Below are positions 1 to 64,000 of a stretch of DNA of 64,000 bases, piece after piece. Source of the stretch: an uncultured Eubacteriales bacterium (GTDB taxonomy: Bacteria; Bacillota; Clostridia; Oscillospirales; CAG-272); assembly GCA_900546695.1 (NCBI GenBank), contig URDX01000007.1, positions 331 through 64,330 on the forward strand. Direction: 5' to 3'. The notes under the pieces were generated by a model. It was not told the origin of the DNA. It did no database searches and saw only the letters and a program-made list of their open reading frames with translations. A program made the position numbers and the translations under genes. Positions within the stretch are counted from its first letter, which is position 1; the number at the start of each line of letters is the position of its first letter.

Positions 1-1851
1 CGCAACTACATCGCGCACATCGCCGAGACCGTCCTCCGCGTTGTCCGCATCCTTTGCGGCAGCTGCAAGGCGGTCGAGGATCGAGTCGACCTCTTCGCGG
101 GAGAGCGGTGTGTCGTGCTCGATAAATATCAGATCATTTTCGGTCTTGGTAAGCGTTTCGGTCTTGATAAGCAGCTCCTCGTACAGCTTTTCGCCCGGGC
201 GCAGACCGATCTCCTTTATCTTGATATCAAGATTCGGCTCAAGCCCCGAGAGCTTTATCATATTGACCGCGAGGTCGTATATCCTGATTGGCTTGCCCAT
301 ATCGAGGACAAAAAGCTCGCCGCTCTTTGCCATCGCGCCCGCCGTCATAACGAGCTGGCTCGCCTCGGGTATGGTCATGAAATATCTGATTATGCGCTTA
401 TCGGTGATGGTTATAGGTCCGCCTGCGGCTATCTGACGCTTAAACAGCGGTATAACCGAGCCGTTCGAGCCGAGAACGTTTCCGAAACGCACTGCTGCGA
501 ACGAGGTCTTAGAATCGCTGCGGCTCTGAACGATCATCTCGCACAGCCGCTTAGAAGCGCCCATGATATTGGTCGGGTTGACCGCCTTGTCGGTCGATAT
601 GAGAATAAACTTAGCCGTACCGTACTTTTCAGCCATGTCGGCGACGTTCTTCGTGCCGAAAACGTTATTCTTTATTGCCTCACCGCCGCTGACCTCCATG
701 AGCGGCACATGCTTATGCGCTGCGGCATGGAATACCACCTCGGGGCGGTAGCGCTCGAATATGTTCTCGAGCCTTGCGCGGTCGCGCACCGAGCCTATCT
801 CAACGTGCAGATCGAGCGATGCACCGTACTTGCGGGTCAGCTCCTGCTGAATATCGTAGGCATTGTTCTCATAGATATCGAATATAATGAGCTGCTTCGG
901 CTCGAGCTTAGCTATCTGTCGGCAGAGCTCGCTGCCGATAGAGCCGCCTCCGCCCGTCACGAGAACGGTCTTGCGCGAATAAAACGAGGTCAGCACAGCC
1001 CCGTCAAGCTTGAGCGGGGTGCGGAAAAGCAGGTCCTCTATCTGAAAATCACGGATAATGCGCTTTCCGTCGTCCTCGCGGCTGTCGCTCTCGGTGATGT
1101 CGCGGATAGGCGTGTCGTAGATGCGGACCTTGCAGCCGGTCTTTCCGTAAAAATCGAACAGCCATGCAGCGAGGTCGCTGTCGACGTTGTTCAGCGCGAT
1201 AAAGACCTCCTTGACGCCGTATTCCTTCAGATATCTGCCTACCGCGTCTCTCTCATGAAAGACGGGCAGACCCGAAATGCGGCTGCCGTACTTCGTCGAA
1301 TCGTTATCGATAAAGAATACGGGGCGATACGGACTGCCGTGATTGTATTTCAGCTCGTTTGCGAGTATTACCCCTATATGTCCCGCGCCGACTATCGCGA
1401 CGTTGAGCTGCGACTGACCGTCGGGACGGGTCGCGTTCAGCTTTTTATAAAGAATGCGGTAGACAAAGCGCGAGGTAAGAGCGAGCAGCAGATTTGCCAT
1501 CGAAACGATGAGCGGAAACCAGAAGCCGCCCCTTGCGCCCGATACAACGAATATCCCGCAGGCAAGTATGCAGCCGAGACCGTCGGAGCAGACGATATTC
1601 AGATTTGCATATGTATTGGTATAGCGCCAGACGTTCGCATAGAGGCGGAAGATCAGGCGCAGACCGAATATACATGCGAAAAGTATCAGCGAATTTCCGA
1701 GAAAGGTACGCATCGGCGGAGGCGACTCGATAAAGTTGCTGTAATCCGAGAATACGTAATACAAAAAGCCGCAGGAAGCAAAGCAGAAAACGTCAAACAG
1801 GAAAAGAACTATCTTTCTGCCGCGCCCCTTTATAAAATTGAATAGATCCAT
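1..1851 (-). CDS. polysaccharide biosynthesis protein, CapD/PglF/WbpM-like NDP-sugar 4,6-dehydratase (C-terminus runs off the window start)
   Basis: Absent from the ORF track because it has no stop in the window. Reverse translation from the ATG at 1851 (SD aaggaag upstream) gives MDLFNFIKGRGRKIVLF..., hydrophobic N-terminal segments, then KTVLVTGGGGSIGSELCRQIAKLE and VRFGNVLGSNGSVIPLFK. The listed + ORF 115..1845 is its antisense shadow. Confidence 0.85.
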   Translation of the reverse strand, partial: MDLFNFIKGRGRKIVLFLFDVFCFASCGFLYYVFSDYSNFIESPPPMRTFLGNSLILFACIFGLRLIFRLYANVWRYTNTYANLNIVCSDGLGCILACGIFVVSGARGGFWFPLIVSMANLLLALTSRFVYRILYKKLNATRPDGQSQLNVAIVGAGHIGVILANELKYNHGSPYRPVFFIDNDSTKYGSRISGLPVFHERDAVGRYLKEYGVKEVFIALNNVDSDLAAWLFDFYGKTGCKVRIYDTPIRDITESDSREDDGKRIIRDFQIEDLLFRTPLKLDGAVLTSFYSRKTVLVTGGGGSIGSELCRQIAKLEPKQLIIFDIYENNAYDIQQELTRKYGASLDLHVEIGSVRDRARLENIFERYRPEVVFHAAAHKHVPLMEVSGGEAIKNNVFGTKNVADMAEKYGTAKFILISTDKAVNPTNIMGASKRLCEMIVQSRSDSKTSFAAVRFGNVLGSNGSVIPLFKRQIAAGGPITITDKRIIRYFMTIPEASQLVMTAGAMAKSGELFVLDMGKPIRIYDLAVNMIKLSGLEPNLDIKIKEIGLRPGEKLYEELLIKTETLTKTENDLIFIEHDTPLSREEVDSILDRLAAAAKDADNAEDGLGDVRDVVA

Positions 1852-2107
1852 TTATATCTTCCTTTAACAGTACATTTTATGTTACCATCAATTATAACAT
1901 AAATATGAACTCATGTCAATGACGAGGTTAAGGAAATCAAAGACTGAATTGTATTTTTTTGAGCTCATATGCGGAGCTGTGCCGTTACGGCGTGTCGGAA
2001 AAATGAGTAATTATTCGTTTTTTTGATTTTTTATGAAAAAAATGTAAAAACCTATTGCAATTCCGAATATTATCTGCTATAATGAAAAATCAGATAAATA
2101 AGCTGTG

Positions 2108-2275
2108 TGACGCAGGCAGGAAATGCGGGTGACCGCGACCGAAGGAGTAACACTCTCAGGTGCAATTAAATGCGAAGACTGTCTGCCGACGGCACTTTGG
2201 AGAATCCCGCCGACGGCGGGTGCCGAAGGGGCAAAGCGCACCGCGCGAATCTCTCAGGCAAAAGGACAAAGCTGT
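2108..2275 (+). promoter_or_regulatory. tandem glycine riboswitch in the leader of the symporter gene
   Basis: Aptamer 2 (2206-2272) reads GGAGAAtcccgccgacggcgggtGCCGAAGGGGCAAagcgcaccgcgcgaatCTCTCAGGCAAAAGGAC. This matches the remembered glycine-aptamer core (GGAGAG..ACCGAAGGGGCAA..CUCAGGCAAAAGGAC). A more degenerate aptamer 1 (ACCGAAGGAGTAA..CTCTCAGG) lies at about 2113-2190. The element sits ~150 nt upstream of an alanine/glycine symporter gene. Confidence 0.8.
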
Positions 2276-2424
2276 TTTTCCGCATTGCGGGTCCCCCGCA
2301 CGGAGTTTCCTCTCGGATTTTTCTTTTGATTTTTCTTTTGAGCTTCCTTTTGTATGTTTTTTTGCAGGTCGCGATTGCCGCACCTGCATTTTTTTATTTA
2401 TTCTTTTTATTATAAGGAGCTCGT

Positions 2425-3993
2425 ATGGAACAGTTTCTCGACAAGGTCGCTGCGGTGAACAATGTCATAAATACGTTTGTGTGGGTCAAGATAGGTATCA
2501 TAATCCTCATCGGCGTCGGCATCGTAACCACCGTATGTACAAAATTCTTTCAGATCTCCCACCTCGGTCTGTGGTGGAAGAACACGATAGGCAGTCTTTT
2601 CAAAAAGCACGTTATCGGTCACACCGAGGATAAGGGCGCTATCTCTCCTTTTCAGGCACTATGCACCGCCCTCGCCGCAACGGTCGGCACGGGTAATATC
2701 GCAGGCGTTTCCGCGGCTATCTGCATAGGCGGAGCGGGCGCGGTATTCTGGATGTGGCTCGCAGCCTTCTTCGGTATGATGACCAACTACTCGGAGAACG
2801 TTCTCGGCATCTACTTCCGTCGCCGCAACAAAGCAGGCGAGTGGTCCGGCGGTGCTATGTACTATCTTAAGGACGGTCTCGGCGCTAAGCGCGGTTGCAA
2901 GCACCTCGGCAAGATACTCGCGGTGCTCTTCTCTGTCTTTGCGATCCTCGCCTCCTTCGGTATCGGAAGCATGGGTCAGATAAACAAGATAGTCATCAAC
3001 ATCACCTCCGCTTTCCCCGTACAGTCACTGCTCGACGCTAAGGTGTTCGGCGATGTTTCGGTATATGCGCTCATCATCGGTATCGCGCTCATGCTGCTCG
3101 GCGGACTCATTGTCCTCGGCGGACTTAAGCGCATCGCATCGGTCGCAGAGCGCGTCGTACCCTTCATGGTCGTTATCTTCGTGCTCGGATCGCTCGTCAT
3201 TATCGGCATTAACTACGATAATATCCTTCCTGCATTTAAGGCAATATTCGTCGGCGCGTTCAAGCCCATAGCGGCTATCGGCGGCGGCATCGGCGTGCTC
3301 ATCAGCACGGTAATCACGCAGGGCTTCAAGCGCGGCGTATTCTCGAACGAAGCAGGTCTCGGCTCATCGGTCATGGTCCACTCCAACTCTAATGTCCGCG
3401 AGCCCGTCACTCAGGGTATGTGGGGTATATTCGAGGTATTCGCTGATACCATGGTCGTCTGCACCATGACCGCGCTCGTCGTACTCACATCGGGTGCGTA
3501 TAATCTCGTCACGGGCGAAGCGGCATCCTCCGACGCGACCCTCGTCGCTACCGCGTTCAACTCGGTATTCTCTTGGGGCGGCATCGGTGAGAAGTTCATC
3601 GCTGTTGCCATGTTCCTCTTTGCCTTCACCACCGTTCTCGGCTGGGATCACTACGGTACAAAGGCATGGGAGTACCTTTTCGGCACTAAGAGTACCAAGG
3701 TGTTCAAGGTCATCCACACCCTCACCATCGTACTCGGCGCTGTTCTTTCTTCTTCGCTCGCATGGGATATCTCCGATACCTTCAACGGTCTGATGATGAT
3801 ACCTAACCTTATCGGTGTCGTCGTTCTCTGCCCGCTCGTTGCAAAGATAACGAAAAACTACCTCGACCGCAAGGTTCGCGGTAAGGATGTCAAGCCCGTG
3901 CTCTCCGCCTTTCCCGAGATAGAAAAGGCATATGCGGAGCAGCCTGAAGAGCATGCTGAAGCAGAGATGCCTGGGTCTGCGGCAACAAAGTAA
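2425..3993 (+). CDS. agcS: alanine/glycine:cation (sodium) symporter, AGCS family
   Basis: 522-aa polytopic membrane ORF with typical AGCS sequence (ISPFQALCTALAATVGTGNIAGV, GFKRGVFSNEAGLGS). SD aaggag lies 6 nt upstream and a glycine riboswitch precedes the gene. Confidence 0.9.
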   Translation: MEQFLDKVAAVNNVINTFVWVKIGIIILIGVGIVTTVCTKFFQISHLGLWWKNTIGSLFKKHVIGHTEDKGAISPFQALCTALAATVGTGNIAGVSAAICIGGAGAVFWMWLAAFFGMMTNYSENVLGIYFRRRNKAGEWSGGAMYYLKDGLGAKRGCKHLGKILAVLFSVFAILASFGIGSMGQINKIVINITSAFPVQSLLDAKVFGDVSVYALIIGIALMLLGGLIVLGGLKRIASVAERVVPFMVVIFVLGSLVIIGINYDNILPAFKAIFVGAFKPIAAIGGGIGVLISTVITQGFKRGVFSNEAGLGSSVMVHSNSNVREPVTQGMWGIFEVFADTMVVCTMTALVVLTSGAYNLVTGEAASSDATLVATAFNSVFSWGGIGEKFIAVAMFLFAFTTVLGWDHYGTKAWEYLFGTKSTKVFKVIHTLTIVLGAVLSSSLAWDISDTFNGLMMIPNLIGVVVLCPLVAKITKNYLDRKVRGKDVKPVLSAFPEIEKAYAEQPEEHAEAEMPGSAATK

Positions 3994-4037
3994 GCAACAA
4001 TATATACCCGTTAAGCGCGGAAAAGCCTCAGACGGGA

Positions 4038-4078
4038 AAAAGGAGCGGTTAAAAAACGAGTTTTTTAACCGCTCCTTT
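4038..4078. terminator. bidirectional rho-independent terminator
   Basis: Hairpin aaaggagcggttaaaaaa-cgag-ttttttaaccgctccttt lies between the convergent genes agcS (+) and the XRE gene (-). Confidence 0.7.
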
Positions 4079-4115
4079 CGATTTCAGGGGGAGGGGCAAA
4101 AAGGTCCGAAGCAAG

Positions 4116-4300
4116 CGGTTTTGCCTGATCAGGCGTACAAGCATACGTCAAGGGGCAAAACCGCTCGCAGAAAAAGCGATAATTGTCCCATCGGGAAAAT
4201 CCGATAGGATTTCATCAGCTTTCCTTGTATTTATGCTGAATAAAAGTTCAAATCACATTTTTATTCACGTTTTTTGTTCCGGACTTTTTTAACATTCCAT
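4116..4300 (-). repeat. ~190-nt structured intergenic repeat, copy I (second copy at 19005-19200)
   Basis: Aligns by eye with 19005-19200. Shared blocks are ttttgcc..ggcgtaca..cgtacgtc..ggcaaaa, gcagaaaaagcg, ggatttcatcagcttt and tccggac(g)tttttta(a/g)cattcc. Both copies begin right after the stop of a minus-strand gene. Confidence 0.5.
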
Positions 4301-4349
4301 TTTTGTTATACTCATGCTGCTATATATTCACACACCCGCGAGCCCACGC

Positions 4350-5024
4350 TCACGATCTTCTGCGCGTCAGCGCCGCGCCGACGGCAAATGCGGCAAACAG
4401 CAGCGGCGCAGCCCTGACAAACAGCCACTCGAATGCGTGAAACGCTGCGCCGAATACCGCCGTTTCGGGGTCGCCGTAGTTCCATTCAAGATACGGGCTG
4501 CCGAGTGAAATGAGCGCGGCAAAGCCCGCTGCCGTCAGCACGCAAAGCACGATGAACACGATGTGCAGCACCCGTCTGCGCCCCGCACTCCTGCGCGCAA
4601 GCTGCAGATTAATGACCTCGAGCTTTTCGGATATCGCCCGCAGCTCACTTGCTCTCGATTCATTTGCTCTCGATTCATTTACTCTCGGTTCATTTGTTCT
4701 CGGCTCATTTGCTCCCGATTCATCCGTTTTTGCGCCGTCTGTTACAGGTTCATTCCCGCCCGACCGGTCTGCGCGCAGCTCGCCCGTCATAGATTCACCC
4801 GTCACAAGCTCAACCGCCCGCTGCGGAGCGACGGTCTCGCCGAGCAGCACGCTCACGGGAGTATCGAACGCCTCGCCTATCGCGACAAGCATATCCGCGT
4901 CGGGCACAGACAGCCCATTCTCCCACTTTGACACGGTCTGACGAACGACATTAAGCCGCACTGCAAGCTCCTCCTGCGAGAGCCCCTTTGCCTTTCGCAG
5001 CGCCCTTATATTTTCATTCAACAT
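4350..5024 (-). CDS. membrane-anchored XRE-family HTH transcriptional regulator with a pentapeptide-repeat linker
   Basis: N-terminal HTH_3 sequence (LRKAKGLSQEELAVRLNVVRQTVSKWENG). The middle carries repeats NEPRTNEPRVNESRANESRASE. There are C-terminal TM helices (VLHIVFIVLCVLTAAGFAALI, LLFAAFAVGAAL). Confidence 0.8.
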   Translation of the reverse strand: MLNENIRALRKAKGLSQEELAVRLNVVRQTVSKWENGLSVPDADMLVAIGEAFDTPVSVLLGETVAPQRAVELVTGESMTGELRADRSGGNEPVTDGAKTDESGANEPRTNEPRVNESRANESRASELRAISEKLEVINLQLARRSAGRRRVLHIVFIVLCVLTAAGFAALISLGSPYLEWNYGDPETAVFGAAFHAFEWLFVRAAPLLFAAFAVGAALTRRRS

Positions 5025-5103
5025 TTTATAACAGCCTCCCTTCGGTTTCTGCTGTTATTATATACCTGCACGCCCGTTGCCGCAAGCAACGCAGATTAAC
5101 AAT

Positions 5104-5243
5104 CGCCCGCGCGGCAGGGAAAACCGCTCACACAGCCGAAAAATCAGCCCGCACAGCGAAAATAACCGCCCGCACGGCAGGAAAACCGCGCGGCAAAAAA
5201 TATCGCAAATGCGGTCAAATATCGCACGATACCGTCAAAAAAT
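5104..5243. repeat. degenerate ~20-nt tandem repeat array (about 7 units)
   Basis: Units read cgcccgcgcggcagggaaaac / cgctcacacagccgaaaaatcag / cccgcacagcgaaaataac / cgcccgcacggcaggaaaac / cgcgcggcaaaaaatat / cgcaaatgcggtcaaatat / cgcacgataccgtcaaaaaat. The array lies upstream of the XRE-TM gene promoter. Confidence 0.5.
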
Positions 5244-5307
5244 CCGATTTGTACCGCCTTGACCCACACTAAACGACCGTCAAACATTGCGGAACGCCGC
5301 TCCGCCG

Positions 5308-6480
5308 TCACACGCCCGTCGGCGTACGATACTCAATCAACGCGCGCACCCTCTCACAGAGCTCCCCGTACGCCGCAATTCCGCACAGCGGCTCAAAGCC
5401 CGCGCCCGTCAGCATTTCATAGTACACGCTCGGAAACAGACATGCGCAGGATGTCACGCCGCCGACCTCAGAAGAGACGTATATCATCCGCTGCTGCAGC
5501 CCGTCGGGATCGTTATCTATGCTTGCCCACCGTTCCTCCGCCCACCGCTCCATGCCGTCAAGGAATCGACAGGAGGTCGGCAGAATGACCCTTTCCGTGA
5601 TGCGCATAGTGTCCTCGATGAGCCGCACCGCAGCCCCGATACGCTCTACAGCCTCGCAGCGCTGACCCGATGCAGCAAGGTATTCAGCCGTGCTCAACCC
5701 CGTTTCGATACGGTCAAAGACCCATATATCCGCACCGTCTCCCGCGGCATCGCAGCGGAAAAGCTCAAGCGCACGCTCGGCAAACAAAACGGCTGCGCTG
5801 TTTTTTTTCGCGTCTTTGCTCATTCCGACAAGCGAGCGCTTGTCAAGTATAGCGCAAAGCGCCTCCTGCAGCCGATATATCCGCTCGCGCTCAAATCGCT
5901 CTGCGTCACCGCGCAGCAGACAGCGCTCAAACATCAGAGCACGCTCCGAGCAGTCAAATGCAGTGGTGTATTTTTCGAGAAAAACCGACAGATGATCCTC
6001 ATCCTCGACGACTGCCATCGTCCGAATGGTCTGAGCGCACATCGGATGTCGCTCGAGATACGCCTCGGCGAGCAGACGCACCTCGGGTAAAACCTCGGGG
6101 TCGCCGAATGCCCGCATGTTTCCATCGCACCACGGGCGCACGGCGGCATCGCTGTCGATATGGTCTCTGCGTATTTCGCGCAGCAGCTCCGATATCCGTT
6201 TTGTATCGTAATTCCGCTTCATGCACTCGCGCCGCAGCGCGTCAAAGGTCTCAGATGCCCGCCGCTCACGCTCGCGCATCGGCATACCGAGCAGCCCGTC
6301 AACGGTGATACCGAGCAGCTCGGATATCGACGGTATGAGCTCAAGGTCGGGATAGGTCGCGCCGTTCTCCCACCTGCTGACCGACTGATACGTTACCCCC
6401 AGCCGCTCGGCAAATTCCTCCTGCGTCAGACCGTTTTTCTTTCTGTAGGAACGGATGTTTTCACCGATCATCAGTTTCAT
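5308..6480 (-). CDS. XRE-family HTH transcriptional regulator with a large C-terminal helical domain
   Basis: Start trimmed to the ATG at 6480 (MKLMIGENIRSYRKKNGLTQEEFAERLGVTYQSVSRWENG), which has a GGAGG SD 5 nt upstream. The track start at 6561 has no SD. Confidence 0.75.
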   Translation of the reverse strand: MKLMIGENIRSYRKKNGLTQEEFAERLGVTYQSVSRWENGATYPDLELIPSISELLGITVDGLLGMPMRERERRASETFDALRRECMKRNYDTKRISELLREIRRDHIDSDAAVRPWCDGNMRAFGDPEVLPEVRLLAEAYLERHPMCAQTIRTMAVVEDEDHLSVFLEKYTTAFDCSERALMFERCLLRGDAERFERERIYRLQEALCAILDKRSLVGMSKDAKKNSAAVLFAERALELFRCDAAGDGADIWVFDRIETGLSTAEYLAASGQRCEAVERIGAAVRLIEDTMRITERVILPTSCRFLDGMERWAEERWASIDNDPDGLQQRMIYVSSEVGGVTSCACLFPSVYYEMLTGAGFEPLCGIAAYGELCERVRALIEYRTPTGV

Positions 6481-6610
6481 AATTACCTCCGTATGTTCAT
6501 TACTGCAAAGCCACGGATCCGTCTGCAATATCATTATACATGCAAAACGTCCGACACGCAATAACGCATATAGAGAGAAAAACTATTAATATGTGTTATA
6601 TCACACATCG

Positions 6611-6661
6611 AAAAGCAGGGCTGTCGCTATGCGTTTTCACGTTTTGCGACAGCCCCTTTTT
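6611..6661. terminator. stem-loop terminator
   Basis: gggctgtcgc (6618-6627) pairs with gcgacagccc (6646-6655). It is flanked by an A-run and a T-run. Confidence 0.5.
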
Positions 6662-6687
6662 ATGGCAACAGTTGATAAAAATGATAC

Positions 6688-6750
6688 GGTTTCATTTGGT
6701 TTCAAATGGTTTCACTCAAAAATGAAACCATAGCGGTGAAAGGTGAAACC
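6688..6750. repeat. 10-bp-phased GGTTTCA direct repeats followed by inverted TGAAACC copies (iteron/operator-like)
   Basis: GGTTTCA occurs at 6688, 6698 and 6708. TGAAACC occurs at 6723 and 6744, with gtgaaag at 6734. ATGGTTTCA..TGAAACCAT can also form a 9-bp hairpin. Confidence 0.5.
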
Positions 6751-6782
6751 ATAATGAGACGAGAGATGAATCAAGAGATACC

Positions 6783-7130
6783 TTATTGGTCTTTTCCTTT
6801 TTCAGATTCATCATCAGGGGTGGATTTGATCTTTTCATTCAGTACTTTCCCGACTGCCTGTAGCCCGTCAGGGCTGCAAAATGCGTCCATCAGTTCGTTG
6901 AACTCAGGGTTTTCGCTATGAGACACGGCAGCATTTCGGATGCGTGACTGTTCAACAATCGATAGGATCAGATCCAGGCCAAGAACCGCACATCCAATGT
7001 AAAGACAGGTCTTTATCCAAATCCCAACGATGCAGAGGATGATCCCCGGAACAGATAAGTAGAAAAAGTGAAATAGGAAATTCGTTAGAACAAATAGCCA
7101 AAACATTTTCTGGGGGTATTTTCTTTCCAT
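6783..7130 (-). CDS. small membrane protein (115 aa), hypothetical
   Basis: This is the internal ATG of track ORF 6783..7604, with a GGAGG SD (cctcc at 7137-7141). It gives MERKYPQKMFWLFVLTNFLFHFFYLSVPGIILCIVGIWIKTCLYIGCAVLGL, predicting 2-3 TM helices. The longer track ORF would read through two tRNA genes. Confidence 0.55.
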   Translation of the reverse strand: MERKYPQKMFWLFVLTNFLFHFFYLSVPGIILCIVGIWIKTCLYIGCAVLGLDLILSIVEQSRIRNAAVSHSENPEFNELMDAFCSPDGLQAVGKVLNEKIKSTPDDESEKGKDQ

Positions 7131-7211
7131 GTTGTACCTCCTAAATTTACAGACCTGACAATTTTCCTTTGCCGAATTGATTGTATCACATGCCTGCACT
7201 AATTTCCATAC

Positions 7212-7255
7212 AAAAAAAGCCCGATGGTCTCGTATCAAAACCATCGGGCTTATTT
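7212..7255. terminator. stem-loop terminator downstream of tRNA-Pro
   Basis: agcccgatgg (7218-7227) pairs with ccatcgggct (7241-7250). An A-run precedes it and a T-rich tract follows. Confidence 0.65.
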
Positions 7256-7331
7256 GGTCGGAGTGAGGTGACTCGAACACCCGACCTCTTGGTCCCGAAC
7301 CAAGCGCTCTACCAAACTGAGCCACACCCCG
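7255..7331 (-). tRNA. tRNA-Pro (anticodon CGG)
   Basis: The reverse complement CGGGGTGTGGCTCAGTTTGGTAGAGCGCTTGGTTCGGGACCAAGAGGTCGGGTGTTCGAGTCACCTCACTCCGACCA folds as a cloverleaf. The anticodon loop is TTCGGGA, with a GTTCGAGT T-loop and an encoded CCA. Confidence 0.9.
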
Positions 7332-7468
7332 TAATGTAGTTATTATATCACTATGTTCCCCGCTTGTCAATAGATTTCTTTGTTTTTTGATTTCCTTTTT
7401 GATAAAAACGCCTCTATCGGGCTTGACAAAGCCGTCGATATATGATATAATACCGGACGTGAATATGA

Positions 7469-7545
7469 GCACCCTTAGCTCAGTCGGATAGAGCAACTGC
7501 CTTCTAAGCAGTAGGTCGAGGGTTCGAATCCCCCAGGGTGCGCCA
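7469..7545 (+). tRNA. tRNA-Arg (anticodon TCT)
   Basis: GCACCCTTAGCTCAGTCGGATAGAGCAACTGCCTTCTAAGCAGTAGGTCGAGGGTTCGAATCCCCCAGGGTGCGCCA folds as a cloverleaf. The acceptor is GCACCCT/AGGGTGC and the anticodon loop is CTTCTAA. There is one A-C mismatch in the T-stem. Confidence 0.85.
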
Positions 7546-7575
7546 TAAAAGGGCTGCAAAACAGATATAGCTCGT

Positions 7576-7602
7576 GAAAACCCCGATTTTATCGGGGTTT
7601 TC
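7576..7602 (+). terminator. rho-independent terminator after tRNA-Arg
   Basis: gaaaaccccgat-ttt-atcggggttttc. Confidence 0.7.
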
Positions 7603-8107
7603 ATCGTTTATACGGTAATATTTCAGCAAACCGTTTTGACAGATATAAAAATGATGTTTTCCCTTTGTTTGGAGCTATCACACAACCGAATATCCGATGC
7701 TCTGCCGCGCGCGGAGCATGCACCGCGCATCCGCTCCTACCGGCACAGACGCTGACACAGGCACAGAGTCGGAAAAACGTCTGATTTTCATAAATGGCAT
7801 CTGCCCTCATCGGCTGCACGATGAAATATGCGACTCTTTTTGCCGCCACGGCAAAAACAGCCCATACATTAATTCAGGGAGGTAATTCAAAATGGAAAAC
7901 GTTATCACAGCACCAGGGCAACAGTCATAATCTTTAATGACTACAGTTTTGTAACAACATCGTCAGAAGAGACAAAGCCGGCAACTGCCCGCGATGACAT
8001 CGGCGAGTGGGATTTTAACTGATCCACCGCACTCCGACCGCCGTCCGACAGCGCATGCGCATAGTATCTGCACCGCGCCGTGCATATCGAAGTAAATGAC
8101 GGACAAA

Positions 8108-8163
8108 CGCCATGTAAAAAACGCCCGAGCGGAAGCCGCCGCCAGAGCGTTTTTTACATGGCG
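8108..8163 (-). terminator. terminator of the BMP-family ABC importer operon
   Basis: A 17-bp stem, cgccatgtaaaaaacgc (8108-8124) with gcgttttttacatggcg (8147-8163), lies ~55 nt downstream of the last permease stop. Confidence 0.7.
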
Positions 8164-8216
8164 TTATTTTAAAGCGTTTTTTATAACTGCATTCGCTGCA
8201 GTGCCGCGCGGTGCGC

Positions 8217-9206
8217 TCAGCGTTCCTCTCTGAAATAAGAAAGACCGAGACTTGCGGGCGGCTGGTTTTCGCGCTTTCTGCGTATGCTGATTATTATCAG
8301 CACAATGATAGTAACCACATACGGGAGCATCTTAAAGAGCTCTGTAGCGCTGCGCGAAAGGCCGGGGATGAAGTTATAAACTATATAGAGTCCGCCGAAG
8401 AGAATCGAGCCGAGAACACCCGCATCGGGCTTCCATACGGCAAAGATAACGAGCGCAATAGCGAGCCATCCACGGTCGCCGAAGCCGTTATTTGACCATA
8501 CGCCCATCGTGTAATCCATAACGTAGTACAGACCTCCGAGGCCGGCGATAACGCTGCCGACGCAGGTTGCGGTGTACTTATACAGCTCAACGTTTATGCC
8601 CGCAGCGTCCGCGGTTGCGGGGTTCTCACCGACCGCGCGCAGATAGAGTCCGCGGCGGGTATGCTTGAAGAACCATGCGGTAAGCAGTGCGATGACTATC
8701 GCGAGATAAGCAAGAAAGCCGTACGACAGGAACACCTCGCCGAACCATCCGAGCTTTGAAGCAAACGGCAGGGTCGTGCGGAAGAATTCGCTCGTCTGAG
8801 TCAGTGCGACCGACGCGGTCTCACTCTTTGTGATAGTTGCGAGCGAGCCGCCGAAGAAGTTACCGAAGCCGATACCGAAGGTAGTGAGCGCAAGACCCGT
8901 GACGTTCTGATTTGCGCGGAGCGAAACGGTCAGGAAGCAATAGATAAGCCCCATCAGAAGCGAACCGAGCATAGAAGAAAGCAGCGGGATAATAACGGCA
9001 AGGAAGGGATTGAGCACGCCCGATGCCGCGCGTGCCGACTCCTCATAAAGGAACGCGCCGATGACGCCGCTGATGCCGCCGACGTACATTATACCGGGGA
9101 TACCGAGATTGATATTACCCGATTTCTCGGTGATTATCTCACCCGTCGAGCCGAAAAGGAGCGGAATGCCCTGAACGATAGCGCGCTGAATTACGGTAAT
9201 AATCAT
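8217..9206 (-). CDS. ABC transporter permease (BMP/nucleoside-type importer)
   Basis: Start trimmed to the ATG at 9206 (MIITVIQRAIVQGIPLLFGSTGEIITEKSGNINLGIPG), 3 nt after the upstream permease stop. The protein is polytopic and the gene is the last of a 4-gene operon. Confidence 0.85.
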   Translation of the reverse strand: MIITVIQRAIVQGIPLLFGSTGEIITEKSGNINLGIPGIMYVGGISGVIGAFLYEESARAASGVLNPFLAVIIPLLSSMLGSLLMGLIYCFLTVSLRANQNVTGLALTTFGIGFGNFFGGSLATITKSETASVALTQTSEFFRTTLPFASKLGWFGEVFLSYGFLAYLAIVIALLTAWFFKHTRRGLYLRAVGENPATADAAGINVELYKYTATCVGSVIAGLGGLYYVMDYTMGVWSNNGFGDRGWLAIALVIFAVWKPDAGVLGSILFGGLYIVYNFIPGLSRSATELFKMLPYVVTIIVLIIISIRRKRENQPPASLGLSYFREER

Positions 9207-9208
9207 AC

Positions 9209-10318
9209 TCAGTTCTCCTTTCTTGCACTGCGGTGCATGATGCGGTAGTTGATGAAGAATTCGCTTCCGATAATGAAGAACAGAATAATTCCGCTGATGA
9301 TATCGGAGAAGGATTCGTTGAGCTTGAATACCGTCGCAATCTCGCCCGCGCCGCGCTCGAGGAACACGAGCAGGAACGAGGTAAGTATCATGTAGATAGG
9401 ATTGAACTTTGCGAGCCACGATACCATGATAGCGGTAAAGCCTCTGCCGTCCGCCGTCGTTGTTGCTATCGTGTGATGCGTTCCGCCGACGAGCAGCAGA
9501 CCCGCAACGCCGCAGATAGCGCCCGAGAATGCCATTGTGCGTATAATAACGCGCTTTACATTGATGCCGATATAGCGGGCGGTGTTTTCACTCTCGCCGA
9601 CGACCGATATCTCGTAGCCGTGCTTAGAATAGCGCAGATATACGAAAAGGATAACTACGATGAGCGCAACGATGATGATATTCAGCAGATAGCTGTTGTC
9701 GCCGATGGTAGGCAGCCAGCCGGCATGCGTATCCTGATTGATGATGCCGACCTTGCCCGAGCCCTTCGGAACCTCCCATTTGACGACGAAAAACTGAACG
9801 AGCTGCATGGCAACATAGTTCATCATGAGGGTAAAGAGCGTTTCGTTTGTACCCCAGTTAGCCTTGAAGAATGCGGGAATTACGCCCCATATTGCGCCCG
9901 CGACGATAGCCGCGACCGCCATTATGAGGATAAGCACGCCGTCCGGCACCTTTCCGCCGAGCGTTATCATACACGCCGCGGTAGCAAGTCCGCCGATAAG
10001 CACCTGACCCTCCGCGCCGATATTCCAGAAGCGCATACGGAACGCGGGTGTTACGGCAAGCGCAACGCAGAGCAGCATTGCGATATTCTGCAGCAGCTGC
10101 CATACGCGCCTGTTCGTTCCGAAGGAGGATTTAATCATCGTTCCGTAAACGCTGATGGGGTTCTCGCCCGTCAGCGCAAGCGTTACAATACCCGCGACAA
10201 GGAGCGCCGCAATGACCGCGCCGATGCGGATAAGCCATGCGCGCCACCATGCGACGGCGGGGCGCTTGACTATGTGAAAGAGGGGTTCGTGTCCCTCGGC
10301 TTTTTTAGTTGCTGCCAT
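9209..10318 (-). CDS. ABC transporter permease (BMP/nucleoside-type importer)
   Basis: 369-aa polytopic membrane ORF that overlaps the ATPase gene stop by 14 nt. Confidence 0.85.
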   Translation of the reverse strand: MAATKKAEGHEPLFHIVKRPAVAWWRAWLIRIGAVIAALLVAGIVTLALTGENPISVYGTMIKSSFGTNRRVWQLLQNIAMLLCVALAVTPAFRMRFWNIGAEGQVLIGGLATAACMITLGGKVPDGVLILIMAVAAIVAGAIWGVIPAFFKANWGTNETLFTLMMNYVAMQLVQFFVVKWEVPKGSGKVGIINQDTHAGWLPTIGDNSYLLNIIIVALIVVILFVYLRYSKHGYEISVVGESENTARYIGINVKRVIIRTMAFSGAICGVAGLLLVGGTHHTIATTTADGRGFTAIMVSWLAKFNPIYMILTSFLLVFLERGAGEIATVFKLNESFSDIISGIILFFIIGSEFFINYRIMHRSARKEN

Positions 10319-11861
10319 GCTGCTCTCCCTCCTTTTCTTCCTTCTTGTCTGTCTTTGTCATGAGATAGCCTATCTCTTCCTTGACGGCGGTTCTGCCGTC
10401 GACCGTTCCCGTTATGCTGCCGGAGTTGATGACCATTATGCGGTCACAGAGCCCGATAAGCACGTCAAGGTCCTCTCCGACGAAAATGACGGCAACGCCG
10501 CTTTCCTTCTGCTTATTGAGCAGATTATATATCATGTAGGAGGAGTTGATGTCGAGTCCGCGGACGGGGTACGCCGCCATAAATACCGACGGAGCCGCCG
10601 CGATCTCGCGCCCTACAAGCACCTTCTGAACGTTACCGCCCGAAAGACGGCGGACGGGGGTGAAGGCGCTCGGGGTAACGACCTCGAGATCCTTGATTAT
10701 CTCGTCGGCGAGGTCATGCGGCTTCTTTCTGTTAAGAAAGATGGAGCGACCCTTGCCGTAGCTGCGCAGCATCATGTTGTCGATTATGTTCATGTTTCCG
10801 ACAAGTCCCATGCCGAGACGGTCCTCGGGCACGAACGACAGACGGACACCGAGGTCGCGTATCTGTACGGGGGTCTTGTCGCGGAGGTTTACGTGCTCTC
10901 CGTCCTTCGGACTGAGATATGTGATCTCGCCCGAATCTATCGGCTGCAGTCCCGCGATAGCCTCGAGCAGCTCGCGCTGTCCGGAGCCCGCGATGCCCGC
11001 GATACCGAGTATCTCACCCGCGCGCGCCTCGAACGAAACACCGTCCAGCACCTTTATTCCGTCGCTGTTGGTGTAGTTGACGTCGCGGACGAGCAGCCTC
11101 AGACATACGTCGCGCGGCTCGCTGCGGTCGATGTTCAGTGTGACCTTTTTGCCGACCATCATCTCGGTAAGGCTTGCCTCATCGGTCTTTGCGGTCTCGA
11201 CGGTAGCAACATGCTCGCCCTTGCGGAGAACGGCGACGCGGTCGGAGATGGAAAGCACCTCGTGCAGCTTGTGCGTTATGATAATGACCGATTTGCCCTC
11301 ATCGCGCATGCGGCGGAGAACGGCGAACAGCTTTTCCGTCTCCTGCGGGGTAAGCACGGCGGTGGGCTCGTCAAGAATAAGTATGTCCGCGCCGCGGTAG
11401 AGCACCTTCAATATCTCTACCGTCTGCTTCTCGGAAACACTCATATCGTAGATCTTCTTGTCGGGATCCATGATAAAGCCGTATTTCTCGGTGAGCGCGA
11501 CCACCTTCTCGCGCGCGGCGGGAAGCGAATATTTGTCCTCGTCTATGCCGAGGATGATATTCTCGGTCGCCGTAAAAACGTCGACGAGCTTGAAATGCTG
11601 ATGTATCATTCCGATTTTGTAACGGAACGCATCTTTCGGGGAGCGGATAACGACGGGCTCTCCGTCGACATAGACCTCGCCCTCATCGGGATAGTAAATA
11701 CCCGAAATCATATTCATAAGGGTGGTCTTGCCGCTGCCGTTTTCGCCGAGTACCGCAAGTATCTCGCCGTGAAGAACGTCAAGGTCAACATCCTTATTTG
11801 CAACTATGCTGCCAAATCGCTTGGTAACATGCTTTAGCTGTATCGCTACGGAATCTGTCAC
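10305..11861 (-). CDS. ABC transporter ATP-binding protein with duplicated NBDs (sugar/nucleoside importer type)
   Basis: GTG start with a GGAGGTG SD. Walker A is GENGSGKTT, the signature is LSVSEKQ and Walker B is ILILDEP. A second NBD carries GIAGSGQRE and LSGGNVQK. Confidence 0.9.
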   Translation of the reverse strand: MTDSVAIQLKHVTKRFGSIVANKDVDLDVLHGEILAVLGENGSGKTTLMNMISGIYYPDEGEVYVDGEPVVIRSPKDAFRYKIGMIHQHFKLVDVFTATENIILGIDEDKYSLPAAREKVVALTEKYGFIMDPDKKIYDMSVSEKQTVEILKVLYRGADILILDEPTAVLTPQETEKLFAVLRRMRDEGKSVIIITHKLHEVLSISDRVAVLRKGEHVATVETAKTDEASLTEMMVGKKVTLNIDRSEPRDVCLRLLVRDVNYTNSDGIKVLDGVSFEARAGEILGIAGIAGSGQRELLEAIAGLQPIDSGEITYLSPKDGEHVNLRDKTPVQIRDLGVRLSFVPEDRLGMGLVGNMNIIDNMMLRSYGKGRSIFLNRKKPHDLADEIIKDLEVVTPSAFTPVRRLSGGNVQKVLVGREIAAAPSVFMAAYPVRGLDINSSYMIYNLLNKQKESGVAVIFVGEDLDVLIGLCDRIMVINSGSITGTVDGRTAVKEEIGYLMTKTDKKEEKEGEQHGSN

Positions 11862-11906
11862 ACCGCACCTCCGAGTCAGAATTGTAGGCTTTTCCGAAAA
11901 AGCAGG

Positions 11907-11975
11907 AAAAACCGAAGAAGGGTATACCGTTTCTTCGGAATTCTTTAAAGAAAAAATATCGGAGCCGTCTCCGAT
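11907..11975 (-). terminator. two intercistronic hairpins with T-runs between the binding-protein and ATPase genes (partial terminators)
   Basis: atcggag-ccgt-ctccgat (11958-11975) and ccgaagaag..cttcttcgg-type stem (11912-11938). Each is followed by a T-run on the minus strand. Confidence 0.5.
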
Positions 11976-12039
11976 AAAAGACAGTCAGGGGGAGCCGGAC
12001 AGCACCCTGCTCCCCTCCTGTCATATTATACTGTTAAAA

Positions 12040-13293
12040 TCAGAATTTGCTGTTGAGCAGCTCGATGCCGTCGATCTTTACATCGAAGTAAGGAGCAGAA
12101 CGGAACTCGGACTCATGGAAGTAGCCGTTTACGATAGCCTCGGTGTCGCCCGTGTTGTCAGCGTCGGAGTTAACGTCAGCCATGTAGCTCTCAAGAGCAG
12201 CGCCGTCAACGGCGAACTTAGAGGTATCGAATACCTTGAGAGTGCCGTTTTCGAGCTCGTTCTTAACCTCAGCGAGCTTCTCTGCGGTGCCCGCAGCAGC
12301 TGCCTCGGTGTTGATGTCGGAGAGAACAACGGAGCCTGTAGCAAGTGTGCCGGTCCAGTCAGCATCGATAGCCTTGCCGTCCATGGTGTTCTTGATGATA
12401 AGCTCCATGTAAGGCTGCCAGTTGATAGCAGAGGAGATGATGAAGGTCTTGGGGCAAGCCTGAACGGTAGAACCGTTGTAGGAGACATTAGGAACGCCTG
12501 CTGCCTCACATGCGGTAGGAGCACCCATGGAGTCTGCGTGCTGGCTGATAAGCTTGCAGCCCTTAGCGATAAGAGCGTTTGCAGCTTCCTTCTCCATAGC
12601 CTCGTCATACCAAGAACCGGTGAACTGAACCTTCATGGTAGCGGTGGGGCAAACCGATCTTGCGCCGAGGAAGAAGGAGGTATAACCCGAAACAACCTCT
12701 GCGTAGGTGAATGCGCCGACGTAGCCGATAACAGCCTCCTCAGCGGTGAAATCGCCGTTTGCGATCATCTCGTTGAGCTTAAGACCTGCAGCAACGCCTG
12801 CAAGATAACGACCCTCGTAAATAGAAGCAAATGCATTGTGATAGTTGGAAAGACCCTCGGTGTGAGCTCTTGTACCGGTAGCATGGCAGAACTGAACATC
12901 GGTGTACTTCTTAGCAGCCTCGATGAGGTAGGTCTCGTGACCGAAGCTGTCTGCAAAGATGAGCGAGCAGCCCTGATCGACAAGGTCCTCACAAGCCTCG
13001 TAGCACTCCTGACCCTCGGGAATGTTGGTCTTCATGATAACCTGCGAATCGGTAAGACCGGTAGCAGCCTGAGCACCCTTAACTGCGTTGATGAAGTTAA
13101 GGTCATAGGTGGAGTTCTCGTCGTGCAGGAAAATGAAGCCTACCTTGAACTCCTTACCGTCGTTTGCCTTGTTGTCAGCAACGGTAGTCTCGCTGTTATT
13201 GTCGCCGGCAGTATTGCCGCAAGAGGTCGCAAAAGCGGCAACCGAGACAATCATGACAACTGCGAGAGCAATAGAAAGAATCTTCTTAAGCAT
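12040..13293 (-). CDS. BMP-family (Med/PnrA-like) ABC transporter substrate-binding lipoprotein
   Basis: Start trimmed to the ATG at 13293 with a GGAGGA SD. The lipoprotein signal is MLKKILSIALAVVMIVSVAAFATSCGN. The gene is first in the importer operon. Confidence 0.9.
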   Translation of the reverse strand: MLKKILSIALAVVMIVSVAAFATSCGNTAGDNNSETTVADNKANDGKEFKVGFIFLHDENSTYDLNFINAVKGAQAATGLTDSQVIMKTNIPEGQECYEACEDLVDQGCSLIFADSFGHETYLIEAAKKYTDVQFCHATGTRAHTEGLSNYHNAFASIYEGRYLAGVAAGLKLNEMIANGDFTAEEAVIGYVGAFTYAEVVSGYTSFFLGARSVCPTATMKVQFTGSWYDEAMEKEAANALIAKGCKLISQHADSMGAPTACEAAGVPNVSYNGSTVQACPKTFIISSAINWQPYMELIIKNTMDGKAIDADWTGTLATGSVVLSDINTEAAAAGTAEKLAEVKNELENGTLKVFDTSKFAVDGAALESYMADVNSDADNTGDTEAIVNGYFHESEFRSAPYFDVKIDGIELLNSKF

Positions 13294-14090
13294 TTGTCTA
13301 ATCCTCCAAATTTGTTTATAATTAAAAGCATACCTCGCGGCAGCTCTTAATACGGTGTCAGAGGTCGGGCAAGCCAGACAAATAAAGCAACATCGAACAC
13401 ACACCTGTTGTCCGCGCCGAGACACGACGCCCACGCCGACACAAAAATGCAATATCCGATGTAAAAAAACCGGGACGAATTTCTTCGTCCGACATAATGA
13501 TACACCATTCGAACCGGTTTGTCAACTAACAAAAACTCATCAAAACAAGGTTTTAATAAAGTGTGAAAAATCCCGCGTCATCGCTCCCCGCCTTTGGTAA
13601 TTATAACGGCACACTCGACGTGTCCGCAACCAAATCGGCAGCATTTAAGGGAAATAAAGCCATAGCAGTGCCGCTCCGCCGCTGCTGCAACTGACACACC
13701 CCGCCGCATTCCACCGCGCCGCGTCCCCGCATTCCGCTGCGCACTTCTCAATTCACCATGCGTCCCTCTCCTCCGCACGCTCTGCCGTTCGCCGCATGTT
13801 CACTATCGCGTCCAACGCATTCTGCCGCGAGCCGTCACCGTCCTCGCCGTGCGCTCCGTCATTCAGGACAAAATTTTCATGTCTCGGCACGGATAATTTT
13901 CCCCGAAAACATGCATTCAATTCCTGCCGTGCCGTTTTTCACCACACAAACGCGCAAAAGTAAGCCATCGCGACAGCAAGCCGCTTTTACCGCCGCAGAA
14001 AGCCTGTCCCCGCGTGTACTATAGAAATGCCGGAGCTCGTGTATACTATAGAAAAATGCAGCATGCTGCAAAAATCTTCATTTGCGCTTA

Positions 14091-14551
14091 CATCCAAATC
14101 GGATAGGAGACGGTGGTTAACCGCCGTCCTCCCACAACATTCCTCCGCAGTAATTAATCGCTTCTTCGGTACTTTGAGCGGAGCTGACCTCTGCAAGCTC
14201 AACCGCTGCCTTTCGACACGGCTTACTCCTTTTTGAAGCCGGGAGCGTTCCTTGCAAGCCTCCCCGAGTAAGAACAATAACCTTCATTCCGTAACCGCCG
14301 CATCTACTGTATGGAATTCGGGTGCATTGGACTTCTTCTTGTTTGGCAGAGTCGTCCGTCCCAAGTCTGCCTTCTATGCGATTTCTGTTCGTCAGTCCGG
14401 AGCTTTGCCCGCAGAGGCACTTCTCAGCCTCTACATCCGGCTTCCTTCGGATTCCGCCTCACGACGGACACCCTTGCCTTCGGCTAATGCTTCCCGCTGC
14501 CGAGCGCATAGCGGGCTTTCAACATCGAGTTATTGCCCATGTCTGGCACAC
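14091..14551 (-). mobile_element. group IIC intron remnant, copy A (ORF-less, domains IV-V deleted)
   Basis: The minus strand starts GTGTGCCAGACATGGGCAATAAC. It contains GCAAGGGTGTCCGTCGTGAGGCGGAATCCGAAGGAAGC and CTTACTCGGGGAGGC. About 430 nt are nearly identical to copy B. The sequence jumps from ..GCGGAGGAA directly to TGTTGTGG plus a DVI-like hairpin. Boundaries are approximate. Confidence 0.75.
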
Positions 14552-15099
14552 CGAATATTATGCCACTGCGCCGCAGGCGCAATATCACTTTTGCCGCAGG
14601 CAAAAATATCACGCCGAGCAGCGCGAGACTCACTTAACTCGCTTCATCTCGCATTCTGCGGTAAATATCATCCTGTAATATAATTATTTAAAATTGTTCT
14701 TGACATATGTAATTATTTATGATACACTCCTATTGTAAGGAATAGATTTTGTCACATAATCACATAATACGTAAAATAACGTTCCATATAGTTAGTCCTA
14801 AAGTATGCCACCGTATGCTGTGCGCCTCCCCAATTGGATTTATCTGCAGACGTGCAGTGTAGGTACAACCCTCGCGTACGTCTGTTTTTGTTTTACAACG
14901 GAGATTGTATCTCGTAAACTACGAGAAATAGATGACAATATCCATTTGAAAGCGAATACTACAGAGATGTTCAGATTTGGGTATGCATTGATCCCGTATT
15001 TGATAGTCAGATGATTGAATTAAAAGCGTTTTGATTGTGTAAATACCTTTTTCATGCTAAATTTATATGCAGTTGGAATTGCCGGAGTAAGGTGACAAA

Positions 15100-16101
15100 A
15101 TGAAAAGTAACAGTTTGCCGATAGCAAAGCCGTTTTACAGTGTATCGCATTCTCAGGGGACAACCGGAGCAATAATTTACAATAACCCCAGTATGCGAAA
15201 TTGGTACCTAAACAATTCTCTTGTTCTGCAGGCTCGAGCAGACGGACTCGAAAGCAAGCAACCGAAATTACGCATGGATATCTGTCAGTCTAATATAGAA
15301 GACAATCCGTATATTGATCGCCAGCAGCTACTTATGACCTTTCTTGACGGATGTATCAGCCGTGTTGTATGCAATATGATAGACCGTGGGTGGTATGTAT
15401 ATTTCGGAGGAGTGGATGATTATTATATGAAGGGCAGATACGGGTATCACGTACGCCATTATTTACACGACGGTCTAATCTGCGGATATAACCGTGAAAA
15501 GAAAACATACAGCGTTTTTGCGTATGATGAACATATGAGATATTCGTTATTTGAAATGCCGCAACTATGCTTTGATGAGGCAAGAAAATCATCCGAGCGA
15601 ATGGAGTATTGTGGTATGCTTGTAGCCGTCAGGCCGCAGCCTATTCAAATCGACCTTAACCCAATACTGATGCTCGAAAAGCTGCGCGATCATCTTTCGC
15701 CGCCGTCAGCATGGAACTACGACGAGAGCGGTGTAACGGTATACGGCATAGAGGCGCATGAATGTACCATTCATTATATTGAGGCAATTGCAACACCCAA
15801 TTGTCTGCAAGATATCGACATCCGACCGTTCAAGATGTTACTTGAGCATAAGCGTTTTATGCTTGAACGACTTGAAGCACTTGAGTGTTATTACGGACTT
15901 GAAGCAAATTACAGTACTCGATATAAAATAGTAGAAGTTACTGCGGAAAAAATGTGGAATCGGTGCTTGCGTTATACTATGACATCAACTGATTCTGACC
16001 TTTTGGACATGATAGATAAGATACATATTATGCGCGACCTTGAATGGAAAATACTTTCCGATACCGTCGATATGCTATCGGCGAAAGAACGAAGCATGTA
16101 A
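15100..16101 (+). CDS. hypothetical protein, 333 aa; paralog of 31244..32242
   Basis: SD aaggtga. Roughly four-fifths identical by eye to the 332-aa ORF in the RiPP-like operon. There is a possible papain/BtrH-like His motif (HYLHDGLICGYNREKKTYSVFAYDE), but no motif I can assign with confidence. Confidence 0.7.
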   Translation: MKSNSLPIAKPFYSVSHSQGTTGAIIYNNPSMRNWYLNNSLVLQARADGLESKQPKLRMDICQSNIEDNPYIDRQQLLMTFLDGCISRVVCNMIDRGWYVYFGGVDDYYMKGRYGYHVRHYLHDGLICGYNREKKTYSVFAYDEHMRYSLFEMPQLCFDEARKSSERMEYCGMLVAVRPQPIQIDLNPILMLEKLRDHLSPPSAWNYDESGVTVYGIEAHECTIHYIEAIATPNCLQDIDIRPFKMLLEHKRFMLERLEALECYYGLEANYSTRYKIVEVTAEKMWNRCLRYTMTSTDSDLLDMIDKIHIMRDLEWKILSDTVDMLSAKERSM

Positions 16102-16226
16102 TCAAAATTACAGCTGCATATGCGCATGTGATAAGGCTTTGACAGTAATCAGTGTATTGGGCGATCTTTGAAATTGCCATCAAAGCCTTAAGCTGCAAGC
16201 ATTGTTCGTAAAAGGATGCAATCACA

Positions 16227-18047
16227 ATGAGCAAGATAAAAAATCTCGCATCTAATTGCAGAAAGCATGTCGGCAATCTGATGTTCATGTACAGACAAAT
16301 ATTTTCGATTTCAAAAATCAGAATATTTCTTGTCGTTTTACAATGTATAATATCAAACGCATACCTGGTGGTAGATATTTATTTTCTCAAGTATATCGTT
16401 GAGGGATTAATAGGCGGTCGCAGCCTGACATATTTCGCCGCAGTGATAGCAGTAAAGTTAGGTACGCTTTTGTTGATGCAATGCTGCGACAATATCTTTG
16501 AAAACTATGTTTTCAAGAAAATAGATGTGAGAATCGAAAAAGAGCTCGCGATACGTCTGTTCGACAGAATCAAAGACATAAAGCTGAGCAAGATGGAATC
16601 CCCCGAATACTACAACAAATATGAGAAAGCCGTCGCGGAGGTCGGGCAGCGTTCGGGGGCACTTATCGGATATTTTACCTATGTTCTGTCCACCCTTTTG
16701 AACATCGTCAGCCTGACAGCCATCATCTCTTCCCTGAACGTTGCTATGATAATAATTTCGCTTGTCGGAATGCTTGTTACCGTTTGGGCGAACATAGCAA
16801 ATACAAAGAACGTTTATGATGCTAATATGAGCTTTGTGGATACGGACAGAAAAATTAATTACGTTCGTCGTATATTCTATCTCCCGCAGTATGCAAAGGA
16901 TATCAGGAGAACAAATCTGCCGCAGCTGCTGAAAAGAAAATATAATGATGCAATCGACGAAAAGCAGGGCTTGATAAAAAAGCACTGGCCGAAAATCATC
17001 GCGATAGCGGTATCGGGAAGCTGGCTTTATAACGTTGTAAATGTGGGTGCGTCGTATTTGTATCTGGCAATCAAAGCGATGCAGCAGGTCATTTCCGTCG
17101 GCGACGTCACATCGCTTGCTTACGCCGTCAATCAGTTGAGCAACAATTTTCTACAGATATCCAATATCATTCCGCAGGCGATTCAGCATTCATTGTACAT
17201 ACAAAACTATAAAGACATGTTCGACGCATTCAGCGAGGAAGACCTGTATGCAGGCTCCGATAAAGCCGCTGTTACGTGCGCCGGTGATATCAGGCTCGAG
17301 CACGTGTCTTTCAGCTACGTCGGTGCTAACGCAAAAGCAATCGATGATATATGCCTGTCGATAAGAAACGGAGAGCACCTTGCAATTGTCGGTGAAAACG
17401 GCTCGGGAAAAACAACTCTCGTAAAGCTGCTGTCGGCTCTGTATGACCCCTCAGACGGAAGGATATCTATGGGCGGCGTTGATTATAGGAATATTTCCTT
17501 CAAAAGCCTGTCGTCGCTGTTCGGAATCGTTGATCAGGATTTTCAGCACTATGCGTTTTCCATCTCGGAAAATCTCTCTATCCAATGCGACGGTACGGAT
17601 GTCGATGATGAAAGGGCCAGCGATTCGCTGAAAAAAGTAAATATTTATGACGCGATATCGAAGCTTGATAACGGGGTTGATTCTGTTTACTCTAAAGAAT
17701 TCGACAAAGACGGCGTAGACTTCTCGGGCGGTCAGCTCCAAAGGCTCGCCATCGCACGCGCTCTGTATTCCGATGCTCCGATAATGATTTTTGATGAGCC
17801 GTCAAGCGCTCTCGACCCTATAGGTGAGCAAAAGCTGTTTGACACCATTTATGAAAATTGCGCGGAAAAGACGCTCATCATGGTGTCGCATAGGCTCTCC
17901 TGCGTTAAGGATATGGATAGAATTATCGTTCTTGATAAGGGAAGGATAATCGAAATGGGCAGCCATGCGGAATTGATGCACTTGGACGGAAAATATGCTG
18001 AAATGTTTAAATTGCAGGGTGAAAGATACGGTCTTGATAAAGACTGA
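16227..18047 (+). CDS. ABC exporter, fused permease/ATPase (606 aa)
   Basis: N-terminal 6-TM domain. Walker A is GENGSGKTT, the signature is FSGGQLQR and Walker B is IMIFDEPSSALD. Confidence 0.9.
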   Translation: MSKIKNLASNCRKHVGNLMFMYRQIFSISKIRIFLVVLQCIISNAYLVVDIYFLKYIVEGLIGGRSLTYFAAVIAVKLGTLLLMQCCDNIFENYVFKKIDVRIEKELAIRLFDRIKDIKLSKMESPEYYNKYEKAVAEVGQRSGALIGYFTYVLSTLLNIVSLTAIISSLNVAMIIISLVGMLVTVWANIANTKNVYDANMSFVDTDRKINYVRRIFYLPQYAKDIRRTNLPQLLKRKYNDAIDEKQGLIKKHWPKIIAIAVSGSWLYNVVNVGASYLYLAIKAMQQVISVGDVTSLAYAVNQLSNNFLQISNIIPQAIQHSLYIQNYKDMFDAFSEEDLYAGSDKAAVTCAGDIRLEHVSFSYVGANAKAIDDICLSIRNGEHLAIVGENGSGKTTLVKLLSALYDPSDGRISMGGVDYRNISFKSLSSLFGIVDQDFQHYAFSISENLSIQCDGTDVDDERASDSLKKVNIYDAISKLDNGVDSVYSKEFDKDGVDFSGGQLQRLAIARALYSDAPIMIFDEPSSALDPIGEQKLFDTIYENCAEKTLIMVSHRLSCVKDMDRIIVLDKGRIIEMGSHAELMHLDGKYAEMFKLQGERYGLDKD

Positions 18048-18140
18048 GTCGCACTACACGAAAAATCCTCATTCGATCGAGTGGGGATTTTTCTTTTTCT
18101 TTTGCCGACAAAAAACAGCAGACAAAGCGTATTTTCCTGT

Positions 18141-18790
18141 CAGCCGAATCGGGTAGGAGGCGGTGACTAACCGCCTCCTACCACAACACCATGCGTACAG
18201 GTCCGTACACGGCGTTTCGATAAGTTGTTGTTTATGCCTTCTCCTTTGATGACTGCTAAACATTCTCGACCTCTACTCTCGGTTTCCAACCTACCCTCAG
18301 TCATTCAATCTTCATGGAGCAGCTGTTTTCAATCACAATCATTCACCTTTGATTTCACACAGCTTCTTATCGTCCCCCTTCCTCCGCGGTAATTAATCGC
18401 TTCTTCGGTACTTTGAGCGGAGCTGACCTCTGCAAGCTCAACCGCTGCCTTTCGACACGGCTTACTCCTTTTTGAAGCCGGGAGCGTTCCTTGCAAGCCT
18501 CCCCGAGTAAGAACAATAACCTTCATTCCGTAACCGCCGCATCTACTGTATGGAATTCGGGTGCATTGGACTTCTTCTTGTTTGGCAGAGTCGTCCGTCC
18601 CAAGTCTGCCTTCTATGCGATTTCTGTTCGTCAGTCCGGAGCTTTGCCCGCAGAGGCACTTCTCAGCCTCTACATCCGGCTTCCTTCGGATTCCGCCTCA
18701 CGACGGACACCCTTGCCTTCGGTTAATGCTTCCCGCTGCCGAGCGCATAGTGGGCTTTCACCACCAAGTTATTGCCCATGTCGGGCACAC
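18141..18790 (-). mobile_element. ORF-less group IIC intron, copy B (domains I-VI present, no reverse-transcriptase ORF)
   Basis: The 5' end is GTGTGCCCGACATGGGC, immediately 3' of a terminator hairpin. DI blocks resemble (from memory) the Oceanobacillus iheyensis IIC ribozyme: GCAAGGGTGTCCGT.GTGAGG.GGAATC.GAAGGAAGC, AAGAAGAAGTCC, CTTACTCGGGGAGGC. DV reads ACGCCGTGTAC-GGACCT-GTAC-GC-ATGGTGT, with a CGC triad and a 2-nt bulge. DVI is GGTAGGAGGCGGT..ACCGCCTCCTACC. The ~170-nt DIV holds only tiny ORFs. Confidence 0.8.
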
Positions 18791-18794
18791 CGCA

Positions 18795-18836
18795 AAAACC
18801 GTCTCTGCCGTACCGAGGTACGGCAGAGACGGTTTT
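18795..18836 (-). terminator. perfect 20-bp terminator hairpin serving as the 5'-exon target motif of intron copy B
   Basis: The minus strand reads aaaaccgtctctgccgtac-ctcg-gtacggcagagacggttttt, followed by gcg and then the intron GTGTG. Confidence 0.75.
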
Positions 18837-19004
18837 AACGTCAGAAAAACGAAAGCATAAAGCTCCTTGCAATGAATCCCGGCGGGGCTTCCACTGCACC
18901 CGAGGCACTGTGCGTGCATCTGGGCAGCCTCGGCTGCCGTCGTTTTCCGTTATGCACTTTTTAAGCATCTCCGAAATGGGAACAGATAAAACGCCCGGAG
19001 TGCT

Positions 19005-19200
19005 CGATTTTGCCGTACAAGGCGTACACTCGTACGTCGTACGGCAAAAACTGGCGCAGAAAAAGCGGATAACAATTTTTTACGGAGAAATCCGTTTGGA
19101 TTTCATCAGCTTTTTCGGCTTCTGATTTCCCATTTTTGCTTATTACTAATCTTTATCCTCTTTATCCGCTTTTTCGATCCGGACGTTTTTTAGCATTCCT
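19005..19200 (-). repeat. ~190-nt structured intergenic repeat, copy II
   Basis: Starts directly after the groEL stop. It is homologous to 4116-4300. Conserved hairpins are ttttgccgtac..gtacggcaaaa and gaaatcc-aaac-ggatttc, and AAAAAGCGGATAA pairs at long range with TTATCCGCTTTTT. Confidence 0.5.
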
Positions 19201-19201
19201 T

Positions 19202-21183
<1,982 letters not shown>

Positions 21184-21204
21184 TTAGTAAGCAATTTAAG
21201 GTTA

Positions 21205-21231
21205 TTAGCACTCTAACCGTTCGAGTGCTAA
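21205..21231. promoter_or_regulatory. CIRCE operator (HrcA binding site)
   Basis: TTAGCACTC-taaccgttc-GAGTGCTAA is a perfect match to the CIRCE consensus and lies 49 nt upstream of groES. Confidence 0.9.
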
Positions 21232-21243
21232 TAACTGTTTACT

Positions 21244-21271
21244 ATTATACTCACACCTTTTCTAAAATCAA
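21244..21271 (-). promoter_or_regulatory. sigma-A type promoter of groES-groEL
   Basis: On the minus strand, TTGATT (21271-21266), a 16-nt spacer, then TATAAT (21249-21244), just upstream of CIRCE. Confidence 0.6.
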
Positions 21272-21314
21272 GTCATTTTCTGCTTTGTTTACATATATTT
21301 AACACGAAAGAAAT

Positions 21315-21360
21315 ATAATAAATACAATCTCCCGTCCGCACATATAGACAGACGGGAGAC
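21315..21360 (-). terminator. terminator downstream of ABC exporter 21487..23295
   Basis: tctcccgtc (21329-21337) pairs with gacgggaga (21351-21359). A T-rich tract follows on the minus strand. Confidence 0.65.
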
Positions 21361-21486
21361 CGTACATGTTTATTCAAATTTCGACGCTTCGCGGAGCACC
21401 GCCTGCCCGTGAAGCCCCCACGTTACGCAAAGCAGACCCCGCCGCGAAAAATCATAGGCACGAGGAGCACGTTCCGCGCGTCGGTA

Positions 21487-23295
21487 TCAGGTATAATGCT
21501 TTGCCTGCGCCTCATACATCTCGGCGTAGCGGCGGTTAGTCTGCATCAAGCGCTCGTGCGAATCAAAGCCCGAGACGGTATTGCCGTCAATAAAAATAAC
21601 CTTGTCGGCATACTTTGCGACCGACAGCCGATGCGAGATGTAGAACACCGTCTTTCCGCGCGCCGCCTTACCGAAGGTCTGTATCAGATCATCCTCCGCA
21701 AACGCATCGAGCGCGCTTGTCGGCTCGTCGAGAATAACAATTTTCGGGTCGCGATACAGCGCCTTTGCGAGTGCGAGCTTCTGCAGCTCGCCGCCCGAAA
21801 GCCTTGTGCCCTCCGCGTCGAACAGCTTGCCCAGCATGGTCATTGTGCGGTGCGGCAGCGAGTTTATCTTTTCGATAAGCCCCGCCTCGCCGAGCCGATA
21901 TTCCACCTCCGCCCTGCACTCATCCGTATCCTCGAACTCGTTCAGTGCGACATTCTCGGCTATTGTAAATTCAAATGACCTGTAATTCTGAAACACCGTG
22001 CCGAATATCCCGCGATAATCCTCATAATTATATTGCTTTATATTGCTGCCGCCGAGCGTTATCTCACCCGACGAAACGTCGTACAGCCGCATCATGAGGT
22101 TGATAAAGGTCGATTTCCCCGCGCCGTTCACGCCGACAATCACATAGAATTTTCCCGTTTCGAGCGAAAGATTCAAATCACGCAGAACGCACGTATCCGA
22201 GCCGGGGTAGCAGAACGATACATTTTTGAACTCGATGCTGCCGCGCACGTCGCTCTTTTTAAGGCGGATATCATCGTCATGCGGCACGGCGATGGAATTT
22301 TCTATCTCCATATAATCGCGGTATGCGTCGACATACTTGCATTTATCGCCTATCCCTATCACCTCGCCGATAAGCGACGATACCGTTCCCGAAAAGGTCT
22401 GCAGCGCGGCAAAGAACATCGTAAAATCGGCAAAGCTCAGCCCCGCAAAAATCATCCGCCATGCGAGAAACAGATACATAACGGCATTCTGCGCCTGCGA
22501 CAGAAAGCAGTTGCCCGCATTGTAGCGGAACAGCGACCTGCCGAAGCGGCGAACCAGCTTGTCGAATCTGAGTATCAGACGATAATATTTGCTCGCTATC
22601 CAATCGGCGAGACCGTGCAGCTTGAGTTCAAAAGCGCAGCTCGGGTCGTCAAGCACGTTCATATAATAGGTAACTTCCTTGTTCAGCGGCGCTTCATCGG
22701 CGAATTTCTTTCTGTTTTTTCGGTTGCTGAGCACAATAATGAGCGTCTGCAGCGCTATCACGACAAGCATTATTATAAGGATGTAAACGTCGACGGCAGA
22801 CAGGATATACGTCACGCTGAGCAGCGTAATCGCCCCCGATATCAGATTAAAAAACGACGAAAACAGGGCTGTTATGTAGTTGCCCTGCGCGGATGCGGTC
22901 GCCATCTGCTTTTTTGTCGATATTTCGGGCGAATCGAGAAGCGCAAGATCGAGCTTTGAATTCTTGACGAGCACCCGAAAAAACAGGTCGTTGCGGAACA
23001 GAGAATCATTCGCGCCCTGCAGCAGCTGTATCAGCAGAATAACCGCGGTAAGCGCGTATGTCACGGCAAACGACAGAATAATATACGTCACCGTCATTTT
23101 CCAATCCCCGTCCGTTATCTGCTCGACGATAAGCTTAGAAAACAGAACCGTCGCCGTCGGCATGATGCCGCTCAGTATCGCGAGCAAAAATCTCGATAGG
23201 AGAAAAAACCTGTTGAAGCTCCATGCCGTTCCGATAACAAAGCTAAGTGTAGAAAACACCCGCCCCGTTGCACCGATAATTTTTTTCATATCCAC
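21487..23295 (-). CDS. ABC exporter, fused permease/ATPase (602 aa)
   Basis: TMD plus an NBD with GVNGAGKST, LSGGELQK and IVILDEPTSALD. The track start is GTG; an ATG 6 nt downstream (23289) is an alternative. Confidence 0.9.
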   Translation of the reverse strand: MDMKKIIGATGRVFSTLSFVIGTAWSFNRFFLLSRFLLAILSGIMPTATVLFSKLIVEQITDGDWKMTVTYIILSFAVTYALTAVILLIQLLQGANDSLFRNDLFFRVLVKNSKLDLALLDSPEISTKKQMATASAQGNYITALFSSFFNLISGAITLLSVTYILSAVDVYILIIMLVVIALQTLIIVLSNRKNRKKFADEAPLNKEVTYYMNVLDDPSCAFELKLHGLADWIASKYYRLILRFDKLVRRFGRSLFRYNAGNCFLSQAQNAVMYLFLAWRMIFAGLSFADFTMFFAALQTFSGTVSSLIGEVIGIGDKCKYVDAYRDYMEIENSIAVPHDDDIRLKKSDVRGSIEFKNVSFCYPGSDTCVLRDLNLSLETGKFYVIVGVNGAGKSTFINLMMRLYDVSSGEITLGGSNIKQYNYEDYRGIFGTVFQNYRSFEFTIAENVALNEFEDTDECRAEVEYRLGEAGLIEKINSLPHRTMTMLGKLFDAEGTRLSGGELQKLALAKALYRDPKIVILDEPTSALDAFAEDDLIQTFGKAARGKTVFYISHRLSVAKYADKVIFIDGNTVSGFDSHERLMQTNRRYAEMYEAQAKHYT

Positions 23296-23450
23296 CTCAC
23301 CGCCGCATATCTGTTGTTCTCAGCCCGCCGCACATCTGCGGCGCGACCCTTTCATATACTACAGTCGTAAAAACAGCTGCATGGTTAGGGGGGGAGGCGA
23401 AAAAAGCGCAAGCATCGCTTCTCAAATTCGACAGATACGGCAAAAAGGGA

Positions 23451-23481
23451 GGGCTGCTAAAAAACAAGTTTTTAACAGCCC
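23451..23481 (-). terminator. intergenic terminator hairpin between two ABC exporter genes
   Basis: gggctgctaaaaaac-aag-tttttaacagccc. A T-run follows on the minus strand. Confidence 0.6.
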
Positions 23482-23660
23482 CGAGGGGAAAGGTAAAAAT
23501 GCCCTGACTTTTCGGACATCCCCTTTTATATGGAAAGGTAAAAAATGTAGCTAATCTATGTATGCAACGGGTCGACTTGCCGACGATATCATACCGTCCG
23601 CGCCCGACCGCGAGACATTTAATACAGCGCCATGACCTCCGTTCCCGACAAAATTGCCTG

Positions 23661-25505
23661 TCATCTATAGTACTGTGCCTGCATTTCAAACATCTTTTTG
23701 TATATACCGTCCTCGAACTGTATCAGCTCGCTGTGCGTTCCGTATTCCGCTATGGTATTACCGGCAAACACGGCGATATGGTCCGTAAATCTGGTTGACG
23801 AAAGCCTGTGCGAGATATAGAGAGAGGTACGATTTTCTGCGATCTCGTGAAAGCTCTTATAGATATTGTACTCCGCTATCGGGTCAAGCGCAGAGGTAGG
23901 CTCGTCAAAAATAATTATCGGAGTATTTCTGTAGACCGCGCGTGCGATAGCAAGCTTCTGCGATTCCCCGCCCGACAGCTCTATTCCGTCGGGATCAAAA
24001 TCCTTGCTTATATACGTATCGAGCTTTTTCGGCAGGGTCTCCATTCTCTGCTCAAATCCGCTTTTTTTAATGCTGTCATAAAGCCTATCATCATCGGCGA
24101 CCATATCCATGGCAATATTCTCGCGCACGGTAAAGGGAAACAGCTTATAATCCTGAAAGACAACGCTCAGCAGCTTACGGTATGTCTCATACGGGATATC
24201 TCTTGCGGGAATGCCGTTTATCAATATCTCTCCGCTTGTAGGCTCATAGAAGCGGCAGAGCAGCTTGACAAATGTAGTTTTTCCCGCGCCGTTAACGCCG
24301 ACTATCGACAGGGATTCGCCGCGTTTTATCTTTATATTAATGTTTTCAAGTATCATTCGGTCCGTTTGGGGATACTTAAACGAAACATTTCTGAACTCGA
24401 TCTCGGCATTCTCGGTGATATCTATATGCGCCGTGCCCTCATCGGCTTTTTGCTTCTCCACCATCGAGATGCATCGGCGATAGTGCCTCAGAAACTCCAC
24501 GGCATTCTTCATCAACACAGAATAATTTCCGAAAACGCCCATAATGGCACCCGAGAATGTACCTGCAGCCGAAAGATACATCGAAAAATCTCCGATAGTC
24601 ATCGTACTGCGCAGCACGCCTGCCGACAGTATGACATATATGAGAATGCTCTGAGCTATTCCCATTACGCCGCTGATAATTTGAAAGTTGCTCATGGTCT
24701 TATTGTGCTTTTTATCAATCGGGAACAGCTCTTTTTCCCAATATTCCTCGGCACTGTCATACAGCCATTTTTCGAGATTGTTTACACGCACCTCCTTACC
24801 CATCGGGGCATATGTCATAAGCGATGCAAGATACCCCGCTCTGCGGCTCTTGTGAACCCGCTCCTCCTCATATCTGCGCGGAATATCCCTCTGAAGATAA
24901 TCAATGAACACATTCAGAGCGGAAAAAACGACCACTATCAGCAGAACTGCGGGATTAAGCGTTAATATAACGGAGCCTATTCCTACAATATTAAAAAGCG
25001 CTTTCAGTACATCGGTAGAGTTCTGCAATATTACGTCAAAGCGATTGTTACGCGCCAGCAGTACGTAGTCCTGAGTATCAGGGTTTTCAAGAGACGCATA
25101 ACTCATCTCCGTTGTGGCTTCGGCGAGCTTTATGAAAGCGTTGTAAGACGTCGTCTCAAGCTCATGCGAATCCCATAGTGAAAACAGCTGCGTTAAAAGC
25201 CGGGCAGCCAGCGTGAACAGCGCCATAAGAACGGCATATATTATTACCCGCTTTATGTCTCTGCCCTCCGTCAGCTCATTTATCACCGCACGCACAAACA
25301 AAATAGGTATTATAGTCTGAAGGGTCTGGATTATAAGAAAAGGTATCCGCACAAAGATCAGCTTTTTATTAGCCCTATACATGAATTTGTATGCGAACAG
25401 CAAATTTGAATATCGCTCCTTCAGCGTACCCCTCTCCTCGCGCCTTTTCTGCCGCGCCGCGCGGCGTTCTTCTTTTTCTTTTTTTCTGTCTCTCATCACT
25501 TTCAC
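23661..25505 (-). CDS. ABC exporter, fused permease/ATPase (614 aa)
   Basis: Basic N-terminus, then a TMD and an NBD with GVNGAGKTT, LSGGESQK and IIIFDEPTSALD. Confidence 0.9.
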   Translation of the reverse strand: MKVMRDRKKEKEERRAARQKRREERGTLKERYSNLLFAYKFMYRANKKLIFVRIPFLIIQTLQTIIPILFVRAVINELTEGRDIKRVIIYAVLMALFTLAARLLTQLFSLWDSHELETTSYNAFIKLAEATTEMSYASLENPDTQDYVLLARNNRFDVILQNSTDVLKALFNIVGIGSVILTLNPAVLLIVVVFSALNVFIDYLQRDIPRRYEEERVHKSRRAGYLASLMTYAPMGKEVRVNNLEKWLYDSAEEYWEKELFPIDKKHNKTMSNFQIISGVMGIAQSILIYVILSAGVLRSTMTIGDFSMYLSAAGTFSGAIMGVFGNYSVLMKNAVEFLRHYRRCISMVEKQKADEGTAHIDITENAEIEFRNVSFKYPQTDRMILENINIKIKRGESLSIVGVNGAGKTTFVKLLCRFYEPTSGEILINGIPARDIPYETYRKLLSVVFQDYKLFPFTVRENIAMDMVADDDRLYDSIKKSGFEQRMETLPKKLDTYISKDFDPDGIELSGGESQKLAIARAVYRNTPIIIFDEPTSALDPIAEYNIYKSFHEIAENRTSLYISHRLSSTRFTDHIAVFAGNTIAEYGTHSELIQFEDGIYKKMFEMQAQYYR

Positions 25506-25557
25506 CTGTCCCTATGCAACAAAATCAAGCATATGAAATATCCGATGCCGCAGCGGC

Positions 25558-27396
25558 TCATTCTTCATTCTCTTCTTCAGACACATCAGATTCGTCCGAC
25601 TCATCCGTCTTATCAACGTAATAAGACGCTTGCTTTGAAAACATGTCGGCATAAACGCCGCCGAGAGCCATAAGCTCGGAATGGGTTCCGCGCTCAACAA
25701 GCTCACCGTCTGCAAACATAGCCACCGAATCGCAGAACTTAACGCTTGCAAGCCTGTGCGAGATATAGATTGACGTTTTGTTTTTAATAATACTCCGGAA
25801 CCTGTTATAAAGGGTCGTTTCGGCTACGGGATCAAGAGATGCCGTCGGCTCATCCAGAATAATGATGGGTGCATCCTTGTAATATGCCCGTGCGCAAGCC
25901 AGCTTCTGCCCTTCTCCGCCGGATAATTCGTTTCCCTTATAATCGAACGCCCTGCCTATATGCGTATATATTCCTTCGTCAAGGGTCGCGAGCTTTTCGC
26001 CGAGCCCGCTCTGCTCCAGCGCCGTTATCACCCGCGCTTCATCCACCTCACGATTCATGACAACATTTTCGCATATAGTCATCCAGAAAAGCTGAAAATC
26101 CTGAAATACAACGGAGATTCGCTCACGGTAATCCGCAAGATTTATCGTCGAAATATCTATCCCGTCCAAAAGTATCTTACCCATAGTAGGCTCATAGAGA
26201 CGGCAGATAAGCTTAATAAAGGTTGTTTTTCCCGCACCGTTGTATCCCACTACCGAAAGGCGCTCGCCCGCCTTTATTTTGATATTGACGTTTTTCAATA
26301 CAAATCTGTCGGTGTTGGGATATTTAAAAGATACGTCGACAAATTCGAGCGCTCCGCACTTTGCGGGCAGTTCATCTCCCGTGACTACCTCTTTTTCTTT
26401 TCCCTTATGATCCGCGTACGACAAAAACTCCTTATAATCATCAACATATCCCGACAGCAGAGCCAAGCCCGAGAATCTGTTTACAAAGCATGACAATGTC
26501 CATGAAAATGCCGATATAGCGCCGAGAAATACGGTAAAGGAACCGACGGTTATCCCACCCGATATCACCAGATACGCACAGTAGCCGTATACGGCAACGG
26601 TTTGCAACATTTCGGTAAAGAACGGGAGCACTCTGTACTTAAACTGTTTTTTTTGGTTCGTCATACAATTATCTATGTATTCAGAGACCTTATCATCGTA
26701 CTTTTTGTGAAGCCATTCTGCAGCGCCGTTGATTCTTATCTCCTTTGCAAAGTCAAAGTAAAGCATACTCAGCCAGATAGAGGTAATACATCTGTTGATT
26801 CTTGTAAGGATACTCTGATACTCATAGCCAATCTTATCACATCTCCGCGAAGCATACGCATTTGTCGCTATTACGAGCAGGAGGAAAACGACCATCAACG
26901 GATGAATGGAAGCGATAATATAGCTGTATCCGATAAGCTGCACCAGCTCGGATATAAAACCCGCCACCGTATTCTCCGCAAACGATTTCGGTTCGACCGC
27001 GCCTATCGACTTCTCCGCGAGATCGCGTACGCGACCGTCTTCAAAATTACCGTAATCCATGTATCCCCACTTCGCGTGATGATACATGGTCATGTTCTGA
27101 TTGATCCTCAGCGTACGAATAGTCTTAGACCGCTGAATAAGCGTCGGAACTATACCGAAAAATACGGTCGCCGCAGCATAAAAACACAGATAACGTACGG
27201 TAACATCCACACGCTTTTCGCCCGCAAGCTCGTCCAAAATATATTTGGACAGATAAAGCATGATAAACGGCTGCGCCATCTGCATCGCCGTCTGCATTAT
27301 GATGTGCGGATATATGCTGCGCGCAAAATTCCACGAGCGCTGCCACATGAACTTCATGTTTTTCATGAAATGACCTGTTTTTTTGAATAATTGCAT
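25558..27396 (-). CDS. ABC exporter, fused permease/ATPase (612 aa)
   Basis: TMD plus an NBD with GYNGAGKTT, LSGGEGQK and IIILDEPTASLD. The C-terminal tail is acidic (DESDESDVSEEENEE). Confidence 0.9.
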   Translation of the reverse strand: MQLFKKTGHFMKNMKFMWQRSWNFARSIYPHIIMQTAMQMAQPFIMLYLSKYILDELAGEKRVDVTVRYLCFYAAATVFFGIVPTLIQRSKTIRTLRINQNMTMYHHAKWGYMDYGNFEDGRVRDLAEKSIGAVEPKSFAENTVAGFISELVQLIGYSYIIASIHPLMVVFLLLVIATNAYASRRCDKIGYEYQSILTRINRCITSIWLSMLYFDFAKEIRINGAAEWLHKKYDDKVSEYIDNCMTNQKKQFKYRVLPFFTEMLQTVAVYGYCAYLVISGGITVGSFTVFLGAISAFSWTLSCFVNRFSGLALLSGYVDDYKEFLSYADHKGKEKEVVTGDELPAKCGALEFVDVSFKYPNTDRFVLKNVNIKIKAGERLSVVGYNGAGKTTFIKLICRLYEPTMGKILLDGIDISTINLADYRERISVVFQDFQLFWMTICENVVMNREVDEARVITALEQSGLGEKLATLDEGIYTHIGRAFDYKGNELSGGEGQKLACARAYYKDAPIIILDEPTASLDPVAETTLYNRFRSIIKNKTSIYISHRLASVKFCDSVAMFADGELVERGTHSELMALGGVYADMFSKQASYYVDKTDESDESDVSEEENEE

Positions 27397-27482
27397 AAAA
27401 CCTCACCGTGCTTTACTGTAAATATGTGTTTTCTTGTGCTGTATCGTATATCTTTTCTATACATTTATTTTTTGCTTAACTA

Positions 27483-27716
27483 ATTATATCGCATTTTCGG
27501 ATTTTGTGTTAATTTTGACGTGAAACATATCAAATTTGTCCTGAAAAGCATTTTGATGTAAATCGCAGGAAATTTCGTGTCACTTTCGCGAGATTTTCAC
27601 ACCATATTATAAAAATCATTGCATGGCTGTCCGTTGAAAATCCCATCTTCTAATCCCCCTCCGTACAGAGAAAAACGCCGGCGCAGAAAAGGCAGCCTCT
27701 GCAGCCTGCCTTTTCA
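27483..27716 (-). repeat. ~235-bp cassette-junction module, copy 1 (terminator hairpin plus outward promoter)
   Basis: Homologous to 30903-31138 and 39822-40054. The hairpin aaaaggcag-cctctgcagc-ctgcctttt lies at 27686-27715. On the minus strand, -35 TTAACA, an 18-nt spacer and -10 TATAAT (27488-27483) point at ABC gene 25558..27396. Confidence 0.7.
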
Positions 27717-27753
27717 AATCAGATTCGTATGTTTTTTCCCGTGCCGAGCCTTA

Positions 27754-28023
27754 TTACTCTTGCGTCGAAAGGTCACACGACTCATCGTACAGCACCTGAA
27801 GAACATCTATCATCTTCTGCGCGGTATCCATCTCGGTTATAATCAGTTTTTCGTCCGGAATCACACACTCAAATTCTTCCTCCAAAGCTACTATTATCTG
27901 AATAAACGCGATTGAATCCATTCCGAGATCGGGCAGACTTTCGTCCAACTGCTCTACGGTTATTTCGAACTTTTCCGTGCTGTTGATGACTTCCAACACC
28001 TTCTCTATTGTAACTGTTTTCAT
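27754..28023 (-). CDS. acyl carrier protein-like protein (89 aa)
   Basis: The PP-binding helix-II signature is LGMDSIAFIQIIVALEEEFECVIPDEKL. Confidence 0.8.
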   Translation of the reverse strand: MKTVTIEKVLEVINSTEKFEITVEQLDESLPDLGMDSIAFIQIIVALEEEFECVIPDEKLIITEMDTAQKMIDVLQVLYDESCDLSTQE

Positions 28024-28050
28024 CGGAATTTTTCCACATGCAATACAAAT

Positions 28051-28188
28051 TCAATACTCGGATTGATAATTAAACACAAGTATATCACCAACATCGTATT
28101 TATCTTTCTGTTCAATAAATACTCTGTCATCCGGTAAAATAGCGGGATACATACTATTCCCGGTTACAGACACAAAATGTCCTTTCAT
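28051..28188 (-). pseudogene. truncated S24/S26-type peptidase fragment (45 aa)
   Basis: Not in the track because it is under 60 aa. It has a strong SD (aggaggcgacATG) and reads MKGHFVSVTGNSMYPAILPDDRVFIEQKDKYDVGDILVFNYQSEY*. It aligns with the N-terminal half of the 89-aa protein at 35815..36084 (GDSMLPT box) but stops before the His and GDN boxes. Confidence 0.6.
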
Positions 28189-28196
28189 GTCGCCTC

Positions 28197-29978
28197 CTAT
28201 TTCACATAGTTTTCCGCCTGCTTTGTAAACATCTCATAGTACTCGCCGCGGCGCGACATAAGCTCATCGTGCGAGCCCGTTTCGACGATGCTGCCGTTGT
28301 CGACAACGACTATGCGGTCCGCATCGCGGACGGTCGACAGCCTATGCGCGACCATAACGGTCGTAGTCCGATTTGCCGTGCTCATTATCAGCTTCATCAT
28401 GTTATATTCCGCGATGGGATCGAGCGCGGACGACGGTTCGTCAAGGATGAGCAAGCCGAAATCGCCCGATATGATACGCGAAAGTGCAATCTTCTGCGCC
28501 TCTCCGCCCGACACCATGATGCCCTTTTCGTCGAATTCGCGTGTCATCTCGACGTCGGCGGTGCCGTCACCCTTTTCAAGGATACCGTTCAGCCCCATTT
28601 TGGAAACGATATCGTCGACCTCTTCTCTCGAAAGATCGCCGTACATGGTTATATTGTCGATGAACGGCAGAGCGTACACATTGGCATCCTGAAAGGCAAC
28701 GCCTATCTTCCTTCTCAGCTCCAACAGATCATATTCCTTAACGGAAACTCCGTTGTACAGTATCTCTCCGCCGTTTACGTCGTACAGACGCAGAAGAAGC
28801 TTTACAAGCGTCGTTTTTCCGACGCCGTTTGCGCCGACAATCGCGACCTTCTCACCCGGCTTTATGTCAAGGCAGACCTTTGACAGTCTGAACTGCGAGT
28901 TATCATAGGAAAAATCAACGTCTCTTAAGCTGACCGAAAACGGACCGTCGGTCGGCACGGTCAGGCGCTTTTCGTCATGCGGCTCGATATCGGAGTGCAT
29001 TTCAAAAAAGGCTTTTATCTTATCGGCGTTGAGCGAGATTATCTTTGCATTCGACAGAAGCGAAATAAACTCGCTCAGCTTTGAATCAAGACGATAGAAA
29101 GCAAGTATCATCGTGATATACAGTCCGACCTCGGGAATATCGCCGTTGATTATGCTCGTTATAAGATAAACGATTATCACAAACTCCGTTATCGCCAGAA
29201 CAGCTTCCCTTACCAGTCCCAAAAGCAGTACTCTTTTTGCATATTTGTAGGTCACCTCGACCTTCGCTTCTCCGCTTCTGTCATACTCGCGAAACAGCTT
29301 GCGCGGCAGCGATGTCACCTTCAAATCGGCTGCATATTGCTTTAAATAAAAGGCGCGATGGAAATAGCCTATCTTTCGGTCTACGGGCATCAGCTCGTTT
29401 TTCTGACTGATGGAGAGCTTGTTGCTGTATTCGTTCAGAATCGCCTGAAGTATCAGCTGAACCGATTCGATAAGCAGTATCCACGGACCGATAGTCGCGA
29501 TTATGGTAAGCAGCACCGATGCGGAAAACAGATATTGAAAAAATCTGCTTATAAAATCCCGCGCTGCGTTGGTCTGACTCGTATATTCGTTTACCGCCCA
29601 TGTAAATTTGTCATAGTATTCGGGATTGTCTATGTATTTGTAATCCGTCTCGATAGCCTTCCGATAGATCTCCTTGTTCATGAGCAGGTTTATCCGAGTC
29701 TGCTTTTTCTGAAAAAACGGGTAGAAAAAGCTCGGGAACATGTGCGTCAAAAACGATATGCCGCAAACGACCGATACAAACGCCAGCATATAGCCGAGTG
29801 ACCTGCCGTCTATCAACAGATCGACCACCCGCTCGGGCAGATATACATAAATTATGTCTCCGACGGGAAACAGAATGAACGATACGACTATAGACAGAAT
29901 AAAATAGACTTTTCCGTACTTCAGATACGGCTTGCACAGCCACAGTATGTTTTTTATGTCATTGGATATGCGCTTCAT
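28197..29978 (-). CDS. ABC exporter, fused permease/ATPase (593 aa)
   Basis: TMD plus an NBD with GANGVGKTT, VSGGEAQK and LLILDEPSSALD. Confidence 0.9.
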   Translation of the reverse strand: MKRISNDIKNILWLCKPYLKYGKVYFILSIVVSFILFPVGDIIYVYLPERVVDLLIDGRSLGYMLAFVSVVCGISFLTHMFPSFFYPFFQKKQTRINLLMNKEIYRKAIETDYKYIDNPEYYDKFTWAVNEYTSQTNAARDFISRFFQYLFSASVLLTIIATIGPWILLIESVQLILQAILNEYSNKLSISQKNELMPVDRKIGYFHRAFYLKQYAADLKVTSLPRKLFREYDRSGEAKVEVTYKYAKRVLLLGLVREAVLAITEFVIIVYLITSIINGDIPEVGLYITMILAFYRLDSKLSEFISLLSNAKIISLNADKIKAFFEMHSDIEPHDEKRLTVPTDGPFSVSLRDVDFSYDNSQFRLSKVCLDIKPGEKVAIVGANGVGKTTLVKLLLRLYDVNGGEILYNGVSVKEYDLLELRRKIGVAFQDANVYALPFIDNITMYGDLSREEVDDIVSKMGLNGILEKGDGTADVEMTREFDEKGIMVSGGEAQKIALSRIISGDFGLLILDEPSSALDPIAEYNMMKLIMSTANRTTTVMVAHRLSTVRDADRIVVVDNGSIVETGSHDELMSRRGEYYEMFTKQAENYVK

Positions 29979-30110
29979 GACAAATCCCCTTTCCGATCAA
30001 TACACATGCATTTTCGCTGCTCGTATATCTTAATTCAAAACACAAGCAACTTTGGGCAAGTTTCCTGCATGTGTCAAACAGATTACTTATTTTATCATGT
30101 GATTGAATAC

Positions 30111-30184
30111 TCGCTGCAGCTCGGGTCTGCATTGCTGCGAAAGATACGAAGATGTGAAGGATATGAAAGAAAAGACAGACCCTG
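30111..30184 (-). repeat. conserved ~75-nt spacer upstream of an ABC gene (second copy at 39307-39388)
   Basis: tcgctgcagctcgggtctgcattgctgcgaaagatacgaagatgtgaaggatatgaaagaaaagacagaccct is shared almost exactly with 39307-39388. That copy has an extra gaaggatat. Confidence 0.6.
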
Positions 30185-30285
30185 CAGTCCGCCTTTTCAA
30201 ATGAATTCCGATAACTATCCTTCGCGCCGAGCACTGTTTTTACCCTTGCATTCTGCCCAAGGTATACCCGGCACTTCCGAGATTG

Positions 30286-30696
30286 TTATTCTTTAGCTTC
30301 CCGCTCGCGCGCATCCTCGTCATACTGCGCCTCGTTCGCCTCAGCCTCGCGCGCATCTCTGTCGTACTTCGCCTCGTTCGCTTCTACCTCGCGGGCATCC
30401 TCGTCGTACTGTGCCTCGTTTGCCTCAGCCTCGCGGGCATCCTCGTCGTACTGCACTTCGTTTGCCTCGGCCTCGCGGGCATCCTCGTCGTACTGCGCTT
30501 CGTTCGCCTCAACCTCGCGCGCATCTCTGTCGTACTGCACCTCATTTGCCTCAGCCTCGCGCGCATCTCTGTCGTACTGCGCTTCGTTTGCTTCTGCCTT
30601 GCGGGCATCCTCGTCGTACTGCGCTTCGTTTGCCTCGGCCTCGCGGGCGTATCTCTCGTACAACTCTTTCTTTTTTTCCGCCGTATGCATATCCAT
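30286..30696 (-). CDS. acidic tandem-repeat protein (136 aa; about eight 14-aa DAREAEANEAQYDE repeats)
   Basis: SD aggagg lies 8 nt upstream. The sequence starts MDMHTAEKKKELYERYAREAEANEAQYDEDARKAEANEAQYDRDAREAEANEVQYDRD... It has no signal peptide or TM segment. Confidence 0.65.
   Translation of the reverse strand: MDMHTAEKKKELYERYAREAEANEAQYDEDARKAEANEAQYDRDAREAEANEVQYDRDAREVEANEAQYDEDAREAEANEVQYDEDAREAEANEAQYDEDAREVEANEAKYDRDAREAEANEAQYDEDAREREAKE
30303..30645. repeat. 42-bp tandem repeat (about 8 units) inside the acidic-protein gene
   Basis: The plus-strand unit is ctcgcgcgcatcctcgtcatactgcgcctcgttcgcctcagc, with point variants. Confidence 0.8.
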
Positions 30697-30902
30697 AACA
30701 GTACCTCCTGTTTTTACCGACCGATATTCGGCTCGATATTTTTAATACGATTTTCGGCAAGGTTCTGCTGCGAGATGTTCAAACGTCACCTCGCAGCAGT
30801 TACGAATCGACGCCGATCAAGTTATACCATGCCGTTCCCGCTGTCTGCACACAGTCAAAAACGACCTCGGTATGCCGTCTCTCCGCATAAAATCCGCCAG
30901 GT

Positions 30903-31138
30903 TGATTATAGCACAACTTTGTATCTTTGTGTCAATCTTGACGCAAAACATATCAATTTTGTCCTGAAATGCATCTTTTTGTCAATGATAGAAAATTGCG
31001 TGTTTTTTCGCAGGATTTTCACACTATTTTACGGAAATTTTTGCGCGGATGCACAAGGAGAATTCCGTCTTTAAATTCCCGTCCCCGCCGCGAAAAGCGC
31101 CCGCGCAGAAAAGACAGCCTCTGCAGTCTGCCTTTTCA
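30903..31138 (-). repeat. ~235-bp cassette-junction module, copy 2
   Basis: The hairpin lies at 31108-31136. On the minus strand, TTGACA (30935-30930), a 19-nt spacer, then extended -10 TGcTATAAT (30910-30905) point at the acidic repeat-protein gene. Confidence 0.7.
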
Positions 31139-31243
31139 AACTAATTATGATAACTATCCTCCGCACCGATCACAATTTTTTCGAATCGCACATACACACT
31201 TTCTTCTGTATCTACCGATACACAAATCTATATTTTCGTTGAT

Positions 31244-32242
31244 TTAATACGATTCCCGTGCCGATATCATGTCGACGGTATCCGAAAGTATCCCTCCTTC
31301 AAGGTCGCGCATGATACGTATCTTGTCTATCATATCCGAAAGGTCCGAAGCGTTTAATGTTATAGCATAATGCAAACACCGATTCCACATTTTTTCTGCC
31401 GCAGCCGTCACCTGCTTGTAGCGCGTACTGTAATCTGCTTCAAGTCCATAATAACGCTCAAGCGTTTCAAGCCGTTCAAGCATAAATTGCTTATGTTCAA
31501 GCAACATCTTAAATGGTCGGATATCAACATCCTGTGACTCATCGAGTTTTGCAAACGTCTCAATATATCGAATGGCGCATTCATGCGCCTCTATACCGTA
31601 CACCGTAACTCCACGCTCGTCATAGTGCCACGCCGATGTCAGCAAAAGATGGTCACGTAGCTTTTCAAGAATCAGCATCGGGTTAAGTTCAAACTGTACC
31701 GACTGTGGCCGAACAGCCGCAAGCGTGCCGCAACACCCCATCCGCTCGGATGACTTTCTCGCCTTGTCAAAGCATAGCTGCGGCATTTCAAACAATGAAT
31801 ATCTCATACGCTCATCATACACAAAAATGCTGTATGTATTCTTTTCGAAGTCATACCCACAGATAAGACCGTCGTGTAGATAATGGCACATATGATATCC
31901 GGCCCTGCCCTTCATGTAATAATCATCCACTCCGCCGAAATAAACATACCACCCACGATCTATCATATTACGTATCACACGGCTGATACACCCGTCAAGG
32001 AAAGTCATAAGCAGCTGCTGACGGTCTATGTATGGATTATCTTCTATATTCGATTGACAGACATCCATGCGCAGCCTCGGCTGATCCCCCGCGAAACTCT
32101 CCGCCCGCGCCGATAAAACGAGTGAATTGTTTAAATACCAATTTCGCATACTCGGATTATTGTAAAGAATCGCTCCTATCGTACCCTGAGAATGTGATAC
32201 ACTGTAAAACGGCTTTGTTATCGGCAAACTGTTACTCTTCAT
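31244..32242 (-). CDS. hypothetical protein, 332 aa; last gene of the RiPP-like operon and paralog of 15100..16101
   Basis: Same orientation as the radical SAM genes, 158 nt downstream of them. It is followed by the module-2 terminator. Confidence 0.7.
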   Translation of the reverse strand: MKSNSLPITKPFYSVSHSQGTIGAILYNNPSMRNWYLNNSLVLSARAESFAGDQPRLRMDVCQSNIEDNPYIDRQQLLMTFLDGCISRVIRNMIDRGWYVYFGGVDDYYMKGRAGYHMCHYLHDGLICGYDFEKNTYSIFVYDERMRYSLFEMPQLCFDKARKSSERMGCCGTLAAVRPQSVQFELNPMLILEKLRDHLLLTSAWHYDERGVTVYGIEAHECAIRYIETFAKLDESQDVDIRPFKMLLEHKQFMLERLETLERYYGLEADYSTRYKQVTAAAEKMWNRCLHYAITLNASDLSDMIDKIRIMRDLEGGILSDTVDMISARESY

Positions 32243-32400
32243 TTTGTCAACTCACTTTCGTTCTTTCCATCACTTATGCAGGTAAACCCGGAATGCAAAA
32301 AAATATTCGTCTCGCGCAGATTAAAGCCACTTTCAATCTGCCTATTTGATTAATCTGTTCCAATCGGGAAAGGAATTCAAATTCTTTTCTTGATAAATGA

Positions 32401-33666
32401 CTAACGATCATCAACCATCTCCAGCATTGCATAACAAGGCTCAAAACATTTTTGACATTGTCTGATTTTAATATATTTTTTTGTGGACTCTATTATTTGA
32501 TCATTATGAAAATTTCCATGAATATGTTCATAGAGTGCATTGCTTCCCTCAACAGAGCACATCTCTTCAGGCAAAAAATGGCATGCGCGTATTTTGCCAC
32601 TGCTGGATATAACCATTGTCTCTATCCCAGACCCACATGACAAGCCTCCATTGTAAATATGTTTTTTCAAGTCGTCTTTTTTTCTCTTATATCCGTGTAA
32701 TTTCGAGGAATATGAAATTTGAATATCCAACTCATCCTTGTTTTCTCGACGCAATCTAGAAATTTCGGAAATCGCCATCTTAATTTTTTCTTTTAAAGCA
32801 TTGTTTTGATATATAGCTTCGGCTCGTCCGTAATTATCTGCAAACCCTATGATCAATCGATCTGGGTGTAACCTCTTAGCGGTATCTACAAATTCATCAA
32901 TACGATCAATTGTTGATTCACTTAACGTTAATGACAAATGTACCGAAATACCGATTTCTCGAGCAAAATCGATTGACCTCTCCAAGTTAGAATAACCATT
33001 AGCAGCCCCTGTCATTCTTTTGTATTCATTATCGTCCACCCCATACAATGAGAATTGAATTAAATACAATTTACTCAAAGACGAGGAATGAATACGGAAT
33101 TTCCACAATCGGCTCCCATTTGTAATCATTGTGAGGCGAGGTACTTTATCGGCATAAATGTCAATATACTCAATCAAATGATTGTGTAATGTTGGCTCTC
33201 CTCCGGTAAATGTCACATGTTCAACTTTGGTATCAATAACACCTATTATTTTCTCCATATCACCATCGGATATATACTTTCCCGTTGTAACCGCGGATTT
33301 ATAGCAAAAAGGGCAACGGTAATTGCAAGCTGATGTCAGTTCTATTGCAATTTGTTTCGGATAATATAATCCTTTTTCGCCCCAAAAAGTAATATTTTTA
33401 TGACTACGGCACCCCTTTGTCATAAGAACTCCGCTTTGAACAAGCCTTTTTATTCTATTCTCAACATTTTCTTCGCATTTTGTCGGTTGTGCTTGCGTCA
33501 AGCAATTTGCAATCGTGCGATTTCCATCACATAGCAGCAATATACTTATATCATCCCGATCTAGATATGCTATTGATTCGCCATAATAATCTGCTATACA
33601 ACCATCTCCGAAATAATATAGTTTTACGTTATCCCTCACTCCTATATAATAATCATAATTAACCAT
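32401..33666 (-). CDS. radical SAM peptide-modifying enzyme with an N-terminal RRE/PqqD-like domain and a reduced SPASM/twitch C-terminus (421 aa)
   Basis: The CX3CX2C motif is ACNYRCPFC at about residue 114. The N-terminus (DDISILLLCDGNRTIANC..RIKRLVQSGVL) is PqqD-like. C-terminal cysteines are SCGSG..GKIRACHF..CQKCFEPC. The gene overlaps the upstream rSAM gene by 8 nt. Confidence 0.85.
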   Translation of the reverse strand: MVNYDYYIGVRDNVKLYYFGDGCIADYYGESIAYLDRDDISILLLCDGNRTIANCLTQAQPTKCEENVENRIKRLVQSGVLMTKGCRSHKNITFWGEKGLYYPKQIAIELTSACNYRCPFCYKSAVTTGKYISDGDMEKIIGVIDTKVEHVTFTGGEPTLHNHLIEYIDIYADKVPRLTMITNGSRLWKFRIHSSSLSKLYLIQFSLYGVDDNEYKRMTGAANGYSNLERSIDFAREIGISVHLSLTLSESTIDRIDEFVDTAKRLHPDRLIIGFADNYGRAEAIYQNNALKEKIKMAISEISRLRRENKDELDIQISYSSKLHGYKRKKDDLKKHIYNGGLSCGSGIETMVISSSGKIRACHFLPEEMCSVEGSNALYEHIHGNFHNDQIIESTKKYIKIRQCQKCFEPCYAMLEMVDDR

Positions 33667-35080
33667 ATGATTCGTGATATTTCTCCTTTATTGAAATTTC
33701 TTTCGCTAATCTTGCGTATAAATTGTCATCGTATGTTTGCATATTCAAGCATAAAACTAATGAAATATTGATAATACTCCTCTGTAATTCACAAAATTCA
33801 TTGTCAGGGTGAGTTATGTCACCATTTTTCATTAGTGAATTATAATAACAATCCCCTCCGCACAAATATCTTATATCGCAATCTTTACATTGTTCGATGC
33901 TGTCAACGGTTATACCTTCAAAAAATTTAAGATTAACTTTCTTTGATGCCAAATCACCAATTATAAAGTCTGAATATCCGACAAGACTATCACATGGATA
34001 AATAGTCCCATCCGGGCAAATTGTCATTTTATTGATTCCTGCATTGCACCTTTGCCAAACTAGACTTCCAAGAATAATTCTCTTAATCAATTGTCCAAAT
34101 TGATCATTATCATTAATAATCATTCTGAGGAAGGTTAAATCTTTCTCCTTAAATGTTGCCAGTAAAAACTTTGATAATTTTTTATACTCACAAACAATTT
34201 TCTCAATACAATATTCTCCTTTGCTACGCACTAGACGTATCTGCACACTTTTAAATCCTAAACTATACAAATGATTAATTATACTAACAAAATCACAATT
34301 TTCGTTTGTTGCTGCACACAAGCCCCATATATGTTTAAATTTTTTGCTAACATTTTTATTACTTTGTATAAGCTTTATCCCCTTAACCACAGTGTCATAC
34401 GTACCTCTCCCATCAGCAAATACTCTGTTAGAATCATTATCGTCTTTTTCACCATCAAGGCTTATACCTATAGACACATTATGAGCACTTAAATATTCGA
34501 TTATTTCGTCAGTTAAAAGCGAGGCATTTGTACACAACCATATGGATATATTTTTCCCGGTTTGAGCACTAATGCTCTCACAATATTCAATAGTTTCTCT
34601 GATGATTGGGAAGCCCAACAACGGTTCGCCACCGCTCACAAAATCTATTCTGTATTGTTTCGCGTTCGGAAAAAAGTCATAAAAAAAGCAAGACAACATT
34701 TTCAACAAATTTTCTTTAGTAAATGCCCTTTCAACGCCGCCAAAGCAATCACCATGATTTCCAAAGCAATATCTACACCTAAAGTTACAACTATACACAG
34801 GGGCAAATGACAAATATGCAACGTCATTTTGAAAAATATTTTTCTTGACAATAGTATAATATTTTCGAGAAATCATACCGCAACATATTAATTCTTCAAT
34901 ATATTCATTTTCCTCATCATTCAATACTTGCCCATAAAGATATTTTTTTATTATAAAATATATTCTTTTAGTCAGTTGTACAAGCGCCCCATTTGTCAAA
35001 TTATACATATAGAAATCTTGATTATAAGAAAACAAATAATAGTTGTCTTTTAAATCATCGTTATTATTAATATACTCCAT
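33659..35080 (-). CDS. radical SAM/SPASM peptide maturase (473 aa)
   Basis: Start trimmed to the ATG at 35080 (MEYINNNDDL), with SD aggtga. The CX3CX2C motif is SCNFRCRYC at about residue 98. GGEPLL is present. The SPASM region is CNAGINKMTICPDGTIYPCD and CKDCDIRYLCGGDC. Confidence 0.85.
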   Translation of the reverse strand: MEYINNNDDLKDNYYLFSYNQDFYMYNLTNGALVQLTKRIYFIIKKYLYGQVLNDEENEYIEELICCGMISRKYYTIVKKNIFQNDVAYLSFAPVYSCNFRCRYCFGNHGDCFGGVERAFTKENLLKMLSCFFYDFFPNAKQYRIDFVSGGEPLLGFPIIRETIEYCESISAQTGKNISIWLCTNASLLTDEIIEYLSAHNVSIGISLDGEKDDNDSNRVFADGRGTYDTVVKGIKLIQSNKNVSKKFKHIWGLCAATNENCDFVSIINHLYSLGFKSVQIRLVRSKGEYCIEKIVCEYKKLSKFLLATFKEKDLTFLRMIINDNDQFGQLIKRIILGSLVWQRCNAGINKMTICPDGTIYPCDSLVGYSDFIIGDLASKKVNLKFFEGITVDSIEQCKDCDIRYLCGGDCYYNSLMKNGDITHPDNEFCELQRSIINISLVLCLNMQTYDDNLYARLAKEISIKEKYHESYG

Positions 35081-35381
35081 TTTGACCGTCACCTGCCTTA
35101 TTATCGACGATTCGTTTTGAATCCAACAGATAATCATATAGGTCTTGGATAGTGTTGATTTCAATATCGAATTCAAAAGTAATATCATACAATTCTTCTA
35201 CTCGAACAATCAATTCAACAAAATCTATGGAAGACAAATCCAAACTATCCGTGCCAACTCCATAGCCAAGATGAGTATTAAGAGTAATTGGCATCCATAA
35301 ATTATCCACTTCAAATATTTTCTTTAATATTGACTCAATATCAATTAAAAAATCCTCAACCTGAACCACGTTATTATCCAT
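35067..35381 (-). CDS. acyl carrier protein-related protein (104 aa)
   Basis: SD aaggtggag. The sequence LGYGVGTDSLDLSSIDFVELIVRVEELYDITFEFDI resembles ACP helix II. The gene overlaps the rSAM start by 14 nt. Confidence 0.7.
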   Translation of the reverse strand: MDNNVVQVEDFLIDIESILKKIFEVDNLWMPITLNTHLGYGVGTDSLDLSSIDFVELIVRVEELYDITFEFDIEINTIQDLYDYLLDSKRIVDNKAGDGQNGVY

Positions 35382-35465
35382 TGCTCCACCTTTATTTTAT
35401 ATACTTCATAAACCCATACTGTTCATCCGGATATGAAAAAATTGTTTAATATTAACATTAGTAAT

Positions 35466-35524
35466 ATTCCCCCTTCAAATTAAGAGAATAATATGTACTC
35501 AACTTTAATTTTTGAAGGGGGAAT
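35466..35524 (-). promoter_or_regulatory. strong stem-loop between the precursor-peptide gene and the ACP-like gene
   Basis: A 14-bp stem, attcccccttcaaa (35466-35479) with tttgaagggggaat (35511-35524), encloses a 31-nt loop. No T-run follows, so it is not a canonical terminator. Confidence 0.6.
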
Positions 35525-35578
35525 GTCAGCGAACATGGAATCAGTCATTAATAACATTTGACTGTTTATTCATTCCCG

Positions 35579-35695
35579 TTAGCATTTCTTATACCCGGCT
35601 GCATGCTTCGTACTCCCGGCGCAACAACAATGTGCAACAATCACAATTTCCTTAAGAAGTTTCTTGGAAATCGGTCTGCCCTTTTTGGTCTTCAT
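35579..35695 (-). CDS. candidate RiPP precursor peptide, 38 aa, Cys-rich
   Basis: Not in the track because it is under 60 aa. The SD is aaaggaggt, 7 nt upstream of the ATG (35695). Translation gives MKTKKGRPISKKLLKEIVIVAHCCCAGSTKHAAGYKKC*. It lies between the peptidase-like and ACP-like/rSAM genes in the same orientation. Confidence 0.7.
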   Translation of the reverse strand: MKTKKGRPISKKLLKEIVIVAHCCCAGSTKHAAGYKKC

Positions 35696-35814
35696 ACTCT
35701 AAACCTCCTTTCGTAACCTTTTATGTCAATCGATTTCCTGCCTTTTAAGGTTAAACCGATATAACACGCCAATCTGTAACAAATTTACACAACTGTATCC
35801 GGAGAATTTTAATA

Positions 35815-36084
35815 TTACTCAATTACTCTTCCGATAATTTTATCTACACGAACAGCAAAGCTATCCGGTTCGAGACAATTGTCGCCCTTTGTTTTTATAA
35901 ATGAATAACCATTTCTTGTGTTAATCACCTTAATGATTCGATGACAAATAATCAATTCACCGACTTTAAATACAACAATATCATCCGGATACACTTTCCC
36001 GTCTTTTACAGCTTCCACTTTATACATGTTGCCATTCTGCAGCGTTGGCAGCATGCTATCCCCTTTCGCAATGATATACACCAC
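35815..36084 (-). CDS. minimal TM-less S26B (SipW/ER-type) signal-peptidase-like protein (89 aa)
   Basis: The boxes GDSMLPT, ELIICHRII and TKGDNCLEPD match the remembered Ser/His-type signal peptidase motifs (SGSMxP, xHR, TKGDNNxxxD). GTG start with SD gaggga. There is no hydrophobic segment. Confidence 0.7.
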   Translation of the reverse strand: MVYIIAKGDSMLPTLQNGNMYKVEAVKDGKVYPDDIVVFKVGELIICHRIIKVINTRNGYSFIKTKGDNCLEPDSFAVRVDKIIGRVIE

Positions 36085-36110
36085 TATCCCTCACATTTCG
36101 CAAAAATGGA

Positions 36111-37703
36111 TCAATTTTTGGACTCAATCAGCACACGTTTATCTGCGCACTCCGTAAGCGACGGCCGATGTGTTATAAACAAAATCGTTTTGTCGCTGTC
36201 TTTAATATACCTCTCGACCGTTTTTATCGCCCTGGCATCCAGATTATTTTCCGGTTCATCCAGAAAAACAACGGGCGAATCCTTAACAATTGCACGGATA
36301 AGTGATATCTTTTGTTTTTCGCCGCCCGACAGCTCATTACCGCCGCAGGTGACCGCCCTATCATAGAGATAAGATATTTCAAATCTGTCGAGCAGCATTT
36401 TCACGGTCGAATCATCTATTGAGGGATTTGCGATTTTAATATTATCAGGAACGCTGCCGCTGAACAGATACGGATCCTGCGGAGCATAGGCAACCATCGC
36501 ACGCAGATCCGTGATGCTGAGATCCGACATACTTTTGCCGCTCAAGCTTATACTTCCCTTATAATTATCAATAAACCCCAGCAAGATTTTTAAAAGCGTA
36601 GACTTTCCGCTTCCGTTGTCGCCGCATATTGCGACCTTATCTCCTGCGTTCACGAGAAAAGACAGGGATTTTATCACCTGCTTATCCCCATAAGAAAAGC
36701 TCAGCTGCGAAACGGAAAGGTCGTTAAACTCACCGATATGCTCGCCGCCCGTGCTTTCCTCATCGTTATAAAAGAATTCGAGCCTTTCCGCGATATTGTC
36801 TATGATTGGGATCTCACGAACGATCTCGTTTATTCTTCCGATAATGGAATTAAGCACGGAATAATATCCCATCATCGCGGTAATTGCACCCAAAGAAATA
36901 TCGCCCCTCGCCGCAAGATATGTACCTACGAACAGAACAACGAGCAGACAGCCGTTATCCACAAATGAGTTTACGAATTTAGAGCCGAGGGAAAGACGCA
37001 TGCTCTTTTTCTGCGTGTTTTGAAAAAACGAGCGATAGAGCTTATCAAGGAGCCCGAGATACTTATCCCCCACCCCCATAAAAACTACATTGCACGGTCT
37101 TTCGCATATCTCCGTCTCATAGGAATGAACTCTCGATGTATACTCTCTATCCTCCTTGTGATATTTTCGCACATACTTATTGGTCAGTATGGGAACAACA
37201 AATTTCACCAGCGAGACCGACACCGTTATAACGGTATAGCTAATGCTTATGCGAGTGACGTTTATCAAAAGATAGATCAGCGTAGACGGTATGGCAAGTC
37301 CCATGGATATAACATTATTAAGCTCCTGCCACAGATCATTCGGATCCTCATCGAGCCTCACAAGCATATCACCCGCATCTATTTTTGAAGCGGATACAAA
37401 ATTCTTGCCGAGAAATTTGGATAATACCGTTCTGTCATGCGCCAGAGAATTCCTGACGAGAATTATGTCCTCGACATAATAGACGGCGGGTATGACCAAA
37501 ACCGTTATAACAAGAGCCCGCGCTAATGAAAGGACATTTTCAAGCCCGGCGGGAATATCGAGCGAAAAGACGGCATCGGTGAATTTTCCGAACACCCCCG
37601 AAGAAAACACGGACAAAACTCCGCTCAAGCTCGTTATTATCGTGTCAAGTAAAATCGGAAACCACACAAATTTAAAGACATCTCTGTATATTTTACTTTT
37701 CAC
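36111..37703 (-). CDS. ABC exporter subunit, CydC/CydD-like (530 aa)
   Basis: TMD plus an NBD with GDNGSGKST, LSGGEKQK and VVFLDEPENNLD. Overlaps the upstream ABC gene by 11 nt. Confidence 0.85.
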   Translation of the reverse strand: MKSKIYRDVFKFVWFPILLDTIITSLSGVLSVFSSGVFGKFTDAVFSLDIPAGLENVLSLARALVITVLVIPAVYYVEDIILVRNSLAHDRTVLSKFLGKNFVSASKIDAGDMLVRLDEDPNDLWQELNNVISMGLAIPSTLIYLLINVTRISISYTVITVSVSLVKFVVPILTNKYVRKYHKEDREYTSRVHSYETEICERPCNVVFMGVGDKYLGLLDKLYRSFFQNTQKKSMRLSLGSKFVNSFVDNGCLLVVLFVGTYLAARGDISLGAITAMMGYYSVLNSIIGRINEIVREIPIIDNIAERLEFFYNDEESTGGEHIGEFNDLSVSQLSFSYGDKQVIKSLSFLVNAGDKVAICGDNGSGKSTLLKILLGFIDNYKGSISLSGKSMSDLSITDLRAMVAYAPQDPYLFSGSVPDNIKIANPSIDDSTVKMLLDRFEISYLYDRAVTCGGNELSGGEKQKISLIRAIVKDSPVVFLDEPENNLDARAIKTVERYIKDSDKTILFITHRPSLTECADKRVLIESKN

Positions 37704-39282
37704 GTATGACCCGTCCTTCCCCTACCTCATAAACCGTTTTCGCAAGATCCGTCAAACTTTCCTCGTGAGTTATGATGATCGTTCCGCGTGTGCGCTCAGA
37801 GAGCAGCCTGCGAAGGATATCACAGCCGTTTTTATCAAGAGAATTTGTCGGCTCATCCAGAATCATCAGTTGTGGGTCGCATGCAAACGCCAGTGAAAGA
37901 AATACCTTCTTTCTCTCTCCGCCCGACAGACTCCCTATCGTCTGTGACAATATACCCTCGCCGATATTAAACATACCTAAAACAGCGAACGCCGTCTCTG
38001 ATGCAGCCTCATCGAGAACCATGCCAAACAGCTCCCCGGGTGTCAGATTATACGGCGGATCTTCCTGCGTCAGATAGAATATCTTGTGCGGAAAGTTGTC
38101 GTAACCGATATCCTTCGGCGCTACTCCGCCGACGCATATATCTCCCCCATCGCAGTTGACTATCCCCAGCAGCAGCCTTACTATTGTGGATTTTCCCGCG
38201 CCGTTCACGCCCCTGAAAACCGTAATGCCATCCGAGTCAATGCTAAGATCCGCTTCATTCAATATCTGCTTATCGCCTAAAGTACAAGAAACCTTCTTAA
38301 ACCGTACGTCTGTATTATCCGACAGCAGGTCGTTCTTTTTGCTTTCCGCGCCGAATCGCGACATTCTTTTCTCTGCAACACGGACAAGCTCAAATTCGGG
38401 AATCAGACCGAACATCGAGCTTACAGATGAATACAGACTTCCCGACAAAGCGATAGCCTGTATCCCGGCTTCGACGGTAATGTGCTTCGTAATAACAAAC
38501 AGCCCGACAATGGCATATGTACCGTATGTCAAGGCATTTGAAACAACGCCCGATATGGCAGTCTCCGTGCGATATGTCGCCTGAAGCCTATCGGCGATCT
38601 TTCGCATTTTGCGATGCAGAAGCTTCATCCGCCCCATAGACCATGCGGTAAGATCAAATAATTTTATCGTTGCAAAGCCGTTGTAACACTCCAATGCGCA
38701 GTTTGAAATCTGACCTTCCGTCTCCTTGCAGCTCGTATCCAGCTTCCCGCAAAAGAACCTGATATACAGCGGCGGAATGATCTGAATAACCGAAACGCCC
38801 AGCATTATGCCCGCAAGTATCGGAAATTGAATACACAAATATGTCAGATAAGCCACTATCGTGACAACGGTGGAAATAAGAGAAGGGTACAGATCTACGT
38901 ACTTAGATGTGACCTTCCCGAAATCGCTGTTTAATACTACCCCGGCTTCGCCTGCCGTAGAACGATACAAAAAATCAAGCGGAGATGATAAGTACCGTTT
39001 GTATAAAAGCATCTTGCATGTATGAAGAGAATTTGAGACCTTTTTTTGATACAGATAACCCGTAACAAGGTCAAATATATTAAACACCAAAAGAATCGCT
39101 AAAATCGTCAGGCTGTTGTTTATAACCTCGCGATAATCACCGCGTGTGGCGGAATCCACCACATCAGCCATCAATCTTGCATTTACTATCCCGATCGGCA
39201 CTGACACAAGCTTTAATAATGTCGATGCAACGCTCACGGGCTTTAAAACAGAGAAAAATATATCTTTTGTTCTTTCCATCAA
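37693..39282 (-). CDS. ABC exporter subunit, CydC/CydD-like (529 aa)
   Basis: TMD plus an NBD with GVNGAGKST, LSGGERKK and LMILDEPTNSLD. Confidence 0.85.
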   Translation of the reverse strand: MMERTKDIFFSVLKPVSVASTLLKLVSVPIGIVNARLMADVVDSATRGDYREVINNSLTILAILLVFNIFDLVTGYLYQKKVSNSLHTCKMLLYKRYLSSPLDFLYRSTAGEAGVVLNSDFGKVTSKYVDLYPSLISTVVTIVAYLTYLCIQFPILAGIMLGVSVIQIIPPLYIRFFCGKLDTSCKETEGQISNCALECYNGFATIKLFDLTAWSMGRMKLLHRKMRKIADRLQATYRTETAISGVVSNALTYGTYAIVGLFVITKHITVEAGIQAIALSGSLYSSVSSMFGLIPEFELVRVAEKRMSRFGAESKKNDLLSDNTDVRFKKVSCTLGDKQILNEADLSIDSDGITVFRGVNGAGKSTIVRLLLGIVNCDGGDICVGGVAPKDIGYDNFPHKIFYLTQEDPPYNLTPGELFGMVLDEAASETAFAVLGMFNIGEGILSQTIGSLSGGERKKVFLSLAFACDPQLMILDEPTNSLDKNGCDILRRLLSERTRGTIIITHEESLTDLAKTVYEVGEGRVIREK

Positions 39283-39306
39283 AACCGCCTTTGAAATATG
39301 GATATC

Positions 39307-39388
39307 TCGCTGCAGCTCGGGTCTGCATTGCTGCGAAAGATACGAAGATGTGAAGGATATGAAGGATATGAAAGAAAAGACAGACCCT
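39307..39388 (-). repeat. conserved spacer, copy 2 (see 30111-30184)
   Basis: Near-identical to 30111-30184, with a 9-nt internal duplication. Confidence 0.6.
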
Positions 39389-39481
39389 AAAGCCCACCTC
39401 TTTATTCGGATAGCAAGTCTCCGTGCAACCCCAGTTATTTTTTTATATCGCCATGTATTTGCCTAAGGTACATTTCACGTC

Positions 39482-39608
39482 TCAGAATACATCTTTCTTA
39501 GCTTCCCTTTCACATGCATATTTTTTGTACAGCACCTCGCTTACTTCCGCTTCCCGTGCAAAATCTCTCGTACAACTTTTCATTTTTCTCCTTCGTATGC
39601 TTATCCAT
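39482..39608 (-). pseudogene. frameshifted single-repeat homolog of the acidic repeat protein
   Basis: The same SD and start context as 30696 (aggaggtactgttATGga). It reads MDKHTKEKNEKLYER and then, after a T-run (atttt), the homologous frame DFAREAEVSEVLYKKYACEREAKKDVF* is +1. The in-frame product is only 32 aa (39510..39608). Confidence 0.5.
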
Positions 39609-39821
39609 AACAGTACCTCCTACTTTTGCAGACCGATACACGGCTCGGTATTTTTTATACGTTTTCGGCAATGTTCTGTCGCGAAATGAGCAAATGTCAC
39701 TTCGCAACGGTTACGAATCGACGCAATTATCAGGCTATAACTTTCCTCACGATTCACACTTGCGCTCTGCCACAGATGACTTGGAAGGGTATCAAATCCC
39801 CGTATTCATTTCGTTTGATTT

Positions 39822-40054
39822 ATTATAACACAATTTCAGTTTTTGTGCTGATTTTGGCGTGAAACGTATCAATTTTGTCCTGAAATGCACCTTTTTGTAA
39901 ATCGCAGGAAATCGCGTGTTTTTTTTACGGGATTTTCACACCATTTTATAGGAATCTTTGCGTAGCTGCGAGAGGAGAATTCCGTCTTTAAATTCCCCTC
40001 CCCGCTGCGAAAAGCGCCCGCGCAAAAAAGCCAGCCTCTGCAGCCTGCCTTTTC
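39822..40054 (-). repeat. ~235-bp cassette-junction module, copy 3
   Basis: The hairpin lies at 40024-40053. The extended -10 TGtTATAAT (39827-39822 on the minus strand) points at the frameshifted repeat-protein gene and the RiPP-like operon. Confidence 0.7.
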
Positions 40055-40151
40055 AGAACGCCTTCAACAGCGGTATTATTTTTCCTCGTCGGCGTTATAC
40101 TCCCCCGTCGCTGTTATGCTTCCGCATCGCCGTTATACTTTCACGTCGCCG

Positions 40152-40754
40152 TTATACTTCCTCGTCGTACAATCTTTTCTTTATCTCAAACAGTCTCTTA
40201 TACTCGCCGTCGGCTTCCATCAATTCCTTATGGGAGCCCTCTTCGCAGATAACTCCATCCTTCAAGTGAATGATTTTATCGGTCGTGACAGCGCATGAAA
40301 GGTTATGCGACACGATAATACAGGTTCTTGTTTTACTTATATCGCGTATCCCGCGAACGACCTGTTCTTCCGTTTCCGTATCAATAGCGCTTGTCGGCTC
40401 ATCAAGGATTATCACACCCGAATCCTTGATGATGGATCTGTAGAGCTTTATTCGCTGCTTCTCCCCTCCCGACGGTTCTACGCCGTTTGGATACAGATAT
40501 GTCAGCAATACGGTATCTAAATGATTGGGATATTTATTTACAATGCTGTCAAACCACTCATAATCTCCCGCCTTATACTTAGCTTGCAGCCCTTCATCTC
40601 CGAAAAACACATTCTCTCTGAGCGTTATCGGCAGGAGATTGCAATCCTGAAACATACTTCTATCATGTGCCATAACAAAAGCAAAGCATTTATCGCTGAT
40701 TATCTTGACGGGTATCATCGGCTTCGTATTTGCGCGCTTGGCAAATTCGGCCAT
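40152..40754 (-). pseudogene. 5'-truncated ABC exporter gene (C-terminal part of the NBD only)
   Basis: The 200-aa ORF has the signature PSGGEKQR, Walker B VIILDEPTSAIDTETE and the H-loop IIVSHN. It lacks Walker A and the whole TMD. Confidence 0.7.
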
Positions 40755-41027
40755 TATTATTCAAGAGTTTACTTTCTGCTAAGACTATAGCATATTTTCG
40801 CTTTTTGGTCAATATAAACGTATTAATTCGCACTAAAAAATATGCGTATTCGCGCTTTTTTGTCGAAAACAGGTATTTTTTGTAACCGTAATTGATGGCG
40901 CGTGTTCTATACATGATCAACAATATTTTAAATAACTTCAACAATTTTTATCAAGCAACACCAGGTTATTTACACCACATAATATTATACCTCAACTCTC
41001 TCCGCAAGCGTTATTATTACATAATCA

Positions 41028-41056
41028 TTGACGAAATGCGGAAAATGTGTTATCCT
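41028..41056 (+). promoter_or_regulatory. putative promoter of the plus-strand ABC exporter pair
   Basis: TTGACG (41028-41033), a 17-nt spacer, then TGtTATCCT (41048-41056). Confidence 0.45.
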
Positions 41057-41110
41057 TATACATGAAAAATCCACGATTCGATAATTTCTCCGAAAAAACA
41101 GAAGGTACAC

Positions 41111-42934
41111 ATGAAGAAGAAAAAAGAAGAAAGAGAATTAAAGCGCGGGCGGATATTTGCGAACAACATTTTCGCCTTAAAGCTGCTTTGGAAGGCATGT
41201 CCCGCGAAGATGGTATTCACCGTCGTGACCACCCTTACCGGCATTGCTCTCGGGCTTGCGTCGCTGTATATAATCCGCTATGCGACGAACACCGCAGATG
41301 CAAACGGTGAGTATCTCAGTGTGCTTGCATGGCTGCTTGTGCTTGTCGGCGCGTATCTGGCAGACAGCCTTTTCGGTCAGCTTGCGGGCATATATATTAC
41401 GCCGCAGTTCGATGAGCAGGTAAACAAGCGGCTCAAACGAAAAATTCTCGAGAAAGCAGCCGAATGCGATCTCGAATGCTACGAAAACCCCGAGTTTTAC
41501 GAAAAGTACACCTGTGCGATGATAGAGGGTCCGGGGCGGTGCGACGCCGTTTTCGGCTCGGTTATCGGGCTGATACGGGATATCATCGAGTTTTTCGGCG
41601 CGGGACTGATAGTTATTCTCGCCGACCCGATCATGCTGATATTTGTGGTCATACCGTTCGTTTTCGGCTTTCTCAAGGCGGGCGGACAAAAGACGGGCTT
41701 CAAGCTGCACAACGAAAAAATGAAGGTCGAGCGCCGCAAGGCTTATCCCGTCCGCATCTTTTATCAGAGTGCATATGCAAAGGAGCTGCGCACCACCGAT
41801 ATTTCCAAGCCGATTATAGCGCGGTACAGAGAGGCAATCTCCGATTCCGTAAAGATATATCACAAATACGGCACAAAGCTCGCACTCTACTATGCGTTTG
41901 TCGATATCGTTGACATGTTTCTCGGCGATTACGGAATCTACATTTATATAGCATGGCGGGTGCTTGTATCAAAAACGATGCCGCTCGGCGACTGCTTTGT
42001 CAGCGTCATAGCGATAAATACCGTTCTCGGCTCGGTCTATTCCCTTCTCGATTCGTCGATGATCTTCTACGAGCATGCGCTGCATGTGGAAAACATGCGT
42101 TTCCTGCTCGACTACAAGCCGAAGATAGCCGTAAACAAGGACGCACCCGCGGCGCACGCAGGGGATATCGTGCTCGACCATGTATCGTTTTCCTATTTCG
42201 GCTCGGAGGAAAAAGCGCTCGACGATGTCTCACTGACGATACACAAGGGCGAAAAGCTCGCTGTCGTCGGGCAAAACGGCGCGGGAAAAACGACCCTGAC
42301 AAAGCTGCTGCTGCGTCTGTACGACCCGACGGCGGGCTCGATATCATTGGACGGCAAGGATATACGCGATGTCGAGCTGACGTCATATCGCGACCTTTTT
42401 GCGACCGTATTGCAGGACTACCGCCATTTCTCGATGTCGGTAAAAAGCAATATTCTGCTCCGACGCGAGCAGGACGGAGATGATGCCGTCGTCGCGGACG
42501 CACTGCGCAAAAGCACGGCGGATTCGTTCGTTGATGCCTTTCCGAACGGCGCGGATTCGATTCTCGACCGCGAGTTTGACGACAACGGAGAGGTCCTTTC
42601 GGGCGGGCAGGCGCAGATGATTTCCATCGCCCATGTCCATGCGAAGGGCAGCCCGATCGTCATCCTCGACGAGCCGTCGTCCGCGCTCGACCCCATCGCG
42701 GAGCAAAAGATGTATGAAAATATGATGGCATCCGCGGAGGGAAAAACGGTAATCTTTATCTCTCACAGAATGTCTGCGTGCACCCTCGCCGACAGGATAG
42801 TCGTGCTCGATCACGGAAGGGTGCTCGAGTGCGGCAGCCACGCCGAGCTGATGAAAAAGAACGGAAGATACTCGGAGCTGTTCCGCATGCAGTCGGAGCA
42901 CTATATCGAAGGCGAAGCGGAGGAGGCGTGCTGA
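41111..42934 (+). CDS. ABC exporter, fused permease/ATPase (607 aa)
   Basis: TMD plus an NBD with GQNGAGKTT, LSGGQAQM and IVILDEPSSALD. Confidence 0.9.
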   Translation: MKKKKEERELKRGRIFANNIFALKLLWKACPAKMVFTVVTTLTGIALGLASLYIIRYATNTADANGEYLSVLAWLLVLVGAYLADSLFGQLAGIYITPQFDEQVNKRLKRKILEKAAECDLECYENPEFYEKYTCAMIEGPGRCDAVFGSVIGLIRDIIEFFGAGLIVILADPIMLIFVVIPFVFGFLKAGGQKTGFKLHNEKMKVERRKAYPVRIFYQSAYAKELRTTDISKPIIARYREAISDSVKIYHKYGTKLALYYAFVDIVDMFLGDYGIYIYIAWRVLVSKTMPLGDCFVSVIAINTVLGSVYSLLDSSMIFYEHALHVENMRFLLDYKPKIAVNKDAPAAHAGDIVLDHVSFSYFGSEEKALDDVSLTIHKGEKLAVVGQNGAGKTTLTKLLLRLYDPTAGSISLDGKDIRDVELTSYRDLFATVLQDYRHFSMSVKSNILLRREQDGDDAVVADALRKSTADSFVDAFPNGADSILDREFDDNGEVLSGGQAQMISIAHVHAKGSPIVILDEPSSALDPIAEQKMYENMMASAEGKTVIFISHRMSACTLADRIVVLDHGRVLECGSHAELMKKNGRYSELFRMQSEHYIEGEAEEAC

Positions 42935-42935
42935 A

Positions 42936-44729
42936 ATGAAAAAGAAAACATCGCTTAAAAGCACCCTTTCCGGCAACCTGTTTCTGCTGAAATATATATG
43001 GAAATTTGCGCCCTCATACCTCTTCTGGGAGGTGCTGAATGCGCTAATTCAGGGCGCTTATATCTCCATCATTAAGGTCTACCGTAAGCTGTACTACGAC
43101 TCGCTTTCCGACGGGCGGCAGTTTATATACGTGCTCGGCATGTGCCTCACCGTGTTTGCGGTATTTGTATTCGTTGAAATATTCACCGGCTATTACATGC
43201 AGGTCCTGAGAGAAAGCAAAAAGCAGAAACTGAAGCTCGGAATGACCGTCGATCTGTTCCGCGCGGCGCAAAGGGTCGACCTCGCCTGCTACGATGATAC
43301 CGAGTTCTACAACGACTTTATATGGTCGATGAGCAACGGCGACGGTCGCGCGACCGCCATGGTCGATTCGCTGATGAAAACGCTCAACCGCTCGATAGTT
43401 CTTATCACCTCGGCGGCGATAATGGCGACGATAAACCCGTGGATATCATTGATAGCGGCGCTCGTCGCCGTCGTGTCGGTCATCCTGAACAGAAATACGA
43501 TGCTGCTGTCGGTCAGACGCAACGTCGCATTGAATCCGCTCACCAGAAAAAGCTCCTACTATGAGCGCATCTTTTCACAGCCCGATATGGCAAAAGAGGT
43601 CAGGATAAGCCATATCTCGGACGTTGTTCTCGACGATTACGAAAGCAATATCGGCGAGATACGCAAAACGGAGCAGAAGTTCAATCGTGAGGGCGTAAAA
43701 TACAGCCTCCCGGGTGCGCTCATAGAGCGTCTGATGGAGCCAGTAGTGTACATTATCGTGCTCTACCTCATCATGGTGAAAAAGACCGCGTCGATAGGCG
43801 ACCTCGCCATCGTCGTGACGACGTTCAAATCCATAAAATCCTGTCTATCCGACCTGCTCCAATCGCTCACCTCGTTTGAGGAGCATGCACTGTTTACCGA
43901 AAAGGTCAGAACATTGCTCGAATATAAGCCCAAGCTGAAAAGCGGCGAGCTGCCCGTGCCTGAGTTTGAAAGCCTCGAGCTGAAAAACGTCTGCTTCTCG
44001 TATCCGAACGGCGAAGAGGTGCTGCACGACGTCAGCCTGTCGGTGCGGCGCGGCGAACGGATAGCATTTGTCGGCTATAACGGCGCGGGAAAATCAACGC
44101 TCGTCAAGCTGATACTGCACTTTTATGAGCCGACATCGGGCGTAATACTGCTGAACGGAACCGATATCCGCGAGTATGATGCGGAAGCATACCGCCGCAG
44201 CATCGGCTCGGTCTTTCAGGATTTTCAGATCTACGCCCTCTCCCTGTCCGAAAATGTTCTGTGCGATGAGGTCAGCCCGTCGGATTCGGATGCCGTTTCC
44301 GATGCCCTGAGAGCCGCATCGTTCGGCGAAAAGCTCGCGCAGCTGCCCGAAGGGCTGAATACCGAGCTGACACGCGAATTTTCGGACGACGGAACAAACC
44401 TGTCGGGCGGAGAAGCGCAGAAGGTCGCCATCTCGCGAATATTTGCGCGCCCCTACCGGCTCATTCTCATGGATGAGCCCTCCGCATCGCTCGACCCCGA
44501 AGCGGAAAACGAGATAAACGGAAATATCAGCCGCCTCGGCACGGATAAAACCGTCGTGTGCATCTCGCACCGCCTCTCCACCACACGCTATTCCGACCGC
44601 ATCTACGTCTTTGACGGCGGTCGCCTCGCGGAGGAGGGTACGCATCAGCAGCTGATGTCGCTCGGCAGAAGGTACGCGGAAATGTTTGAAGCACAGGCGA
44701 AGAAATATACCGCCGCCGAAACAGGCTGA
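42936..44729 (+). CDS. ABC exporter, fused permease/ATPase (597 aa), likely heterodimer partner of 41111..42934
   Basis: Starts 2 nt after the upstream stop. The NBD has GYNGAGKST, LSGGEAQK and LILMDEPSASLD. Confidence 0.9.
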   Translation: MKKKTSLKSTLSGNLFLLKYIWKFAPSYLFWEVLNALIQGAYISIIKVYRKLYYDSLSDGRQFIYVLGMCLTVFAVFVFVEIFTGYYMQVLRESKKQKLKLGMTVDLFRAAQRVDLACYDDTEFYNDFIWSMSNGDGRATAMVDSLMKTLNRSIVLITSAAIMATINPWISLIAALVAVVSVILNRNTMLLSVRRNVALNPLTRKSSYYERIFSQPDMAKEVRISHISDVVLDDYESNIGEIRKTEQKFNREGVKYSLPGALIERLMEPVVYIIVLYLIMVKKTASIGDLAIVVTTFKSIKSCLSDLLQSLTSFEEHALFTEKVRTLLEYKPKLKSGELPVPEFESLELKNVCFSYPNGEEVLHDVSLSVRRGERIAFVGYNGAGKSTLVKLILHFYEPTSGVILLNGTDIREYDAEAYRRSIGSVFQDFQIYALSLSENVLCDEVSPSDSDAVSDALRAASFGEKLAQLPEGLNTELTREFSDDGTNLSGGEAQKVAISRIFARPYRLILMDEPSASLDPEAENEINGNISRLGTDKTVVCISHRLSTTRYSDRIYVFDGGRLAEEGTHQQLMSLGRRYAEMFEAQAKKYTAAETG

Positions 44730-44740
44730 CTCGCCCGCAC

Positions 44741-44921
44741 CGCGCGGTTGAATGAAATACCCTCGTTCCGCCGCGCTGCGCGGTTGAATGAAAACGTCCT
44801 CGTTTCCCCGTGCCGGCGGTTGAGTGAAAACACTCACTCCGCCGCGCCACGTGGTTGAATGAAACCGCCCTCGCTTCTCCGCGCCATGCGGTTAAAGCAC
44901 TCTCGCTCAGCCGCGCAGCAC
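44741..44921. repeat. degenerate ~37-nt tandem repeat (5 units) in a convergent intergenic region
   Basis: Units begin at 44741, 44779, 44817, 44852 and 44889. The core is (G)CGGTTGAATGAAA..CCTCG..CCGCCGCGC. Confidence 0.6.
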
Positions 44922-45143
44922 TCTGTTTGCCCCCACAACTGCGAAAATGTCTCCTTGATACGAATGTAATTCGAGCGAAAAAAACAAAATGACACGACAA
45001 AAACGGCACGGTTTTTCCGTGCCGTTTTTTCGGGTTACTGCATATGCCTATATTTTATCTGCATATATTTCGGGAAAAATATATGCAGATAACGGGCAAT
45101 TTTTTTGCTTATCTGTGCATCAAAGGGGTAAAATGATTTCCGT

Positions 45144-46979
45144 TCACTCCCCCGCAGTGCCGCCTTGCTCTGCTGCGGGCTCCGACGGCAGGTCGCGATA
45201 AAACTTTGCCTGCTTATCGAACATCTCGGTATAGATACCGCCCTTTGCATACAGCTCGGCGTGCGTTCCGTATTCGGCTACGTGCCCGTCGTCGAACACC
45301 GCGACCCTATCCGCGAGCTGAACGGCGGAGAGACGGTGCGTTATCATGACCGCCGTTCTTCCGCGTATCATATTGTGGAACTGCGTATAGATTTCGTATT
45401 CCGCCAGCGGGTCAAGCGCGGCGGTAGGCTCATCGAGCAGATAGATACTGCCGCCGCGATAGCAGGCGCGGGCGATGGCGATACGCTGCTCCTCTCCGCC
45501 CGACGGAGTTATTCCGTCCTCGTCGAGCCATTTGCTGATATACGTGTCGTAACGGCGCGGGAGCTTCTCTATCAGCGAATAGATACCGCAGCTTTTGCAG
45601 ACGTCATCAAGCTTTTCGGCATCGTAATCGTTCGTGAGAACGATATTCTCCCCGAGCGTCAGACCGTCAAACAGCTGATAGTCCTGAAAGACCGCCGCAA
45701 ACATTTTTATGTACTGCTCGGGCTCATAATCGTCAAGGCTCCTGCCGTTCAGAAGTATCTCGCCCTCGGTCGGCGAGAACATGCGGCACAGCAGCTTTAT
45801 GAACGTCGATTTTCCCGCACCGTTTTCGCCTACGATGCACAGCGTCTCGCCGCTTCTGATTTTCAGGTTGAAATTCTTCAAGATATCCCTGTCGCTGCCG
45901 GGGTATCTGAACGAAACATTCCTGAATTCTATCACGGCATCCGCACCGAAGGTCGGTATCGAATCCCCGCAGCGCGACCGCGTCAGCGGCAGCTCCATGT
46001 ACTCTATCATTTCATTGACATGCGGAACGTTATTATTCAGCCCGAGATATGAGCCGAACACGCCGCCCACCGCGGACGAAAACTGTCCCGCGGCGCTCAG
46101 GTATATCGACATGGTACCGATAGGGAGACCGACCGCAAGGACCTTATAGATGAGGTACGCATATATGATAAGCTGCTGCGCACAGCCGAGAAGCGACTGC
46201 TTCACGCCCGCCTTGCTCTGCAGCTTATTCTTGCTCAGCTCGTTATTGAAATAGTCCCTTTCCGCCGAGGTTTTCTTGTCAATCATGTACGGCGTCAGCC
46301 CGAAAATGCGCATCTCCTTAGCCCACAGATACTGCGCGAGCGGATTATGGCTGACGAGCAGGAAGCGCGACAGCCTGTCGCCCTCCTTGTTCAGCTTAAA
46401 GATGTCCGCATTCAGATGCTTTGCGATTATCGAATTGATGTACATTATCAGGACAATGACCGCGATAACGATCGGAGACAGCGTGCTGATTATGGAAAAG
46501 AGCGCGATAACGCTGACGACCGACGACAGCAAGCCGAACAGCTGTGATATGATGTTCGCCGAATTCTGAATTGTATCCTTTGCCCGTCCGCCCATCATTC
46601 CGATATCGGGCGACTCGCGGTATTCAAAATCCACCTGCGACAGATGAATGTAGAAATCGGTTTCGAGCGAATCCTTCAGCTCAAACGACAGCCGCATTAT
46701 CCGCCTGTTCATCGCTATGCCAAGCAGTTGGTATATGACCGGGACAAACAGCATCACGGCAAGCAGTGCGCCGATGACCTGCAGCCTCCGCCCGCCCGTC
46801 AGCTCGTTAATTATCATGCCGGGCAAAACGGATAGACCGATAGGCACCAGCGCATTGAGGCACGAGAACACCCCGCTGTGCGCTATCAGCCGCTTTCCCT
46901 GCTTCTTTCCGCAGACCATCCTAAGCAGACAGCGTGTGCTTTTCACGGTCTGCTTAAAATTATACTTCGGTTTCTCCAT
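45144..46979 (-). CDS. ABC exporter, fused permease/ATPase (611 aa)
   Basis: TMD plus an NBD with GENGAGKST, PSGGEEQR and IYLLDEPTAALD. Confidence 0.9.
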   Translation of the reverse strand: MEKPKYNFKQTVKSTRCLLRMVCGKKQGKRLIAHSGVFSCLNALVPIGLSVLPGMIINELTGGRRLQVIGALLAVMLFVPVIYQLLGIAMNRRIMRLSFELKDSLETDFYIHLSQVDFEYRESPDIGMMGGRAKDTIQNSANIISQLFGLLSSVVSVIALFSIISTLSPIVIAVIVLIMYINSIIAKHLNADIFKLNKEGDRLSRFLLVSHNPLAQYLWAKEMRIFGLTPYMIDKKTSAERDYFNNELSKNKLQSKAGVKQSLLGCAQQLIIYAYLIYKVLAVGLPIGTMSIYLSAAGQFSSAVGGVFGSYLGLNNNVPHVNEMIEYMELPLTRSRCGDSIPTFGADAVIEFRNVSFRYPGSDRDILKNFNLKIRSGETLCIVGENGAGKSTFIKLLCRMFSPTEGEILLNGRSLDDYEPEQYIKMFAAVFQDYQLFDGLTLGENIVLTNDYDAEKLDDVCKSCGIYSLIEKLPRRYDTYISKWLDEDGITPSGGEEQRIAIARACYRGGSIYLLDEPTAALDPLAEYEIYTQFHNMIRGRTAVMITHRLSAVQLADRVAVFDDGHVAEYGTHAELYAKGGIYTEMFDKQAKFYRDLPSEPAAEQGGTAGE

Positions 46980-47072
46980 CCCCTGCTCCTTTCAACCCGA
47001 TAATAACGCGCCCGCATATAGGGGCATCGAAATCGTCTCCTTCACGCCGCATGCGGAGCACTGCGTTCCTGT

Positions 47073-48923
47073 CTACTTCCCTGCCTCACCGTCGCTCTCT
47101 GCTGCGGGCTCCGACGGCAGGTCGCGATAAAACTTTGCCTGCCTATCAAACATCTCGGTATAAATACCGCCCTTTGCATACAGCTCGGCGTGCGTTCCGT
47201 ATTCGGCTACGTGCCCGTCGTCGAACACCGCGACCTTATCCGCGAGCTGAACCGCGGACATTCTATGCGTAATGAGAACCGCCGTACGGTCTGTGATGAT
47301 ATGCGTAAAACTGTTGTATATCTCATACTCCGCCGCGGGATCAAGCGCTGCGGTAGGCTCATCGAGCAGGTAGATCGGGCGGTCATGATACAGCGCGCGG
47401 GCGATCGCTATCTTCTGCCCCTCGCCGCCCGACGGTTCAAAACCGTCCTCGTACACCTGCTTGCCGACATATGTATCCGGTCCGTTTTTCAGCTTGGGTA
47501 TAAGCGAAGCCAGCTCGCTTTTCTCCACAGCCGACATCACCCTGTCAACGTCGGGCTCGTTCTCGAGCGCAATGTTGTCGATAAGGGACATCCGATATTT
47601 TGAATAGTCCTGAAAAACGGGCGCAAACAGCTTCATGTAATCAAAACGGTCAAAATTTCTGATATTAACACCGTCAAGCAGTATCTCGCCCTCGGTCGGA
47701 AAATACAGCATCGTAAGCAGCTTGATAAACGTGCTTTTGCCCGAGCCGTTTTTGCCGACGATGCAGAGCTTTTGTCCGAGCGGTATCTTCAGATTCAGAT
47801 CCCGTATCGCATAGACATCGCTCCCGGGATACCTGAATGAAACACCTGCGAATTCAATGGCCGAATCAGGTCGGAGTTCAGGCTTCTGCGCTCCGCTGTT
47901 ATCCTTCATATTCGGCATTTTCATAAAGGCTTTTATCTCTTTGATATTCAGGCAATAATCGGCTATCGCGAGATATGAGGAGGTAATTGCATTGAGCGAC
48001 CCCGCAAGCTGATTGCCCGCCGACATAAATATCGTCATTGAGCCTATCGTCAGGGCGCCGCCTATTACACGGACAACGGAGAATGCGTACAGAAACAGCT
48101 GTTGAAGCACGCCCGTAATGACCGTGATGCTGCGCAGCCGTTTTATGTAGACATTATTCTCGTGCAGACAATCATCAAGCTCGGTCACTATCGCGGAATA
48201 TCTGCCGATAAAATAATCCTTAAGCCCGAACAGCCGCAGCTCCTTGCTGTTTTGAGGATTCGACAGATTGTCAAATTCACTCCACAGAAATCGGTTTTTA
48301 TCGTCATGTGCCCGATTTCTGTCATGAACTATTACCCCTATTTTCTTGTTAGCGACGGCATTGATTATCACGATAAGAACCAGCAAAATCACTACAAACG
48401 GGCTCAATATCGCTATAACGGAAATTACGGAGACTACCCCTATCACGGCTCTCAGCATTCCGAGCAGATAGTTCACCATATCAATGGGTGCATTCGGAGC
48501 GTAGTTGAGTATTCGGCTGAGCTGCACCGCTATCTCCGGGCTCTCATACGAGGAGTACTCCATATCCGAGACATATTCATGCAGCCTTATCTCAAACAGC
48601 CGCTTCAAGCGCCCGCTTATCCTGTCGGTATACGACCCTATCGTCATATCCTTTAAATGATTGAGCAGCGGAGAAAAACACAGTATCGACACGTATACCG
48701 TCAAAACCGATACCCTCCGCTCGCCCGACAGCTCGTTGATAATCAAGCCGGGCATAATCATAAAGATTATCGGAAACAACGATTCAAACACCGCCGCAAA
48801 TATACGCAAAATAATATATCTGCCCCCGTATTTTGCATGCCTGAACTGCCTGAGCACATAGGCTACATCGCCTATGTTATCGCTGAATCCTGAAAAAATT
48901 TTCTTCATATCGGTAAACCTCAA
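47073..48923 (-). CDS. ABC exporter, fused permease/ATPase (616 aa)
   Basis: TMD plus an NBD with GKNGSGKST, PSGGEGQK and IYLLDEPTAALD. Confidence 0.9.
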   Translation of the reverse strand: MRFTDMKKIFSGFSDNIGDVAYVLRQFRHAKYGGRYIILRIFAAVFESLFPIIFMIMPGLIINELSGERRVSVLTVYVSILCFSPLLNHLKDMTIGSYTDRISGRLKRLFEIRLHEYVSDMEYSSYESPEIAVQLSRILNYAPNAPIDMVNYLLGMLRAVIGVVSVISVIAILSPFVVILLVLIVIINAVANKKIGVIVHDRNRAHDDKNRFLWSEFDNLSNPQNSKELRLFGLKDYFIGRYSAIVTELDDCLHENNVYIKRLRSITVITGVLQQLFLYAFSVVRVIGGALTIGSMTIFMSAGNQLAGSLNAITSSYLAIADYCLNIKEIKAFMKMPNMKDNSGAQKPELRPDSAIEFAGVSFRYPGSDVYAIRDLNLKIPLGQKLCIVGKNGSGKSTFIKLLTMLYFPTEGEILLDGVNIRNFDRFDYMKLFAPVFQDYSKYRMSLIDNIALENEPDVDRVMSAVEKSELASLIPKLKNGPDTYVGKQVYEDGFEPSGGEGQKIAIARALYHDRPIYLLDEPTAALDPAAEYEIYNSFTHIITDRTAVLITHRMSAVQLADKVAVFDDGHVAEYGTHAELYAKGGIYTEMFDRQAKFYRDLPSEPAAESDGEAGK

Positions 48924-48967
48924 AAATGCCGATCAAACTGCTTTGATATTCTCCGCCGTTCCCGCCG

Positions 48968-50791
48968 TCAGACCTCCCCGCACGGTTCGGGCGGAACATC
49001 GCGGTAGAACTGCGCCTGCCTATCGAACATCTCGGTATAAATACCGCCCTTTGCATAGAGCTCGGCGTGCGTTCCGTATTCGGCTACGTGCCCGTCGTCG
49101 AACACCGCGACCATATCGGCAAGCTGAACCGCGGAGAGACGGTGCGTTATCAGCACGGCGCACTTATCGGTTATCATATTATTAAACTGCGTATAAATTT
49201 CATATTCGGCATTGGGGTCAAGCGCCGCCGTCGGTTCATCAAGGATATAGACGCTGCCGCCGCGATAGAGTGCGCGCGCCATGGCAATGCGCTGCCCCTC
49301 GCCGCCCGACGGCTCTATCCCCTCCTCGTCAAACCACTTATAGATAACGGTATCGTAGCCGTTCTTATTATGCTCCGCCATCTCGGACAAGCCGCTCTGA
49401 CGCGCCGCCGACCGCAGCCGTTCTTCGTCGTAGCTCTCCGCCATCACGATATTTTCGCCAAGCGTGATATTATACAGCGCAAAATCCTGAAACACGGGCG
49501 CAAAAAGCCTGCGATACTCCCGATATTCGTACTCGTTTATATTGATGCCGTTCAGCAGTATCTCGCCCTCCGTCGGGACGTACAGCCTCGTCAGCAGCTT
49601 TACAAAGGTCGATTTTCCCGAGCCGTTTGCGCCCACGATGCACAGCTTTTCGTCGCCGCGGATTGTAAGGCTCAGCCCCTTGATAACGAATCTGTCGCTG
49701 CCGGGATATCTGAACGATACGTTTTTGAATTCGATAACCGAATCCGTCCCGAAGGTAGGCGTGAGGCTTCCTCTGACGTGATTGCTCAGCGGTATCTCCA
49801 TGAATTTTATAAGCTCCTGCACGCTGAGACTCAGCATAGACAGGTTGAGATACTGCTGTGTGATGTTAGACAGCGAGCCCGAGAACTGCATTATCAGTCC
49901 CATATATATCGTCATACTGCCGACCGACAGCGCGCCCGCAATGACCTTGAAAACGAAATAGAGATTCAGCAGCGCGGTCTGCGCAAAGGATATCAGCGCA
50001 CCGAAAAAGCTGCTGTTGCGGATATAAATGCTGCTTTTCTCGCCGTACTTATTTGCTTCGAGCCGCTTTCCGACGTACAGGTTGATGAAAAAATCCTTCA
50101 GACCGTATATGCGCATCTCCTTTGCATACTTCATATCGGAAAAATAGCTCATCACCGGCCATCCGTAGCGGTTGTAGCGCTGTATATTGCGGTTCATCTC
50201 AAAGGTCTTTCGGTTCAGCCGTTTGCCGTTTATATAATTGAGCACGACGGCTGCCGCGACGGGGATCAGTATCCACGGATTCAGCACCGTTATCGTCGAG
50301 ATGCACATGATAAGACTGACAAGCGCCGTGACAAGACCGCTCAGACCCTCAAACACATCAAGACTCCTGAAGGTCGTATCCGACGCGCGCTCCTTGAGCA
50401 TTCCTATCTCGGGGTTCTCCATCGTCTCGTAATCCATGTCCGCGCAATGACCGATAAAATCCGCGTTGACCTGCACCATGAACCTGTATCGCAGACTGTT
50501 TAAATACACATTCAGCGACGACGTGACCGCGCTCTGCAGCAGCGGTATCCCCGCTGTCGCGGCGATATACCACAAAAGAACATCGACCCGCTGCGCGCCT
50601 GTCAGCTCGTTTATGATAAGTCCGGGCAGAAGCACGAGCCCGAGCGGAAGTACGGCGCCGAGCACCGACAAAAAGCTCTTCATCAGTATGTAGCCCTTGC
50701 CGCTGCGCGAGCGCCATACGTATCCGAGCATGTATTTTGAGGTCGAAAACGTTGTTCTGAGATTCTGCTTTAATCTGTCGCTTTCCTTCAT
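48968..50791 (-). CDS. ABC exporter, fused permease/ATPase (607 aa)
   Basis: Start trimmed to the ATG at 50791 (MKESDRLKQNLRTTF), with SD aaagga 8 nt upstream. This removes the overlap with the next gene. The NBD has GANGSGKST, PSGGEGQR and VYILDEPTAALD. Confidence 0.85.
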   Translation of the reverse strand: MKESDRLKQNLRTTFSTSKYMLGYVWRSRSGKGYILMKSFLSVLGAVLPLGLVLLPGLIINELTGAQRVDVLLWYIAATAGIPLLQSAVTSSLNVYLNSLRYRFMVQVNADFIGHCADMDYETMENPEIGMLKERASDTTFRSLDVFEGLSGLVTALVSLIMCISTITVLNPWILIPVAAAVVLNYINGKRLNRKTFEMNRNIQRYNRYGWPVMSYFSDMKYAKEMRIYGLKDFFINLYVGKRLEANKYGEKSSIYIRNSSFFGALISFAQTALLNLYFVFKVIAGALSVGSMTIYMGLIMQFSGSLSNITQQYLNLSMLSLSVQELIKFMEIPLSNHVRGSLTPTFGTDSVIEFKNVSFRYPGSDRFVIKGLSLTIRGDEKLCIVGANGSGKSTFVKLLTRLYVPTEGEILLNGININEYEYREYRRLFAPVFQDFALYNITLGENIVMAESYDEERLRSAARQSGLSEMAEHNKNGYDTVIYKWFDEEGIEPSGGEGQRIAMARALYRGGSVYILDEPTAALDPNAEYEIYTQFNNMITDKCAVLITHRLSAVQLADMVAVFDDGHVAEYGTHAELYAKGGIYTEMFDRQAQFYRDVPPEPCGEV

Positions 50792-50885
50792 AACAGACAT
50801 CCTTTTCGGCGAATATTTCGCGGTGAACGCGATGTGTCCGCGATGCGGGAAATGCCGTGATATTTGCGGGATGCGGGGTACCGAA

Positions 50886-52160
50886 TTATCCTTCGAGCGA
50901 TGCGCGGTATTCGGTATGTATGCGGTCGACGCATTCGAGCAGACTGTCGAGATATTCGACCTGCGCGGCGGTCGCGCTGTCGTACTCCGAAAATATCGCA
51001 ACGGTGTACGGATGCTCGTCGTATACTATCCCGATATCGTGATATGCGCCGTAGTCCCATCCGTATTTGTGAGCCGCCTTGCGGTCGCCCGCGACACGCG
51101 CGATGAGCTTCGGCTGATCGCTGTCGATAAGCGCATCCTTCATCAGAGCGGAATACTTATGCCCGCCCTCCGTGTACTTATATATCTGCTCCATCACGCG
51201 GCAGCCGTCGCGCGCACTCATGCGGCTCGCGCTCGACTTCATCGACTCCCAGCCCTGCTTATCTATCATGCGGTGCAGCGAGCCGTAGCCGTATTCGCGC
51301 ATCAGCGTGTTGAAGGCGACATTGTCGCTGTAAGAGAGCACATACCTGACAAGCTCCTCATAGGTGTAGATGCTGCCGTCGGGGCTGTCGGCGATGCGCC
51401 CCGTGCCCTCGCGGTAATGCTCCTCATGGTTGTATTCGAGCGTTTTTCCCGCAAGGTCATAGCGGTCTCCGCCGCCCTCCGCATCGAGCAGCACCGAAAG
51501 TATAAACGGCGCTTTTATCACGCTCGCCGAGTCGAAAACGGTATCCCCGCCGCACGAAACGGTATAGCCCGTCTCAAGGTCGAGATAGCATATGCCTATG
51601 CGCGGGCGAAAGCTGCTGCCGTCGTCGGCGTTTATGAGAAACGGGCGCTCCTCCATCAGGCTGCCGAGCTCCGAAAACAGCTCCGCCTGCCGCCGCAGCT
51701 CGGGCGTAAAGCTCTGCGAGAGCAGATCGACCGTCGACTGCAGCTCCTCTATGCGAACATCCTTTTCCTTTATGCGTTCGAGCAGCAGCTGCTCATCCTT
51801 TGTCAGCTGAATGCCGTCAAGCTCGGCACGGAGAGCATCGCGCTCGGATTCGAGCTCGCTCTCGCGCTGCCTCGCGGATTCATCCTCGGTCGTTTCGGGA
51901 ACCTCCGTCTGCTGCGGCTTGTCGCGGCGCAGTGCAAGCACAAGCAGCGCACCGAGCAGCAGCGTCAGCGCGCCGAGCACCGACACAACGGCTATCATCG
52001 CGCCGCGGCTGACGGTGCGTTTGCCGTCTCTGCCGCCGCGGGCTGCGTGCGCATCGCTGCGGGAGCTGTCGTCCGGATTAGCGCCGCTGCGCGAAATATC
52101 CGCGCGGTCTGCCGCCCCGCCGTCGTTTTTATATTGCCGCCTTGTTTCCGTATCCTTCAT
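50886..52160 (-). CDS. membrane-anchored serine hydrolase, class A beta-lactamase-like fold
   Basis: The order is a basic/disordered N-terminus, a TM helix (MIAVVSVLGALTLLLGALLVLAL), a coiled-coil region, then the motifs SVIK (SxxK), YSDN (SDN) and HKYG (KxG). Confidence 0.7.
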   Translation of the reverse strand: MKDTETRRQYKNDGGAADRADISRSGANPDDSSRSDAHAARGGRDGKRTVSRGAMIAVVSVLGALTLLLGALLVLALRRDKPQQTEVPETTEDESARQRESELESERDALRAELDGIQLTKDEQLLLERIKEKDVRIEELQSTVDLLSQSFTPELRRQAELFSELGSLMEERPFLINADDGSSFRPRIGICYLDLETGYTVSCGGDTVFDSASVIKAPFILSVLLDAEGGGDRYDLAGKTLEYNHEEHYREGTGRIADSPDGSIYTYEELVRYVLSYSDNVAFNTLMREYGYGSLHRMIDKQGWESMKSSASRMSARDGCRVMEQIYKYTEGGHKYSALMKDALIDSDQPKLIARVAGDRKAAHKYGWDYGAYHDIGIVYDEHPYTVAIFSEYDSATAAQVEYLDSLLECVDRIHTEYRASLEG

Positions 52161-52233
52161 AGCCTCACCGTAAAAGCCGCGCGAGCTTTTCCCCGTGCGG
52201 CTGTGTTGTCAATTGTTAAAACGTTTATGATAG

Positions 52234-52548
52234 TCACTTTTTAAGATCGTTATAATAGATAACCTCGTCTGGCATGTGATACCCGAGACTCTTGCGCGCT
52301 ATCTGCTTGACGTATTCGTCGTCAAAATCATGGTCTATGAGCTCGTTCAGCTCCTCGATGTCGTACTCGCGCTCCTCTATCTGAGCCTGCAGCTCATCCT
52401 GCTGCTTGCAGAGCTCGTTATACTCGTACTGCTGTCCGATAATGGATGCCACACAGAAGCCGACAAAAACGACTATCGCCGCCTTGATGAAGACATTCAT
52501 CCGCTTTTCGGGCATTATGTATCTGTTTCTGCCTGCCATGCACATCAC
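52234..52548 (-). CDS. divIC: septum formation initiator family protein (DivIC/FtsB-like)
   Basis: 104 aa with one TM helix followed by a coiled coil (ELCKQQDELQAQIEEREYDIEELNELI). It sits downstream of yabP-yabQ, as in Bacillus. Confidence 0.8.
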   Translation of the reverse strand: MMCMAGRNRYIMPEKRMNVFIKAAIVVFVGFCVASIIGQQYEYNELCKQQDELQAQIEEREYDIEELNELIDHDFDDEYVKQIARKSLGYHMPDEVIYYNDLKK

Positions 52549-52803
52549 CTCTTTCCGCTATTGTATCACATTTTGCCGCATAAATCTACCGCAAACCGAT
52601 ATTTTTTTGAAAAATGCGCCGCATTCGCCGCGCAGCACGGCAAAAAACATCATCCGCCGCGCGGTACGACACGTAAATTAAGTCGTTCTCTCATCGCACG
52701 GCACGCGGTTCAAGCTGCTCACACCGCCGCGCGGCGCAGCAATACATGCTCATCGCCCCGCATTCAATCCAAGCTGCCGCACCGCCGCGCACGGCACGCG
52801 GGC

Positions 52804-52846
52804 AAAATAAAACACAGTCCCGACAAGACTCTGCGTCTGTCGGGGC
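52804..52846 (-). terminator. terminator downstream of yabQ
   Basis: cccgaca (52819-52825) pairs with tgtcggg (52838-52844). A T-rich run follows on the minus strand. Confidence 0.55.
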
Positions 52847-53032
52847 TGTAAAAAAGATTATATTCGGCAAGCGGAGGATATCGGTGCTTTGCTGCGCAAA
52901 AGCGCATTTTCCCCGTGTAACAAGCGATGCGGCGCGAAAACGCGTTTTCTGTACAGCAAGCACTGCGGTACAGCGAACAACACAGCGGGCAGTGCGGCGC
53001 AGCGGGCAGAGCAGTATACCCCATCGACGCGA

Positions 53033-53656
53033 CTATATACCGGCTGAATGCGTCCGCCTGCGAGGCGACTCCGCATCATCCGTTCGACCGAGATACTGCA
53101 CGGCACCGAGCGCCGAGCGTGCAGCCCGCATCGCGGCTCTGCGTTCACGGCGCGAATCCAGACGGCAGAGCGCTGCCGACGGCGGATACGCAAGTAGATG
53201 CAGCAGCAGTCGCAGCAGACGGAGCAGCGGCAGCAGCGTCAGGCGCGCCGCAGCGCGCACAAGCCGACCGACCGTGCGGATGACACGCGGCATTATGCAC
53301 GCGGTAAGTCTGCCGAGCGTTCTGCGATAAAGCAGAAATCCCAGCCCCGTGCCGAGCAGAATAAACCATCGGATATGCCCCGAGAGCAGGTTAAACACCG
53401 TCACGCTCAGCGCCGCAGAGGCAATGAGTGAAAACAGCACATCCGAGATAAACAAAAGCGCCGCAGACAGGCGGCGCCCCCATGTCGGCAGCACCTTGCC
53501 CCGACGGGAAAAGCAGCAGCGCAGGGTCATTCCCGCCGCAATGCGCGCCGCGCGGAACACGTCGTAGACCGCGCCGAGCGATGCGCCGACCGCAGCGCCG
53601 TACAGCGCGCTCGATGCGAGGCAGATCTGCGAGACATGCTCCATCTGAACTGTCAT
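53033..53656 (-). CDS. yabQ: spore cortex biosynthesis protein YabQ-like membrane protein
   Basis: 207-aa membrane protein with a 4-nt overlap onto yabP. The call rests mainly on synteny (yabP-yabQ-divIC). Confidence 0.65.
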   Translation of the reverse strand: MTVQMEHVSQICLASSALYGAAVGASLGAVYDVFRAARIAAGMTLRCCFSRRGKVLPTWGRRLSAALLFISDVLFSLIASAALSVTVFNLLSGHIRWFILLGTGLGFLLYRRTLGRLTACIMPRVIRTVGRLVRAAARLTLLPLLRLLRLLLHLLAYPPSAALCRLDSRRERRAAMRAARSALGAVQYLGRTDDAESPRRRTHSAGI

Positions 53657-54021
53657 TGCCGCCTCCTGCGCAGGAAACGGAAAAAGCCGCCTTCATCCTC
53701 TCCGCCGTCCTCGGAAATATATGCAAGCGCGTCCACACGCCCGACTATCTCGATAACACCGTCGCCGAGCTCGCCCGCCCCTGTGCTGCCGTCATAGACG
53801 AGCTTTATCCGCCCGTCTGCAGGCGCGTTGGGCGGAGATGAAAAGGACACTATCCGCAGACCCTCTCCCTCGATGCTCAGCACGCCCATGTCGGTGATCA
53901 GCACTATCCCGTTCTCGTCAAACGACTGCACATCGCGCGCACCGCACACCGTCATCCTTCCCCTGCCGACAAGCGAGATAGAATGTCTCCCCGCTCTGTC
54001 CTTCTCCGCTCTTGCTTCCAT
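53653..54021 (-). CDS. yabP: sporulation protein YabP
   Basis: Start trimmed to the ATG at 54021, with GGAGG 8 nt upstream. The sequence contains HSISLVGRGRMTVCGARDVQSFDENGIVLITDMGVLSIEGEGLRI. Confidence 0.8.
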   Translation of the reverse strand: MEARAEKDRAGRHSISLVGRGRMTVCGARDVQSFDENGIVLITDMGVLSIEGEGLRIVSFSSPPNAPADGRIKLVYDGSTGAGELGDGVIEIVGRVDALAYISEDGGEDEGGFFRFLRRRRQ

Positions 54022-54524
54022 ACCGAAAACCTCCAAAAAATATGAGAATCGGGGAGACCGAAAAGCGCCGACGTGACGATTTTCGACGCTTCCGCATCTT
54101 TTTATCTCTCCCCGTTACCGCATGGAATTTTTCCTGCGGATACCTCTCCGAGCATTTTTATCTATTCTCGCAGGGATACCGATAAAGTCCGCACTTTTCG
54201 GGTATCCTTTCTCCCGAGTATATTATATGCGACGGCAGCGCGCAATATTACCACACCCGTCGGCAAAGCGCGGTTTTGCAAATGCTCGTCTTTTCGGAAG
54301 CGTATTTATACAATAAAATATTTATGCAGGAATTCCGCCCGCGCGAATCAAATTTAAAATTTGCACACAACATTCAAATCCTTGTGCGTGAATTTTATAT
54401 TGAAAGTCTTACGTTTTTACGAAAGGTCAAGCCGCACAATTCAGAGCGACACAAGCCAAAAATCCGTCCATGCTCCGCAAAAAAAGCGATGCATGGGCGG
54501 CTGTGTTTTACGCGCGTCTGCGGT

Positions 54525-54779
54525 TTACTTTGAATTCTGCTCCACTACCTCATACATGGTCGAGGCATCCGCTTTGAGCGCATGCTCCAGCACGTTTGTC
54601 ACCCTGACGGTGAGCTCGCGCTGACCGAATGAAACGGTAATGACATCCCCGACCTTGACATCGTAGGATGCCTTGACGGGTCTGCCGTTGACGGTGATGC
54701 GCGATGCGTCGCACGCCTCGTTTGCCACCGTTCTGCGTTTGATTATACGCGAAACCTTTAAAAATTTATCAATTCTCAT
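54525..54779 (-). CDS. yabO: S4-domain RNA-binding protein (YabO/Hsp15-like)
   Basis: MRIDKFLKVSRIIKRRTVANEACDASRITVNGRPVKASYDVKVGDVI. Confidence 0.85.
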   Translation of the reverse strand: MRIDKFLKVSRIIKRRTVANEACDASRITVNGRPVKASYDVKVGDVITVSFGQRELTVRVTNVLEHALKADASTMYEVVEQNSK

Positions 54780-54918
54780 CTTTGTTCTCCTGTCTCCTTA
54801 AGGAATCCATGGGAATCTCGCCGCCGCACGGCATGTCCGACGGGTAAAATCGCAGTAATTCGTCGGTCACTGCACAGAGCGCTCCCGGACTGACGCAACA
54901 CCGCAACGGCAGCTCCGC

Positions 54919-55608
54919 TCACTGCTCTGCCTTCTGCTCAGCCGCGCGAACACGCTCTGTCATGCGGTCGCACTCGTCGTACAGTTCATGCTCGGCATCT
55001 GTACCGCTCTCGCGTGCTTCGAGCACGAGCCGCATAAGACGTGCGCCGAGCGAATCATCCCCTGCGTCGGGCAGTGCGGCATCGAGATAGCCCGCCTTTT
55101 TTGCCCTTCCGAGCAGCTTTTCCGCACGCATAAGCGCGGGGAGCGAGCGGGCGACGCTCTCGAGCGCCTCGGTCGCGGTGGTCTGGCTCTTGGAGCGCTG
55201 CTTGATGGCGTCCCAGTTATCGAGCACCTGCGCGGTGCCGCTGACCGTCGTATCGCCGAAAACGTGCGGATGGCGCAGTATCAGCTTACGGCAGATACCG
55301 TCGTACACGTCGTCGAGCGAAAAGCCGCCGTGCTCCTCCTCCATCCGTGCATGGAACATGACCTGCAGCAGCACGTCGCCGAGCTCCTCGCACATCAGCA
55401 CGGGGTCGCGGTTGTCTATCGCCTCTATCACCTCGTAGGTCTCCTCGATGAAGTTCTCGCGAACGCTCTCATGTGTCTGCTCGCGGTCCCACGGGCAGCC
55501 TTCGGGCGAGCGGAGCAGCGCGGTTATCATGCGCAGATCGGAGGCAGTCATGCGCTCGGCGGTGGCATATTTATCGGTCAGGTACTTTTTTTCATCTGTT
55601 ATCGACAT
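54919..55608 (-). CDS. mazG: MazG nucleoside triphosphate pyrophosphohydrolase
   Basis: CPWDREQTHESVRENFIEETYEVIEAI and EELGDVLLQVMFHARM..ILRHPHVF. Confidence 0.9.
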   Translation of the reverse strand: MSITDEKKYLTDKYATAERMTASDLRMITALLRSPEGCPWDREQTHESVRENFIEETYEVIEAIDNRDPVLMCEELGDVLLQVMFHARMEEEHGGFSLDDVYDGICRKLILRHPHVFGDTTVSGTAQVLDNWDAIKQRSKSQTTATEALESVARSLPALMRAEKLLGRAKKAGYLDAALPDAGDDSLGARLMRLVLEARESGTDAEHELYDECDRMTERVRAAEQKAEQ

Positions 55609-55619
55609 TTTAATCTCCG

Positions 55620-57251
55620 TTATTTTATGAGTCTTGCCTTTTGCAGTGCGGCATAGATTTTTGCGCCCTTAGGCAGCATGAGTACATCATCCCGCTCGAC
55701 CCCGCGGATGGCAAACAGCGCTATCACGTATATTATCGCAGCAACGACTATCGCGATGAGCGTTACCGCCTTTGACGGGATATGCCACGAGAGCAGACGC
55801 AGCGTGCCGAAGGCTCCGCCAACGCAGATTACCGAAGCGATGAGCGGCTTTACGAAGGTAACAAAGACCGACGGACGGACATCGGTATATTTCGCCATGA
55901 AATACACGTTGAGCACGGTGCAGACAACATAGCAGACTACGGTCGATATCGGCGCTCCGTAGATATTTACCGCAGGTATGCCAATGAGGATAAAGCTGAG
56001 TAATATCTTGACGACCGAGCCGGTGACGAGCGAGATTATCGGCTTATTCTGTCTGCCGTATGCCTGAAGAATGGCGTTTGATATCGAGAGCATGCAGATA
56101 AAGAAGATAGATATCGCGAGCACCGAGAGCTTGGGCGCGGCGAGCTCGGAGCTCTCCGCGTTATACAGCAGCTTGAGCAGCGGCTCGGAGAGCACACTGA
56201 CGCCGAGTGTACACGGCAGCGCCACTATCGCGGTGACGCGCAGACAGCTGCGGCAAATCTCCGCGCTTCGCTTGCTGTCACCGAGGGTGAGCGTGCCCTT
56301 GAGCAGCGGTATGAGCGAATAGGATATCGGGTAGATGAGCGCGGGCGGAAGGTTGGCAAACGGCACCGCAAAGCCGGTGTAATTTCCGTACAAAGCGTTT
56401 GCGTACTCCTCGACATAGCCGATGCTCATCAGCCGCCAGTTTATTATCATATCGTCAACCATTGTAGTCAGGCTCATGATAGACGAGCTGACGGTGATGG
56501 GTATCGCGATGACGAGCAGGCGGCGCAGTATCTCCCTGCCACCGGATATCTTACCGCCGCCGACCGCCTCCTCGATGGCGTACTCCTCCTCGCAGAAGCG
56601 CAGCTTTGAGATGAACAGGAACAGCATTCCGAAGGCGGTACCGACGGTAAGTCCCGCGATAGCGCATGCAGCCTGCACCTCGAGCCCGTATCCGAGCTTA
56701 CGTGCGCCGAGTGCGAACAGGATGCCCATCAGCAGCTTGCCGAGCGTCTCCATTATCTGCGAGACGGCGGTCGGTCTCATCTCCTGAAAGCCCTGAAAAT
56801 ATCCGCGCATCGCGCTTGAGACACAGACTAAGAAAAGGGTGGGCGCTACCGCGATGATGGACAGATACGAGCCCGCAACGCCGTTAAGGAACGCGAACTG
56901 ATGCGAGAGCAGTATCATCACTCCCGAGCCGAGCGCACCGATAACGATGAACATTTTCATCGTCAGCGAATATATCCGTTTTATCTCCTCCCGATTGCCG
57001 CGGAAGCGCGCCTCCGAGACGAGAATTGAGACAGCGAGCGGCAGACCGCCCGTTGATATCATATAAAACCAGACGAAAATGTGATAGGCGGCGTTGAAAT
57101 ACGCCATACCCGAGTCGCCTAGAATGTTGCTTATCGGTATGCGGAAGAGCATACCGATGACCTTGTTCAGCACGTTGGTAAAGGTGAGCACGGCAACACC
57201 CGAGAAAAACAGATTCTTATTATTTTTTATCTTTTTTGAAGTAGCTGCCAC
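55620..57251 (-). CDS. MOP-superfamily polysaccharide biosynthesis/flippase protein (SpoVB/YabM-like)
   Basis: 543-aa polytopic protein. Its position next to mazG-yabO-yabP matches Bacillus yabM. Confidence 0.75.
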   Translation of the reverse strand: MAATSKKIKNNKNLFFSGVAVLTFTNVLNKVIGMLFRIPISNILGDSGMAYFNAAYHIFVWFYMISTGGLPLAVSILVSEARFRGNREEIKRIYSLTMKMFIVIGALGSGVMILLSHQFAFLNGVAGSYLSIIAVAPTLFLVCVSSAMRGYFQGFQEMRPTAVSQIMETLGKLLMGILFALGARKLGYGLEVQAACAIAGLTVGTAFGMLFLFISKLRFCEEEYAIEEAVGGGKISGGREILRRLLVIAIPITVSSSIMSLTTMVDDMIINWRLMSIGYVEEYANALYGNYTGFAVPFANLPPALIYPISYSLIPLLKGTLTLGDSKRSAEICRSCLRVTAIVALPCTLGVSVLSEPLLKLLYNAESSELAAPKLSVLAISIFFICMLSISNAILQAYGRQNKPIISLVTGSVVKILLSFILIGIPAVNIYGAPISTVVCYVVCTVLNVYFMAKYTDVRPSVFVTFVKPLIASVICVGGAFGTLRLLSWHIPSKAVTLIAIVVAAIIYVIALFAIRGVERDDVLMLPKGAKIYAALQKARLIK

Positions 57252-58509
57252 ATTCTTCCCTCATATCGTGAATAATTTTTTCTATGTCAACGGTGGTATA
57301 CTCACCGTTTTCGTAAAGAATCCTGCCGTCGACCATGGTCATGGTGACGTTGGACGAATTTGCACTGTAAACGGCGGTGCAGCGCAGGTCGTAGTACGGG
57401 ATATTGTTCGGTGCGCACAGGTCAAGCAGAATAATGTCCGCCCGCCGTCCGACCGCTATCTCTCCGCAGTCGCCTCGCTGCTGGGCATGTGCGCCCGCCG
57501 TCGTCGCCGCGCGGAGCATGTCGCCCGCACCGATGCGCGAGGGGTCGCGCGTTATGCCCTTCTGGATTATCGCGCCGACGTGCATCTCCTTGAACATGTC
57601 GAGAACGTTGTTTGATGCCGTTCCGTCGGTACCGAGCGCAACGTTCACTCCGCCGTCAAGCAGCCTTGATAGCGGCATTACGCCGCTGCCGAGCTTGAGA
57701 TTTGAGACGGGGTTATATATCGCTGTCGCGCCGTGACGCGCGAGGATTTCGATATCGCCGTCCTCTACCCACACGCAGTGCGCCGCCGTGACGGAAGCCT
57801 CGAAGCAGCCGCACTGCTCGAAGAACGCCGCGGGAGTCAGCCCGCCGTGACGCTCCTTGCACTGCTCGTGCTCGGACTCGGTCTCGGAGAGGTGGATATG
57901 GAGATTCGCACCGTGCTCGGCAGCAAATTTTCCTACCTCGACGCAAGCGCGCGGGACGTTTGTATATTCGGCGTGCAGTGATATATCTATCTTTATTCTG
58001 CCGTCCTCGGCGTTATTCCATTCGGAGTACAGCGTCTTTGCCTCGTCAAAGCGGTGGTCGCGCGACATATCTATATCGGGGTCGAACGAGGTTATCGAGC
58101 GGCTGATATTCGCCTTGATGCCCGTCTCCGCGACCGCGAGTGCGGTATCTCCGCAGAAGAAATACATGTCCGAGAACGAGACCGTACCGCCCCTTATCAT
58201 CTCGGCTATCGCGAGCATGGAGGCGTTATATACCGCGCGACTCGTCAGCAGGTCCTCTGCGGGAAAAATCTTCTCGTGCAGCCAGCGGTCAAGCGGCATG
58301 TCCTCGCCGTAGCCGCGGAAAAGCGTCATAGCCGCGTGCGTATGGCAGTTGTAGAGTCCCGGCATGAGCAGGCGGTCGGTGCAGTCGATGATGCGGTCAT
58401 AGCCGTCGATCGGCGGCTCTGCTCCGACGTAGGTTATGTACGCCCCGTCGGTCGCGACGCAGGCAGTCGTACCGTCGAGCAGCTTTGCGTTTTTGAGCAA
58501 ATACTTCAT
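57220..58509 (-). CDS. mtaD: amidohydrolase, 5-methylthioadenosine/S-adenosylhomocysteine deaminase-like
   Basis: PGLYNCHTHAAMTLFRGYGEDMPLDRWL, HLSETE and LGTDGTASNN. Confidence 0.85.
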   Translation of the reverse strand: MKYLLKNAKLLDGTTACVATDGAYITYVGAEPPIDGYDRIIDCTDRLLMPGLYNCHTHAAMTLFRGYGEDMPLDRWLHEKIFPAEDLLTSRAVYNASMLAIAEMIRGGTVSFSDMYFFCGDTALAVAETGIKANISRSITSFDPDIDMSRDHRFDEAKTLYSEWNNAEDGRIKIDISLHAEYTNVPRACVEVGKFAAEHGANLHIHLSETESEHEQCKERHGGLTPAAFFEQCGCFEASVTAAHCVWVEDGDIEILARHGATAIYNPVSNLKLGSGVMPLSRLLDGGVNVALGTDGTASNNVLDMFKEMHVGAIIQKGITRDPSRIGAGDMLRAATTAGAHAQQRGDCGEIAVGRRADIILLDLCAPNNIPYYDLRCTAVYSANSSNVTMTMVDGRILYENGEYTTVDIEKIIHDMREECGSYFKKDKK

Positions 58510-58633
58510 TTTATATAAATCCTTTCAAACCATTCCGTTTATGCGGCAGCGGATGTGCGGCGGTGCAAATATGCGGCGGCATAGTATGCAGTGTCTGATG
58601 TTCGGCAGCGCGGGGATGAACGCCGTGCCGCGC

Positions 58634-59578
58634 TCAGCGCATATCGCCGATAAACTCGCGCAGCATCGAATCCGCAGGGACCTCCGACGGCGGCAGCGAC
58701 GGTACGCTGTCGAGCGCATCGAGCAGCCCGCGTACATCGGGATAGAGCGGCGAGGTTGCCGAGACGGCGCGCAGCAGCTCCGCAAGCGGCTGCTTGAGCA
58801 CGCAGACCTCATATGCGAGCGAGGAATCTATCAGCGCATCCGCATATCTGCGCGCGGGGTAGATGCTGCTCTGCTCGTTGCGGACGACCCCAGCCCATAC
58901 CTGCAGCGTAAATTCGACGGAGGCGGAGCGGAAAAGTCGGTCGCGCAGCAGACGGCGCATAAGCCGCAGCCGACGCGCGGAGAATTCGGTATCGCCTATC
59001 CTCACGCCGCTCGCGGCATCGGTGAAGATGAAGAGCGGCGATGCGGGAGAGATCACACGGCGTACCGACGGGTACGATGCCTGAATGCCCTCGAAAATAA
59101 AGACGTCATACGCAGAGGAGTCGACCGAGCGGAAGCCGCTGCGGCGCTGCAAACCAAAATCAAACTGCGGCAGCTCCGCCGTCTCACCGCGCAGCACGGC
59201 AGCGGTAAAGCACTCGAATTCGAGGATATCCATCGCATCCTCGCTGTCGAGGTCGAGCTCGCCGTTCGCCTCGGAGTAGCCCGAAACGTCGGGCGATGCC
59301 TCGGAGGTGAGAAAAAAGTCGTCTATCGACACGCGGAAAACACGCAGTCCGCAGGCGGCAAGCTCGGTACGGAGCTTTTCGACCGTTGTGGTCTTTCCCG
59401 AGCAGCTCGGACCCGACAGCGCTATCAGCTGCGGAGCGCTGCCGCCCCGTACCCGCTCGCATATCAGCGACGCGGTGCTGTCGAGCCGCTCCCTGTACTC
59501 CGCCTCGCAGTGCTTTATCAGCGCGGGGGTGCAGTCGGAGGGCGAGAGCGAAATTATATTTTCATGCAGTTCCAGCAT
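58634..59578 (-). CDS. P-loop kinase, uridine kinase/phosphoribulokinase family
   Basis: The Walker A motif LSGPSCSGKTTT is followed by RVSIDDFF. Confidence 0.6.
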   Translation of the reverse strand: MLELHENIISLSPSDCTPALIKHCEAEYRERLDSTASLICERVRGGSAPQLIALSGPSCSGKTTTVEKLRTELAACGLRVFRVSIDDFFLTSEASPDVSGYSEANGELDLDSEDAMDILEFECFTAAVLRGETAELPQFDFGLQRRSGFRSVDSSAYDVFIFEGIQASYPSVRRVISPASPLFIFTDAASGVRIGDTEFSARRLRLMRRLLRDRLFRSASVEFTLQVWAGVVRNEQSSIYPARRYADALIDSSLAYEVCVLKQPLAELLRAVSATSPLYPDVRGLLDALDSVPSLPPSEVPADSMLREFIGDMR

Positions 59579-59781
59579 AGGACACCTCCTGTCGGTGCTG
59601 ACGCGGCGCGTTCACCGCGGATATAACGATGGTGCGGCGTGTTCTCCGCGAATGCAGTAATGATATTTTACACGGAGCGCTGCCGACGGTGCGAGCATAA
59701 ATCCGCGCTTGAAGCTAAGCTGCGGAAATAAAGCAGACTCAATCTGTGTCATTAAATATTGACGGCGGAAACGTTGCAGAC

Positions 59782-61287
59782 TCACTCTGCATCATCAAAG
59801 CGGTCACGGTAAAAGCTCTCCGCCGCCTCGGCAAGCGCCCTCTCGGCTTCCTCCGGGGATGCGGCAAGATACTCGTACGGATATTTCGGCATGAACAGCC
59901 GCTGCATATCGCCGCCCGAGCGGGAAACAAGCTTTGTCACCGCACCCGCGCCGAGCGCGAAGATGCTGTGTATCTCATCCATTATCAGAATGTTGTATAT
60001 GCCCTCTTTGCCGTGCTTTGAAAAACCGACGTTTTCATAGCCGCCGACGGCGTTTTTCTGCTTATACATATAGTAGGGCTCGTAGCCGAGCTCGGCGCAG
60101 CGCCGCTGAGAATACGCAACTCCCCTCCCCGCATCCTCGCCCGTACGCGAGTAGCAGCCCCCGCGCTCGGCAAGCTCCGCCGCGCGCTTGACGCAGAAGG
60201 TATGAACGGTAATATTCTCGGGCGAGAGCGCGCTGACCTCGTCAAAGCTGCGGATAAAGCTCTCCCCGCTCTCGCCGGGCAGCCCCGCTATAAGATCGGT
60301 ATTTATGCAGTCAAAGCTCTGCGCCGCAGCCGCCTCATATGCGCGGAAAAACTGCTCCGCCGTGTGCGAGCGACCGATGCTGCGCAGCACCTCGTCGTTC
60401 GTTGTTTGCGGGTTTATGCTGACGCGGGTCACGCCCCGGCGCTTTGCCGCACGCAGCTTGTCGTCGGTTATCGTGTCGGGTCTGCCCGCCTCAAGCGTGA
60501 ACTCACGCAGCGCGGAGAGGTCTATGCACTCCCCGAGACAGCCGAGCAGACGGTCGAGCTGTTCGGCACTGAGCGTCGTCGGCGTTCCGCCGCCGATATA
60601 AACGGTGTCGACCCGCCTGCCTATCCTCGGCAGCAGCCTGCCGAGCGCGCGAATATCACTGCACAGCCGCTCGAGATAATCGGGGATGAGCGAGAGCAGA
60701 CGCGGCGTTGAATACGACACAAACGAGCAGTAAGCGCAGCGCGTCGGGCAGAACGGAATGGATATATACACCGAGCAGCCGTCGCTGCCGACCTGTCTGC
60801 GCAGCGCGGAATTGTTGCGCGCCACCTCGGTCAGCAGATGTGCTTTTTCGGGCGCGGCGAGGTAGTCGCCCGTCAGTATGCGCTCCGCCTCCCGTGCACC
60901 GTCAAGTCCCTGCGCACGGGCACTTTCCGCAAGCTGCTCGGCGAGCTTTGCAGGGCGCACTCCCGTCAGTATTCCCCATTCGGGGCGTATGTCGAAAAGC
61001 TCCGCACCCGCCTCGAATATCGCACGTCCCACCGCGCGCTTTTTTATCCGCTCGTCCGAGTCGATACCGTCGCGCAGCTCGCGCGCCGTGCCGCTGCGCT
61101 GCTCCCCGCCGTGCCGCATTACCGCCTCGGCGGTATAGCTCTGCGCATCCTCGTGCAGCGTCAAACGTACCGCGTCGCCCTCCGCCGTCTCCTCCTCCCG
61201 CTCGGAAAAGCCCGCGCCGGGAAAGAAGATAAGACAGAGCGTCTGAACGTAGTAGCGCCCGATATTTCCTTCTATATACAGCTTCAT
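59782..61287 (-). CDS. hemZ: HemN/HemZ-like oxygen-independent coproporphyrinogen oxidase family radical SAM protein
   Basis: SIPFCPTRCAYCSFVS, then YIGGGTPT. Confidence 0.8.
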   Translation of the reverse strand: MKLYIEGNIGRYYVQTLCLIFFPGAGFSEREEETAEGDAVRLTLHEDAQSYTAEAVMRHGGEQRSGTARELRDGIDSDERIKKRAVGRAIFEAGAELFDIRPEWGILTGVRPAKLAEQLAESARAQGLDGAREAERILTGDYLAAPEKAHLLTEVARNNSALRRQVGSDGCSVYISIPFCPTRCAYCSFVSYSTPRLLSLIPDYLERLCSDIRALGRLLPRIGRRVDTVYIGGGTPTTLSAEQLDRLLGCLGECIDLSALREFTLEAGRPDTITDDKLRAAKRRGVTRVSINPQTTNDEVLRSIGRSHTAEQFFRAYEAAAAQSFDCINTDLIAGLPGESGESFIRSFDEVSALSPENITVHTFCVKRAAELAERGGCYSRTGEDAGRGVAYSQRRCAELGYEPYYMYKQKNAVGGYENVGFSKHGKEGIYNILIMDEIHSIFALGAGAVTKLVSRSGGDMQRLFMPKYPYEYLAASPEEAERALAEAAESFYRDRFDDAE

Positions 61288-61349
61288 CTGTTCACATCAC
61301 TTTCAAGCTCCGCGCAGAGCGTACACCTCCGGGCGGAGCTGCGCGAACG

Positions 61350-63599
61350 TCAGGTATTATACCTGCGGTCGACGTGGTCAACGCCCTTGATAGCGCCGAG
61401 TCTGCCGACTATCGAACGCACATGGTCTATATTCTTTGCGCCTACGGTCACATTTATGACCGCCTCACCCGCACCCGTCTTGCGCGCGCCTATCGAGACA
61501 ATCGAAACCTTCATATCCGCAAGCGCGGTGGTTATGTCCGCTATCATCGAGATGCGGTCCTCGGCATAGATATTAAGCGAGGTCTCGAACAGCGCCTTCT
61601 CGCTCTGCTGCTCGCCGTCCCAACGCGCCTGCACCCAGCGGTCGGCGTTCTCCTCACGCTGCATGGACAGTCGGACGTTCGGGCAATCGCGCTTGTGCAC
61701 CGAGATGCCGTAGCCCTTGGTTATAAAGCCGATGAGCTCGTCACCCGGCAGCGGGTTGCAGCACTTCGCAAACTTGACCGCACAGCCCTCGACACCGTCG
61801 ACGATAACGCCGGAGCTCGCCTTATGCGAATGCGGCAGCGCCTTTGTGCGTACCGATGCCGCGTCGGTCGGTGCAGGCGGAGCATCCTCCGCCTTTGTTC
61901 TGCGCTCGAACTCATCGTGCAGCTTCGGCGCAAGCTTTGAGATGGTTATTCCGCCGTAGCCGATGGTGTTGCAAAGGTCCTCGTAGGTCTTTATGCTGAA
62001 TCGCGCGGCGACCGCGGTCGCGATCTCCTCCTTCATCTGCTCGGAGCAGCCGCGCCCGTAGCGACGGAACTCGCGGTCTATCTCCGCCCTGCCCATCGCG
62101 ATGTTCTCCTCGCGCTTCTCGCGCTTGAACCACTGGCGTATCTTGTTCCGCGCCTCACCCGTCTTGACTATCTTGAGCCAGTCGCGGCTCGGTCCGTGGG
62201 ACGCGCTCGATGTCAGTATCTCGACTATCTCGCCGTTCTGCGGAACGCGCTCAATGGGCACTATCATGCCGTTTATCTTCGCGCCTATCATCTTGTTGCC
62301 GACACCCGAATGAATAGCGTAAGCAAAGTCGATAACGGTCGAGCCCTGCGGGAGCGTGATAACATCGCCCTTCGGGGTAAACACGAAGGTCTCATCATGG
62401 AAAATATCTATCTTGAGCGCACGCATGAACTCGTCGGGGTCGCGGGTATCGTCCTCGGTCTCGACGAGCTTGCGTATCCACTGCAGCTTGTCGTCTATCT
62501 CCTTGGAGCTCTCCTCGCCCGACTTGTACTTCCAGTGCGCGGCGACGCCGTACTCTGCTATGCGGTGCATCTCCCATGTTCTTATCTGCACCTCGAACGG
62601 TATGCCGCCCCTGCCGATAACGGTGGTGTGGAGCGAGCGGTACATGTTCGGCTTCGGGGTCGAGATGTAATCCTTAAATCGCCCCGGCACCGAATGGAAC
62701 ATGTCGTGTATTATGCCCATGACCGTGTAGCATTCAAGCTCGGTATCGACGAGTACGCGCAGTGCGTAAAAATCGTATATCTCATTAAAGCTCTTGTTCT
62801 GCTCGAACATCTTGCGGTAGATGCTGTATACCGTCTTTACTCTGCCGTCGAGCGAAAAGTTGATGCCGCTCTCGGTCAGCTTATCGGATATCTGACTGCG
62901 CGCACGCTCGATAAAATCATGGCTCTGCCCGTATTTTTCCTCGATATGCTTCTCTATCTGCTCATAGCCGAACGGGTCGAGATAGCGCAGCGAGATGTTC
63001 TCAAGCTCCTGCTTCATCCTCTGCATACCGAGACGGTGTGCAAGCGGCGCAAATACCTGCATCGTTTCGAGCGCGGTCTGACGCTGCTTGTCCGGGCTCT
63101 TTGCGCCGAGTGTGCGCATGTTGTGCAGACGGTCGCACAGCTTGATGAATATGACGCGAATGTCGCGCGACATGGCAAGAAACATCTTGCGCAGGTTCTC
63201 AATGTGCTTTTCTTCCTTATCCTCAAACGGGATGTGCACCAGCTTTGTGAGACCGTCTACAATCATAGAAACATCGCTGCCGAACTCGTACTCTATCTCC
63301 TCGAGAGTGACCTTGCTTCCGCAATCCTCTACCGTATCATGCAGCAGCGCCGCACAGATGGAATCGGTATCGAGACCGAGCGAAACCGCTATCTCCGCGA
63401 CCGCGATGGGGTGAAAGATGTACTTCTCACCGCTCGCGCGGAACTGCCCCTCATGCAGCTTTGCGGCGTAGAGATACGCGCGCTTTATCTTTTCGATATC
63501 GTACTTTTTACCCGATGCCGTCAGGGCGAACAGCAGCATCTCTATATCCTTGTATTTAGGATCGGACTCTATATGATGAATTCTCGAATCGGTTTTCAT
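61350..63599 (-). CDS. relA: bifunctional (p)ppGpp synthetase/hydrolase RelA/SpoT
   Basis: 749 aa with an HD domain (HPIAVAEI..LHDTVED), a synthetase domain (YRSLHTTV) and TGS and ACT regions. Confidence 0.95.
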   Translation of the reverse strand: MKTDSRIHHIESDPKYKDIEMLLFALTASGKKYDIEKIKRAYLYAAKLHEGQFRASGEKYIFHPIAVAEIAVSLGLDTDSICAALLHDTVEDCGSKVTLEEIEYEFGSDVSMIVDGLTKLVHIPFEDKEEKHIENLRKMFLAMSRDIRVIFIKLCDRLHNMRTLGAKSPDKQRQTALETMQVFAPLAHRLGMQRMKQELENISLRYLDPFGYEQIEKHIEEKYGQSHDFIERARSQISDKLTESGINFSLDGRVKTVYSIYRKMFEQNKSFNEIYDFYALRVLVDTELECYTVMGIIHDMFHSVPGRFKDYISTPKPNMYRSLHTTVIGRGGIPFEVQIRTWEMHRIAEYGVAAHWKYKSGEESSKEIDDKLQWIRKLVETEDDTRDPDEFMRALKIDIFHDETFVFTPKGDVITLPQGSTVIDFAYAIHSGVGNKMIGAKINGMIVPIERVPQNGEIVEILTSSASHGPSRDWLKIVKTGEARNKIRQWFKREKREENIAMGRAEIDREFRRYGRGCSEQMKEEIATAVAARFSIKTYEDLCNTIGYGGITISKLAPKLHDEFERRTKAEDAPPAPTDAASVRTKALPHSHKASSGVIVDGVEGCAVKFAKCCNPLPGDELIGFITKGYGISVHKRDCPNVRLSMQREENADRWVQARWDGEQQSEKALFETSLNIYAEDRISMIADITTALADMKVSIVSIGARKTGAGEAVINVTVGAKNIDHVRSIVGRLGAIKGVDHVDRRYNT

Positions 63600-63796
63600 T
63601 CTCTCTGCCTCGCTCTCCTTGTGTATGTTTTGCCGCGACTTATTTTAAAGCCCGCGCGGCGCTGTGCGGTTTATTATATGCTCATGCTACGACTATGCGA
63701 TGCCGCTTATTTTGCCGCATGCACGCCGCCGATTTTTCCGCATACGCGGTTTATTCTATGCTCGTTCACCGCCGTCTGTTTTGCCGCTTGCGCGGC

Positions 63797-64000
63797 TCAT
63801 TTCGCCACACGCGCCTCAAGACTCTTATATATCTGCGATGCGCACAGATCGACCTTGCCGTCGGTCTCTCCGAGCTCGATATAAAGCCCGCCGCCGTCGA
63901 CCGAATAATCGGGCACGGCAGAATAGGATATTATCCCCGTCTGCACGAGTATGGCAAGAATAAAGCGCAGCTTTATGTACTCGCGGGGTCCGTCTCCGAG
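63797..64000 (-). CDS. C-terminal fragment of an unidentified protein (N-terminus beyond the window end)
   Basis: The open frame from the window edge to the TGA (63799-63797) reads LGDGPREYIKLRFILAILVQTGIISYSAVPDYSVDGGGLYIELGETDGKVDLCASQIYKSLEARVAK*. I do not recognise the product. Confidence 0.4.
   Translation of the reverse strand, partial: LGDGPREYIKLRFILAILVQTGIISYSAVPDYSVDGGGLYIELGETDGKVDLCASQIYKSLEARVAK

What the first reader, a model, noticed from the sequence alone, without database searches (positions are those of the whole stretch)
27483..40054. Three copies of a ~235-bp terminator-plus-promoter junction module that delimit the cassettes
Copies at 27483-27716, 30903-31138 and 39822-40054 align along their whole length. 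Read on the minus strand, each starts with the hairpin aaaag(g/a/c)cag-cctctgcag-(c/t)ctgcctttt, followed by conserved blocks:
- ggaatttaaagacggaattctcc in copies 2 and 3;
- gtgtgaaaatc.cg;
- caggacaaaa(t)ttgatatgttt.

Each ends in a -10 TATAAT with a TTGACA-like -35 (copies 1 and 2; copy 3 has no clear -35) or a TGn extension (copies 2 and 3), firing into the next gene. A partial fourth copy (hairpin plus ttcaaatgaattccgataactatcc) lies at 30165-30240.

A portable insulator-plus-promoter unit copied together with gene cassettes is unusual. The conserved internal blocks could be operators for a shared regulator.
Basis: seen in the sequence. Interest (0 to 1): 0.6.

Follow-up and report, generated by a model that had tools for sequence, protein, structure and literature searches.

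The report
Duplicated promoter region of peptide cassettes
Three look-alike ~234-bp stretches between genes are real, and are best read as recently copied promoter regions, each preceded by a terminator hairpin, of a small repeat-peptide gene cassette in a strain-variable peptide/exporter island of a human-gut bacterium: an ordinary local duplication, not a new mobile insulator element.

Summary
Three minus-strand copies (27483-27716, 30905-31138, 39822-40055) are 75-83% identical (nhmmer E 1e-77 to 1e-80). An extra homologous hairpin lies at 30169-30198 and a decayed one at 39374-39402.

Each copy is a 12-13-bp terminator-like hairpin, then ~200 bp ending in an invariant TATAAT. Homology stops 0-13 nt after the TATAAT.

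- It is not coding, not a detectable structured RNA, and matches no Rfam family.
- It has no terminal inverted repeats or target duplications.
- It was found nowhere outside this species' locus.

Copies 2 and 3 belong to a larger duplicated cassette: module, 5'UTR, repeat-peptide gene, hairpin, 70 nt. Flanking proteins are at most 21-35% identical where alignable, so the non-coding copies are young.

Ten strain variants show that hairpin and promoter core are separable. They also show recombination inside the module. The large strain indels do not break at the modules.

The "conserved blocks" and a 21-bp direct repeat are no stronger than chance. A shared operator is therefore possible but unproven.

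Verdict: paralogous terminator-plus-sigma-A-promoter junctions spread by local duplication and recombination. This is a new member of a known kind, of low to moderate interest.

The parts
27483..27716 (-). Module copy 1. It runs from the terminator hairpin to the TATAAT and lies between the ACP gene (27754-28023) and the ABC exporter gene 25558-27396. It has no peptide gene.
   Evidence: Orthologous copies occur in 9 strain variants.
30905..31138 (-). Module copy 2. It lies between the 332-aa gene (31244-32242) and the 136-aa repeat-peptide gene (30286-30696).
39822..40055 (-). Module copy 3. It lies between a truncated ABC gene (40152-40754) and a frameshifted one-repeat version of the peptide gene (39482-39608).
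27686..27715 (-). Copy 1 terminator-like hairpin: GAAAAGGCAGGCTGCAGAGGCTGCCTTTTC followed by TGCG.
   Evidence: The minimum-free-energy fold of the 51-nt stretch around it is -21.5 kcal/mol and includes a short 3-bp second stem. The stem has 12 pairs and a 4-U tail.
31108..31137 (-). Copy 2 terminator-like hairpin.
   Evidence: (-15.9 kcal/mol for the 51-nt stretch folded)
40025..40054 (-). Copy 3 terminator-like hairpin, followed by a TTTTTT tract.
30169..30198 (-). Hairpin of the same family.
   Evidence: (-18.1 kcal/mol, z -4.3)
39374..39402 (-). Decayed fifth hairpin of the family, after the decayed peptide gene of cassette B.
27483..27512 (-). Copy 1 predicted promoter: TTAACA-18-TATAAT. 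The inferred transcription start is near 27476.
   Evidence: (11 of 12 matches, the best in the region). The start site is inferred, not measured.
30905..30935 (-). Copy 2 predicted promoter: TTGACA, a 19-nt spacer, then TGC-TATAAT (extended -10). The inferred start is near 30898.
   Evidence: and the sequence shown
39822..39851 (-). Copy 3 predicted promoter: a poor -35 (TCAGCA) and TGT-TATAAT (extended -10). The inferred start is near 39815.
   Evidence: and the sequence shown
27592..27602 (-). Invariant block B, GTGTGAAAATC. It is also at 31014-31024 and 39931-39941. It sits 3-4 nt after a second -10-like TA(T/A)AAT.
27523..27546 (-). Block C, TTTCAGGACAAA(A/T)TTGATA(T/C)GTTT, about -70 to -47 from the inferred start. 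It is also at 30946-30969 and 39862-39885.
30110..31138 (-). Cassette A: module, 208-nt 5'UTR, 136-aa repeat-peptide gene, hairpin, and a conserved 70 nt.
39306..40055 (-). Cassette B, a paralogue of cassette A. Its peptide gene is decayed to one repeat and frameshifted.
13551..13886 (+). Possible decayed, expanded fourth copy on the other strand. A block-B-like sequence lies at 13551-13577 and a block-C-like sequence at 13862-13886 (TTCAGGACAAAATT, 14 of 14 exact), about 285 nt apart.
   Evidence: Each match alone is weak. The shared order and strand are suggestive only.

Best explanation
The three modules are paralogous copies of one intergenic region: the promoter region of a small repeat-peptide gene cassette, together with the terminator hairpin that precedes it.

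The cassette is promoter module, ~200-nt 5'UTR, repeat-peptide gene, terminator hairpin. It was duplicated recently inside a strain-variable RiPP-type (ribosomally made, modified peptide) and ABC-exporter island. The host is an uncultured spore-forming human-gut Firmicute.

The copies then recombined with each other. In copy 1 the 5'UTR and peptide gene are absent, and the same promoter region is joined to the native leader of an ABC exporter operon.

**Mechanistic reading (inferred, not shown)**
- The hairpin stops transcription from the upstream operon.
- The TATAAT box restarts transcription 6-8 nt downstream, exactly where inter-copy homology ends. It is helped by a -35 in c1 and c2 and by a TGn extension in c2 and c3.
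- The ~150 bp upstream of the -35 is A-tract-rich. It may carry regulator sites shared by the three promoters, but this is not demonstrated.

The similarity is explained mainly by recency of copying and by recombination or gene conversion, not by measurable sequence constraint.
For: **Real paralogous DNA**
- 75-83% identity over 234 nt, E about 1e-77.

**Terminator and promoter anatomy**
- Stems of 12-13 pairs. The 51-nt stretches around the three module hairpins and the cassette-A peptide hairpin fold at about -16 to -21.5 kcal/mol.
- The hairpins lie 38-106 nt after stop codons and are followed by U-rich tails.
- TATAAT is invariant in 11 of 12 distinct sequences from strain variants.
- c1's promoter is the best sigma-70-like site in 16.5 kb.
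- Homology among copies ends 0-13 nt after the -10.

**Cassette duplication**
- c2/c3 homology spans 565 bp, plus a further 70 nt at 94%.
- The identity profile is: upstream flank 39%, module 82%, first 90 nt of the 5'UTR 51%, rest of the 5'UTR 84%, CDS start 76%, post-hairpin 88%.
- A fourth context, L028, has a copy-1-like core followed by a decayed 5'UTR and peptide gene.

**Young copies in old surroundings**
- ABC proteins next to the modules are only 21-35% identical.
- ACP (acyl-carrier-protein-like) and S24 peptidase pairs give no BLASTP hit.

**Recombination among copies**
- L034's module is copy-3-like in its 5' half and copy-2-like in its 3' half. Its cassette is 91% identical to window cassette A but 85% to cassette B.
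- Diversity among copy-1 orthologues is higher in the core (pi 0.036) than at third codon positions of the adjacent ABC gene (pi 0.023).

**Not something else**
- No frame is open in all copies, and substitutions show no codon periodicity (29/20/27).
- Consensus folds are weak on both strands: -20.7 and -22.6 kcal/mol for 237 columns, with covariation terms of +0.88 and -2.12 kcal/mol.
- No Rfam match, even at E<=1.
Against: - No transcription start or 3'-end data were available, so promoter and terminator activity are inferred from consensus only.
- The U-tails are short (UUUUCUG in c1 and c2), so termination may be partial.
- c2's -35 has a 19-nt spacer and c3 has no -35, so these promoters could depend on an activator.
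- A second -10-like box (TATAAT/TAAAAT) just upstream of block B is conserved in all copies. It could be the real or an additional start site.
- Blocks B and C are invariant in all 12 distinct sequences, and all core polymorphisms avoid them. The chance of that is about 0.02 on my rough estimate. This hints at constraint that a pure 'recent copy' model does not need.
- B-like and C-like sequences recur at 13551-13886 on the other strand.
- The rest of the genome could not be scanned, so more copies elsewhere are not excluded.
Confidence: 0.6

Rival explanations
1. Shared cis-regulatory module. The ~150 bp upstream of the -35, especially GTGTGAAAATC and TTTCAGGACAAA-TTGATA-GTTT, is kept similar by selection because one regulator binds all three promoters. 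That regulator would co-ordinate the peptide gene and the exporter operons, as in pheromone-controlled bacteriocin loci. This overlaps with the best explanation rather than excluding it.
For: - Blocks B and C are invariant in all 12 distinct sequences from four genomic contexts.
- None of the segregating sites among copy-1 orthologues falls in them.
- B-like and C-like sequences recur in the same order on the plus strand at 13551-13886.
- Two XRE-family helix-turn-helix regulators lie in the window, at 4350-5024 and 5308-6561.
- A 9-11-nt repeat with a 21-bp period overlaps the -35. This is the geometry of LytTR sites such as SilA's two 10-bp repeats with an 11-bp spacer (PMC2766830).
Against: - Invariant runs of 10-12 nt are close to the longest run expected by chance at 68% column identity over 237 columns. 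My estimate is about 11 (data).
- The 21-bp direct repeat is matched or beaten in 131-140 of 300 shuffles for c1 and c2.
- No LytTR regulator or histidine kinase was found among the 28 window ORFs scanned against Pfam.
- Overall diversity in the core exceeds synonymous-site diversity.
- The related strain L018, which carries a different cluster at this place, has no module at all.
Confidence: 0.25
2. Mobile or recombination-site element. The hairpin-plus-module would be a miniature mobile repeat (Correia, RUP or BOX-like), or a site used by a recombinase to shuffle cassettes (integron attC-like).
For: - The copies are far more similar than the genes they sit between.
- Homology starts exactly at the hairpin in three contexts.
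- Hairpins of this family occur five times in 13 kb and nowhere else in the window.
- Recombination within the module is seen in L034.
Against: - There are no terminal inverted repeats and no target-site duplications at the ends (sequence).
- Hairpin and core are separable.
- All copies are in one orientation within one island.
- No matches were found in one genome per species of GTDB, in JGI metagenomes other than the same locus, or in IMG/VR, plasmids or phages.
- Strain indel breakpoints are not at the modules.
- No integrase or transposase was found among the Pfam-scanned ORFs or in the precomputed Pfam lists of the strain loci.
Confidence: 0.06
3. A non-coding RNA gene or structured leader encoded by the module, on either strand.
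For: - A -10-like box precedes block B in every copy.
- A short inverted repeat follows block B: GAAAATC..N8-11..GATTTYC. Its inner bases differ between copies (read).
Against: - No Rfam match at the gathering score or at E<=1.
- RNAalifold consensus is weak, and the covariation term is +0.88 and -2.12 kcal/mol.
- No terminator lies between the putative upstream start and the downstream TATAAT.
- Single-nucleotide indels are tolerated.
Confidence: 0.04
4. Remnant of a duplicated coding sequence.
For: None was found beyond the similarity itself.
Against: - Every frame on both strands has 1-4 stop codons in each copy.
- Variable columns fall 29/20/27 over the three phases.
- One-nucleotide indels separate the copies.
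Confidence: 0.02

Closest known systems
Ordinary operon junction: intrinsic terminator followed by a sigma-A (sigma-70-type) promoter, duplicated along with a gene cassette
   Same: - A GC-containing stem-loop with a U-rich tail lies after a stop codon.
- TATAAT is present, with a TTGACA-like -35 and/or a TGn extension.
- Homology ends at the expected transcription start.
   Different: - The same junction sequence occurs three times at 75-83% identity.
- It sits next to genes that are otherwise only 21-35% identical as proteins.
Conserved promoter regions in front of each operon of peptide-pheromone-controlled bacteriocin loci (the pln locus of Lactiplantibacillus plantarum, and blp and sil of streptococci; SilA site in PMC2766830; pln and blp from my own knowledge)
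   Same: - Several operons of one peptide/exporter island are preceded by look-alike upstream regions.
- A repeat with a 21-bp period abuts or overlaps the -35.
- One of the promoters is weak in its -35.
   Different: - In those loci only two 9-10-bp repeats are shared, and a LytTR response regulator and kinase are encoded in the locus.
- Here about 234 bp of paralogous DNA is shared.
- Here the repeat is not better than chance.
- Here no LytTR or kinase gene is in the window.
Small intergenic repeat elements that carry promoters or terminators (Neisseria Correia elements, pneumococcal BOX and RUP, enterobacterial ERIC; from my own knowledge)
   Same: - Repeated non-coding DNA between genes.
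- Hairpin-forming, with outward promoter potential.
   Different: - No terminal inverted repeats or target duplications.
- Only 3-4 copies, all in one island and in one orientation.
- None was found in other genomes or collections.
RiPP/lantibiotic precursor gene with its own strong promoter and a leaky terminator before the export genes (nisA-type layout; from my own knowledge)
   Same: Cassettes A and B have the order: promoter, small peptide gene, hairpin, ABC exporter genes.
   Different: - The 136-aa product is nine 14-aa acidic repeats.
- Its only database relatives are N-terminal domains of S24 peptidases.
- It is therefore not evidently a precursor peptide.

Membership tests
Intrinsic (Rho-independent) terminator | Stable GC-containing stem-loop shortly after a stop codon | tested here: met
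   - Stems have 12-13 pairs.
- The 51-nt stretches around the three module hairpins and the cassette-A peptide hairpin fold at -15.9 to -21.5 kcal/mol. The copy-3 hairpin alone gives -12.9 (centroid).
- The hairpins lie 38-106 nt after stop codons.
Intrinsic (Rho-independent) terminator | Run of U immediately after the stem | tested here: inconclusive
   - The tails are UUUUCUG (c1, c2), UUUUUUG (c3) and UUUUCUUUC (30169).
- Only the hairpins at 30198-30169 and 39402-39375 passed the scan's rule of 5 T in 8.
Intrinsic (Rho-independent) terminator | RNA 3' ends at the site | not testable with these tools
   No transcriptome data were available.
Sigma-70/sigma-A promoter | -10 hexamer close to TATAAT | tested here: met
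   TATAAT is exact in all three window copies and in 11 of 12 distinct strain sequences.
Sigma-70/sigma-A promoter | -35 hexamer close to TTGACA at 16-18 nt, or a TGn extended -10 | tested here: met
   - c1 has TTAACA at 18 nt.
- c2 has TTGACA at 19 nt plus TGC.
- c3 has a poor -35 but TGT.
Sigma-70/sigma-A promoter | Mapped transcription start | not testable with these tools
   The start is inferred only from the point where homology ends.
LytTR-type response-regulator operator | Two 9-10-bp direct repeats with a ~21-bp period next to the -35, more similar than chance | tested here: not met
   - A repeat exists: CAAAATTGATA / CAA(A/G)AT(T/C)(A/G)(A/G)CA, matching 7-9 of 11.
- Repeats of 9 of 11 occur in 131-140 of 300 shuffles.
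LytTR-type response-regulator operator | Cognate LytTR regulator and histidine kinase in the locus | tested here: not met
   None was found among 28 window ORFs scanned or in the precomputed Pfam lists of the strain loci. The rest of the genome was not searchable.
Miniature mobile repeat (MITE, Correia, RUP, BOX) | Terminal inverted repeats and target-site duplication | tested here: not met
   The ends read TGAAAAGG... and ...TATAAT. The flanks differ and carry no duplicated bases.
Miniature mobile repeat (MITE, Correia, RUP, BOX) | Many dispersed copies in the genome or in related genomes | tested here: inconclusive
   - There are no copies elsewhere in the 64-kb window, apart from a doubtful remnant at 13551-13886.
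- None was found in GTDB species representatives, in JGI metagenomes (only the same locus), in IMG/VR, or among plasmids or phages.
- The full genome of this species could not be scanned.
Integron attC-type cassette junction | Imperfect inverted-repeat recombination site at each cassette end, promoterless cassettes, integrase nearby | tested here: not met
   - The module carries its own promoter.
- There is no overall inverted-repeat structure.
- No integrase was seen.
- Strain indels do not break at the modules.
Structured non-coding RNA (Rfam family or a new one) | Match to a covariance model, or covariation-supported consensus structure | tested here: not met
   - No Rfam match at the gathering score or at E<=1.
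- Covariation terms are +0.88 and -2.12 kcal/mol.

The most novel reading that the evidence does not exclude
The module is a lineage-specific 'plug-in' control region with two roles.

- A dedicated, still unidentified regulator recognises blocks B and C. This places the repeat-peptide gene and at least two unrelated ABC exporter operons under one signal, each insulated by its own terminator.
- The same ~234-bp homology serves as the landing pad by which peptide cassettes are moved in front of different exporter operons. This would drive the strain-to-strain mosaicism of this RiPP island.
Probability: 0.12. Interest if true: 0.5.

Novelty: new member of a known kind. Interest (0 to 1): 0.25.

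Why it matters
**What follows if the reading is right**
- Three operons of one peptide/exporter island start from near-identical promoters. They are therefore probably expressed alike, which helps in predicting how this uncultured gut bacterium switches the island on.
- The copies give a natural series of variants of one terminator-plus-promoter junction that could be tested as parts for gut Clostridia.

**What the strain comparison shows**
- Non-coding junctions and a small peptide cassette are copied and recombined much faster than the exporter and enzyme genes around them.

**What it does not do**
- It does not reveal a new kind of element or mechanism.

Tried and rejected
1. **Coding remnant.** Rejected by six-frame translation and substitution phase.
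2. **Structured RNA.** Rfam gave nothing at the gathering score or at E<=1. RNAalifold on both strands gave nothing convincing.
3. **LytTR-like 21-bp direct repeat.** It looked attractive by eye, but shuffles do as well. No LytTR or kinase genes were found.
4. **Conserved blocks as footprints.** Run lengths of 10-12 are near the chance expectation for 68% identity. Only the avoidance of these blocks by orthologous polymorphisms gives weak support.
5. **Ancient tandem duplication of whole operons as the source of the repeated junction.** Rejected, because flanking proteins are 21-35% identical or unalignable while the modules are 75-83% identical as DNA.
6. **More distant copies.**
   - The genome-contig scan gave 6 chance hits in unrelated phyla.
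   - The metagenome scan gave one true hit, identical to copy 2, and two chance hits.
   - Viral contigs, plasmids and phages gave nothing.
   - Loci around more distant homologues of the 332-aa protein (L018-L020, L024) and of the repeat peptide (L035) have no module.
7. **Repeated junctions as a general habit of such islands.** Self-comparison of L018 and L024 shows none.
8. **Residual 5'UTR or peptide homology downstream of copy 1.** Only an 11-nt match (AAGATATACGA) was found. It is shared with the leader of the ABC593 gene, so it belongs to the exporter genes' own leader.
9. **PlcR box, cre, CRP, sigma-H, ECF and TcdR-type promoter consensus sequences.** Compared by eye from memory with blocks B and C. 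None fits. This was not a formal test.

Full report
**1. Observation**

- Pairwise identities are 75.1% (c1/c2), 79.0% (c1/c3) and 82.8% (c2/c3), with 4-5 gap columns.
- A profile built from them finds exactly three full-length matches in the window, at E 2.6e-80 to 9.9e-77. It also finds a hairpin-only match at 30168-30199 (E 0.0011).
- The 21-nt block CAGGACAAANTTGATANGTTT occurs three times, against 0.01 expected.
- The hairpin family AAAAGGC(A/G)G(G/A)CTGCAG(A/G)G(G/T)CTG.CTTTT occurs at 27715, 31137, 40054 and 30198, and in decayed form at 39402. It occurs nowhere else in 64 kb.

**2. Anatomy**

Read 5'->3' on the minus strand, each copy has these parts.
- (a) A 30-nt hairpin of 12-13 pairs with an A-run before it and a U-rich tail after it. 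It lies 38-106 nt after the stop codon of the upstream gene. The 51-nt stretches around the three module hairpins and the cassette-A peptide hairpin fold at about -16 to -21.5 kcal/mol.
- (b) A GC-rich linker.
- (c) An AT-rich ~160-190-nt core. It holds a -10-like TA(T/A)AAT, the invariant GTGTGAAAATC (block B), and TTTCAGGACAAA(A/T)TTGATA(T/C)GTTT (block C, about -70 to -47).
- (d) The promoter itself: a -35 (TTAACA in c1, TTGACA in c2, poor in c3), a TGn extension (c2, c3) and an exact TATAAT.

Module GC is 40-43%, against 50% for the window. Homology between copies ends 0-13 nt after the TATAAT, about where transcription would begin.

**3. What it is not**
- Every reading frame on both strands is interrupted in every copy. 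Substitutions fall 29/20/27 over the three phases. The copies differ by single-base indels. It is not a coding remnant.
- Rfam has no match at the gathering score or at E<=1.
- Consensus folding of four sequences gives weak structures: -20.7 and -22.6 kcal/mol over 237 columns, with covariation terms of +0.88 and -2.12. A structured RNA is not supported.
- The ends carry no inverted repeats and no target duplications.

**4. Context in the window**

The minus-strand gene order, from high to low coordinates, is as follows.
- A truncated ABC gene (40152-40754).
- Copy 3.
- A frameshifted one-repeat peptide gene (39482-39608), then a decayed hairpin.
- ABC 529 and ABC 530.
- An S24 peptidase (35815-36084).
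- A 38-aa Cys-rich ORF (35579-35695).
- An ACP-like gene.
- Two radical SAM genes.
- A 332-aa gene (31244-32242).
- Copy 2.
- A 136-aa peptide gene made of nine 14-aa repeats (30286-30696), then a hairpin.
- ABC 593.
- A truncated S24 gene (28051-28188).
- ACP (27754-28023).
- Copy 1.
- ABC 612, ABC 614 and ABC 602.
- groES/groEL.

Copies 2 and 3 are part of a larger duplication. It spans 30582-31138 versus 39493-40055 (565 bp, 74%) and 30110-30179 versus 39306-39375 (94%).

Along that alignment the identities are:

| Segment | Identity |
|---|---|
| Upstream flank | 39% |
| Module | 82% |
| First 90 nt of the 5'UTR | 51% |
| Rest of the 5'UTR | 84% |
| Start of the CDS | 76% |
| After the peptide gene's hairpin | 88% |

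The duplicated unit is therefore a ~1-kb cassette: module, 5'UTR, repeat-peptide gene, hairpin, 70 nt. Copy 1 shares only the module, plus 13 nt.

About 45 nt upstream of the hairpin is also homologous between copy 2, the hairpin at 30169 and, weakly, copy 1 (D17). So "3'UTR + hairpin" is itself a repeated sub-unit.

**5. Age of the copies**

The proteins encoded next to the modules are only distantly related.
- ABC593 versus ABC529, ABC530 and ABC612 is 25-29% identical.
- All ABC pairs next to the modules fall at 21-35%.
- The two ACP-like proteins give no BLASTP hit at 1e-3, and neither do the two S24 proteins.

Non-coding DNA at 75-83% identity cannot date from the same event. The repeated junction is therefore not the trace of an ancient tandem duplication of whole operons. 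The peptide cassette and its promoter region were copied later, or have been homogenised by gene conversion.

**6. Relatives elsewhere**
- Exact-pattern scans of one genome per species of GTDB gave six chance hits in unrelated phyla.
- JGI metagenomes gave one true hit, identical to copy 2.
- IMG/VR, plasmid and phage collections gave nothing.
- The locus itself is found in human-gut metagenome assemblies.
- The window also carries sporulation genes yabP and yabQ. The host is therefore a spore-forming Firmicute. Its name was not determined.

Looking up contigs that encode the same ACP or the paralogous 333-aa protein gave ten strain variants, with 12 distinct module sequences. They show five things.
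- (i) Hairpin and core are separable. L022 has ~170 nt of unrelated, internally repeated sequence between them. L028 has a copy-1-like core behind a different terminator, followed by a decayed 5'UTR and peptide gene.
- (ii) Recombination occurs inside the module. L034's upstream copy is copy-3-like in its 5' half and copy-2-like in its 3' half. Its cassette is 91% identical to window cassette A and 85% to cassette B.
- (iii) The big differences between strains do not break at the modules. These differences are loss of the radical-SAM block, insertion of another radical-SAM/S8 block, and replacement by a lasso-peptide-like block. They break at window 35723/30048, 23599/23333, 40317/44995 and 32253.
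- (iv) Strain L018, whose island carries a different cluster here, has no module at all.
- (v) Self-comparison of L018 and L024 shows no repeated junctions of their own.

**7. Is there constraint on the internal blocks?**

Against:
- With 161 of 237 columns invariant among the three copies, the longest invariant runs are 12, 12, 11 and 10. The run length expected by chance is about 11, on my calculation.
- Nucleotide diversity among copy-1 orthologues is higher in the core (0.036) than at third codon positions of the neighbouring ABC gene (0.023). The 86-nt leader is almost invariant (0.003). This fits import of variants from paralogous copies better than purifying selection.
- A 9-11-nt repeat with a 21-bp period, the second repeat overlapping the -35, caught my eye because it is the geometry of LytTR sites (SilA: two 10-bp repeats with an 11-bp spacer; PMC2766830). 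However, equally good repeats occur in 131-140 of 300 shuffles of c1 and c2.
- No LytTR or kinase gene is among the ORFs scanned.

For:
- Blocks B and C and the -10 are invariant in all 12 sequences from four contexts. None of the core polymorphisms falls in them. The chance of that is roughly 0.02 on my estimate.
- B-like and C-like sequences, including a 14 of 14 match TTCAGGACAAAATT, recur in the same order on the plus strand at 13551-13886.

A shared operator is therefore possible but not shown. Phased A-tracts (CAAAAT at 0, 21, 33 and 42 nt in c1) offer a non-specific alternative, namely a curved upstream element. That is my reading of the sequence.

**8. Most likely working**

Shown:
- The copies are paralogous DNA.
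- They have terminator-like and promoter-like anatomy.
- The cassette was duplicated.
- The copies are young.
- They recombine among themselves.
- Hairpin and core are separable.

Inferred:
- The hairpin ends the upstream transcript.
- The TATAAT promoter starts a new one near 27476, 30898 and 39815.
- In cassettes A and B that transcript carries a ~200-nt 5'UTR and the repeat-peptide gene. It is partly stopped by the next hairpin before the ABC genes.
- In copy 1 the same promoter has been joined to the exporter genes' own leader. That leader shares AAGATATACGA with the ABC593 leader.

**9. Comparison with known things**

It works like an ordinary terminator-promoter operon junction. In its distribution it resembles the look-alike promoter regions of multi-operon bacteriocin loci.
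- It fails the tests for a LytTR operator, a miniature mobile repeat, an integron attC site, a structured RNA and a pseudogene (see the membership table).
- It is a new instance of a known phenomenon: local duplication and recombination of a promoter-bearing cassette in a hypervariable secondary-metabolite island.

**10. Verdict**
The terminator-plus-promoter anatomy and the copying with a cassette hold. A discrete portable insulator unit that delimits cassettes does not, and operators are unproven.
- Novelty: new member of a known kind. Interest: 0.25.

Noticed in passing
window 30286-30696 (-); P0023/P0024; L035 2345-2869: The 136-aa ORF driven by copy 2 is nine tandem 14-aa acidic repeats (YDEDAREAEANEAQ; 42-nt DNA period). 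Its only database relatives carry two such repeats as the N-terminal domain of an S24-family peptidase in a different radical-SAM cluster. In this window the S24 domain is a separate gene downstream of the ABC genes, in both cassettes. Its function is unknown, and it is not evidently a RiPP precursor.
   Followed up: partly
window 30765-30799 (-) and 39675-39710 (-); L034 ~625-660; L028 ~730-765: A 13-bp hairpin sits in the 5'UTR of the repeat-peptide gene, about 70-100 nt upstream of the ATG. It is kept in four diverged copies, with two pairs changed on both sides (C-G to U-A, G-C to A-U). It has no Rfam match. It may be a cis-regulatory leader.
   Followed up: partly
window 35579-35695 (-): A 38-aa Cys-rich ORF (MKTKKGRPISKKLLKEIVIVAHCCCAGSTKHAAGYKKC) lies directly upstream of an ACP-like gene and two radical SAM genes (33659-35188, 32401-33666). 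It looks like the precursor of a radical-SAM-modified peptide.
   Followed up: no
window 21487-51001: Twelve ABC exporter genes (fused permease-ATPase type, one of them truncated) lie within 30 kb. They are 21-46% identical to each other. In strain L022 two adjacent paralogues (23661-25505 and 25558-27396) have recombined into one hybrid gene.
   Followed up: partly
L018, L025, L027-L034 versus window 23333-44995: The island is a strain-level mosaic.
- Some strains lack the radical-SAM block (joint at window 35723/30048).
- Some carry an extra radical-SAM/PP-binding/S8-peptidase block between window 23599 and 23333.
- Some have a lasso-peptide-like block (PqqD, HPr-kinase-like, Asn-synthase-like, NTP_transf_5) instead.
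   Followed up: partly
window 13551-13886 (+): Block-B-like (GTGTGAAAAATCCCGCG) and block-C-like (TTCAGGACAAAATT) sequences lie in the same order on the plus strand, about 285 nt apart, in a 1.6-kb intergenic region. They may be a decayed, expanded fourth module copy.
   Followed up: partly
window 14140-14553 and 18379-18792: Two ~98-100% identical copies of a group II intron D1-D4 fragment (Rfam RF02001, 111 bits each) lie on the minus strand. They flank the 333-aa/ABC606 gene pair.
   Followed up: no
window 15100-16101 (+) versus 31244-32242 (-): The 332-aa protein of unknown family just upstream of copy 2 has a 79%-identical paralogue on the other side of groEL. Homologues (34-83% identity) always sit in radical-SAM or lasso-type peptide clusters. 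It has no significant Pfam match (the paralogue gives only a sub-threshold DUF5028 hit, E 0.0085).
   Followed up: partly
window 40070-40150 (-): Three to four ~20-nt tandem repeats (GTATAACGGCGACG...) lie between the stop codon of the truncated ABC gene and the copy 3 hairpin.
   Followed up: no
window 40152-40754 (-) and 28051-28188 (-): Two truncated genes are present: a 200-aa C-terminal half of an ABC ATPase, and a 45-aa N-terminal stub of an S24 peptidase. They are signs of ongoing decay and rearrangement in the island.
   Followed up: no
L022 20745-20915 (-): In one strain, ~170 nt holding two ~45-nt direct repeats (CAAAGATACGGCACATGT.TCAAA..GGCGCGG...) is inserted between the copy-1 hairpin and its promoter core. 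The sequence is not found elsewhere in the data held.
   Followed up: partly
window 2187-2279 (+): A glycine riboswitch aptamer (62.9 bits) lies upstream of a sodium:alanine symporter gene (2425-3993). This is ordinary.
   Followed up: no

What the first reader, a model, noticed from the sequence alone, without database searches (positions are those of the whole stretch)
35579..35695. Unannotated 38-aa Cys-rich ORF as the likely precursor peptide, followed by a 14-bp stem-loop
The sequence is MKTKKGRPISKKLLKEIVIVAHCCCAGSTKHAAGYKKC. It is below the 60-aa cutoff of the ORF track, but it has the best SD in the operon (aaaggaggt, 7 nt spacing). It sits in the same orientation as the maturation genes and directly upstream of them.

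Its architecture looks like a leader plus a core. The first half is basic and amphipathic. It ends in IVIVA-H, an A-at-minus-1 junction that would suit the adjacent signal-peptidase-like protein. The remaining 17 residues carry 4 Cys (a CCC triplet plus a C-terminal Cys), along with His, Tyr and Lys residues that could act as crosslink acceptors.

The stem-loop at 35466-35524 lies immediately 3' of the ORF. It has a 14-bp stem and no T-run. This fits the common RiPP arrangement in which the precursor transcript is stabilised or attenuated relative to the enzyme genes.
Basis: partly seen in the sequence, partly recalled or inferred. Interest (0 to 1): 0.8.

Follow-up and report, generated by a model that had tools for sequence, protein, structure and literature searches.

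The report
Cys-rich precursor peptide of an uncharacterised RiPP
The 38-codon gene is real, conserved and under purifying selection; it is most likely the precursor of a small cross-linked secreted peptide made by an uncharacterised radical-SAM gene cluster of gut Clostridia.

Summary
The ORF at 35579-35695 (-), its SD and the 14-bp hairpin at 35466-35524 are all as described.

- **Conserved small ORF.** Every syntenic locus has one at the same place, between a SipW/SEC11-type mini signal peptidase and an ACP-like gene, followed by two radical-SAM genes. The rSAM there is 45-76% identical to the window's.
- **Conserved pattern.** 39 distinct peptides share [IVL]-x-A-[YH]-CCC-[GA]...C(end). Ala, CCC and the terminal Cys are invariant.
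- **Purifying selection.** dN/dS is 0.08 against the closest relative.
- **Signal-peptidase junction.** P1 is Ala and P3 is Ile/Val/Leu in 39/39, with P2 variable. This is the signal-peptidase -3/-1 rule.
- **Conserved hairpin.** A strong hairpin follows the peptide stop in all 14 distinct loci, within 120 nt in 12. Its sequence differs between loci, with one compensatory change.

rSAM1 models as a full-length CteB-like enzyme (RRE + rSAM + SPASM). rSAM2 is SkfB/PqqE-like.

The peptide has no Pfam or NCBIfam model, no source name and no literature hit. Both maturases score far below every curated family cutoff.

Verdict: a new variant of the thioether-type rSAM RiPPs, with an unusual accessory set (soluble signal-peptidase-like leader peptidase and ACP-like protein). 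The chemistry and the product's function are untested.

The parts
35579..35695 (-). Precursor peptide gene (38 aa). The predicted leader is codons 1-21 (35633-35695, MKTKKGRPISKKLLKEIVIVA). The predicted core is codons 22-38 (35582-35632, HCCCAGSTKHAAGYKKC). The stop codon is 35579-35581.
   Evidence: Sequence. The identical gene is called on 7 metagenome contigs. The family has 39 distinct members with invariant A, CCC and terminal C. dN/dS is 0.08 against L111.
35703..35711 (-). Shine-Dalgarno sequence aaaggaggt, 7 nt before the ATG.
   Evidence: It forms the strongest anti-SD duplex among the operon's gene starts, -12.6 kcal/mol. Strong SDs also precede the orthologous peptides.
35466..35524 (-). 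Hairpin between the precursor gene and the ACP-like gene. It has a 14-bp perfect G+C-cored stem and no U-tract. It is a candidate attenuator or mRNA 3'-end stabiliser.
   Evidence: Fold z = -4.2. No canonical terminator is found. The compensatory C:G to T:A change in L111 was read by me from the alignment. A hairpin follows the peptide stop in all 14 distinct loci. The mean best 60-nt dG is -23.9 downstream, -13.7 upstream and -11.9 in coding sequence.
35815..36084 (-). Mini signal-peptidase-I-like protein of the SipW/SEC11 (archaeal/ER) type, 89 aa, with no membrane anchor. It is the predicted leader peptidase.
   Evidence: Pfam Peptidase_S24 at 4.8e-6. NCBIfam sigpep_I_arch at 1.7e-13 and SipW at 3.8e-10. 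It aligns to human SEC11A/C across the GDSM(S10), HR(H48) and GDN(D68) boxes. An in-frame stop 3 codons upstream of the GTG leaves no room for a TM segment. It is present directly upstream of the peptide in every type-A locus with enough flank.
35067..35381 (-). ACP-like protein, 104 aa. Its role is unknown; it could be a carrier or a partner protein.
   Evidence: Pfam PP-binding scores 22.8 bits against a cutoff of 20.8. NCBIfam ACP models hit down to 3.4e-6. The Ser of the [SA]-S-[IM]-D motif is invariant in 11 orthologues. The model has pLDDT 69, and its top 16 PDB fold matches are all carrier proteins.
33659..35080 (-). rSAM1, a 473-aa radical SAM/SPASM maturase of the CteB/ranthisynthase type. 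It has a predicted N-terminal RRE-like domain.
   Evidence: NCBIfam best hits are nif11 rSAM 196 bits, SCIFF maturase 182, PapB 180 and QhpD 167. All are far below their cutoffs. The closest PDB sequence is CteB 5WGG at 2.5e-39. The AF2 model has pLDDT 90.4 and a b-b-b-a-a N-terminal domain. It aligns with CteB over 454-461 columns, TM 0.72/0.79.
32401..33666 (-). rSAM2, a 421-aa second radical SAM enzyme that is SkfB/PqqE/AlbA-like. I read a C-terminal CX13GX4C...CX2CX3C auxiliary-cluster motif from the translation.
   Evidence: Pfam Radical_SAM at 2.8e-18. NCBIfam PqqE, AlbA and StsB hits are all below cutoff. PDB hits are SkfB at 1.1e-10 and PqqE at 4.2e-9. It directly follows rSAM1 in all type-A and type-B loci.
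36111..39282 (-). Two half-size ABC exporter genes, ABC529 (37693-39282) and ABC530 (36111-37703). Neither has a C39 peptidase domain. They are the predicted heterodimeric exporter.
   Evidence: Pfam ABC_membrane + ABC_tran. Orthologues sit in every cluster, upstream in the window, L111 and L114, and downstream in L006-L008.

Best explanation
The ORF encodes the precursor of a ribosomally synthesised, post-translationally modified peptide (RiPP).

Inferred pathway:
1. **Translation.** The peptide is translated at a high rate from a strong SD.
2. **Recognition.** Its roughly 21-residue amphipathic leader is recognised by the RRE-like N-terminal domain of rSAM1, and possibly also by rSAM2 or the ACP-like protein.
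3. **Cross-linking.** The two radical-SAM enzymes cross-link the 17-residue core HCCCAGSTKHAAGYKKC. The most likely links are thioethers from some or all of the four Cys to backbone or side-chain carbons.
   - rSAM1 is CteB/ranthisynthase-like.
   - rSAM2 is SkfB/PqqE-like.
   - The conserved Thr 4-5 residues after the CCC is a likely acceptor.
4. **Leader removal.** The soluble SipW/SEC11-type mini signal peptidase removes the leader after the invariant Ala (IVIVA|H), following the -3/-1 rule.
5. **Export.** The product is exported by the ABC529/ABC530 heterodimer.
6. **Hairpin.** The hairpin after the precursor gene sets the ratio of precursor (and peptidase) mRNA to enzyme mRNA. It would do so by partial termination or by protecting a processed 3' end.

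The product's function, whether antimicrobial or signalling, is open.

Shown: the gene is coding, conserved, under purifying selection and strictly co-located with these genes; the enzyme folds and families; the conserved hairpin.

Inferred: every biochemical step.

My step probabilities:

| Step | Probability |
|---|---|
| Precursor of an rSAM-modified peptide | 0.85 |
| Thioether chemistry | 0.6 |
| Cleavage after Ala21 by the S26-like protein | 0.55 |
| Hairpin as attenuator or stabiliser | 0.55 |
For: **Conserved position and synteny**
- A small Cys-rich ORF occupies the same slot (peptidase, ORF, ACP-like, rSAM1, rSAM2) in L006-L008, L050-L053, L055, L058, L084, L091, L092, L111 and L114. 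The rSAM1 there is 45-76% identical to the window's.

**Family pattern**
- 39 distinct members have invariant Ala, CCC and terminal Cys.
- P3 is I/V/L in 39/39, and P2 is variable (V/I/E/Q).
- The full HMMER scan of 1.84 billion representatives finds only 22 clusters, and all hits but one (a 153-aa chimeric protein with the peptide at its N-terminus) are short peptides of this type.

**Selection**
- dN/dS is 0.08-0.25 in close pairs.
- I counted 8 synonymous and 1 non-synonymous codon changes in the 17-codon core, window against L111, from the alignment.

**Expression**
- The peptide has the strongest SD in the operon.

**Enzymes**
- rSAM1 is CteB-like over its full length, including the RRE-like domain.
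- rSAM2 is SkfB/PqqE-like.

**Peptidase**
- It keeps the Ser/His/Asp boxes of SEC11/SipW.
- A soluble SipW-like peptidase (LppS: S29/H68/D93) was shown in 2026 to be a RiPP leader peptidase (PMC13381572).

**Hairpin**
- It is conserved in structure but not in sequence, and shows a compensatory change.
Against: - There is no experimental evidence of any kind.
- No discrete RRE is present, and the N-terminal regions of the rSAMs give no PqqD/RRE sequence hit. The RRE is inferred from the model only.
- Both rSAMs score far below every curated maturase family cutoff, so their chemistry cannot be transferred with confidence.
- The ACP-like protein has no assigned role in the scheme. If it is a true holo-carrier, the chemistry may be quite different.
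- The window's subtype (CCC-A-G-S-T-K) differs from the majority (CCC-G-x-K-R-T), so the acceptor positions are uncertain.
- The hairpin lacks a U-tract, and no 3'-end data exist.
- In LPP biosynthesis the SpI-like peptidase needs a separate RRE protein, which is absent here.
Confidence: 0.8

Rival explanations
1. The ORF is a regulatory leader peptide. Ribosome stalling at the three consecutive Cys codons, coupled to the downstream hairpin, would control transcription of the downstream genes in response to Cys-tRNA supply, as in classical attenuation.
For: There are three consecutive Cys codons, a short ORF, a strong hairpin 55 nt downstream (0-50 nt in most relatives) and downstream genes on the same strand.
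Against: - Conservation extends well beyond the Cys codons: the invariant Ala, Y/H, G/A, K/R, Thr and the terminal Cys.
- The whole core is under purifying selection.
- No alternative antiterminator pairing overlapping the ORF was seen in the MFE or centroid fold.
- Several hairpins lack U-tracts.
- The gene set (two RiPP-type rSAMs, a peptidase, exporters) has no link to Cys metabolism.
- Related rSAMs sit next to quite different Cys-rich peptides that all end in Cys. That fits substrates, not attenuators.
Confidence: 0.03
2. The peptide is the precursor of an intracellular, peptide-derived cofactor or a metal/sulfur-binding factor, by analogy with PQQ, mycofactocin or the QhpC cross-links. 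In this reading it is not a secreted bioactive peptide, and the ACP-like protein acts as its carrier or scaffold.
For: - rSAM2 resembles PqqE, and rSAM1 resembles the QhpD maturase at 167 bits.
- The ACP-like protein has an invariant Ser.
- Four invariant thiols are present.
- 29 of 39 peptides weakly match a rhodanese-type active-site segment.
Against: - Two dedicated ABC exporter genes and a leader peptidase are conserved in every cluster.
- No oxidoreductase or other client enzyme is conserved nearby.
- One relative is flanked by a LytTR/histidine-kinase pair typical of secreted-peptide loci.
- The family is rare and patchy (22 clusters at 50% identity). That pattern fits accessory secondary metabolism better than a cofactor.
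Confidence: 0.08
3. The small ORF is a real, conserved small protein, for example an immunity or accessory factor, but it is not the rSAM substrate. In this reading the substrate is the ACP-like protein or a peptide encoded elsewhere.
For: rSAM1's relatives include QhpD, which modifies a protein subunit. The ACP-like gene is equally conserved.
Against: - The ACP-like protein has no conserved Cys.
- The small ORF has the leader/core architecture, and its Cys content matches the thioether-forming enzyme families.
- No other conserved small ORF exists in the clusters.
- More distant rSAM1 relatives are each paired with their own Cys-rich, Cys-terminal peptide.
Confidence: 0.04

Closest known systems
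Ranthipeptides / SCIFF system (CteA peptide with the CteB maturase, PDB 5WGG; also PapB, nif11-type rSAM maturases)
   Same: - rSAM1 is closest to these families in sequence.
- It aligns with CteB over nearly its full length, including the N-terminal RRE-like domain and the SPASM domain.
- The precursor is short and Cys-rich.
- A conserved Thr lies 4-5 residues after a Cys. From memory, CteB links Cys32 to Thr37.
   Different: - Scores are 180-196 bits against curated cutoffs of 340-519, so it belongs to none of these equivalog families.
- The peptide matches no SCIFF or other precursor model.
- The cluster adds a second rSAM, an ACP-like protein and a signal-peptidase-like protease.
- The CCC triplet and the obligatory C-terminal Cys are not SCIFF features.
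CcpM / CLI_3235 'Cys-rich peptide' system (TIGR04065 precursor, TIGR04068 rSAM, TIGR04069 ACP-related protein, TIGR04066, subtilase; e.g. SacP23 of Paenibacillus polymyxa, Roseburia intestinalis cluster)
   Same: It is the only described RiPP-type system that pairs a Cys-rich precursor and an rSAM/SPASM maturase with a small ACP-related protein of unknown role, plus an ABC exporter (PMC10731318 and PMC4573289).
   Different: - rSAM1 scores 118 bits against the 500 cutoff for TIGR04068.
- The ACP-like protein and the peptide give no hit to TIGR04069 or TIGR04065.
- There is no TIGR04066 protein.
- The protease is a signal-peptidase-like protein, not a subtilase.
- This cluster has two rSAMs instead of one.
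Linear polyphosphorylated peptide (LPP) clusters with the SipW-like leader peptidase LppS (Nat Commun 2026, PMC13381572)
   Same: A small archaeal/ER-type signal peptidase I homologue with a Ser/His/Asp triad is encoded inside a Bacillota RiPP cluster and removes the leader. In LPP the hydrophobic residue at -3 and the small residue at -1 of the leader matter. Here P3 is I/V/L and P1 is Ala.
   Different: - The LPP chemistry (kinase-type modification, lasso-like RRE LppB) is unrelated.
- LppS needs a discrete RRE protein, which is absent here.
- That paper does not mention radical SAM clusters (one search lists 0 occurrences).
Sactipeptide clusters with two rSAM enzymes (thuricin CD TrnC/TrnD) and SkfB/AlbA-type sactisynthases
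   Same: Two rSAM genes sit side by side next to a short Cys-containing precursor. rSAM2's best solved relative is SkfB. Cys residues cluster at the N-terminal end of the core with possible acceptors downstream, as in sactipeptide hairpins (PMC12093266 abstract).
   Different: There is a single precursor gene. rSAM2 is below all sactisynthase cutoffs. The core is only 14-27 residues long and always ends in Cys.

Membership tests
RiPP precursor peptide (generic) | A short ORF co-located and co-oriented with its modifying enzymes, conserved across homologous clusters. | tested here: met
   It occupies the same slot in all syntenic loci. dN/dS is 0.08-0.25.
RiPP precursor peptide (generic) | Leader/core architecture with a conserved cleavage junction. 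| tested here: met
   P1 is Ala in 39/39 and P3 is I/V/L in 39/39, with P2 variable. An invariant CCC follows one residue later. The cleavage itself was not tested.
RiPP precursor peptide (generic) | The peptide is post-translationally modified by the neighbouring enzymes. | not testable with these tools
   This needs co-expression and mass spectrometry.
Ranthipeptide / SCIFF | Maturase belongs to a curated ranthisynthase family (TIGR03974 SCIFF, NF047865 PapB, TIGR04064 nif11). | tested here: not met
   It scores 182, 180 and 196 bits against cutoffs of 425, 340 and 519. The fold and domain order do match CteB.
Ranthipeptide / SCIFF | Precursor matches a SCIFF or other curated precursor model. 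| tested here: not met
   No such NCBIfam or Pfam family matches the window peptide or any of the 39 members, apart from a weak rhodanese-related hit and a few other weak off-target hits.
Ranthipeptide / sactipeptide | Cys-S to carbon thioether cross-links (non-alpha or alpha carbon). | not testable with these tools
   Inferred only from enzyme similarity.
CcpM / CLI_3235 Cys-rich peptide system | TIGR04068 rSAM maturase. | tested here: not met
   117.9 bits against a cutoff of 500.
CcpM / CLI_3235 Cys-rich peptide system | TIGR04069 ACP-related protein and TIGR04065 precursor. | tested here: not met
   Neither model is among the hits, even at E <= 10. The protein does have an ACP fold with a conserved Ser.
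Signal peptidase I, SipW/SEC11 (archaeal/ER) type | Ser-His-Asp catalytic boxes (SxSMxP, HR, GDN). | tested here: met
   GDS10MLPT, CH48R and KGD68N align to SEC11A/C. NCBIfam sigpep_I_arch scores 50.7 bits, just under its 51.85 cutoff.
Signal peptidase I, SipW/SEC11 (archaeal/ER) type | N-terminal membrane anchor placing the active site outside the cell. | tested here: not met
   The ORF has at most 91 codons. An in-frame stop lies 3 codons before the GTG, and the Ser is at residue 10. It is therefore a soluble derivative, not a housekeeping signal peptidase.
Acyl carrier protein | PP-binding fold with the phosphopantetheine-accepting Ser at the start of helix II. | tested here: met
   Pfam PP-binding is above its gathering score. 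The Ser of [SA]-S-[IM]-D is invariant. The best fold matches are carrier proteins, although the model has pLDDT 69 and the Foldseek E-values are only 0.05-1.
Acyl carrier protein | Actually phosphopantetheinylated and loaded. | not testable with these tools
   No PPTase, ligase or acyltransferase gene was found in the cluster.
Intrinsic (Rho-independent) terminator | G+C-rich hairpin immediately followed by a U-tract. | tested here: not met
   The hairpin is present, but no T-run follows it. The scan finds 0 terminators in 35000-36200. Some orthologous hairpins are followed by T-rich tails (L050, L114).

The most novel reading that the evidence does not exclude
The cluster may make a product by chemistry not yet described for RiPPs, in which the conserved ACP-like protein is an obligatory covalent or non-covalent partner. 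It could present the leader to the signal-peptidase-like protease in place of an RRE. Alternatively, it could carry the peptide or a thiol-linked intermediate on its phosphopantetheine arm while the two rSAMs act on the CCC...C motif. Separately, the precursor itself (helix, beta-strand VIVAY, then CxxGxKRT) may be an evolutionary derivative of a rhodanese-type active-site segment. That would make this a new protein-derived precursor class, comparable to Nif11 or NHLP.
Probability: 0.15. Interest if true: 0.8.

Novelty: new variant of a known kind. Interest (0 to 1): 0.6.

Why it matters
- **A new defined family.** The work defines a previously unnamed precursor family ([IVL]xA[YH]CCC...C-end) and its complete conserved gene set in gut Clostridia/Lachnospiraceae. 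It gives a concrete, small (14-17 residue), highly basic target for heterologous production.
- **Two open questions become testable.**
  - What do the ACP-related proteins do? They recur beside Cys-rich-peptide rSAM maturases, a pairing annotated in TIGRFAMs (TIGR04069), with no established function.
  - Are soluble SipW/SEC11-type signal-peptidase derivatives a general class of RiPP leader peptidases? They were first reported only in 2026, in an unrelated RiPP class.
- **Possible activity in the gut.** The window's exact peptide is identical on contigs from several separate gut metagenome samples, and a relative (P0153) is seen on 102 contigs. The product may therefore be an active antimicrobial or signal in the human gut.

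Tried and rejected
- **Family scans of the peptide.** Pfam and NCBIfam scans of the peptide and of 39 relatives found no precursor family.
- **Literature.** Full-text searches for the motif strings AYCCCG, VAYCCC, AHCCCA, IAYCCC and CSGDGCC returned only DNA primers. Topic searches found no description of this cluster type. The supplementary precursor list of the Mitchell-lab rSAM compendium is not held. I therefore cannot exclude that members sit unnamed in RODEO datasets.
- **First peptide search.** The first database search with the peptide alignment failed because the first sequence was under 40 aa. It was repeated with a 45-aa member first.
- **ACP-like protein.** The word-indexed search returned only 5 close relatives and no names, so no link to TIGR04069 could be made.
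- **RRE by sequence.** Searches of the rSAM N-termini gave no PqqD hit. The RRE rests on the AF2 model alone.
- **Promoter.** No convincing sigma-70 promoter lies on the minus strand between the peptidase and peptide genes. In most relatives that spacer is too short for one. I dropped the idea of an independent precursor promoter as a general feature.
- **Other small ORFs.** The 56-aa ORF at 32274-32444 and the 33-aa ORF upstream of ABC529 were rejected as alternative precursors. They are not Cys-rich and not conserved in position.
- **The 332-aa protein (31244-32242).** It has no Pfam, NCBIfam or PDB match. It is absent from several type-A clusters, so I did not count it as core.
- **Organism.** Species-level identification failed. 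The best species-representative genome hit is only 54% identical at rSAM1, in Clostridia/Lachnospiraceae MAGs.
Full report
**1. The observation**

The minus-strand ORF at 35579-35695 reads MKTKKGRPISKKLLKEIVIVAHCCCAGSTKHAAGYKKC. It is preceded by aaaggaggt (35703-35711), 7 nt before the ATG. I computed anti-SD duplex energies for 13 gene starts in the region. This one is the strongest at -12.6 kcal/mol. The next is -11.6, and the other genes of the operon range from -6.1 to -9.0.

The hairpin at 35466-35524 has a 14-bp perfect stem plus a bulged extension. The 141-nt stretch folds at -34.2 kcal/mol with z = -4.2, and none of 200 shuffles folds as well. No U-tract terminator is detected. The hairpin begins 55 nt after the stop codon, not immediately after it. 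Gene callers on public assemblies already call this exact 38-aa gene, unnamed, on 7 contigs from several gut metagenome samples.

**2. The gene neighbourhood**

All genes listed are on the minus strand, in transcription order.

| Gene | Coordinates | Evidence |
|---|---|---|
| ABC529 | 37693-39282 | Half-size exporter, no peptidase domain |
| ABC530 | 36111-37703 | Half-size exporter, no peptidase domain |
| S24/S26 protein, 89 aa | 35815-36084 | See below |
| Peptide | 35579-35695 | See section 1 |
| ACP-like protein, 104 aa | 35067-35381 | See below |
| rSAM1 (rSAM/SPASM), 473 aa | 33659-35080 | See below |
| rSAM2, 421 aa | 32401-33666 | See below |

- **Peptidase.**
  - It matches archaeal-type signal peptidase I (1.7e-13) and SipW (3.8e-10).
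  - It aligns to human SEC11A/C through the Ser, His and Asp boxes at S10, H48 and D68.
  - An in-frame stop three codons before its GTG excludes a membrane anchor. It is therefore a soluble derivative of a signal peptidase.
- **rSAM1.**
  - It is closest to the nif11-type, SCIFF, PapB and QhpD maturases (167-196 bits). It lies far below all their curated cutoffs.
  - Its nearest solved relative is CteB (5WGG, 2.5e-39).
  - An AlphaFold2 model built on 30 homologues has pLDDT 90.4 and a beta-beta-beta-alpha-alpha N-terminal domain.
  - The model aligns with CteB over 454-461 columns, TM 0.72/0.79. The predicted architecture is therefore RRE-like domain + rSAM + SPASM.
- **rSAM2.** It is nearest to SkfB and PqqE.
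- **ACP-like protein.** It passes the Pfam PP-binding threshold. It keeps an invariant Ser in [SA]-S-[IM]-D across 11 orthologues. Its model (pLDDT 69) finds only carrier proteins as its top 16 fold matches.

**3.

I searched for relatives of rSAM1 among proteins, species-representative genomes and metagenome contigs. I then scanned the DNA upstream of each relative for small ORFs. Every locus that keeps the peptidase / ACP-like / rSAM1 / rSAM2 arrangement has one Cys-rich ORF with a strong SD in the same slot. The rSAM1 in these loci is 45-76% identical to the window's.

A profile search of the 5.8-billion-protein collection recovered 38 clusters, all unnamed or 'hypothetical'. An exhaustive HMMER scan of 1.84 billion representatives found 22 clusters at 50% identity.

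In 39 distinct sequences:
- The Ala, the CCC triplet and the C-terminal Cys are invariant.
- The residue between Ala and CCC is Tyr (36) or His (3). More distant members have Phe or Ser.
- The position three residues before the cut is always Ile, Val or Leu.
- The position between tolerates Val, Ile, Glu and Gln.

That is the signal-peptidase -3/-1 pattern. The peptidase gene is present directly upstream of the peptide in every type-A locus with enough flank.

The nearest relative is L111 (MKSKKNNPIPEKLQKEIVIVAHCCCAGSTKYAAGYKKC). It differs from the window at 12 synonymous and 7 non-synonymous codons, dN/dS 0.08. Other close pairs give 0.14-0.25. I counted 8 synonymous and 1 non-synonymous change within the 17-codon core from the alignment. 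No other small ORF in the cluster is conserved or Cys-rich. The ORF is therefore a real, selected coding gene and the conserved partner of these enzymes.

**4. The hairpin**

In all 14 distinct type-A loci a strong hairpin follows the peptide stop. In 12 of them it lies within 120 nt and has a perfect stem of 9-19 bp. The sequences are unrelated between loci.

| Region (120-nt window) | Mean best 60-nt folding energy (kcal/mol) | Perfect stems |
|---|---|---|
| Downstream of peptide stop | -23.9 | 7-19 bp |
| Upstream of peptide | -13.7 | 10 bp or less |
| Coding control (inside rSAM1) | -11.9 | 10 bp or less |

The paired Wilcoxon test, downstream against upstream, gives p = 0.0006. The loci are related, so this is indicative only.

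Window and L111 share the same hairpin. Reading the alignment, I see one compensatory C:G to T:A change between them. Some orthologous hairpins are followed by T-rich tails (L050, L114), and others are not.

In most relatives the peptide gene starts only about 30-60 nt after the peptidase gene. No promoter-like site lies on the minus strand between the peptidase and peptide genes in the window. The hairpin therefore most plausibly divides one operon into two parts: a highly expressed 5' part ending with the precursor, and a less expressed enzyme part. From my own knowledge, this arrangement is common in lantibiotic and other RiPP operons. Whether it terminates transcription, attenuates it or stabilises a processed 3' end cannot be decided from sequence.

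**5. Mechanism**

The best-supported scheme is this:
1. Leader recognition, through the RRE-like domain of rSAM1.
2. Radical-SAM cross-linking of the four Cys by two enzymes. Thioethers are the chemistry of all the nearest characterised relatives: CteB, PapB, QhpD, SkfB and AlbA.
3. Leader removal after Ala21 by the soluble SipW-type peptidase.
4. Export by the ABC heterodimer.

A SipW-like leader peptidase has a precedent since 2026. LppS, with a Ser/His/Asp triad, acts in linear polyphosphorylated peptides. There the leader's -3 residue sits in a hydrophobic cleft and the -1 residue lies next to the catalytic centre (PMC13381572). That system needs a separate RRE protein, which this cluster lacks.

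The conserved non-Cys core positions are Gly/Ala, Lys/Arg and a Thr. The Thr lies 5 residues after the third Cys in the majority type and 4 residues after it in the window's type.

The role of the ACP-like protein is the main gap. No phosphopantetheinyl transferase, ligase or acyltransferase is encoded nearby.

**6. Comparison with known systems**

- **Curated families.** The peptide matches no curated precursor family, and the maturases match no curated maturase family.
- **Closest described architecture.** This is the CcpM/CLI_3235 system: a Cys-rich precursor, a TIGR04068 rSAM and a TIGR04069 ACP-related protein (PMC10731318, PMC4573289). Here the rSAM scores 118 bits against a cutoff of 500. 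Neither the TIGR04069 nor the TIGR04065 model is hit. The protease is different, and there are two rSAMs.
- **Literature.** Full-text searches found neither the motif nor this gene combination. I could not inspect the large RODEO supplementary datasets, so unnamed listing there remains possible.

I classify it as a new variant of the rSAM thioether-type RiPPs, not as a member of any named family.

**7. The wider clade**

More distant rSAM1 relatives (33-42% identity) sit beside other short peptides, and all of them end in Cys.

| Type | Example loci | Core sequence pattern | Accessory genes |
|---|---|---|---|
| B | L009, L010, L012, L013, L059, L060 | ...ASGCSGRRTKCSGDGCC | ACP-like and rSAM2; no peptidase |
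| B-like | L026, L065 | ...CGSNKTGGANTGCC | ACP-like and rSAM2; no peptidase |
| C | L014, L015, L020, L061, L072 | Twin genes with ...FCCNT...CCN.Y...GC | Three rSAMs |
| D | L016-L018 | ...GCYACQSCQCNVNDGCQTCQSCQSCNISC | A canonical-looking ACP |

The obligatory C-terminal Cys is thus a clade-wide feature that any mechanism must explain.

**8. Confidence and scores**

| Claim | My probability |
|---|---|
| The ORF is a selected coding gene and the conserved partner of the rSAM genes | About 0.95 |
| It is the modified precursor | 0.85 |
| Thioether chemistry | 0.6 |
| Cleavage at A|H by the neighbouring peptidase | 0.55 |
| Hairpin as attenuator or stabiliser | 0.55 |

Interest is 0.6. It is a sound, well-delimited new RiPP family with two mechanistically open accessory proteins. 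Uncharacterised rSAM RiPP clusters are numerous, however, and nothing here yet shows chemistry outside the known range.

Noticed in passing
window 35579-35695 and family alignment A5: 29 of 39 family peptides weakly match NCBIfam NF041203, 'rhodanese-related (seleno)protein LYCAU' (best E 1.3e-4; peptide residues 3-31 against profile positions 64-92). A profile search of the PDB puts the BH2092 protein second and third at E about 0.4, aligned as ...LSKEKVIITYC; from memory BH2092 is a rhodanese-like domain protein. The majority core YCCCGxKRT also fits the HCxxGxxR[ST] active-site loop pattern of rhodanese/Cdc25/PTP folds. The precursor may descend from, or converge on, a rhodanese helix-strand-loop segment. 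Pfam Rhodanese itself is not hit.
   Followed up: partly
window 27470-27716, 30110-31138, 39306-40055: A repeated non-coding cassette of about 250-700 nt (74-94% identical pieces) lies upstream of three different ABC-transporter operons, including the one that contains the peptide. It looks like a shared regulatory region. Its function was not examined.
   Followed up: partly
window 30247-30724 (ORF 30286-30696, -): Eight tandem copies of a 42-nt unit lie inside a 136-aa ORF (repeats of EANEAQYDEDAREA-like units). The ORF has no family match. Its N-terminus is homologous to a 33-aa ORF in the 39-kb copy of the cassette. It may be a leader-type ORF upstream of ABC593.
   Followed up: no
window 27754-28188 (-): A 45-aa ORF (28051-28188) is the N-terminal half of a second S24/S26 peptidase (GNSMYP). 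It sits next to a canonical-looking 89-aa ACP (27754-28023) and ABC exporter genes. This looks like the remnant of a second, related cluster. The same gene families (ACP, ABC593-like, the 332-aa protein) accompany 'type D' Cys-rich peptides in L016-L018.
   Followed up: partly
window 31244-32242 (-): A 332-aa protein has no Pfam, NCBIfam or PDB match, yet weak relatives recur near related rSAM clusters (L017-L020, L058, L062, L074, L082, L084). It may be an unrecognised accessory or immunity protein of this RiPP clade.
   Followed up: partly
L009/L010/L012/L013/L059/L060; L026/L065/L103; L014/L015/L020/L061/L072; L016-L018/L031/L082: Three further families of short Cys-rich peptides sit beside more distant rSAM1 relatives, and all end in Cys. 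Their patterns are ...CSGRRTKCSGDGCC, twin ...FCCNT..CCN.Y..GC genes, and ...CQSCQCN..CQTCQSCQSCNISC. None matched an NCBIfam model.
   Followed up: partly
L111 1-1926; L114 254-838: The closest relative cluster is flanked by a LytTR response regulator and a SPOB_a/HATPase_c_5 histidine kinase, an arrangement typical of peptide quorum-sensing or bacteriocin loci. Another relative is flanked by an ECF sigma factor. No such regulator lies next to the cluster in the window.
   Followed up: no
window about 35722-35775 (-), spacer between the peptidase and peptide genes: A block TGT[TA]ATATCGG...(about 25 nt)...CGATT[GT]ACATAA is conserved between the window and L111 in an otherwise diverged spacer, and it is partly palindromic. 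It could be an operator, a promoter element or an RNA structure.
   Followed up: no
window 14273-14468 and 18512-18707 (-); 2187-2279 (+): Two group II intron D1-D4 matches have identical scores (111 bits), about 4.2 kb apart. There is also a glycine riboswitch aptamer at 2187-2279.
   Followed up: no
window 21487-51001: There is an unusual density of roughly 530-680-aa ABC exporter-type ORFs, at least ten on both strands, around the cluster.
   Followed up: no

Follow-up and report, generated by a model that had tools for sequence, protein, structure and literature searches.

An anchor-less S26B-type peptidase of 89 residues as a candidate leader peptidase in a radical SAM peptide cassette

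The 64,000-nucleotide stretch of DNA analyzed here (the window) encodes on its minus strand, at 35815..36084, an 89-aa serine peptidase of the S26B type that has no membrane anchor, recognized from its ORF, profile matches, family conservation, AF2 model and fold match to SEC11A. It probably serves as a leader peptidase dedicated to the neighbouring Cys-rich precursor, within a family of radical SAM peptides. The original prediction, made from the DNA letters, had proposed this role from gene position and the junction in the precursor, and support for it now comes from synteny with the precursor across loci, a shared aliphatic-x-Ala junction, exporters that lack C39, and fusions of S26B-like domains to ABC exporters elsewhere.

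Of all steps in RiPP biosynthesis, removal of the leader is the hardest to predict, and heterologous production often fails at this point. If the proposed role is correct, a tiny soluble protease making a traceless cut after aliphatic-x-Ala would represent a new leader-peptidase family and a practical tool, and the catalytic core of signal peptidases would work as a free cytoplasmic enzyme of fewer than 90 residues. A core of that size bears on the evolution of S26 peptidases and on their minimal catalytic unit. The cassette itself marks an uncharacterised peptide family of gut-associated Clostridia, with an N-terminal aromatic-CCC, a C-terminal Cys, two radical SAM enzymes and an ACP-like protein.

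A minimal S26B core without a membrane anchor

The peptidase gene runs from a GTG start at 36084 to 35815 and translates as MVYIIAKGDSMLPTLQNGNMYKVEAVKDGKVYPDDIVVFKVGELIICHRIIKVINTRNGYSFIKTKGDNCLEPDSFAVRVDKIIGRVIE, in which all three motifs named in the original prediction, GDSMLPT, ICHRI and TKGDNCLEPD, are found. The S26B hallmarks are the Ser of the SM.P box, a His rather than a Lys in the HR box, and a GDN..D box with two Asp residues; the corresponding codons are those of Ser10 (AGC, 36057-36055), His48 (CAT, 35943-35941), Asp68 (GAC, 35883-35881) and Asp74 (GAT, 35865-35863). Only 9 residues precede the catalytic Ser, and the C-terminus of the protein lies directly past the core. A GAGGGA ribosome-binding site stands ahead of the GTG, and the ABC gene on its upstream side stops 27 nt short of that start codon. 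Because an in-frame TGA can be read three codons 5' of the GTG, an N-terminal extension or anchor is impossible.

The peptidase has a single hydrophobic stretch, residues 36-54 (IVVFKVGELIICHRIIKVI; Kyte-Doolittle 19-residue mean 1.76), which is predicted to form two strands (E36-41 and E44-55) and aligns with the soluble core of SEC11A. A transmembrane helix was considered for these residues and rejected, since they make up a conserved β-hairpin that carries the catalytic His48 and are strands in the AF2 model. With the stop codon upstream and this hairpin as the only hydrophobic candidate, the claim that the protein lacks a transmembrane anchor is borne out; taken strictly, this missing anchor is the one defining feature that keeps the protein out of S26B.

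Fold and family assignment

To which branch of the signal peptidase fold does such a small protein belong? Pfam reports Peptidase_S24 (PF00717) at 4.8e-6, with 26.7 bits against a gathering score of 23.3, together with a weak match to Peptidase_S26; the PF00717 match reflects clan-level similarity. The top NCBIfam model is TIGR02228, the archaeal/ER-type signal peptidase I (1.7e-13), for which the score of 50.7 bits falls 1.15 bits under the curated cut-off of 51.85, and the alignment pairs residues 7-87 with model positions 37-118, about 82 of the 158 positions. Next comes the NCBIfam SipW model at 3.8e-10, with a much poorer match (0.003) to the Lys-type model of bacteria. Searched against the PDB, the single sequence finds SEC11A (1.7e-4), and the family profile finds SEC11C (1.1e-8) and SEC11A (3.8e-8). 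The Ser, His and Asp boxes of these two proteins line up with those of the window protein, such that S10, H48, D68 and D74 correspond to Ser56, His96, Asp116 and Asp122 of SEC11A. Alignment with Sec11, one of the comparisons put forward with the original prediction, therefore places S10 and H48 at the catalytic Ser and His positions of SEC11A/C.

The AF2 model, built from a 22-sequence family alignment, is compact (pLDDT 92.6, pTM 0.81). Its best Foldseek match in the PDB is SEC11A (7p2p_A; TMq 0.81, rmsd 2.3 Å, probability 1.00). The model covers no more than roughly half of the SEC11A chain of that entry (TMt 0.51), so that catalytic activity in a core this small is a prediction. SipA ranks second, followed by SEC11C, SpsB and LexA/UmuD. 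In the comparison among S26A, S26B and S24 folds SEC11A is thus at the top with LexA/UmuD behind, and profiles and structure together favor the predicted His-type, SipW/Sec11-like S26B assignment over both S26A and S24. The family matches lie well outside what chance would produce.

A word-indexed search for the peptidase recovered 21 clusters, every one of them 82-106 aa long, and an exhaustive profile search of 1.84 billion representatives returned a tight group of about a dozen representatives of 88-125 aa above 100 bits, below which runs a continuum of 11,080 S26/S24 matches. The clusters are 45-70% identical and alike in their short length. In the family alignment of 22 sequences, M11, P13, I46, C47, H48, R49, K66, G67, D68, N69, C70 and D74 are invariant. 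S10 is missing solely from P0020, whose gene was called from an internal ATG and is thereby truncated; an in-frame TTG upstream restores MKIRTNGKSM. The catalytic Ser and His, whose conservation in orthologs the original prediction had singled out as decisive, are accordingly retained, H48 in 22 of 22 sequences and S10 in every full-length member. CHR and GDNC are family-specific motifs, with VHR and GDNN in their place in SEC11/SipW; one metagenomic member has SHR instead of CHR. Judged by these alignments, the mini-peptidases, about 82-125 aa long, make up a small but conserved family and are not gene fragments. One of its members carries the NCBI name 'signal peptidase I'. The contig of P0036 measures only 1.2 kb, and its gene context is uninformative.

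The cassette and its synteny

The operon in the window is read from the minus strand in the order ABC, ABC, peptidase, precursor, ACP-like, radical SAM/SPASM, second radical SAM and BtrH_N-like. The ABC exporter half-transporters, one of 530 aa (36111..37703, with its transmembrane region from residue ~19) and the second of 529 aa (37693..39282), match ABC_membrane and ABC_tran only, and Pfam and NCBIfam detect no C39 or other peptidase domain in either of these ~530-aa proteins. Downstream of the precursor, the 104-aa ACP-like protein (35067..35381; Pfam PP-binding 1.1e-4, with matches to NCBIfam ACP models) has S51-I52-D53 at the phosphopantetheine-site position, invariant in 8 loci. It is followed by a radical SAM/SPASM maturase of 473 aa (33659..35080; Radical_SAM 1.4e-14, SPASM TIGR04085 57 bits against a cut-off of 27), with its start placed as in contig L072, which is 100% identical (the ORF as found mechanically reaches 35188) and with its best equivalogs, of nif11-type, SCIFF and PapB, all under their cut-offs. 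The second radical SAM enzyme, of 421 aa (32401..33666; Radical_SAM 2.8e-18), has weak MoaA/PqqE/AlbA-type matches that are likewise all under cut-off. The last gene encodes a divergent 332-aa protein of a BtrH_N/C39-like family (31244..32242), with homologues in L001, L003, L007 and L010, and is a frequent but not constant member of the cassette. A PqqD-type recognition protein was not detected among the proteins of the window cassette by Pfam or NCBIfam.

The peptidase gene lies directly upstream of a CC-containing precursor of 32-51 aa in 12 of the 12 loci with enough flanking sequence, namely the window, L001/L002, L003/L004, L005/L006, L007, L008, L009, L010, L035, L037, L038 and L045, so that the adjacency originally described in the window holds in all of them. 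The core order of peptidase, precursor, ACP-like, radical SAM/SPASM and radical SAM recurs in L001/L002, L003/L004, L005/L006, L007, L008, L009 and L010, with the two ABC genes before or after the core depending on the locus and with exporters lacking C39; peptidase identity across the L001-L010 cassette loci is 45-65%. The full cassette is thus present in 8 long-flank contexts, and the peptidase-precursor pair in 4 more short metagenome contigs, as a RiPP-type unit. By gene content, the cassette qualifies as a RiPP cluster in the generic sense, a short precursor kept as a unit with modifying enzymes, a predicted protease and an exporter.

No second cassette occurs within the window, in which only the BtrH-like gene and the generic ABC genes have paralogues. 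The scanned neighbours of the cassette are ABC transporters and a chaperonin. A direct repeat of ~1 kb flanks the cassette, with its left copy at 30110..31180 and its right copy at 39306-40055; the repeat segments are 82-94% identical with a spacing of ~8.9-9.2 kb, and the left copy holds a 42-nt tandem array (30247-30724). GC content is 31-37% in the biosynthetic core and 50% in the whole window. The low GC and the flanking direct repeats are consistent with a mobile cassette. A promoter and terminator scan of 31000-39800 gave counts near shuffle expectation.

The precursor and its junction

The 38-aa precursor, MKTKKGRPISKKLLKEIVIVA followed directly by HCCCAGSTKHAAGYKKC, is encoded at 35579..35695 (minus strand), 119 nt downstream of the peptidase gene on the same strand, with the ribosome-binding site AAAGGAGG 8 nt ahead of its ATG. 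It matches no NCBIfam or Pfam model; the assignment comes from the ORF and from homologous precursors at the same position in the 12 loci. Directly past its stop codon lies a strong RNA hairpin (35470..35522, minus strand): the fold of 35440-35585 on that strand has an energy of -37.5 kcal/mol (z = -4.5), and 0 of 200 shuffles were as good. The hairpin is probably a transcript attenuator or stabiliser.

Where would the leader end? An alignment of 13 precursors from the 12 loci shows Ala at -1 and Ile, Leu or Val at -3 in 13 of 13, a variable -2 (Val, Glu, Asp, Tyr or Ile), His, Tyr or Phe at +1 (His in only 2 of 13, otherwise Tyr or Phe), and Cys at both +2 and +3 in all 13. In the window KEIVIVA precedes HCCCAGSTKHAAGYKKC, in L010 QKVLVA precedes YCCCGTKRTASSSC, in L009 MEVVEA precedes YCCTKTTKNVKSPHAVSATGC, and in L007 KLVDA precedes YCCTKTT. 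The IVIVA-H junction singled out in the original prediction is therefore one instance of an aliphatic-x-Ala conserved at the same place in every precursor. Substrates of type I signal peptidases are conserved at -1 and -3 and free at -2, with P1 and P3 inserted into pockets and P2 turned to solvent. As read from the alignment, the junction pattern matches exactly what would be expected of a signal-peptidase recognition site under this -3/-1 rule. The predicted cut in the window falls between Ala21 (35635-35633) and His22 (35632-35630), an exact position that we hold with somewhat less confidence than the leader-peptidase role itself. Alternatively, it may be the radical SAM enzymes that recognize the aliphatic-x-Ala-aromatic-CC motif.

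The leaders of the precursors are charged or amphipathic 17-23-mers without a Sec-type h-region. The substrate would therefore resemble a signal peptide at the cleavage site only, and leaders of this composition argue against a Sec role for the peptidase. None of the 13 leaders has a GG; they end in aliphatic-x-Ala.

Relatives in other cassettes and exporter fusions

A scan of genome contigs found one true family member (L010), the other 23 loci being distant relatives. Distant relatives on these contigs are anchor-less S26B-like domains in other peptide-maturation cassettes. L016 encodes a 111-aa stand-alone S26B-like protein (TIGR02228 1e-22), with PqqD, radical SAM and HprK-like genes ahead of it and an ABC exporter behind; L013 encodes a 207-aa S26B-like protein beside ScmC and ScmF of a SynChlorMet cassette; and in L012 the S26B-like domain is the C-terminal part of a 296-aa protein in a PqqD/two-radical SAM cassette. 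These three anchor-less relatives score 57.6-80.7 against TIGR02228, above its cut-off. The domain is fused to GNAT in L023. In L011 it is N-terminal to an ABC exporter within a protein of 751 aa, is 46% identical to the query, and keeps SM.P, ICHR and GDNC; the S26B-like domains of P0115 and P0137 are likewise fused N-terminally to ABC exporters. The ABC exporter fusions in the representative library measure 739 aa and 748 aa, and an HprK-like and an NTP_transf_5 fusion of S26B-like domains are found there too.

In the standard topology of ABC exporters, any domain that precedes the transmembrane domain lies in the cytoplasm. From this topology and the N-terminal ABC fusions, we infer that this S26B-like clade acts in the cytoplasm on exported peptides. 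Judging from gene context, anchor-less S26B-like domains appear to be a recurrent, uncharacterised module of radical SAM cassettes, and a broader use of the fold.

Proposed mechanism

How might a peptidase core without a membrane anchor mature a Cys-rich peptide? The predicted catalytic set consists of Ser10 as nucleophile, His48 as general base and Asp74, with Asp68 and Arg49 as a putative structural pair. In the pathway that we propose, the two radical SAM enzymes, perhaps with the ACP-like protein, would first modify the core. The C-terminal aliphatic-x-Ala of the leader would then lie as a β-strand in a signal-peptidase-type cleft, with the -1 and -3 residues in the S1 and S3 pockets, and cleavage after Ala21 would release a free core beginning H/Y/F-C-C-C. 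The product would be exported by the two peptidase-less ABC half-transporters, the mini-S26B peptidase standing in for the C39 domain that classical ABC exporters with a built-in peptidase carry.

A wider reading is possible, and we put it forward tentatively, as something we would doubt sooner than expect: anchor-less S26B-derived domains may be a widespread but hitherto unrecognised class of leader peptidases that act on RiPPs in the cytoplasm with signal-peptidase-like -3/-1 specificity, either alone or fused to ABC exporters as non-C39 'PCATs', and leader removal may bare an α-amine beside the Cys triplet for further chemistry. One option after leader removal would be N-acylation of that amine, dependent on the ACP-like and BtrH-like proteins. 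Another would be an N-terminal metal-binding site like the His-Cys nickel hook of NiSOD. Mature NiSOD has a His-Cys N-terminus, a start shared by the predicted core in the window (HCCC), the other precursors having mostly Tyr or Phe at +1.

Alternative explanations

Could another enzyme remove the leader? The BtrH_N/C39-like protein of ~330 aa, or a host protease, might do so, leaving the mini-S26B protein as a leader-binding chaperone or an exporter docking factor, comparable to the catalytically dead SipA in pilus assembly. SipA is indeed the second-best structural match, the cassette has no PqqD-type protein, and homologues of the 332-aa protein match BtrH_N and Peptidase_C39_2. A pure binding role, however, leaves the invariant catalytic residues of the S26B protein unexplained. 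Pfam BtrH_N is matched by 3 of 5 members of the BtrH-like family (best 1.2e-5), with no Pfam match for the window copy, and the family has a single invariant His but no invariant Cys or Ser. A BtrH-like homologue was not found in the available sequence of L005, L008 and L009, and in the window a 79% paralogue stands outside the cassette at 15100-16101, beside an unrelated ABC gene. The BtrH-like protein is unlikely to be the leader protease because it has no conserved nucleophile, was not found in the available sequence of some cassettes and has a paralogue outside the window cassette; we hold this division of labor, taken as a whole, to be unlikely.

The peptidase might also be a true protease with a different substrate, such as an AgrD-like autoinducer precursor, or serve in immunity by degrading re-imported peptide. 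For S. aureus, it was at one time suggested that AgrD is trimmed by SpsB, a signal peptidase of type I. An agr-like module of AgrB, LytTR response-regulator and histidine-kinase genes flanks the cassette in L001, L005, L007 and L008, and these neighbours suggest quorum-sensing control of the peptide family. Three deletion variants from metagenome contigs (L071, L073 and L074) also keep an identical peptidase and two ABC genes while lacking the 5.7-kb segment equivalent to window 30049-35722, and with it the precursor, the ACP-like gene, both radical SAM genes and the BtrH-like gene; persistence of the peptidase without its precursor cuts slightly against the leader-peptidase reading. On the other hand, the loss is best read as a recent deletion because the flanks are 99.6% identical, and the junction fits the -3/-1 rule. 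AgrB was not called in L003, L004, L006 or L009, whereas the precursor is present in 12 of 12 loci, and within the window the cassette has only ABC and BtrH-like paralogues, with ABC transporters and a chaperonin as neighbours. An agr-related substrate is less likely because AgrB adjoins the cassette only sometimes and the precursor always, and a different substrate, of either kind, seems to us distinctly improbable.

That the ORF is a functionless, decayed fragment of a membrane (SipW-like) signal-peptidase gene, as its partial TIGR02228 coverage (37-118 of 158) and a score just under the cut-off might suggest, is effectively refuted by family conservation, with at least 21 clusters alike in short length, 45-70% identical and invariant in their catalytic boxes, and it is further at odds with a gene order kept across divergent loci and a compact, confident AF2 model.

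Comparison with known systems

The original prediction had held that this fold is not known to be used for leader removal in characterised RiPP systems. In keeping with that statement, a review from 2023 on the proteases that remove RiPP leaders treats Cys proteases, metalloproteases and, among serine proteases, types S8 and S9 only, and the terms 'signal peptidase', S26, S24 and SipW never occur in it (PMC10885120). Our full-text literature search found no report of an S26-type leader peptidase in a RiPP pathway, which is absence of evidence because its coverage was incomplete. Some sactipeptide papers use 'signal peptidase' loosely, and a 2011 paper places a signal-peptidase gene near the SCIFF cluster of C. 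thermocellum (PMC3132745).

The cassette resembles the radical SAM RiPP clusters that form thioethers (sacti-/ranthipeptide and SCIFF/PapB-type) in its short Cys-rich precursor, SPASM radical SAM enzyme and ABC export. Unlike them, it adds a second radical SAM enzyme, an ACP-like protein and the S26B peptidase, and its maturase is far under the equivalog cut-offs, scoring 181.9 against 425 for TIGR03974 (SCIFF), 179.5 against 340 for NF047865 (PapB) and 117.9 against 500 for TIGR04068 (CcpM).

Among peptidases, the window protein shares its fold and the SM.P, HR and GDN..D boxes with the S26B signal peptidases (SEC11A/C, archaeal signal peptidase I and Bacillus SipW), and its predicted substrate likewise has a small -1 and an aliphatic -3 residue. 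It differs from them in having neither an N- nor a C-terminal membrane anchor, in its CHR and GDNC motifs, in the short, charged or amphipathic, non-Sec leader on which it is predicted to act, and in the location of its gene in a radical SAM peptide operon. The S24 proteins, represented by the C-terminal domains of LexA, UmuD and lambda cI, fall into one clan with the window peptidase and resemble it in their β-barrel core; unlike these, the window peptidase has a His rather than a Lys base and lacks both the N-terminal domain and an internal Ala-Gly site for self-cleavage, and its structural and profile matches to S24 are weaker than those to SEC11.

The nearest functional precedent, a partial one, is SodX, a soluble dedicated S26 peptidase whose gene adjoins that of its substrate. 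SodX is the small S26-type peptidase of Ni-SOD maturation, encoded beside its single substrate, a cytoplasmic protein from which it cleaves a short pro-sequence at the N-terminus (PMC3919588, PMC4284471). The SodX model TIGR02754 does not match the window protein at E<=0.1, no Ni-SOD gene (sodN) occurs among the scanned neighbours in the window, and, unlike that of SodX, the proposed substrate of the window peptidase is a RiPP-like peptide.

The C39 PCATs have the same role as the one proposed here, leader removal in the cytoplasm coupled to ABC export, by means of an unrelated fold: C39 is a papain-like Cys protease that recognizes a Gly-Gly motif, whereas the window protein is a Ser/His peptidase for which an aliphatic-x-Ala motif is predicted. 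The window peptidase is, unlike the C39 domain, a separate protein, and its relatives in L011, P0115 and P0137 occupy the same N-terminal position on the exporter as C39 does in the PCATs.

Genomic variation and context of the cassette

What does natural variation say about the 38-aa precursor cassette? In three metagenome contigs (L071, L073 and L074), window position 35723 is joined directly to 30048, and the intervening sequence of the window, 30049-35722, is missing. These contigs retain the same peptidase as the window, and their flanks are 99.6% identical to it; the genes that they lack are those for the precursor, the ACP-like protein, the two rSAM enzymes and the BtrH-like protein, and the left repeat is absent as well. 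The intact form occurs in contig L072, which is 100% identical to the window. The presence or absence of 30049-35722 is a natural deletion polymorphism.

Direct repeats of approximately 1 kb, at 30110-31180 and 39306-40055, bracket the cassette, with segments that are 82-94% identical. Inside the left copy lies a 42-nt tandem unit in eight copies (30247-30724), the product of which would be a EANEAQYDEDAR-like repeat. The GC content of the biosynthetic core (32401-36084) is 31-37%, lower than in the ABC genes belonging to the cassette (44-46%) and in the window as a whole (50%), and this difference suggests that the core was horizontally acquired or is of mosaic origin.

ABC exporter genes of the heterodimer type are unusually dense around the cassette, with at least nine genes encoding proteins of approximately 600 aa each in 21487-29978 and 41111-51001; a truncated ABC ATPase fragment is found at 40152-40754. 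A 333-aa paralogue of the cassette's BtrH_N-like protein, 79% identical to it, is encoded on the plus strand at 15100-16101, and downstream of it is a 606-aa ABC exporter (16227-18047). No rSAM, precursor or peptidase genes are present near this paralogue.

Directly 3' of the precursor stop codon, on the minus strand, is a strong RNA hairpin (35470-35522; -37.5 kcal/mol for a 146-nt context, z = -4.5) that is not followed by a T-run; such a hairpin is typical of the attenuators or stabilisers downstream of RiPP precursor genes. The ACP-like protein (35067-35381, minus strand) has a Ser-Ile-Asp that is invariant in all 8 loci aligned and sits where ACPs have the phosphopantetheine serine of the DSLD motif. 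The cassette contains no recognisable acyl-loading enzyme.

Relatives of the peptidase and comparison with SEC11

Anchor-less S26B-like domains also occur as parts of fusion proteins, in which the partner is an ABC exporter, an HprK-like domain, an NTP_transf_5 nucleotidyltransferase or a GNAT domain (loci L011, 8878-11133, and L023, 5504-6412; protein representatives P0115, P0137, P0071 and P0061). The gene context was examined at two of these, L011 and L023, and PqqD/rSAM-type cassettes surround the fusions at both. We found no descriptions of these fusion architectures in the literature searched.

Two cysteines, C47 in CHR (35946-35944) and C70 in GDNC (35877-35875), are invariant across the 22-sequence peptidase family alignment and are shared with the ABC-fused relative at L011, although one metagenomic member of the family has SHR in place of CHR. 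Unlike the peptidase family, the ER-type signal peptidase SEC11 has valine and asparagine, respectively, in these positions.
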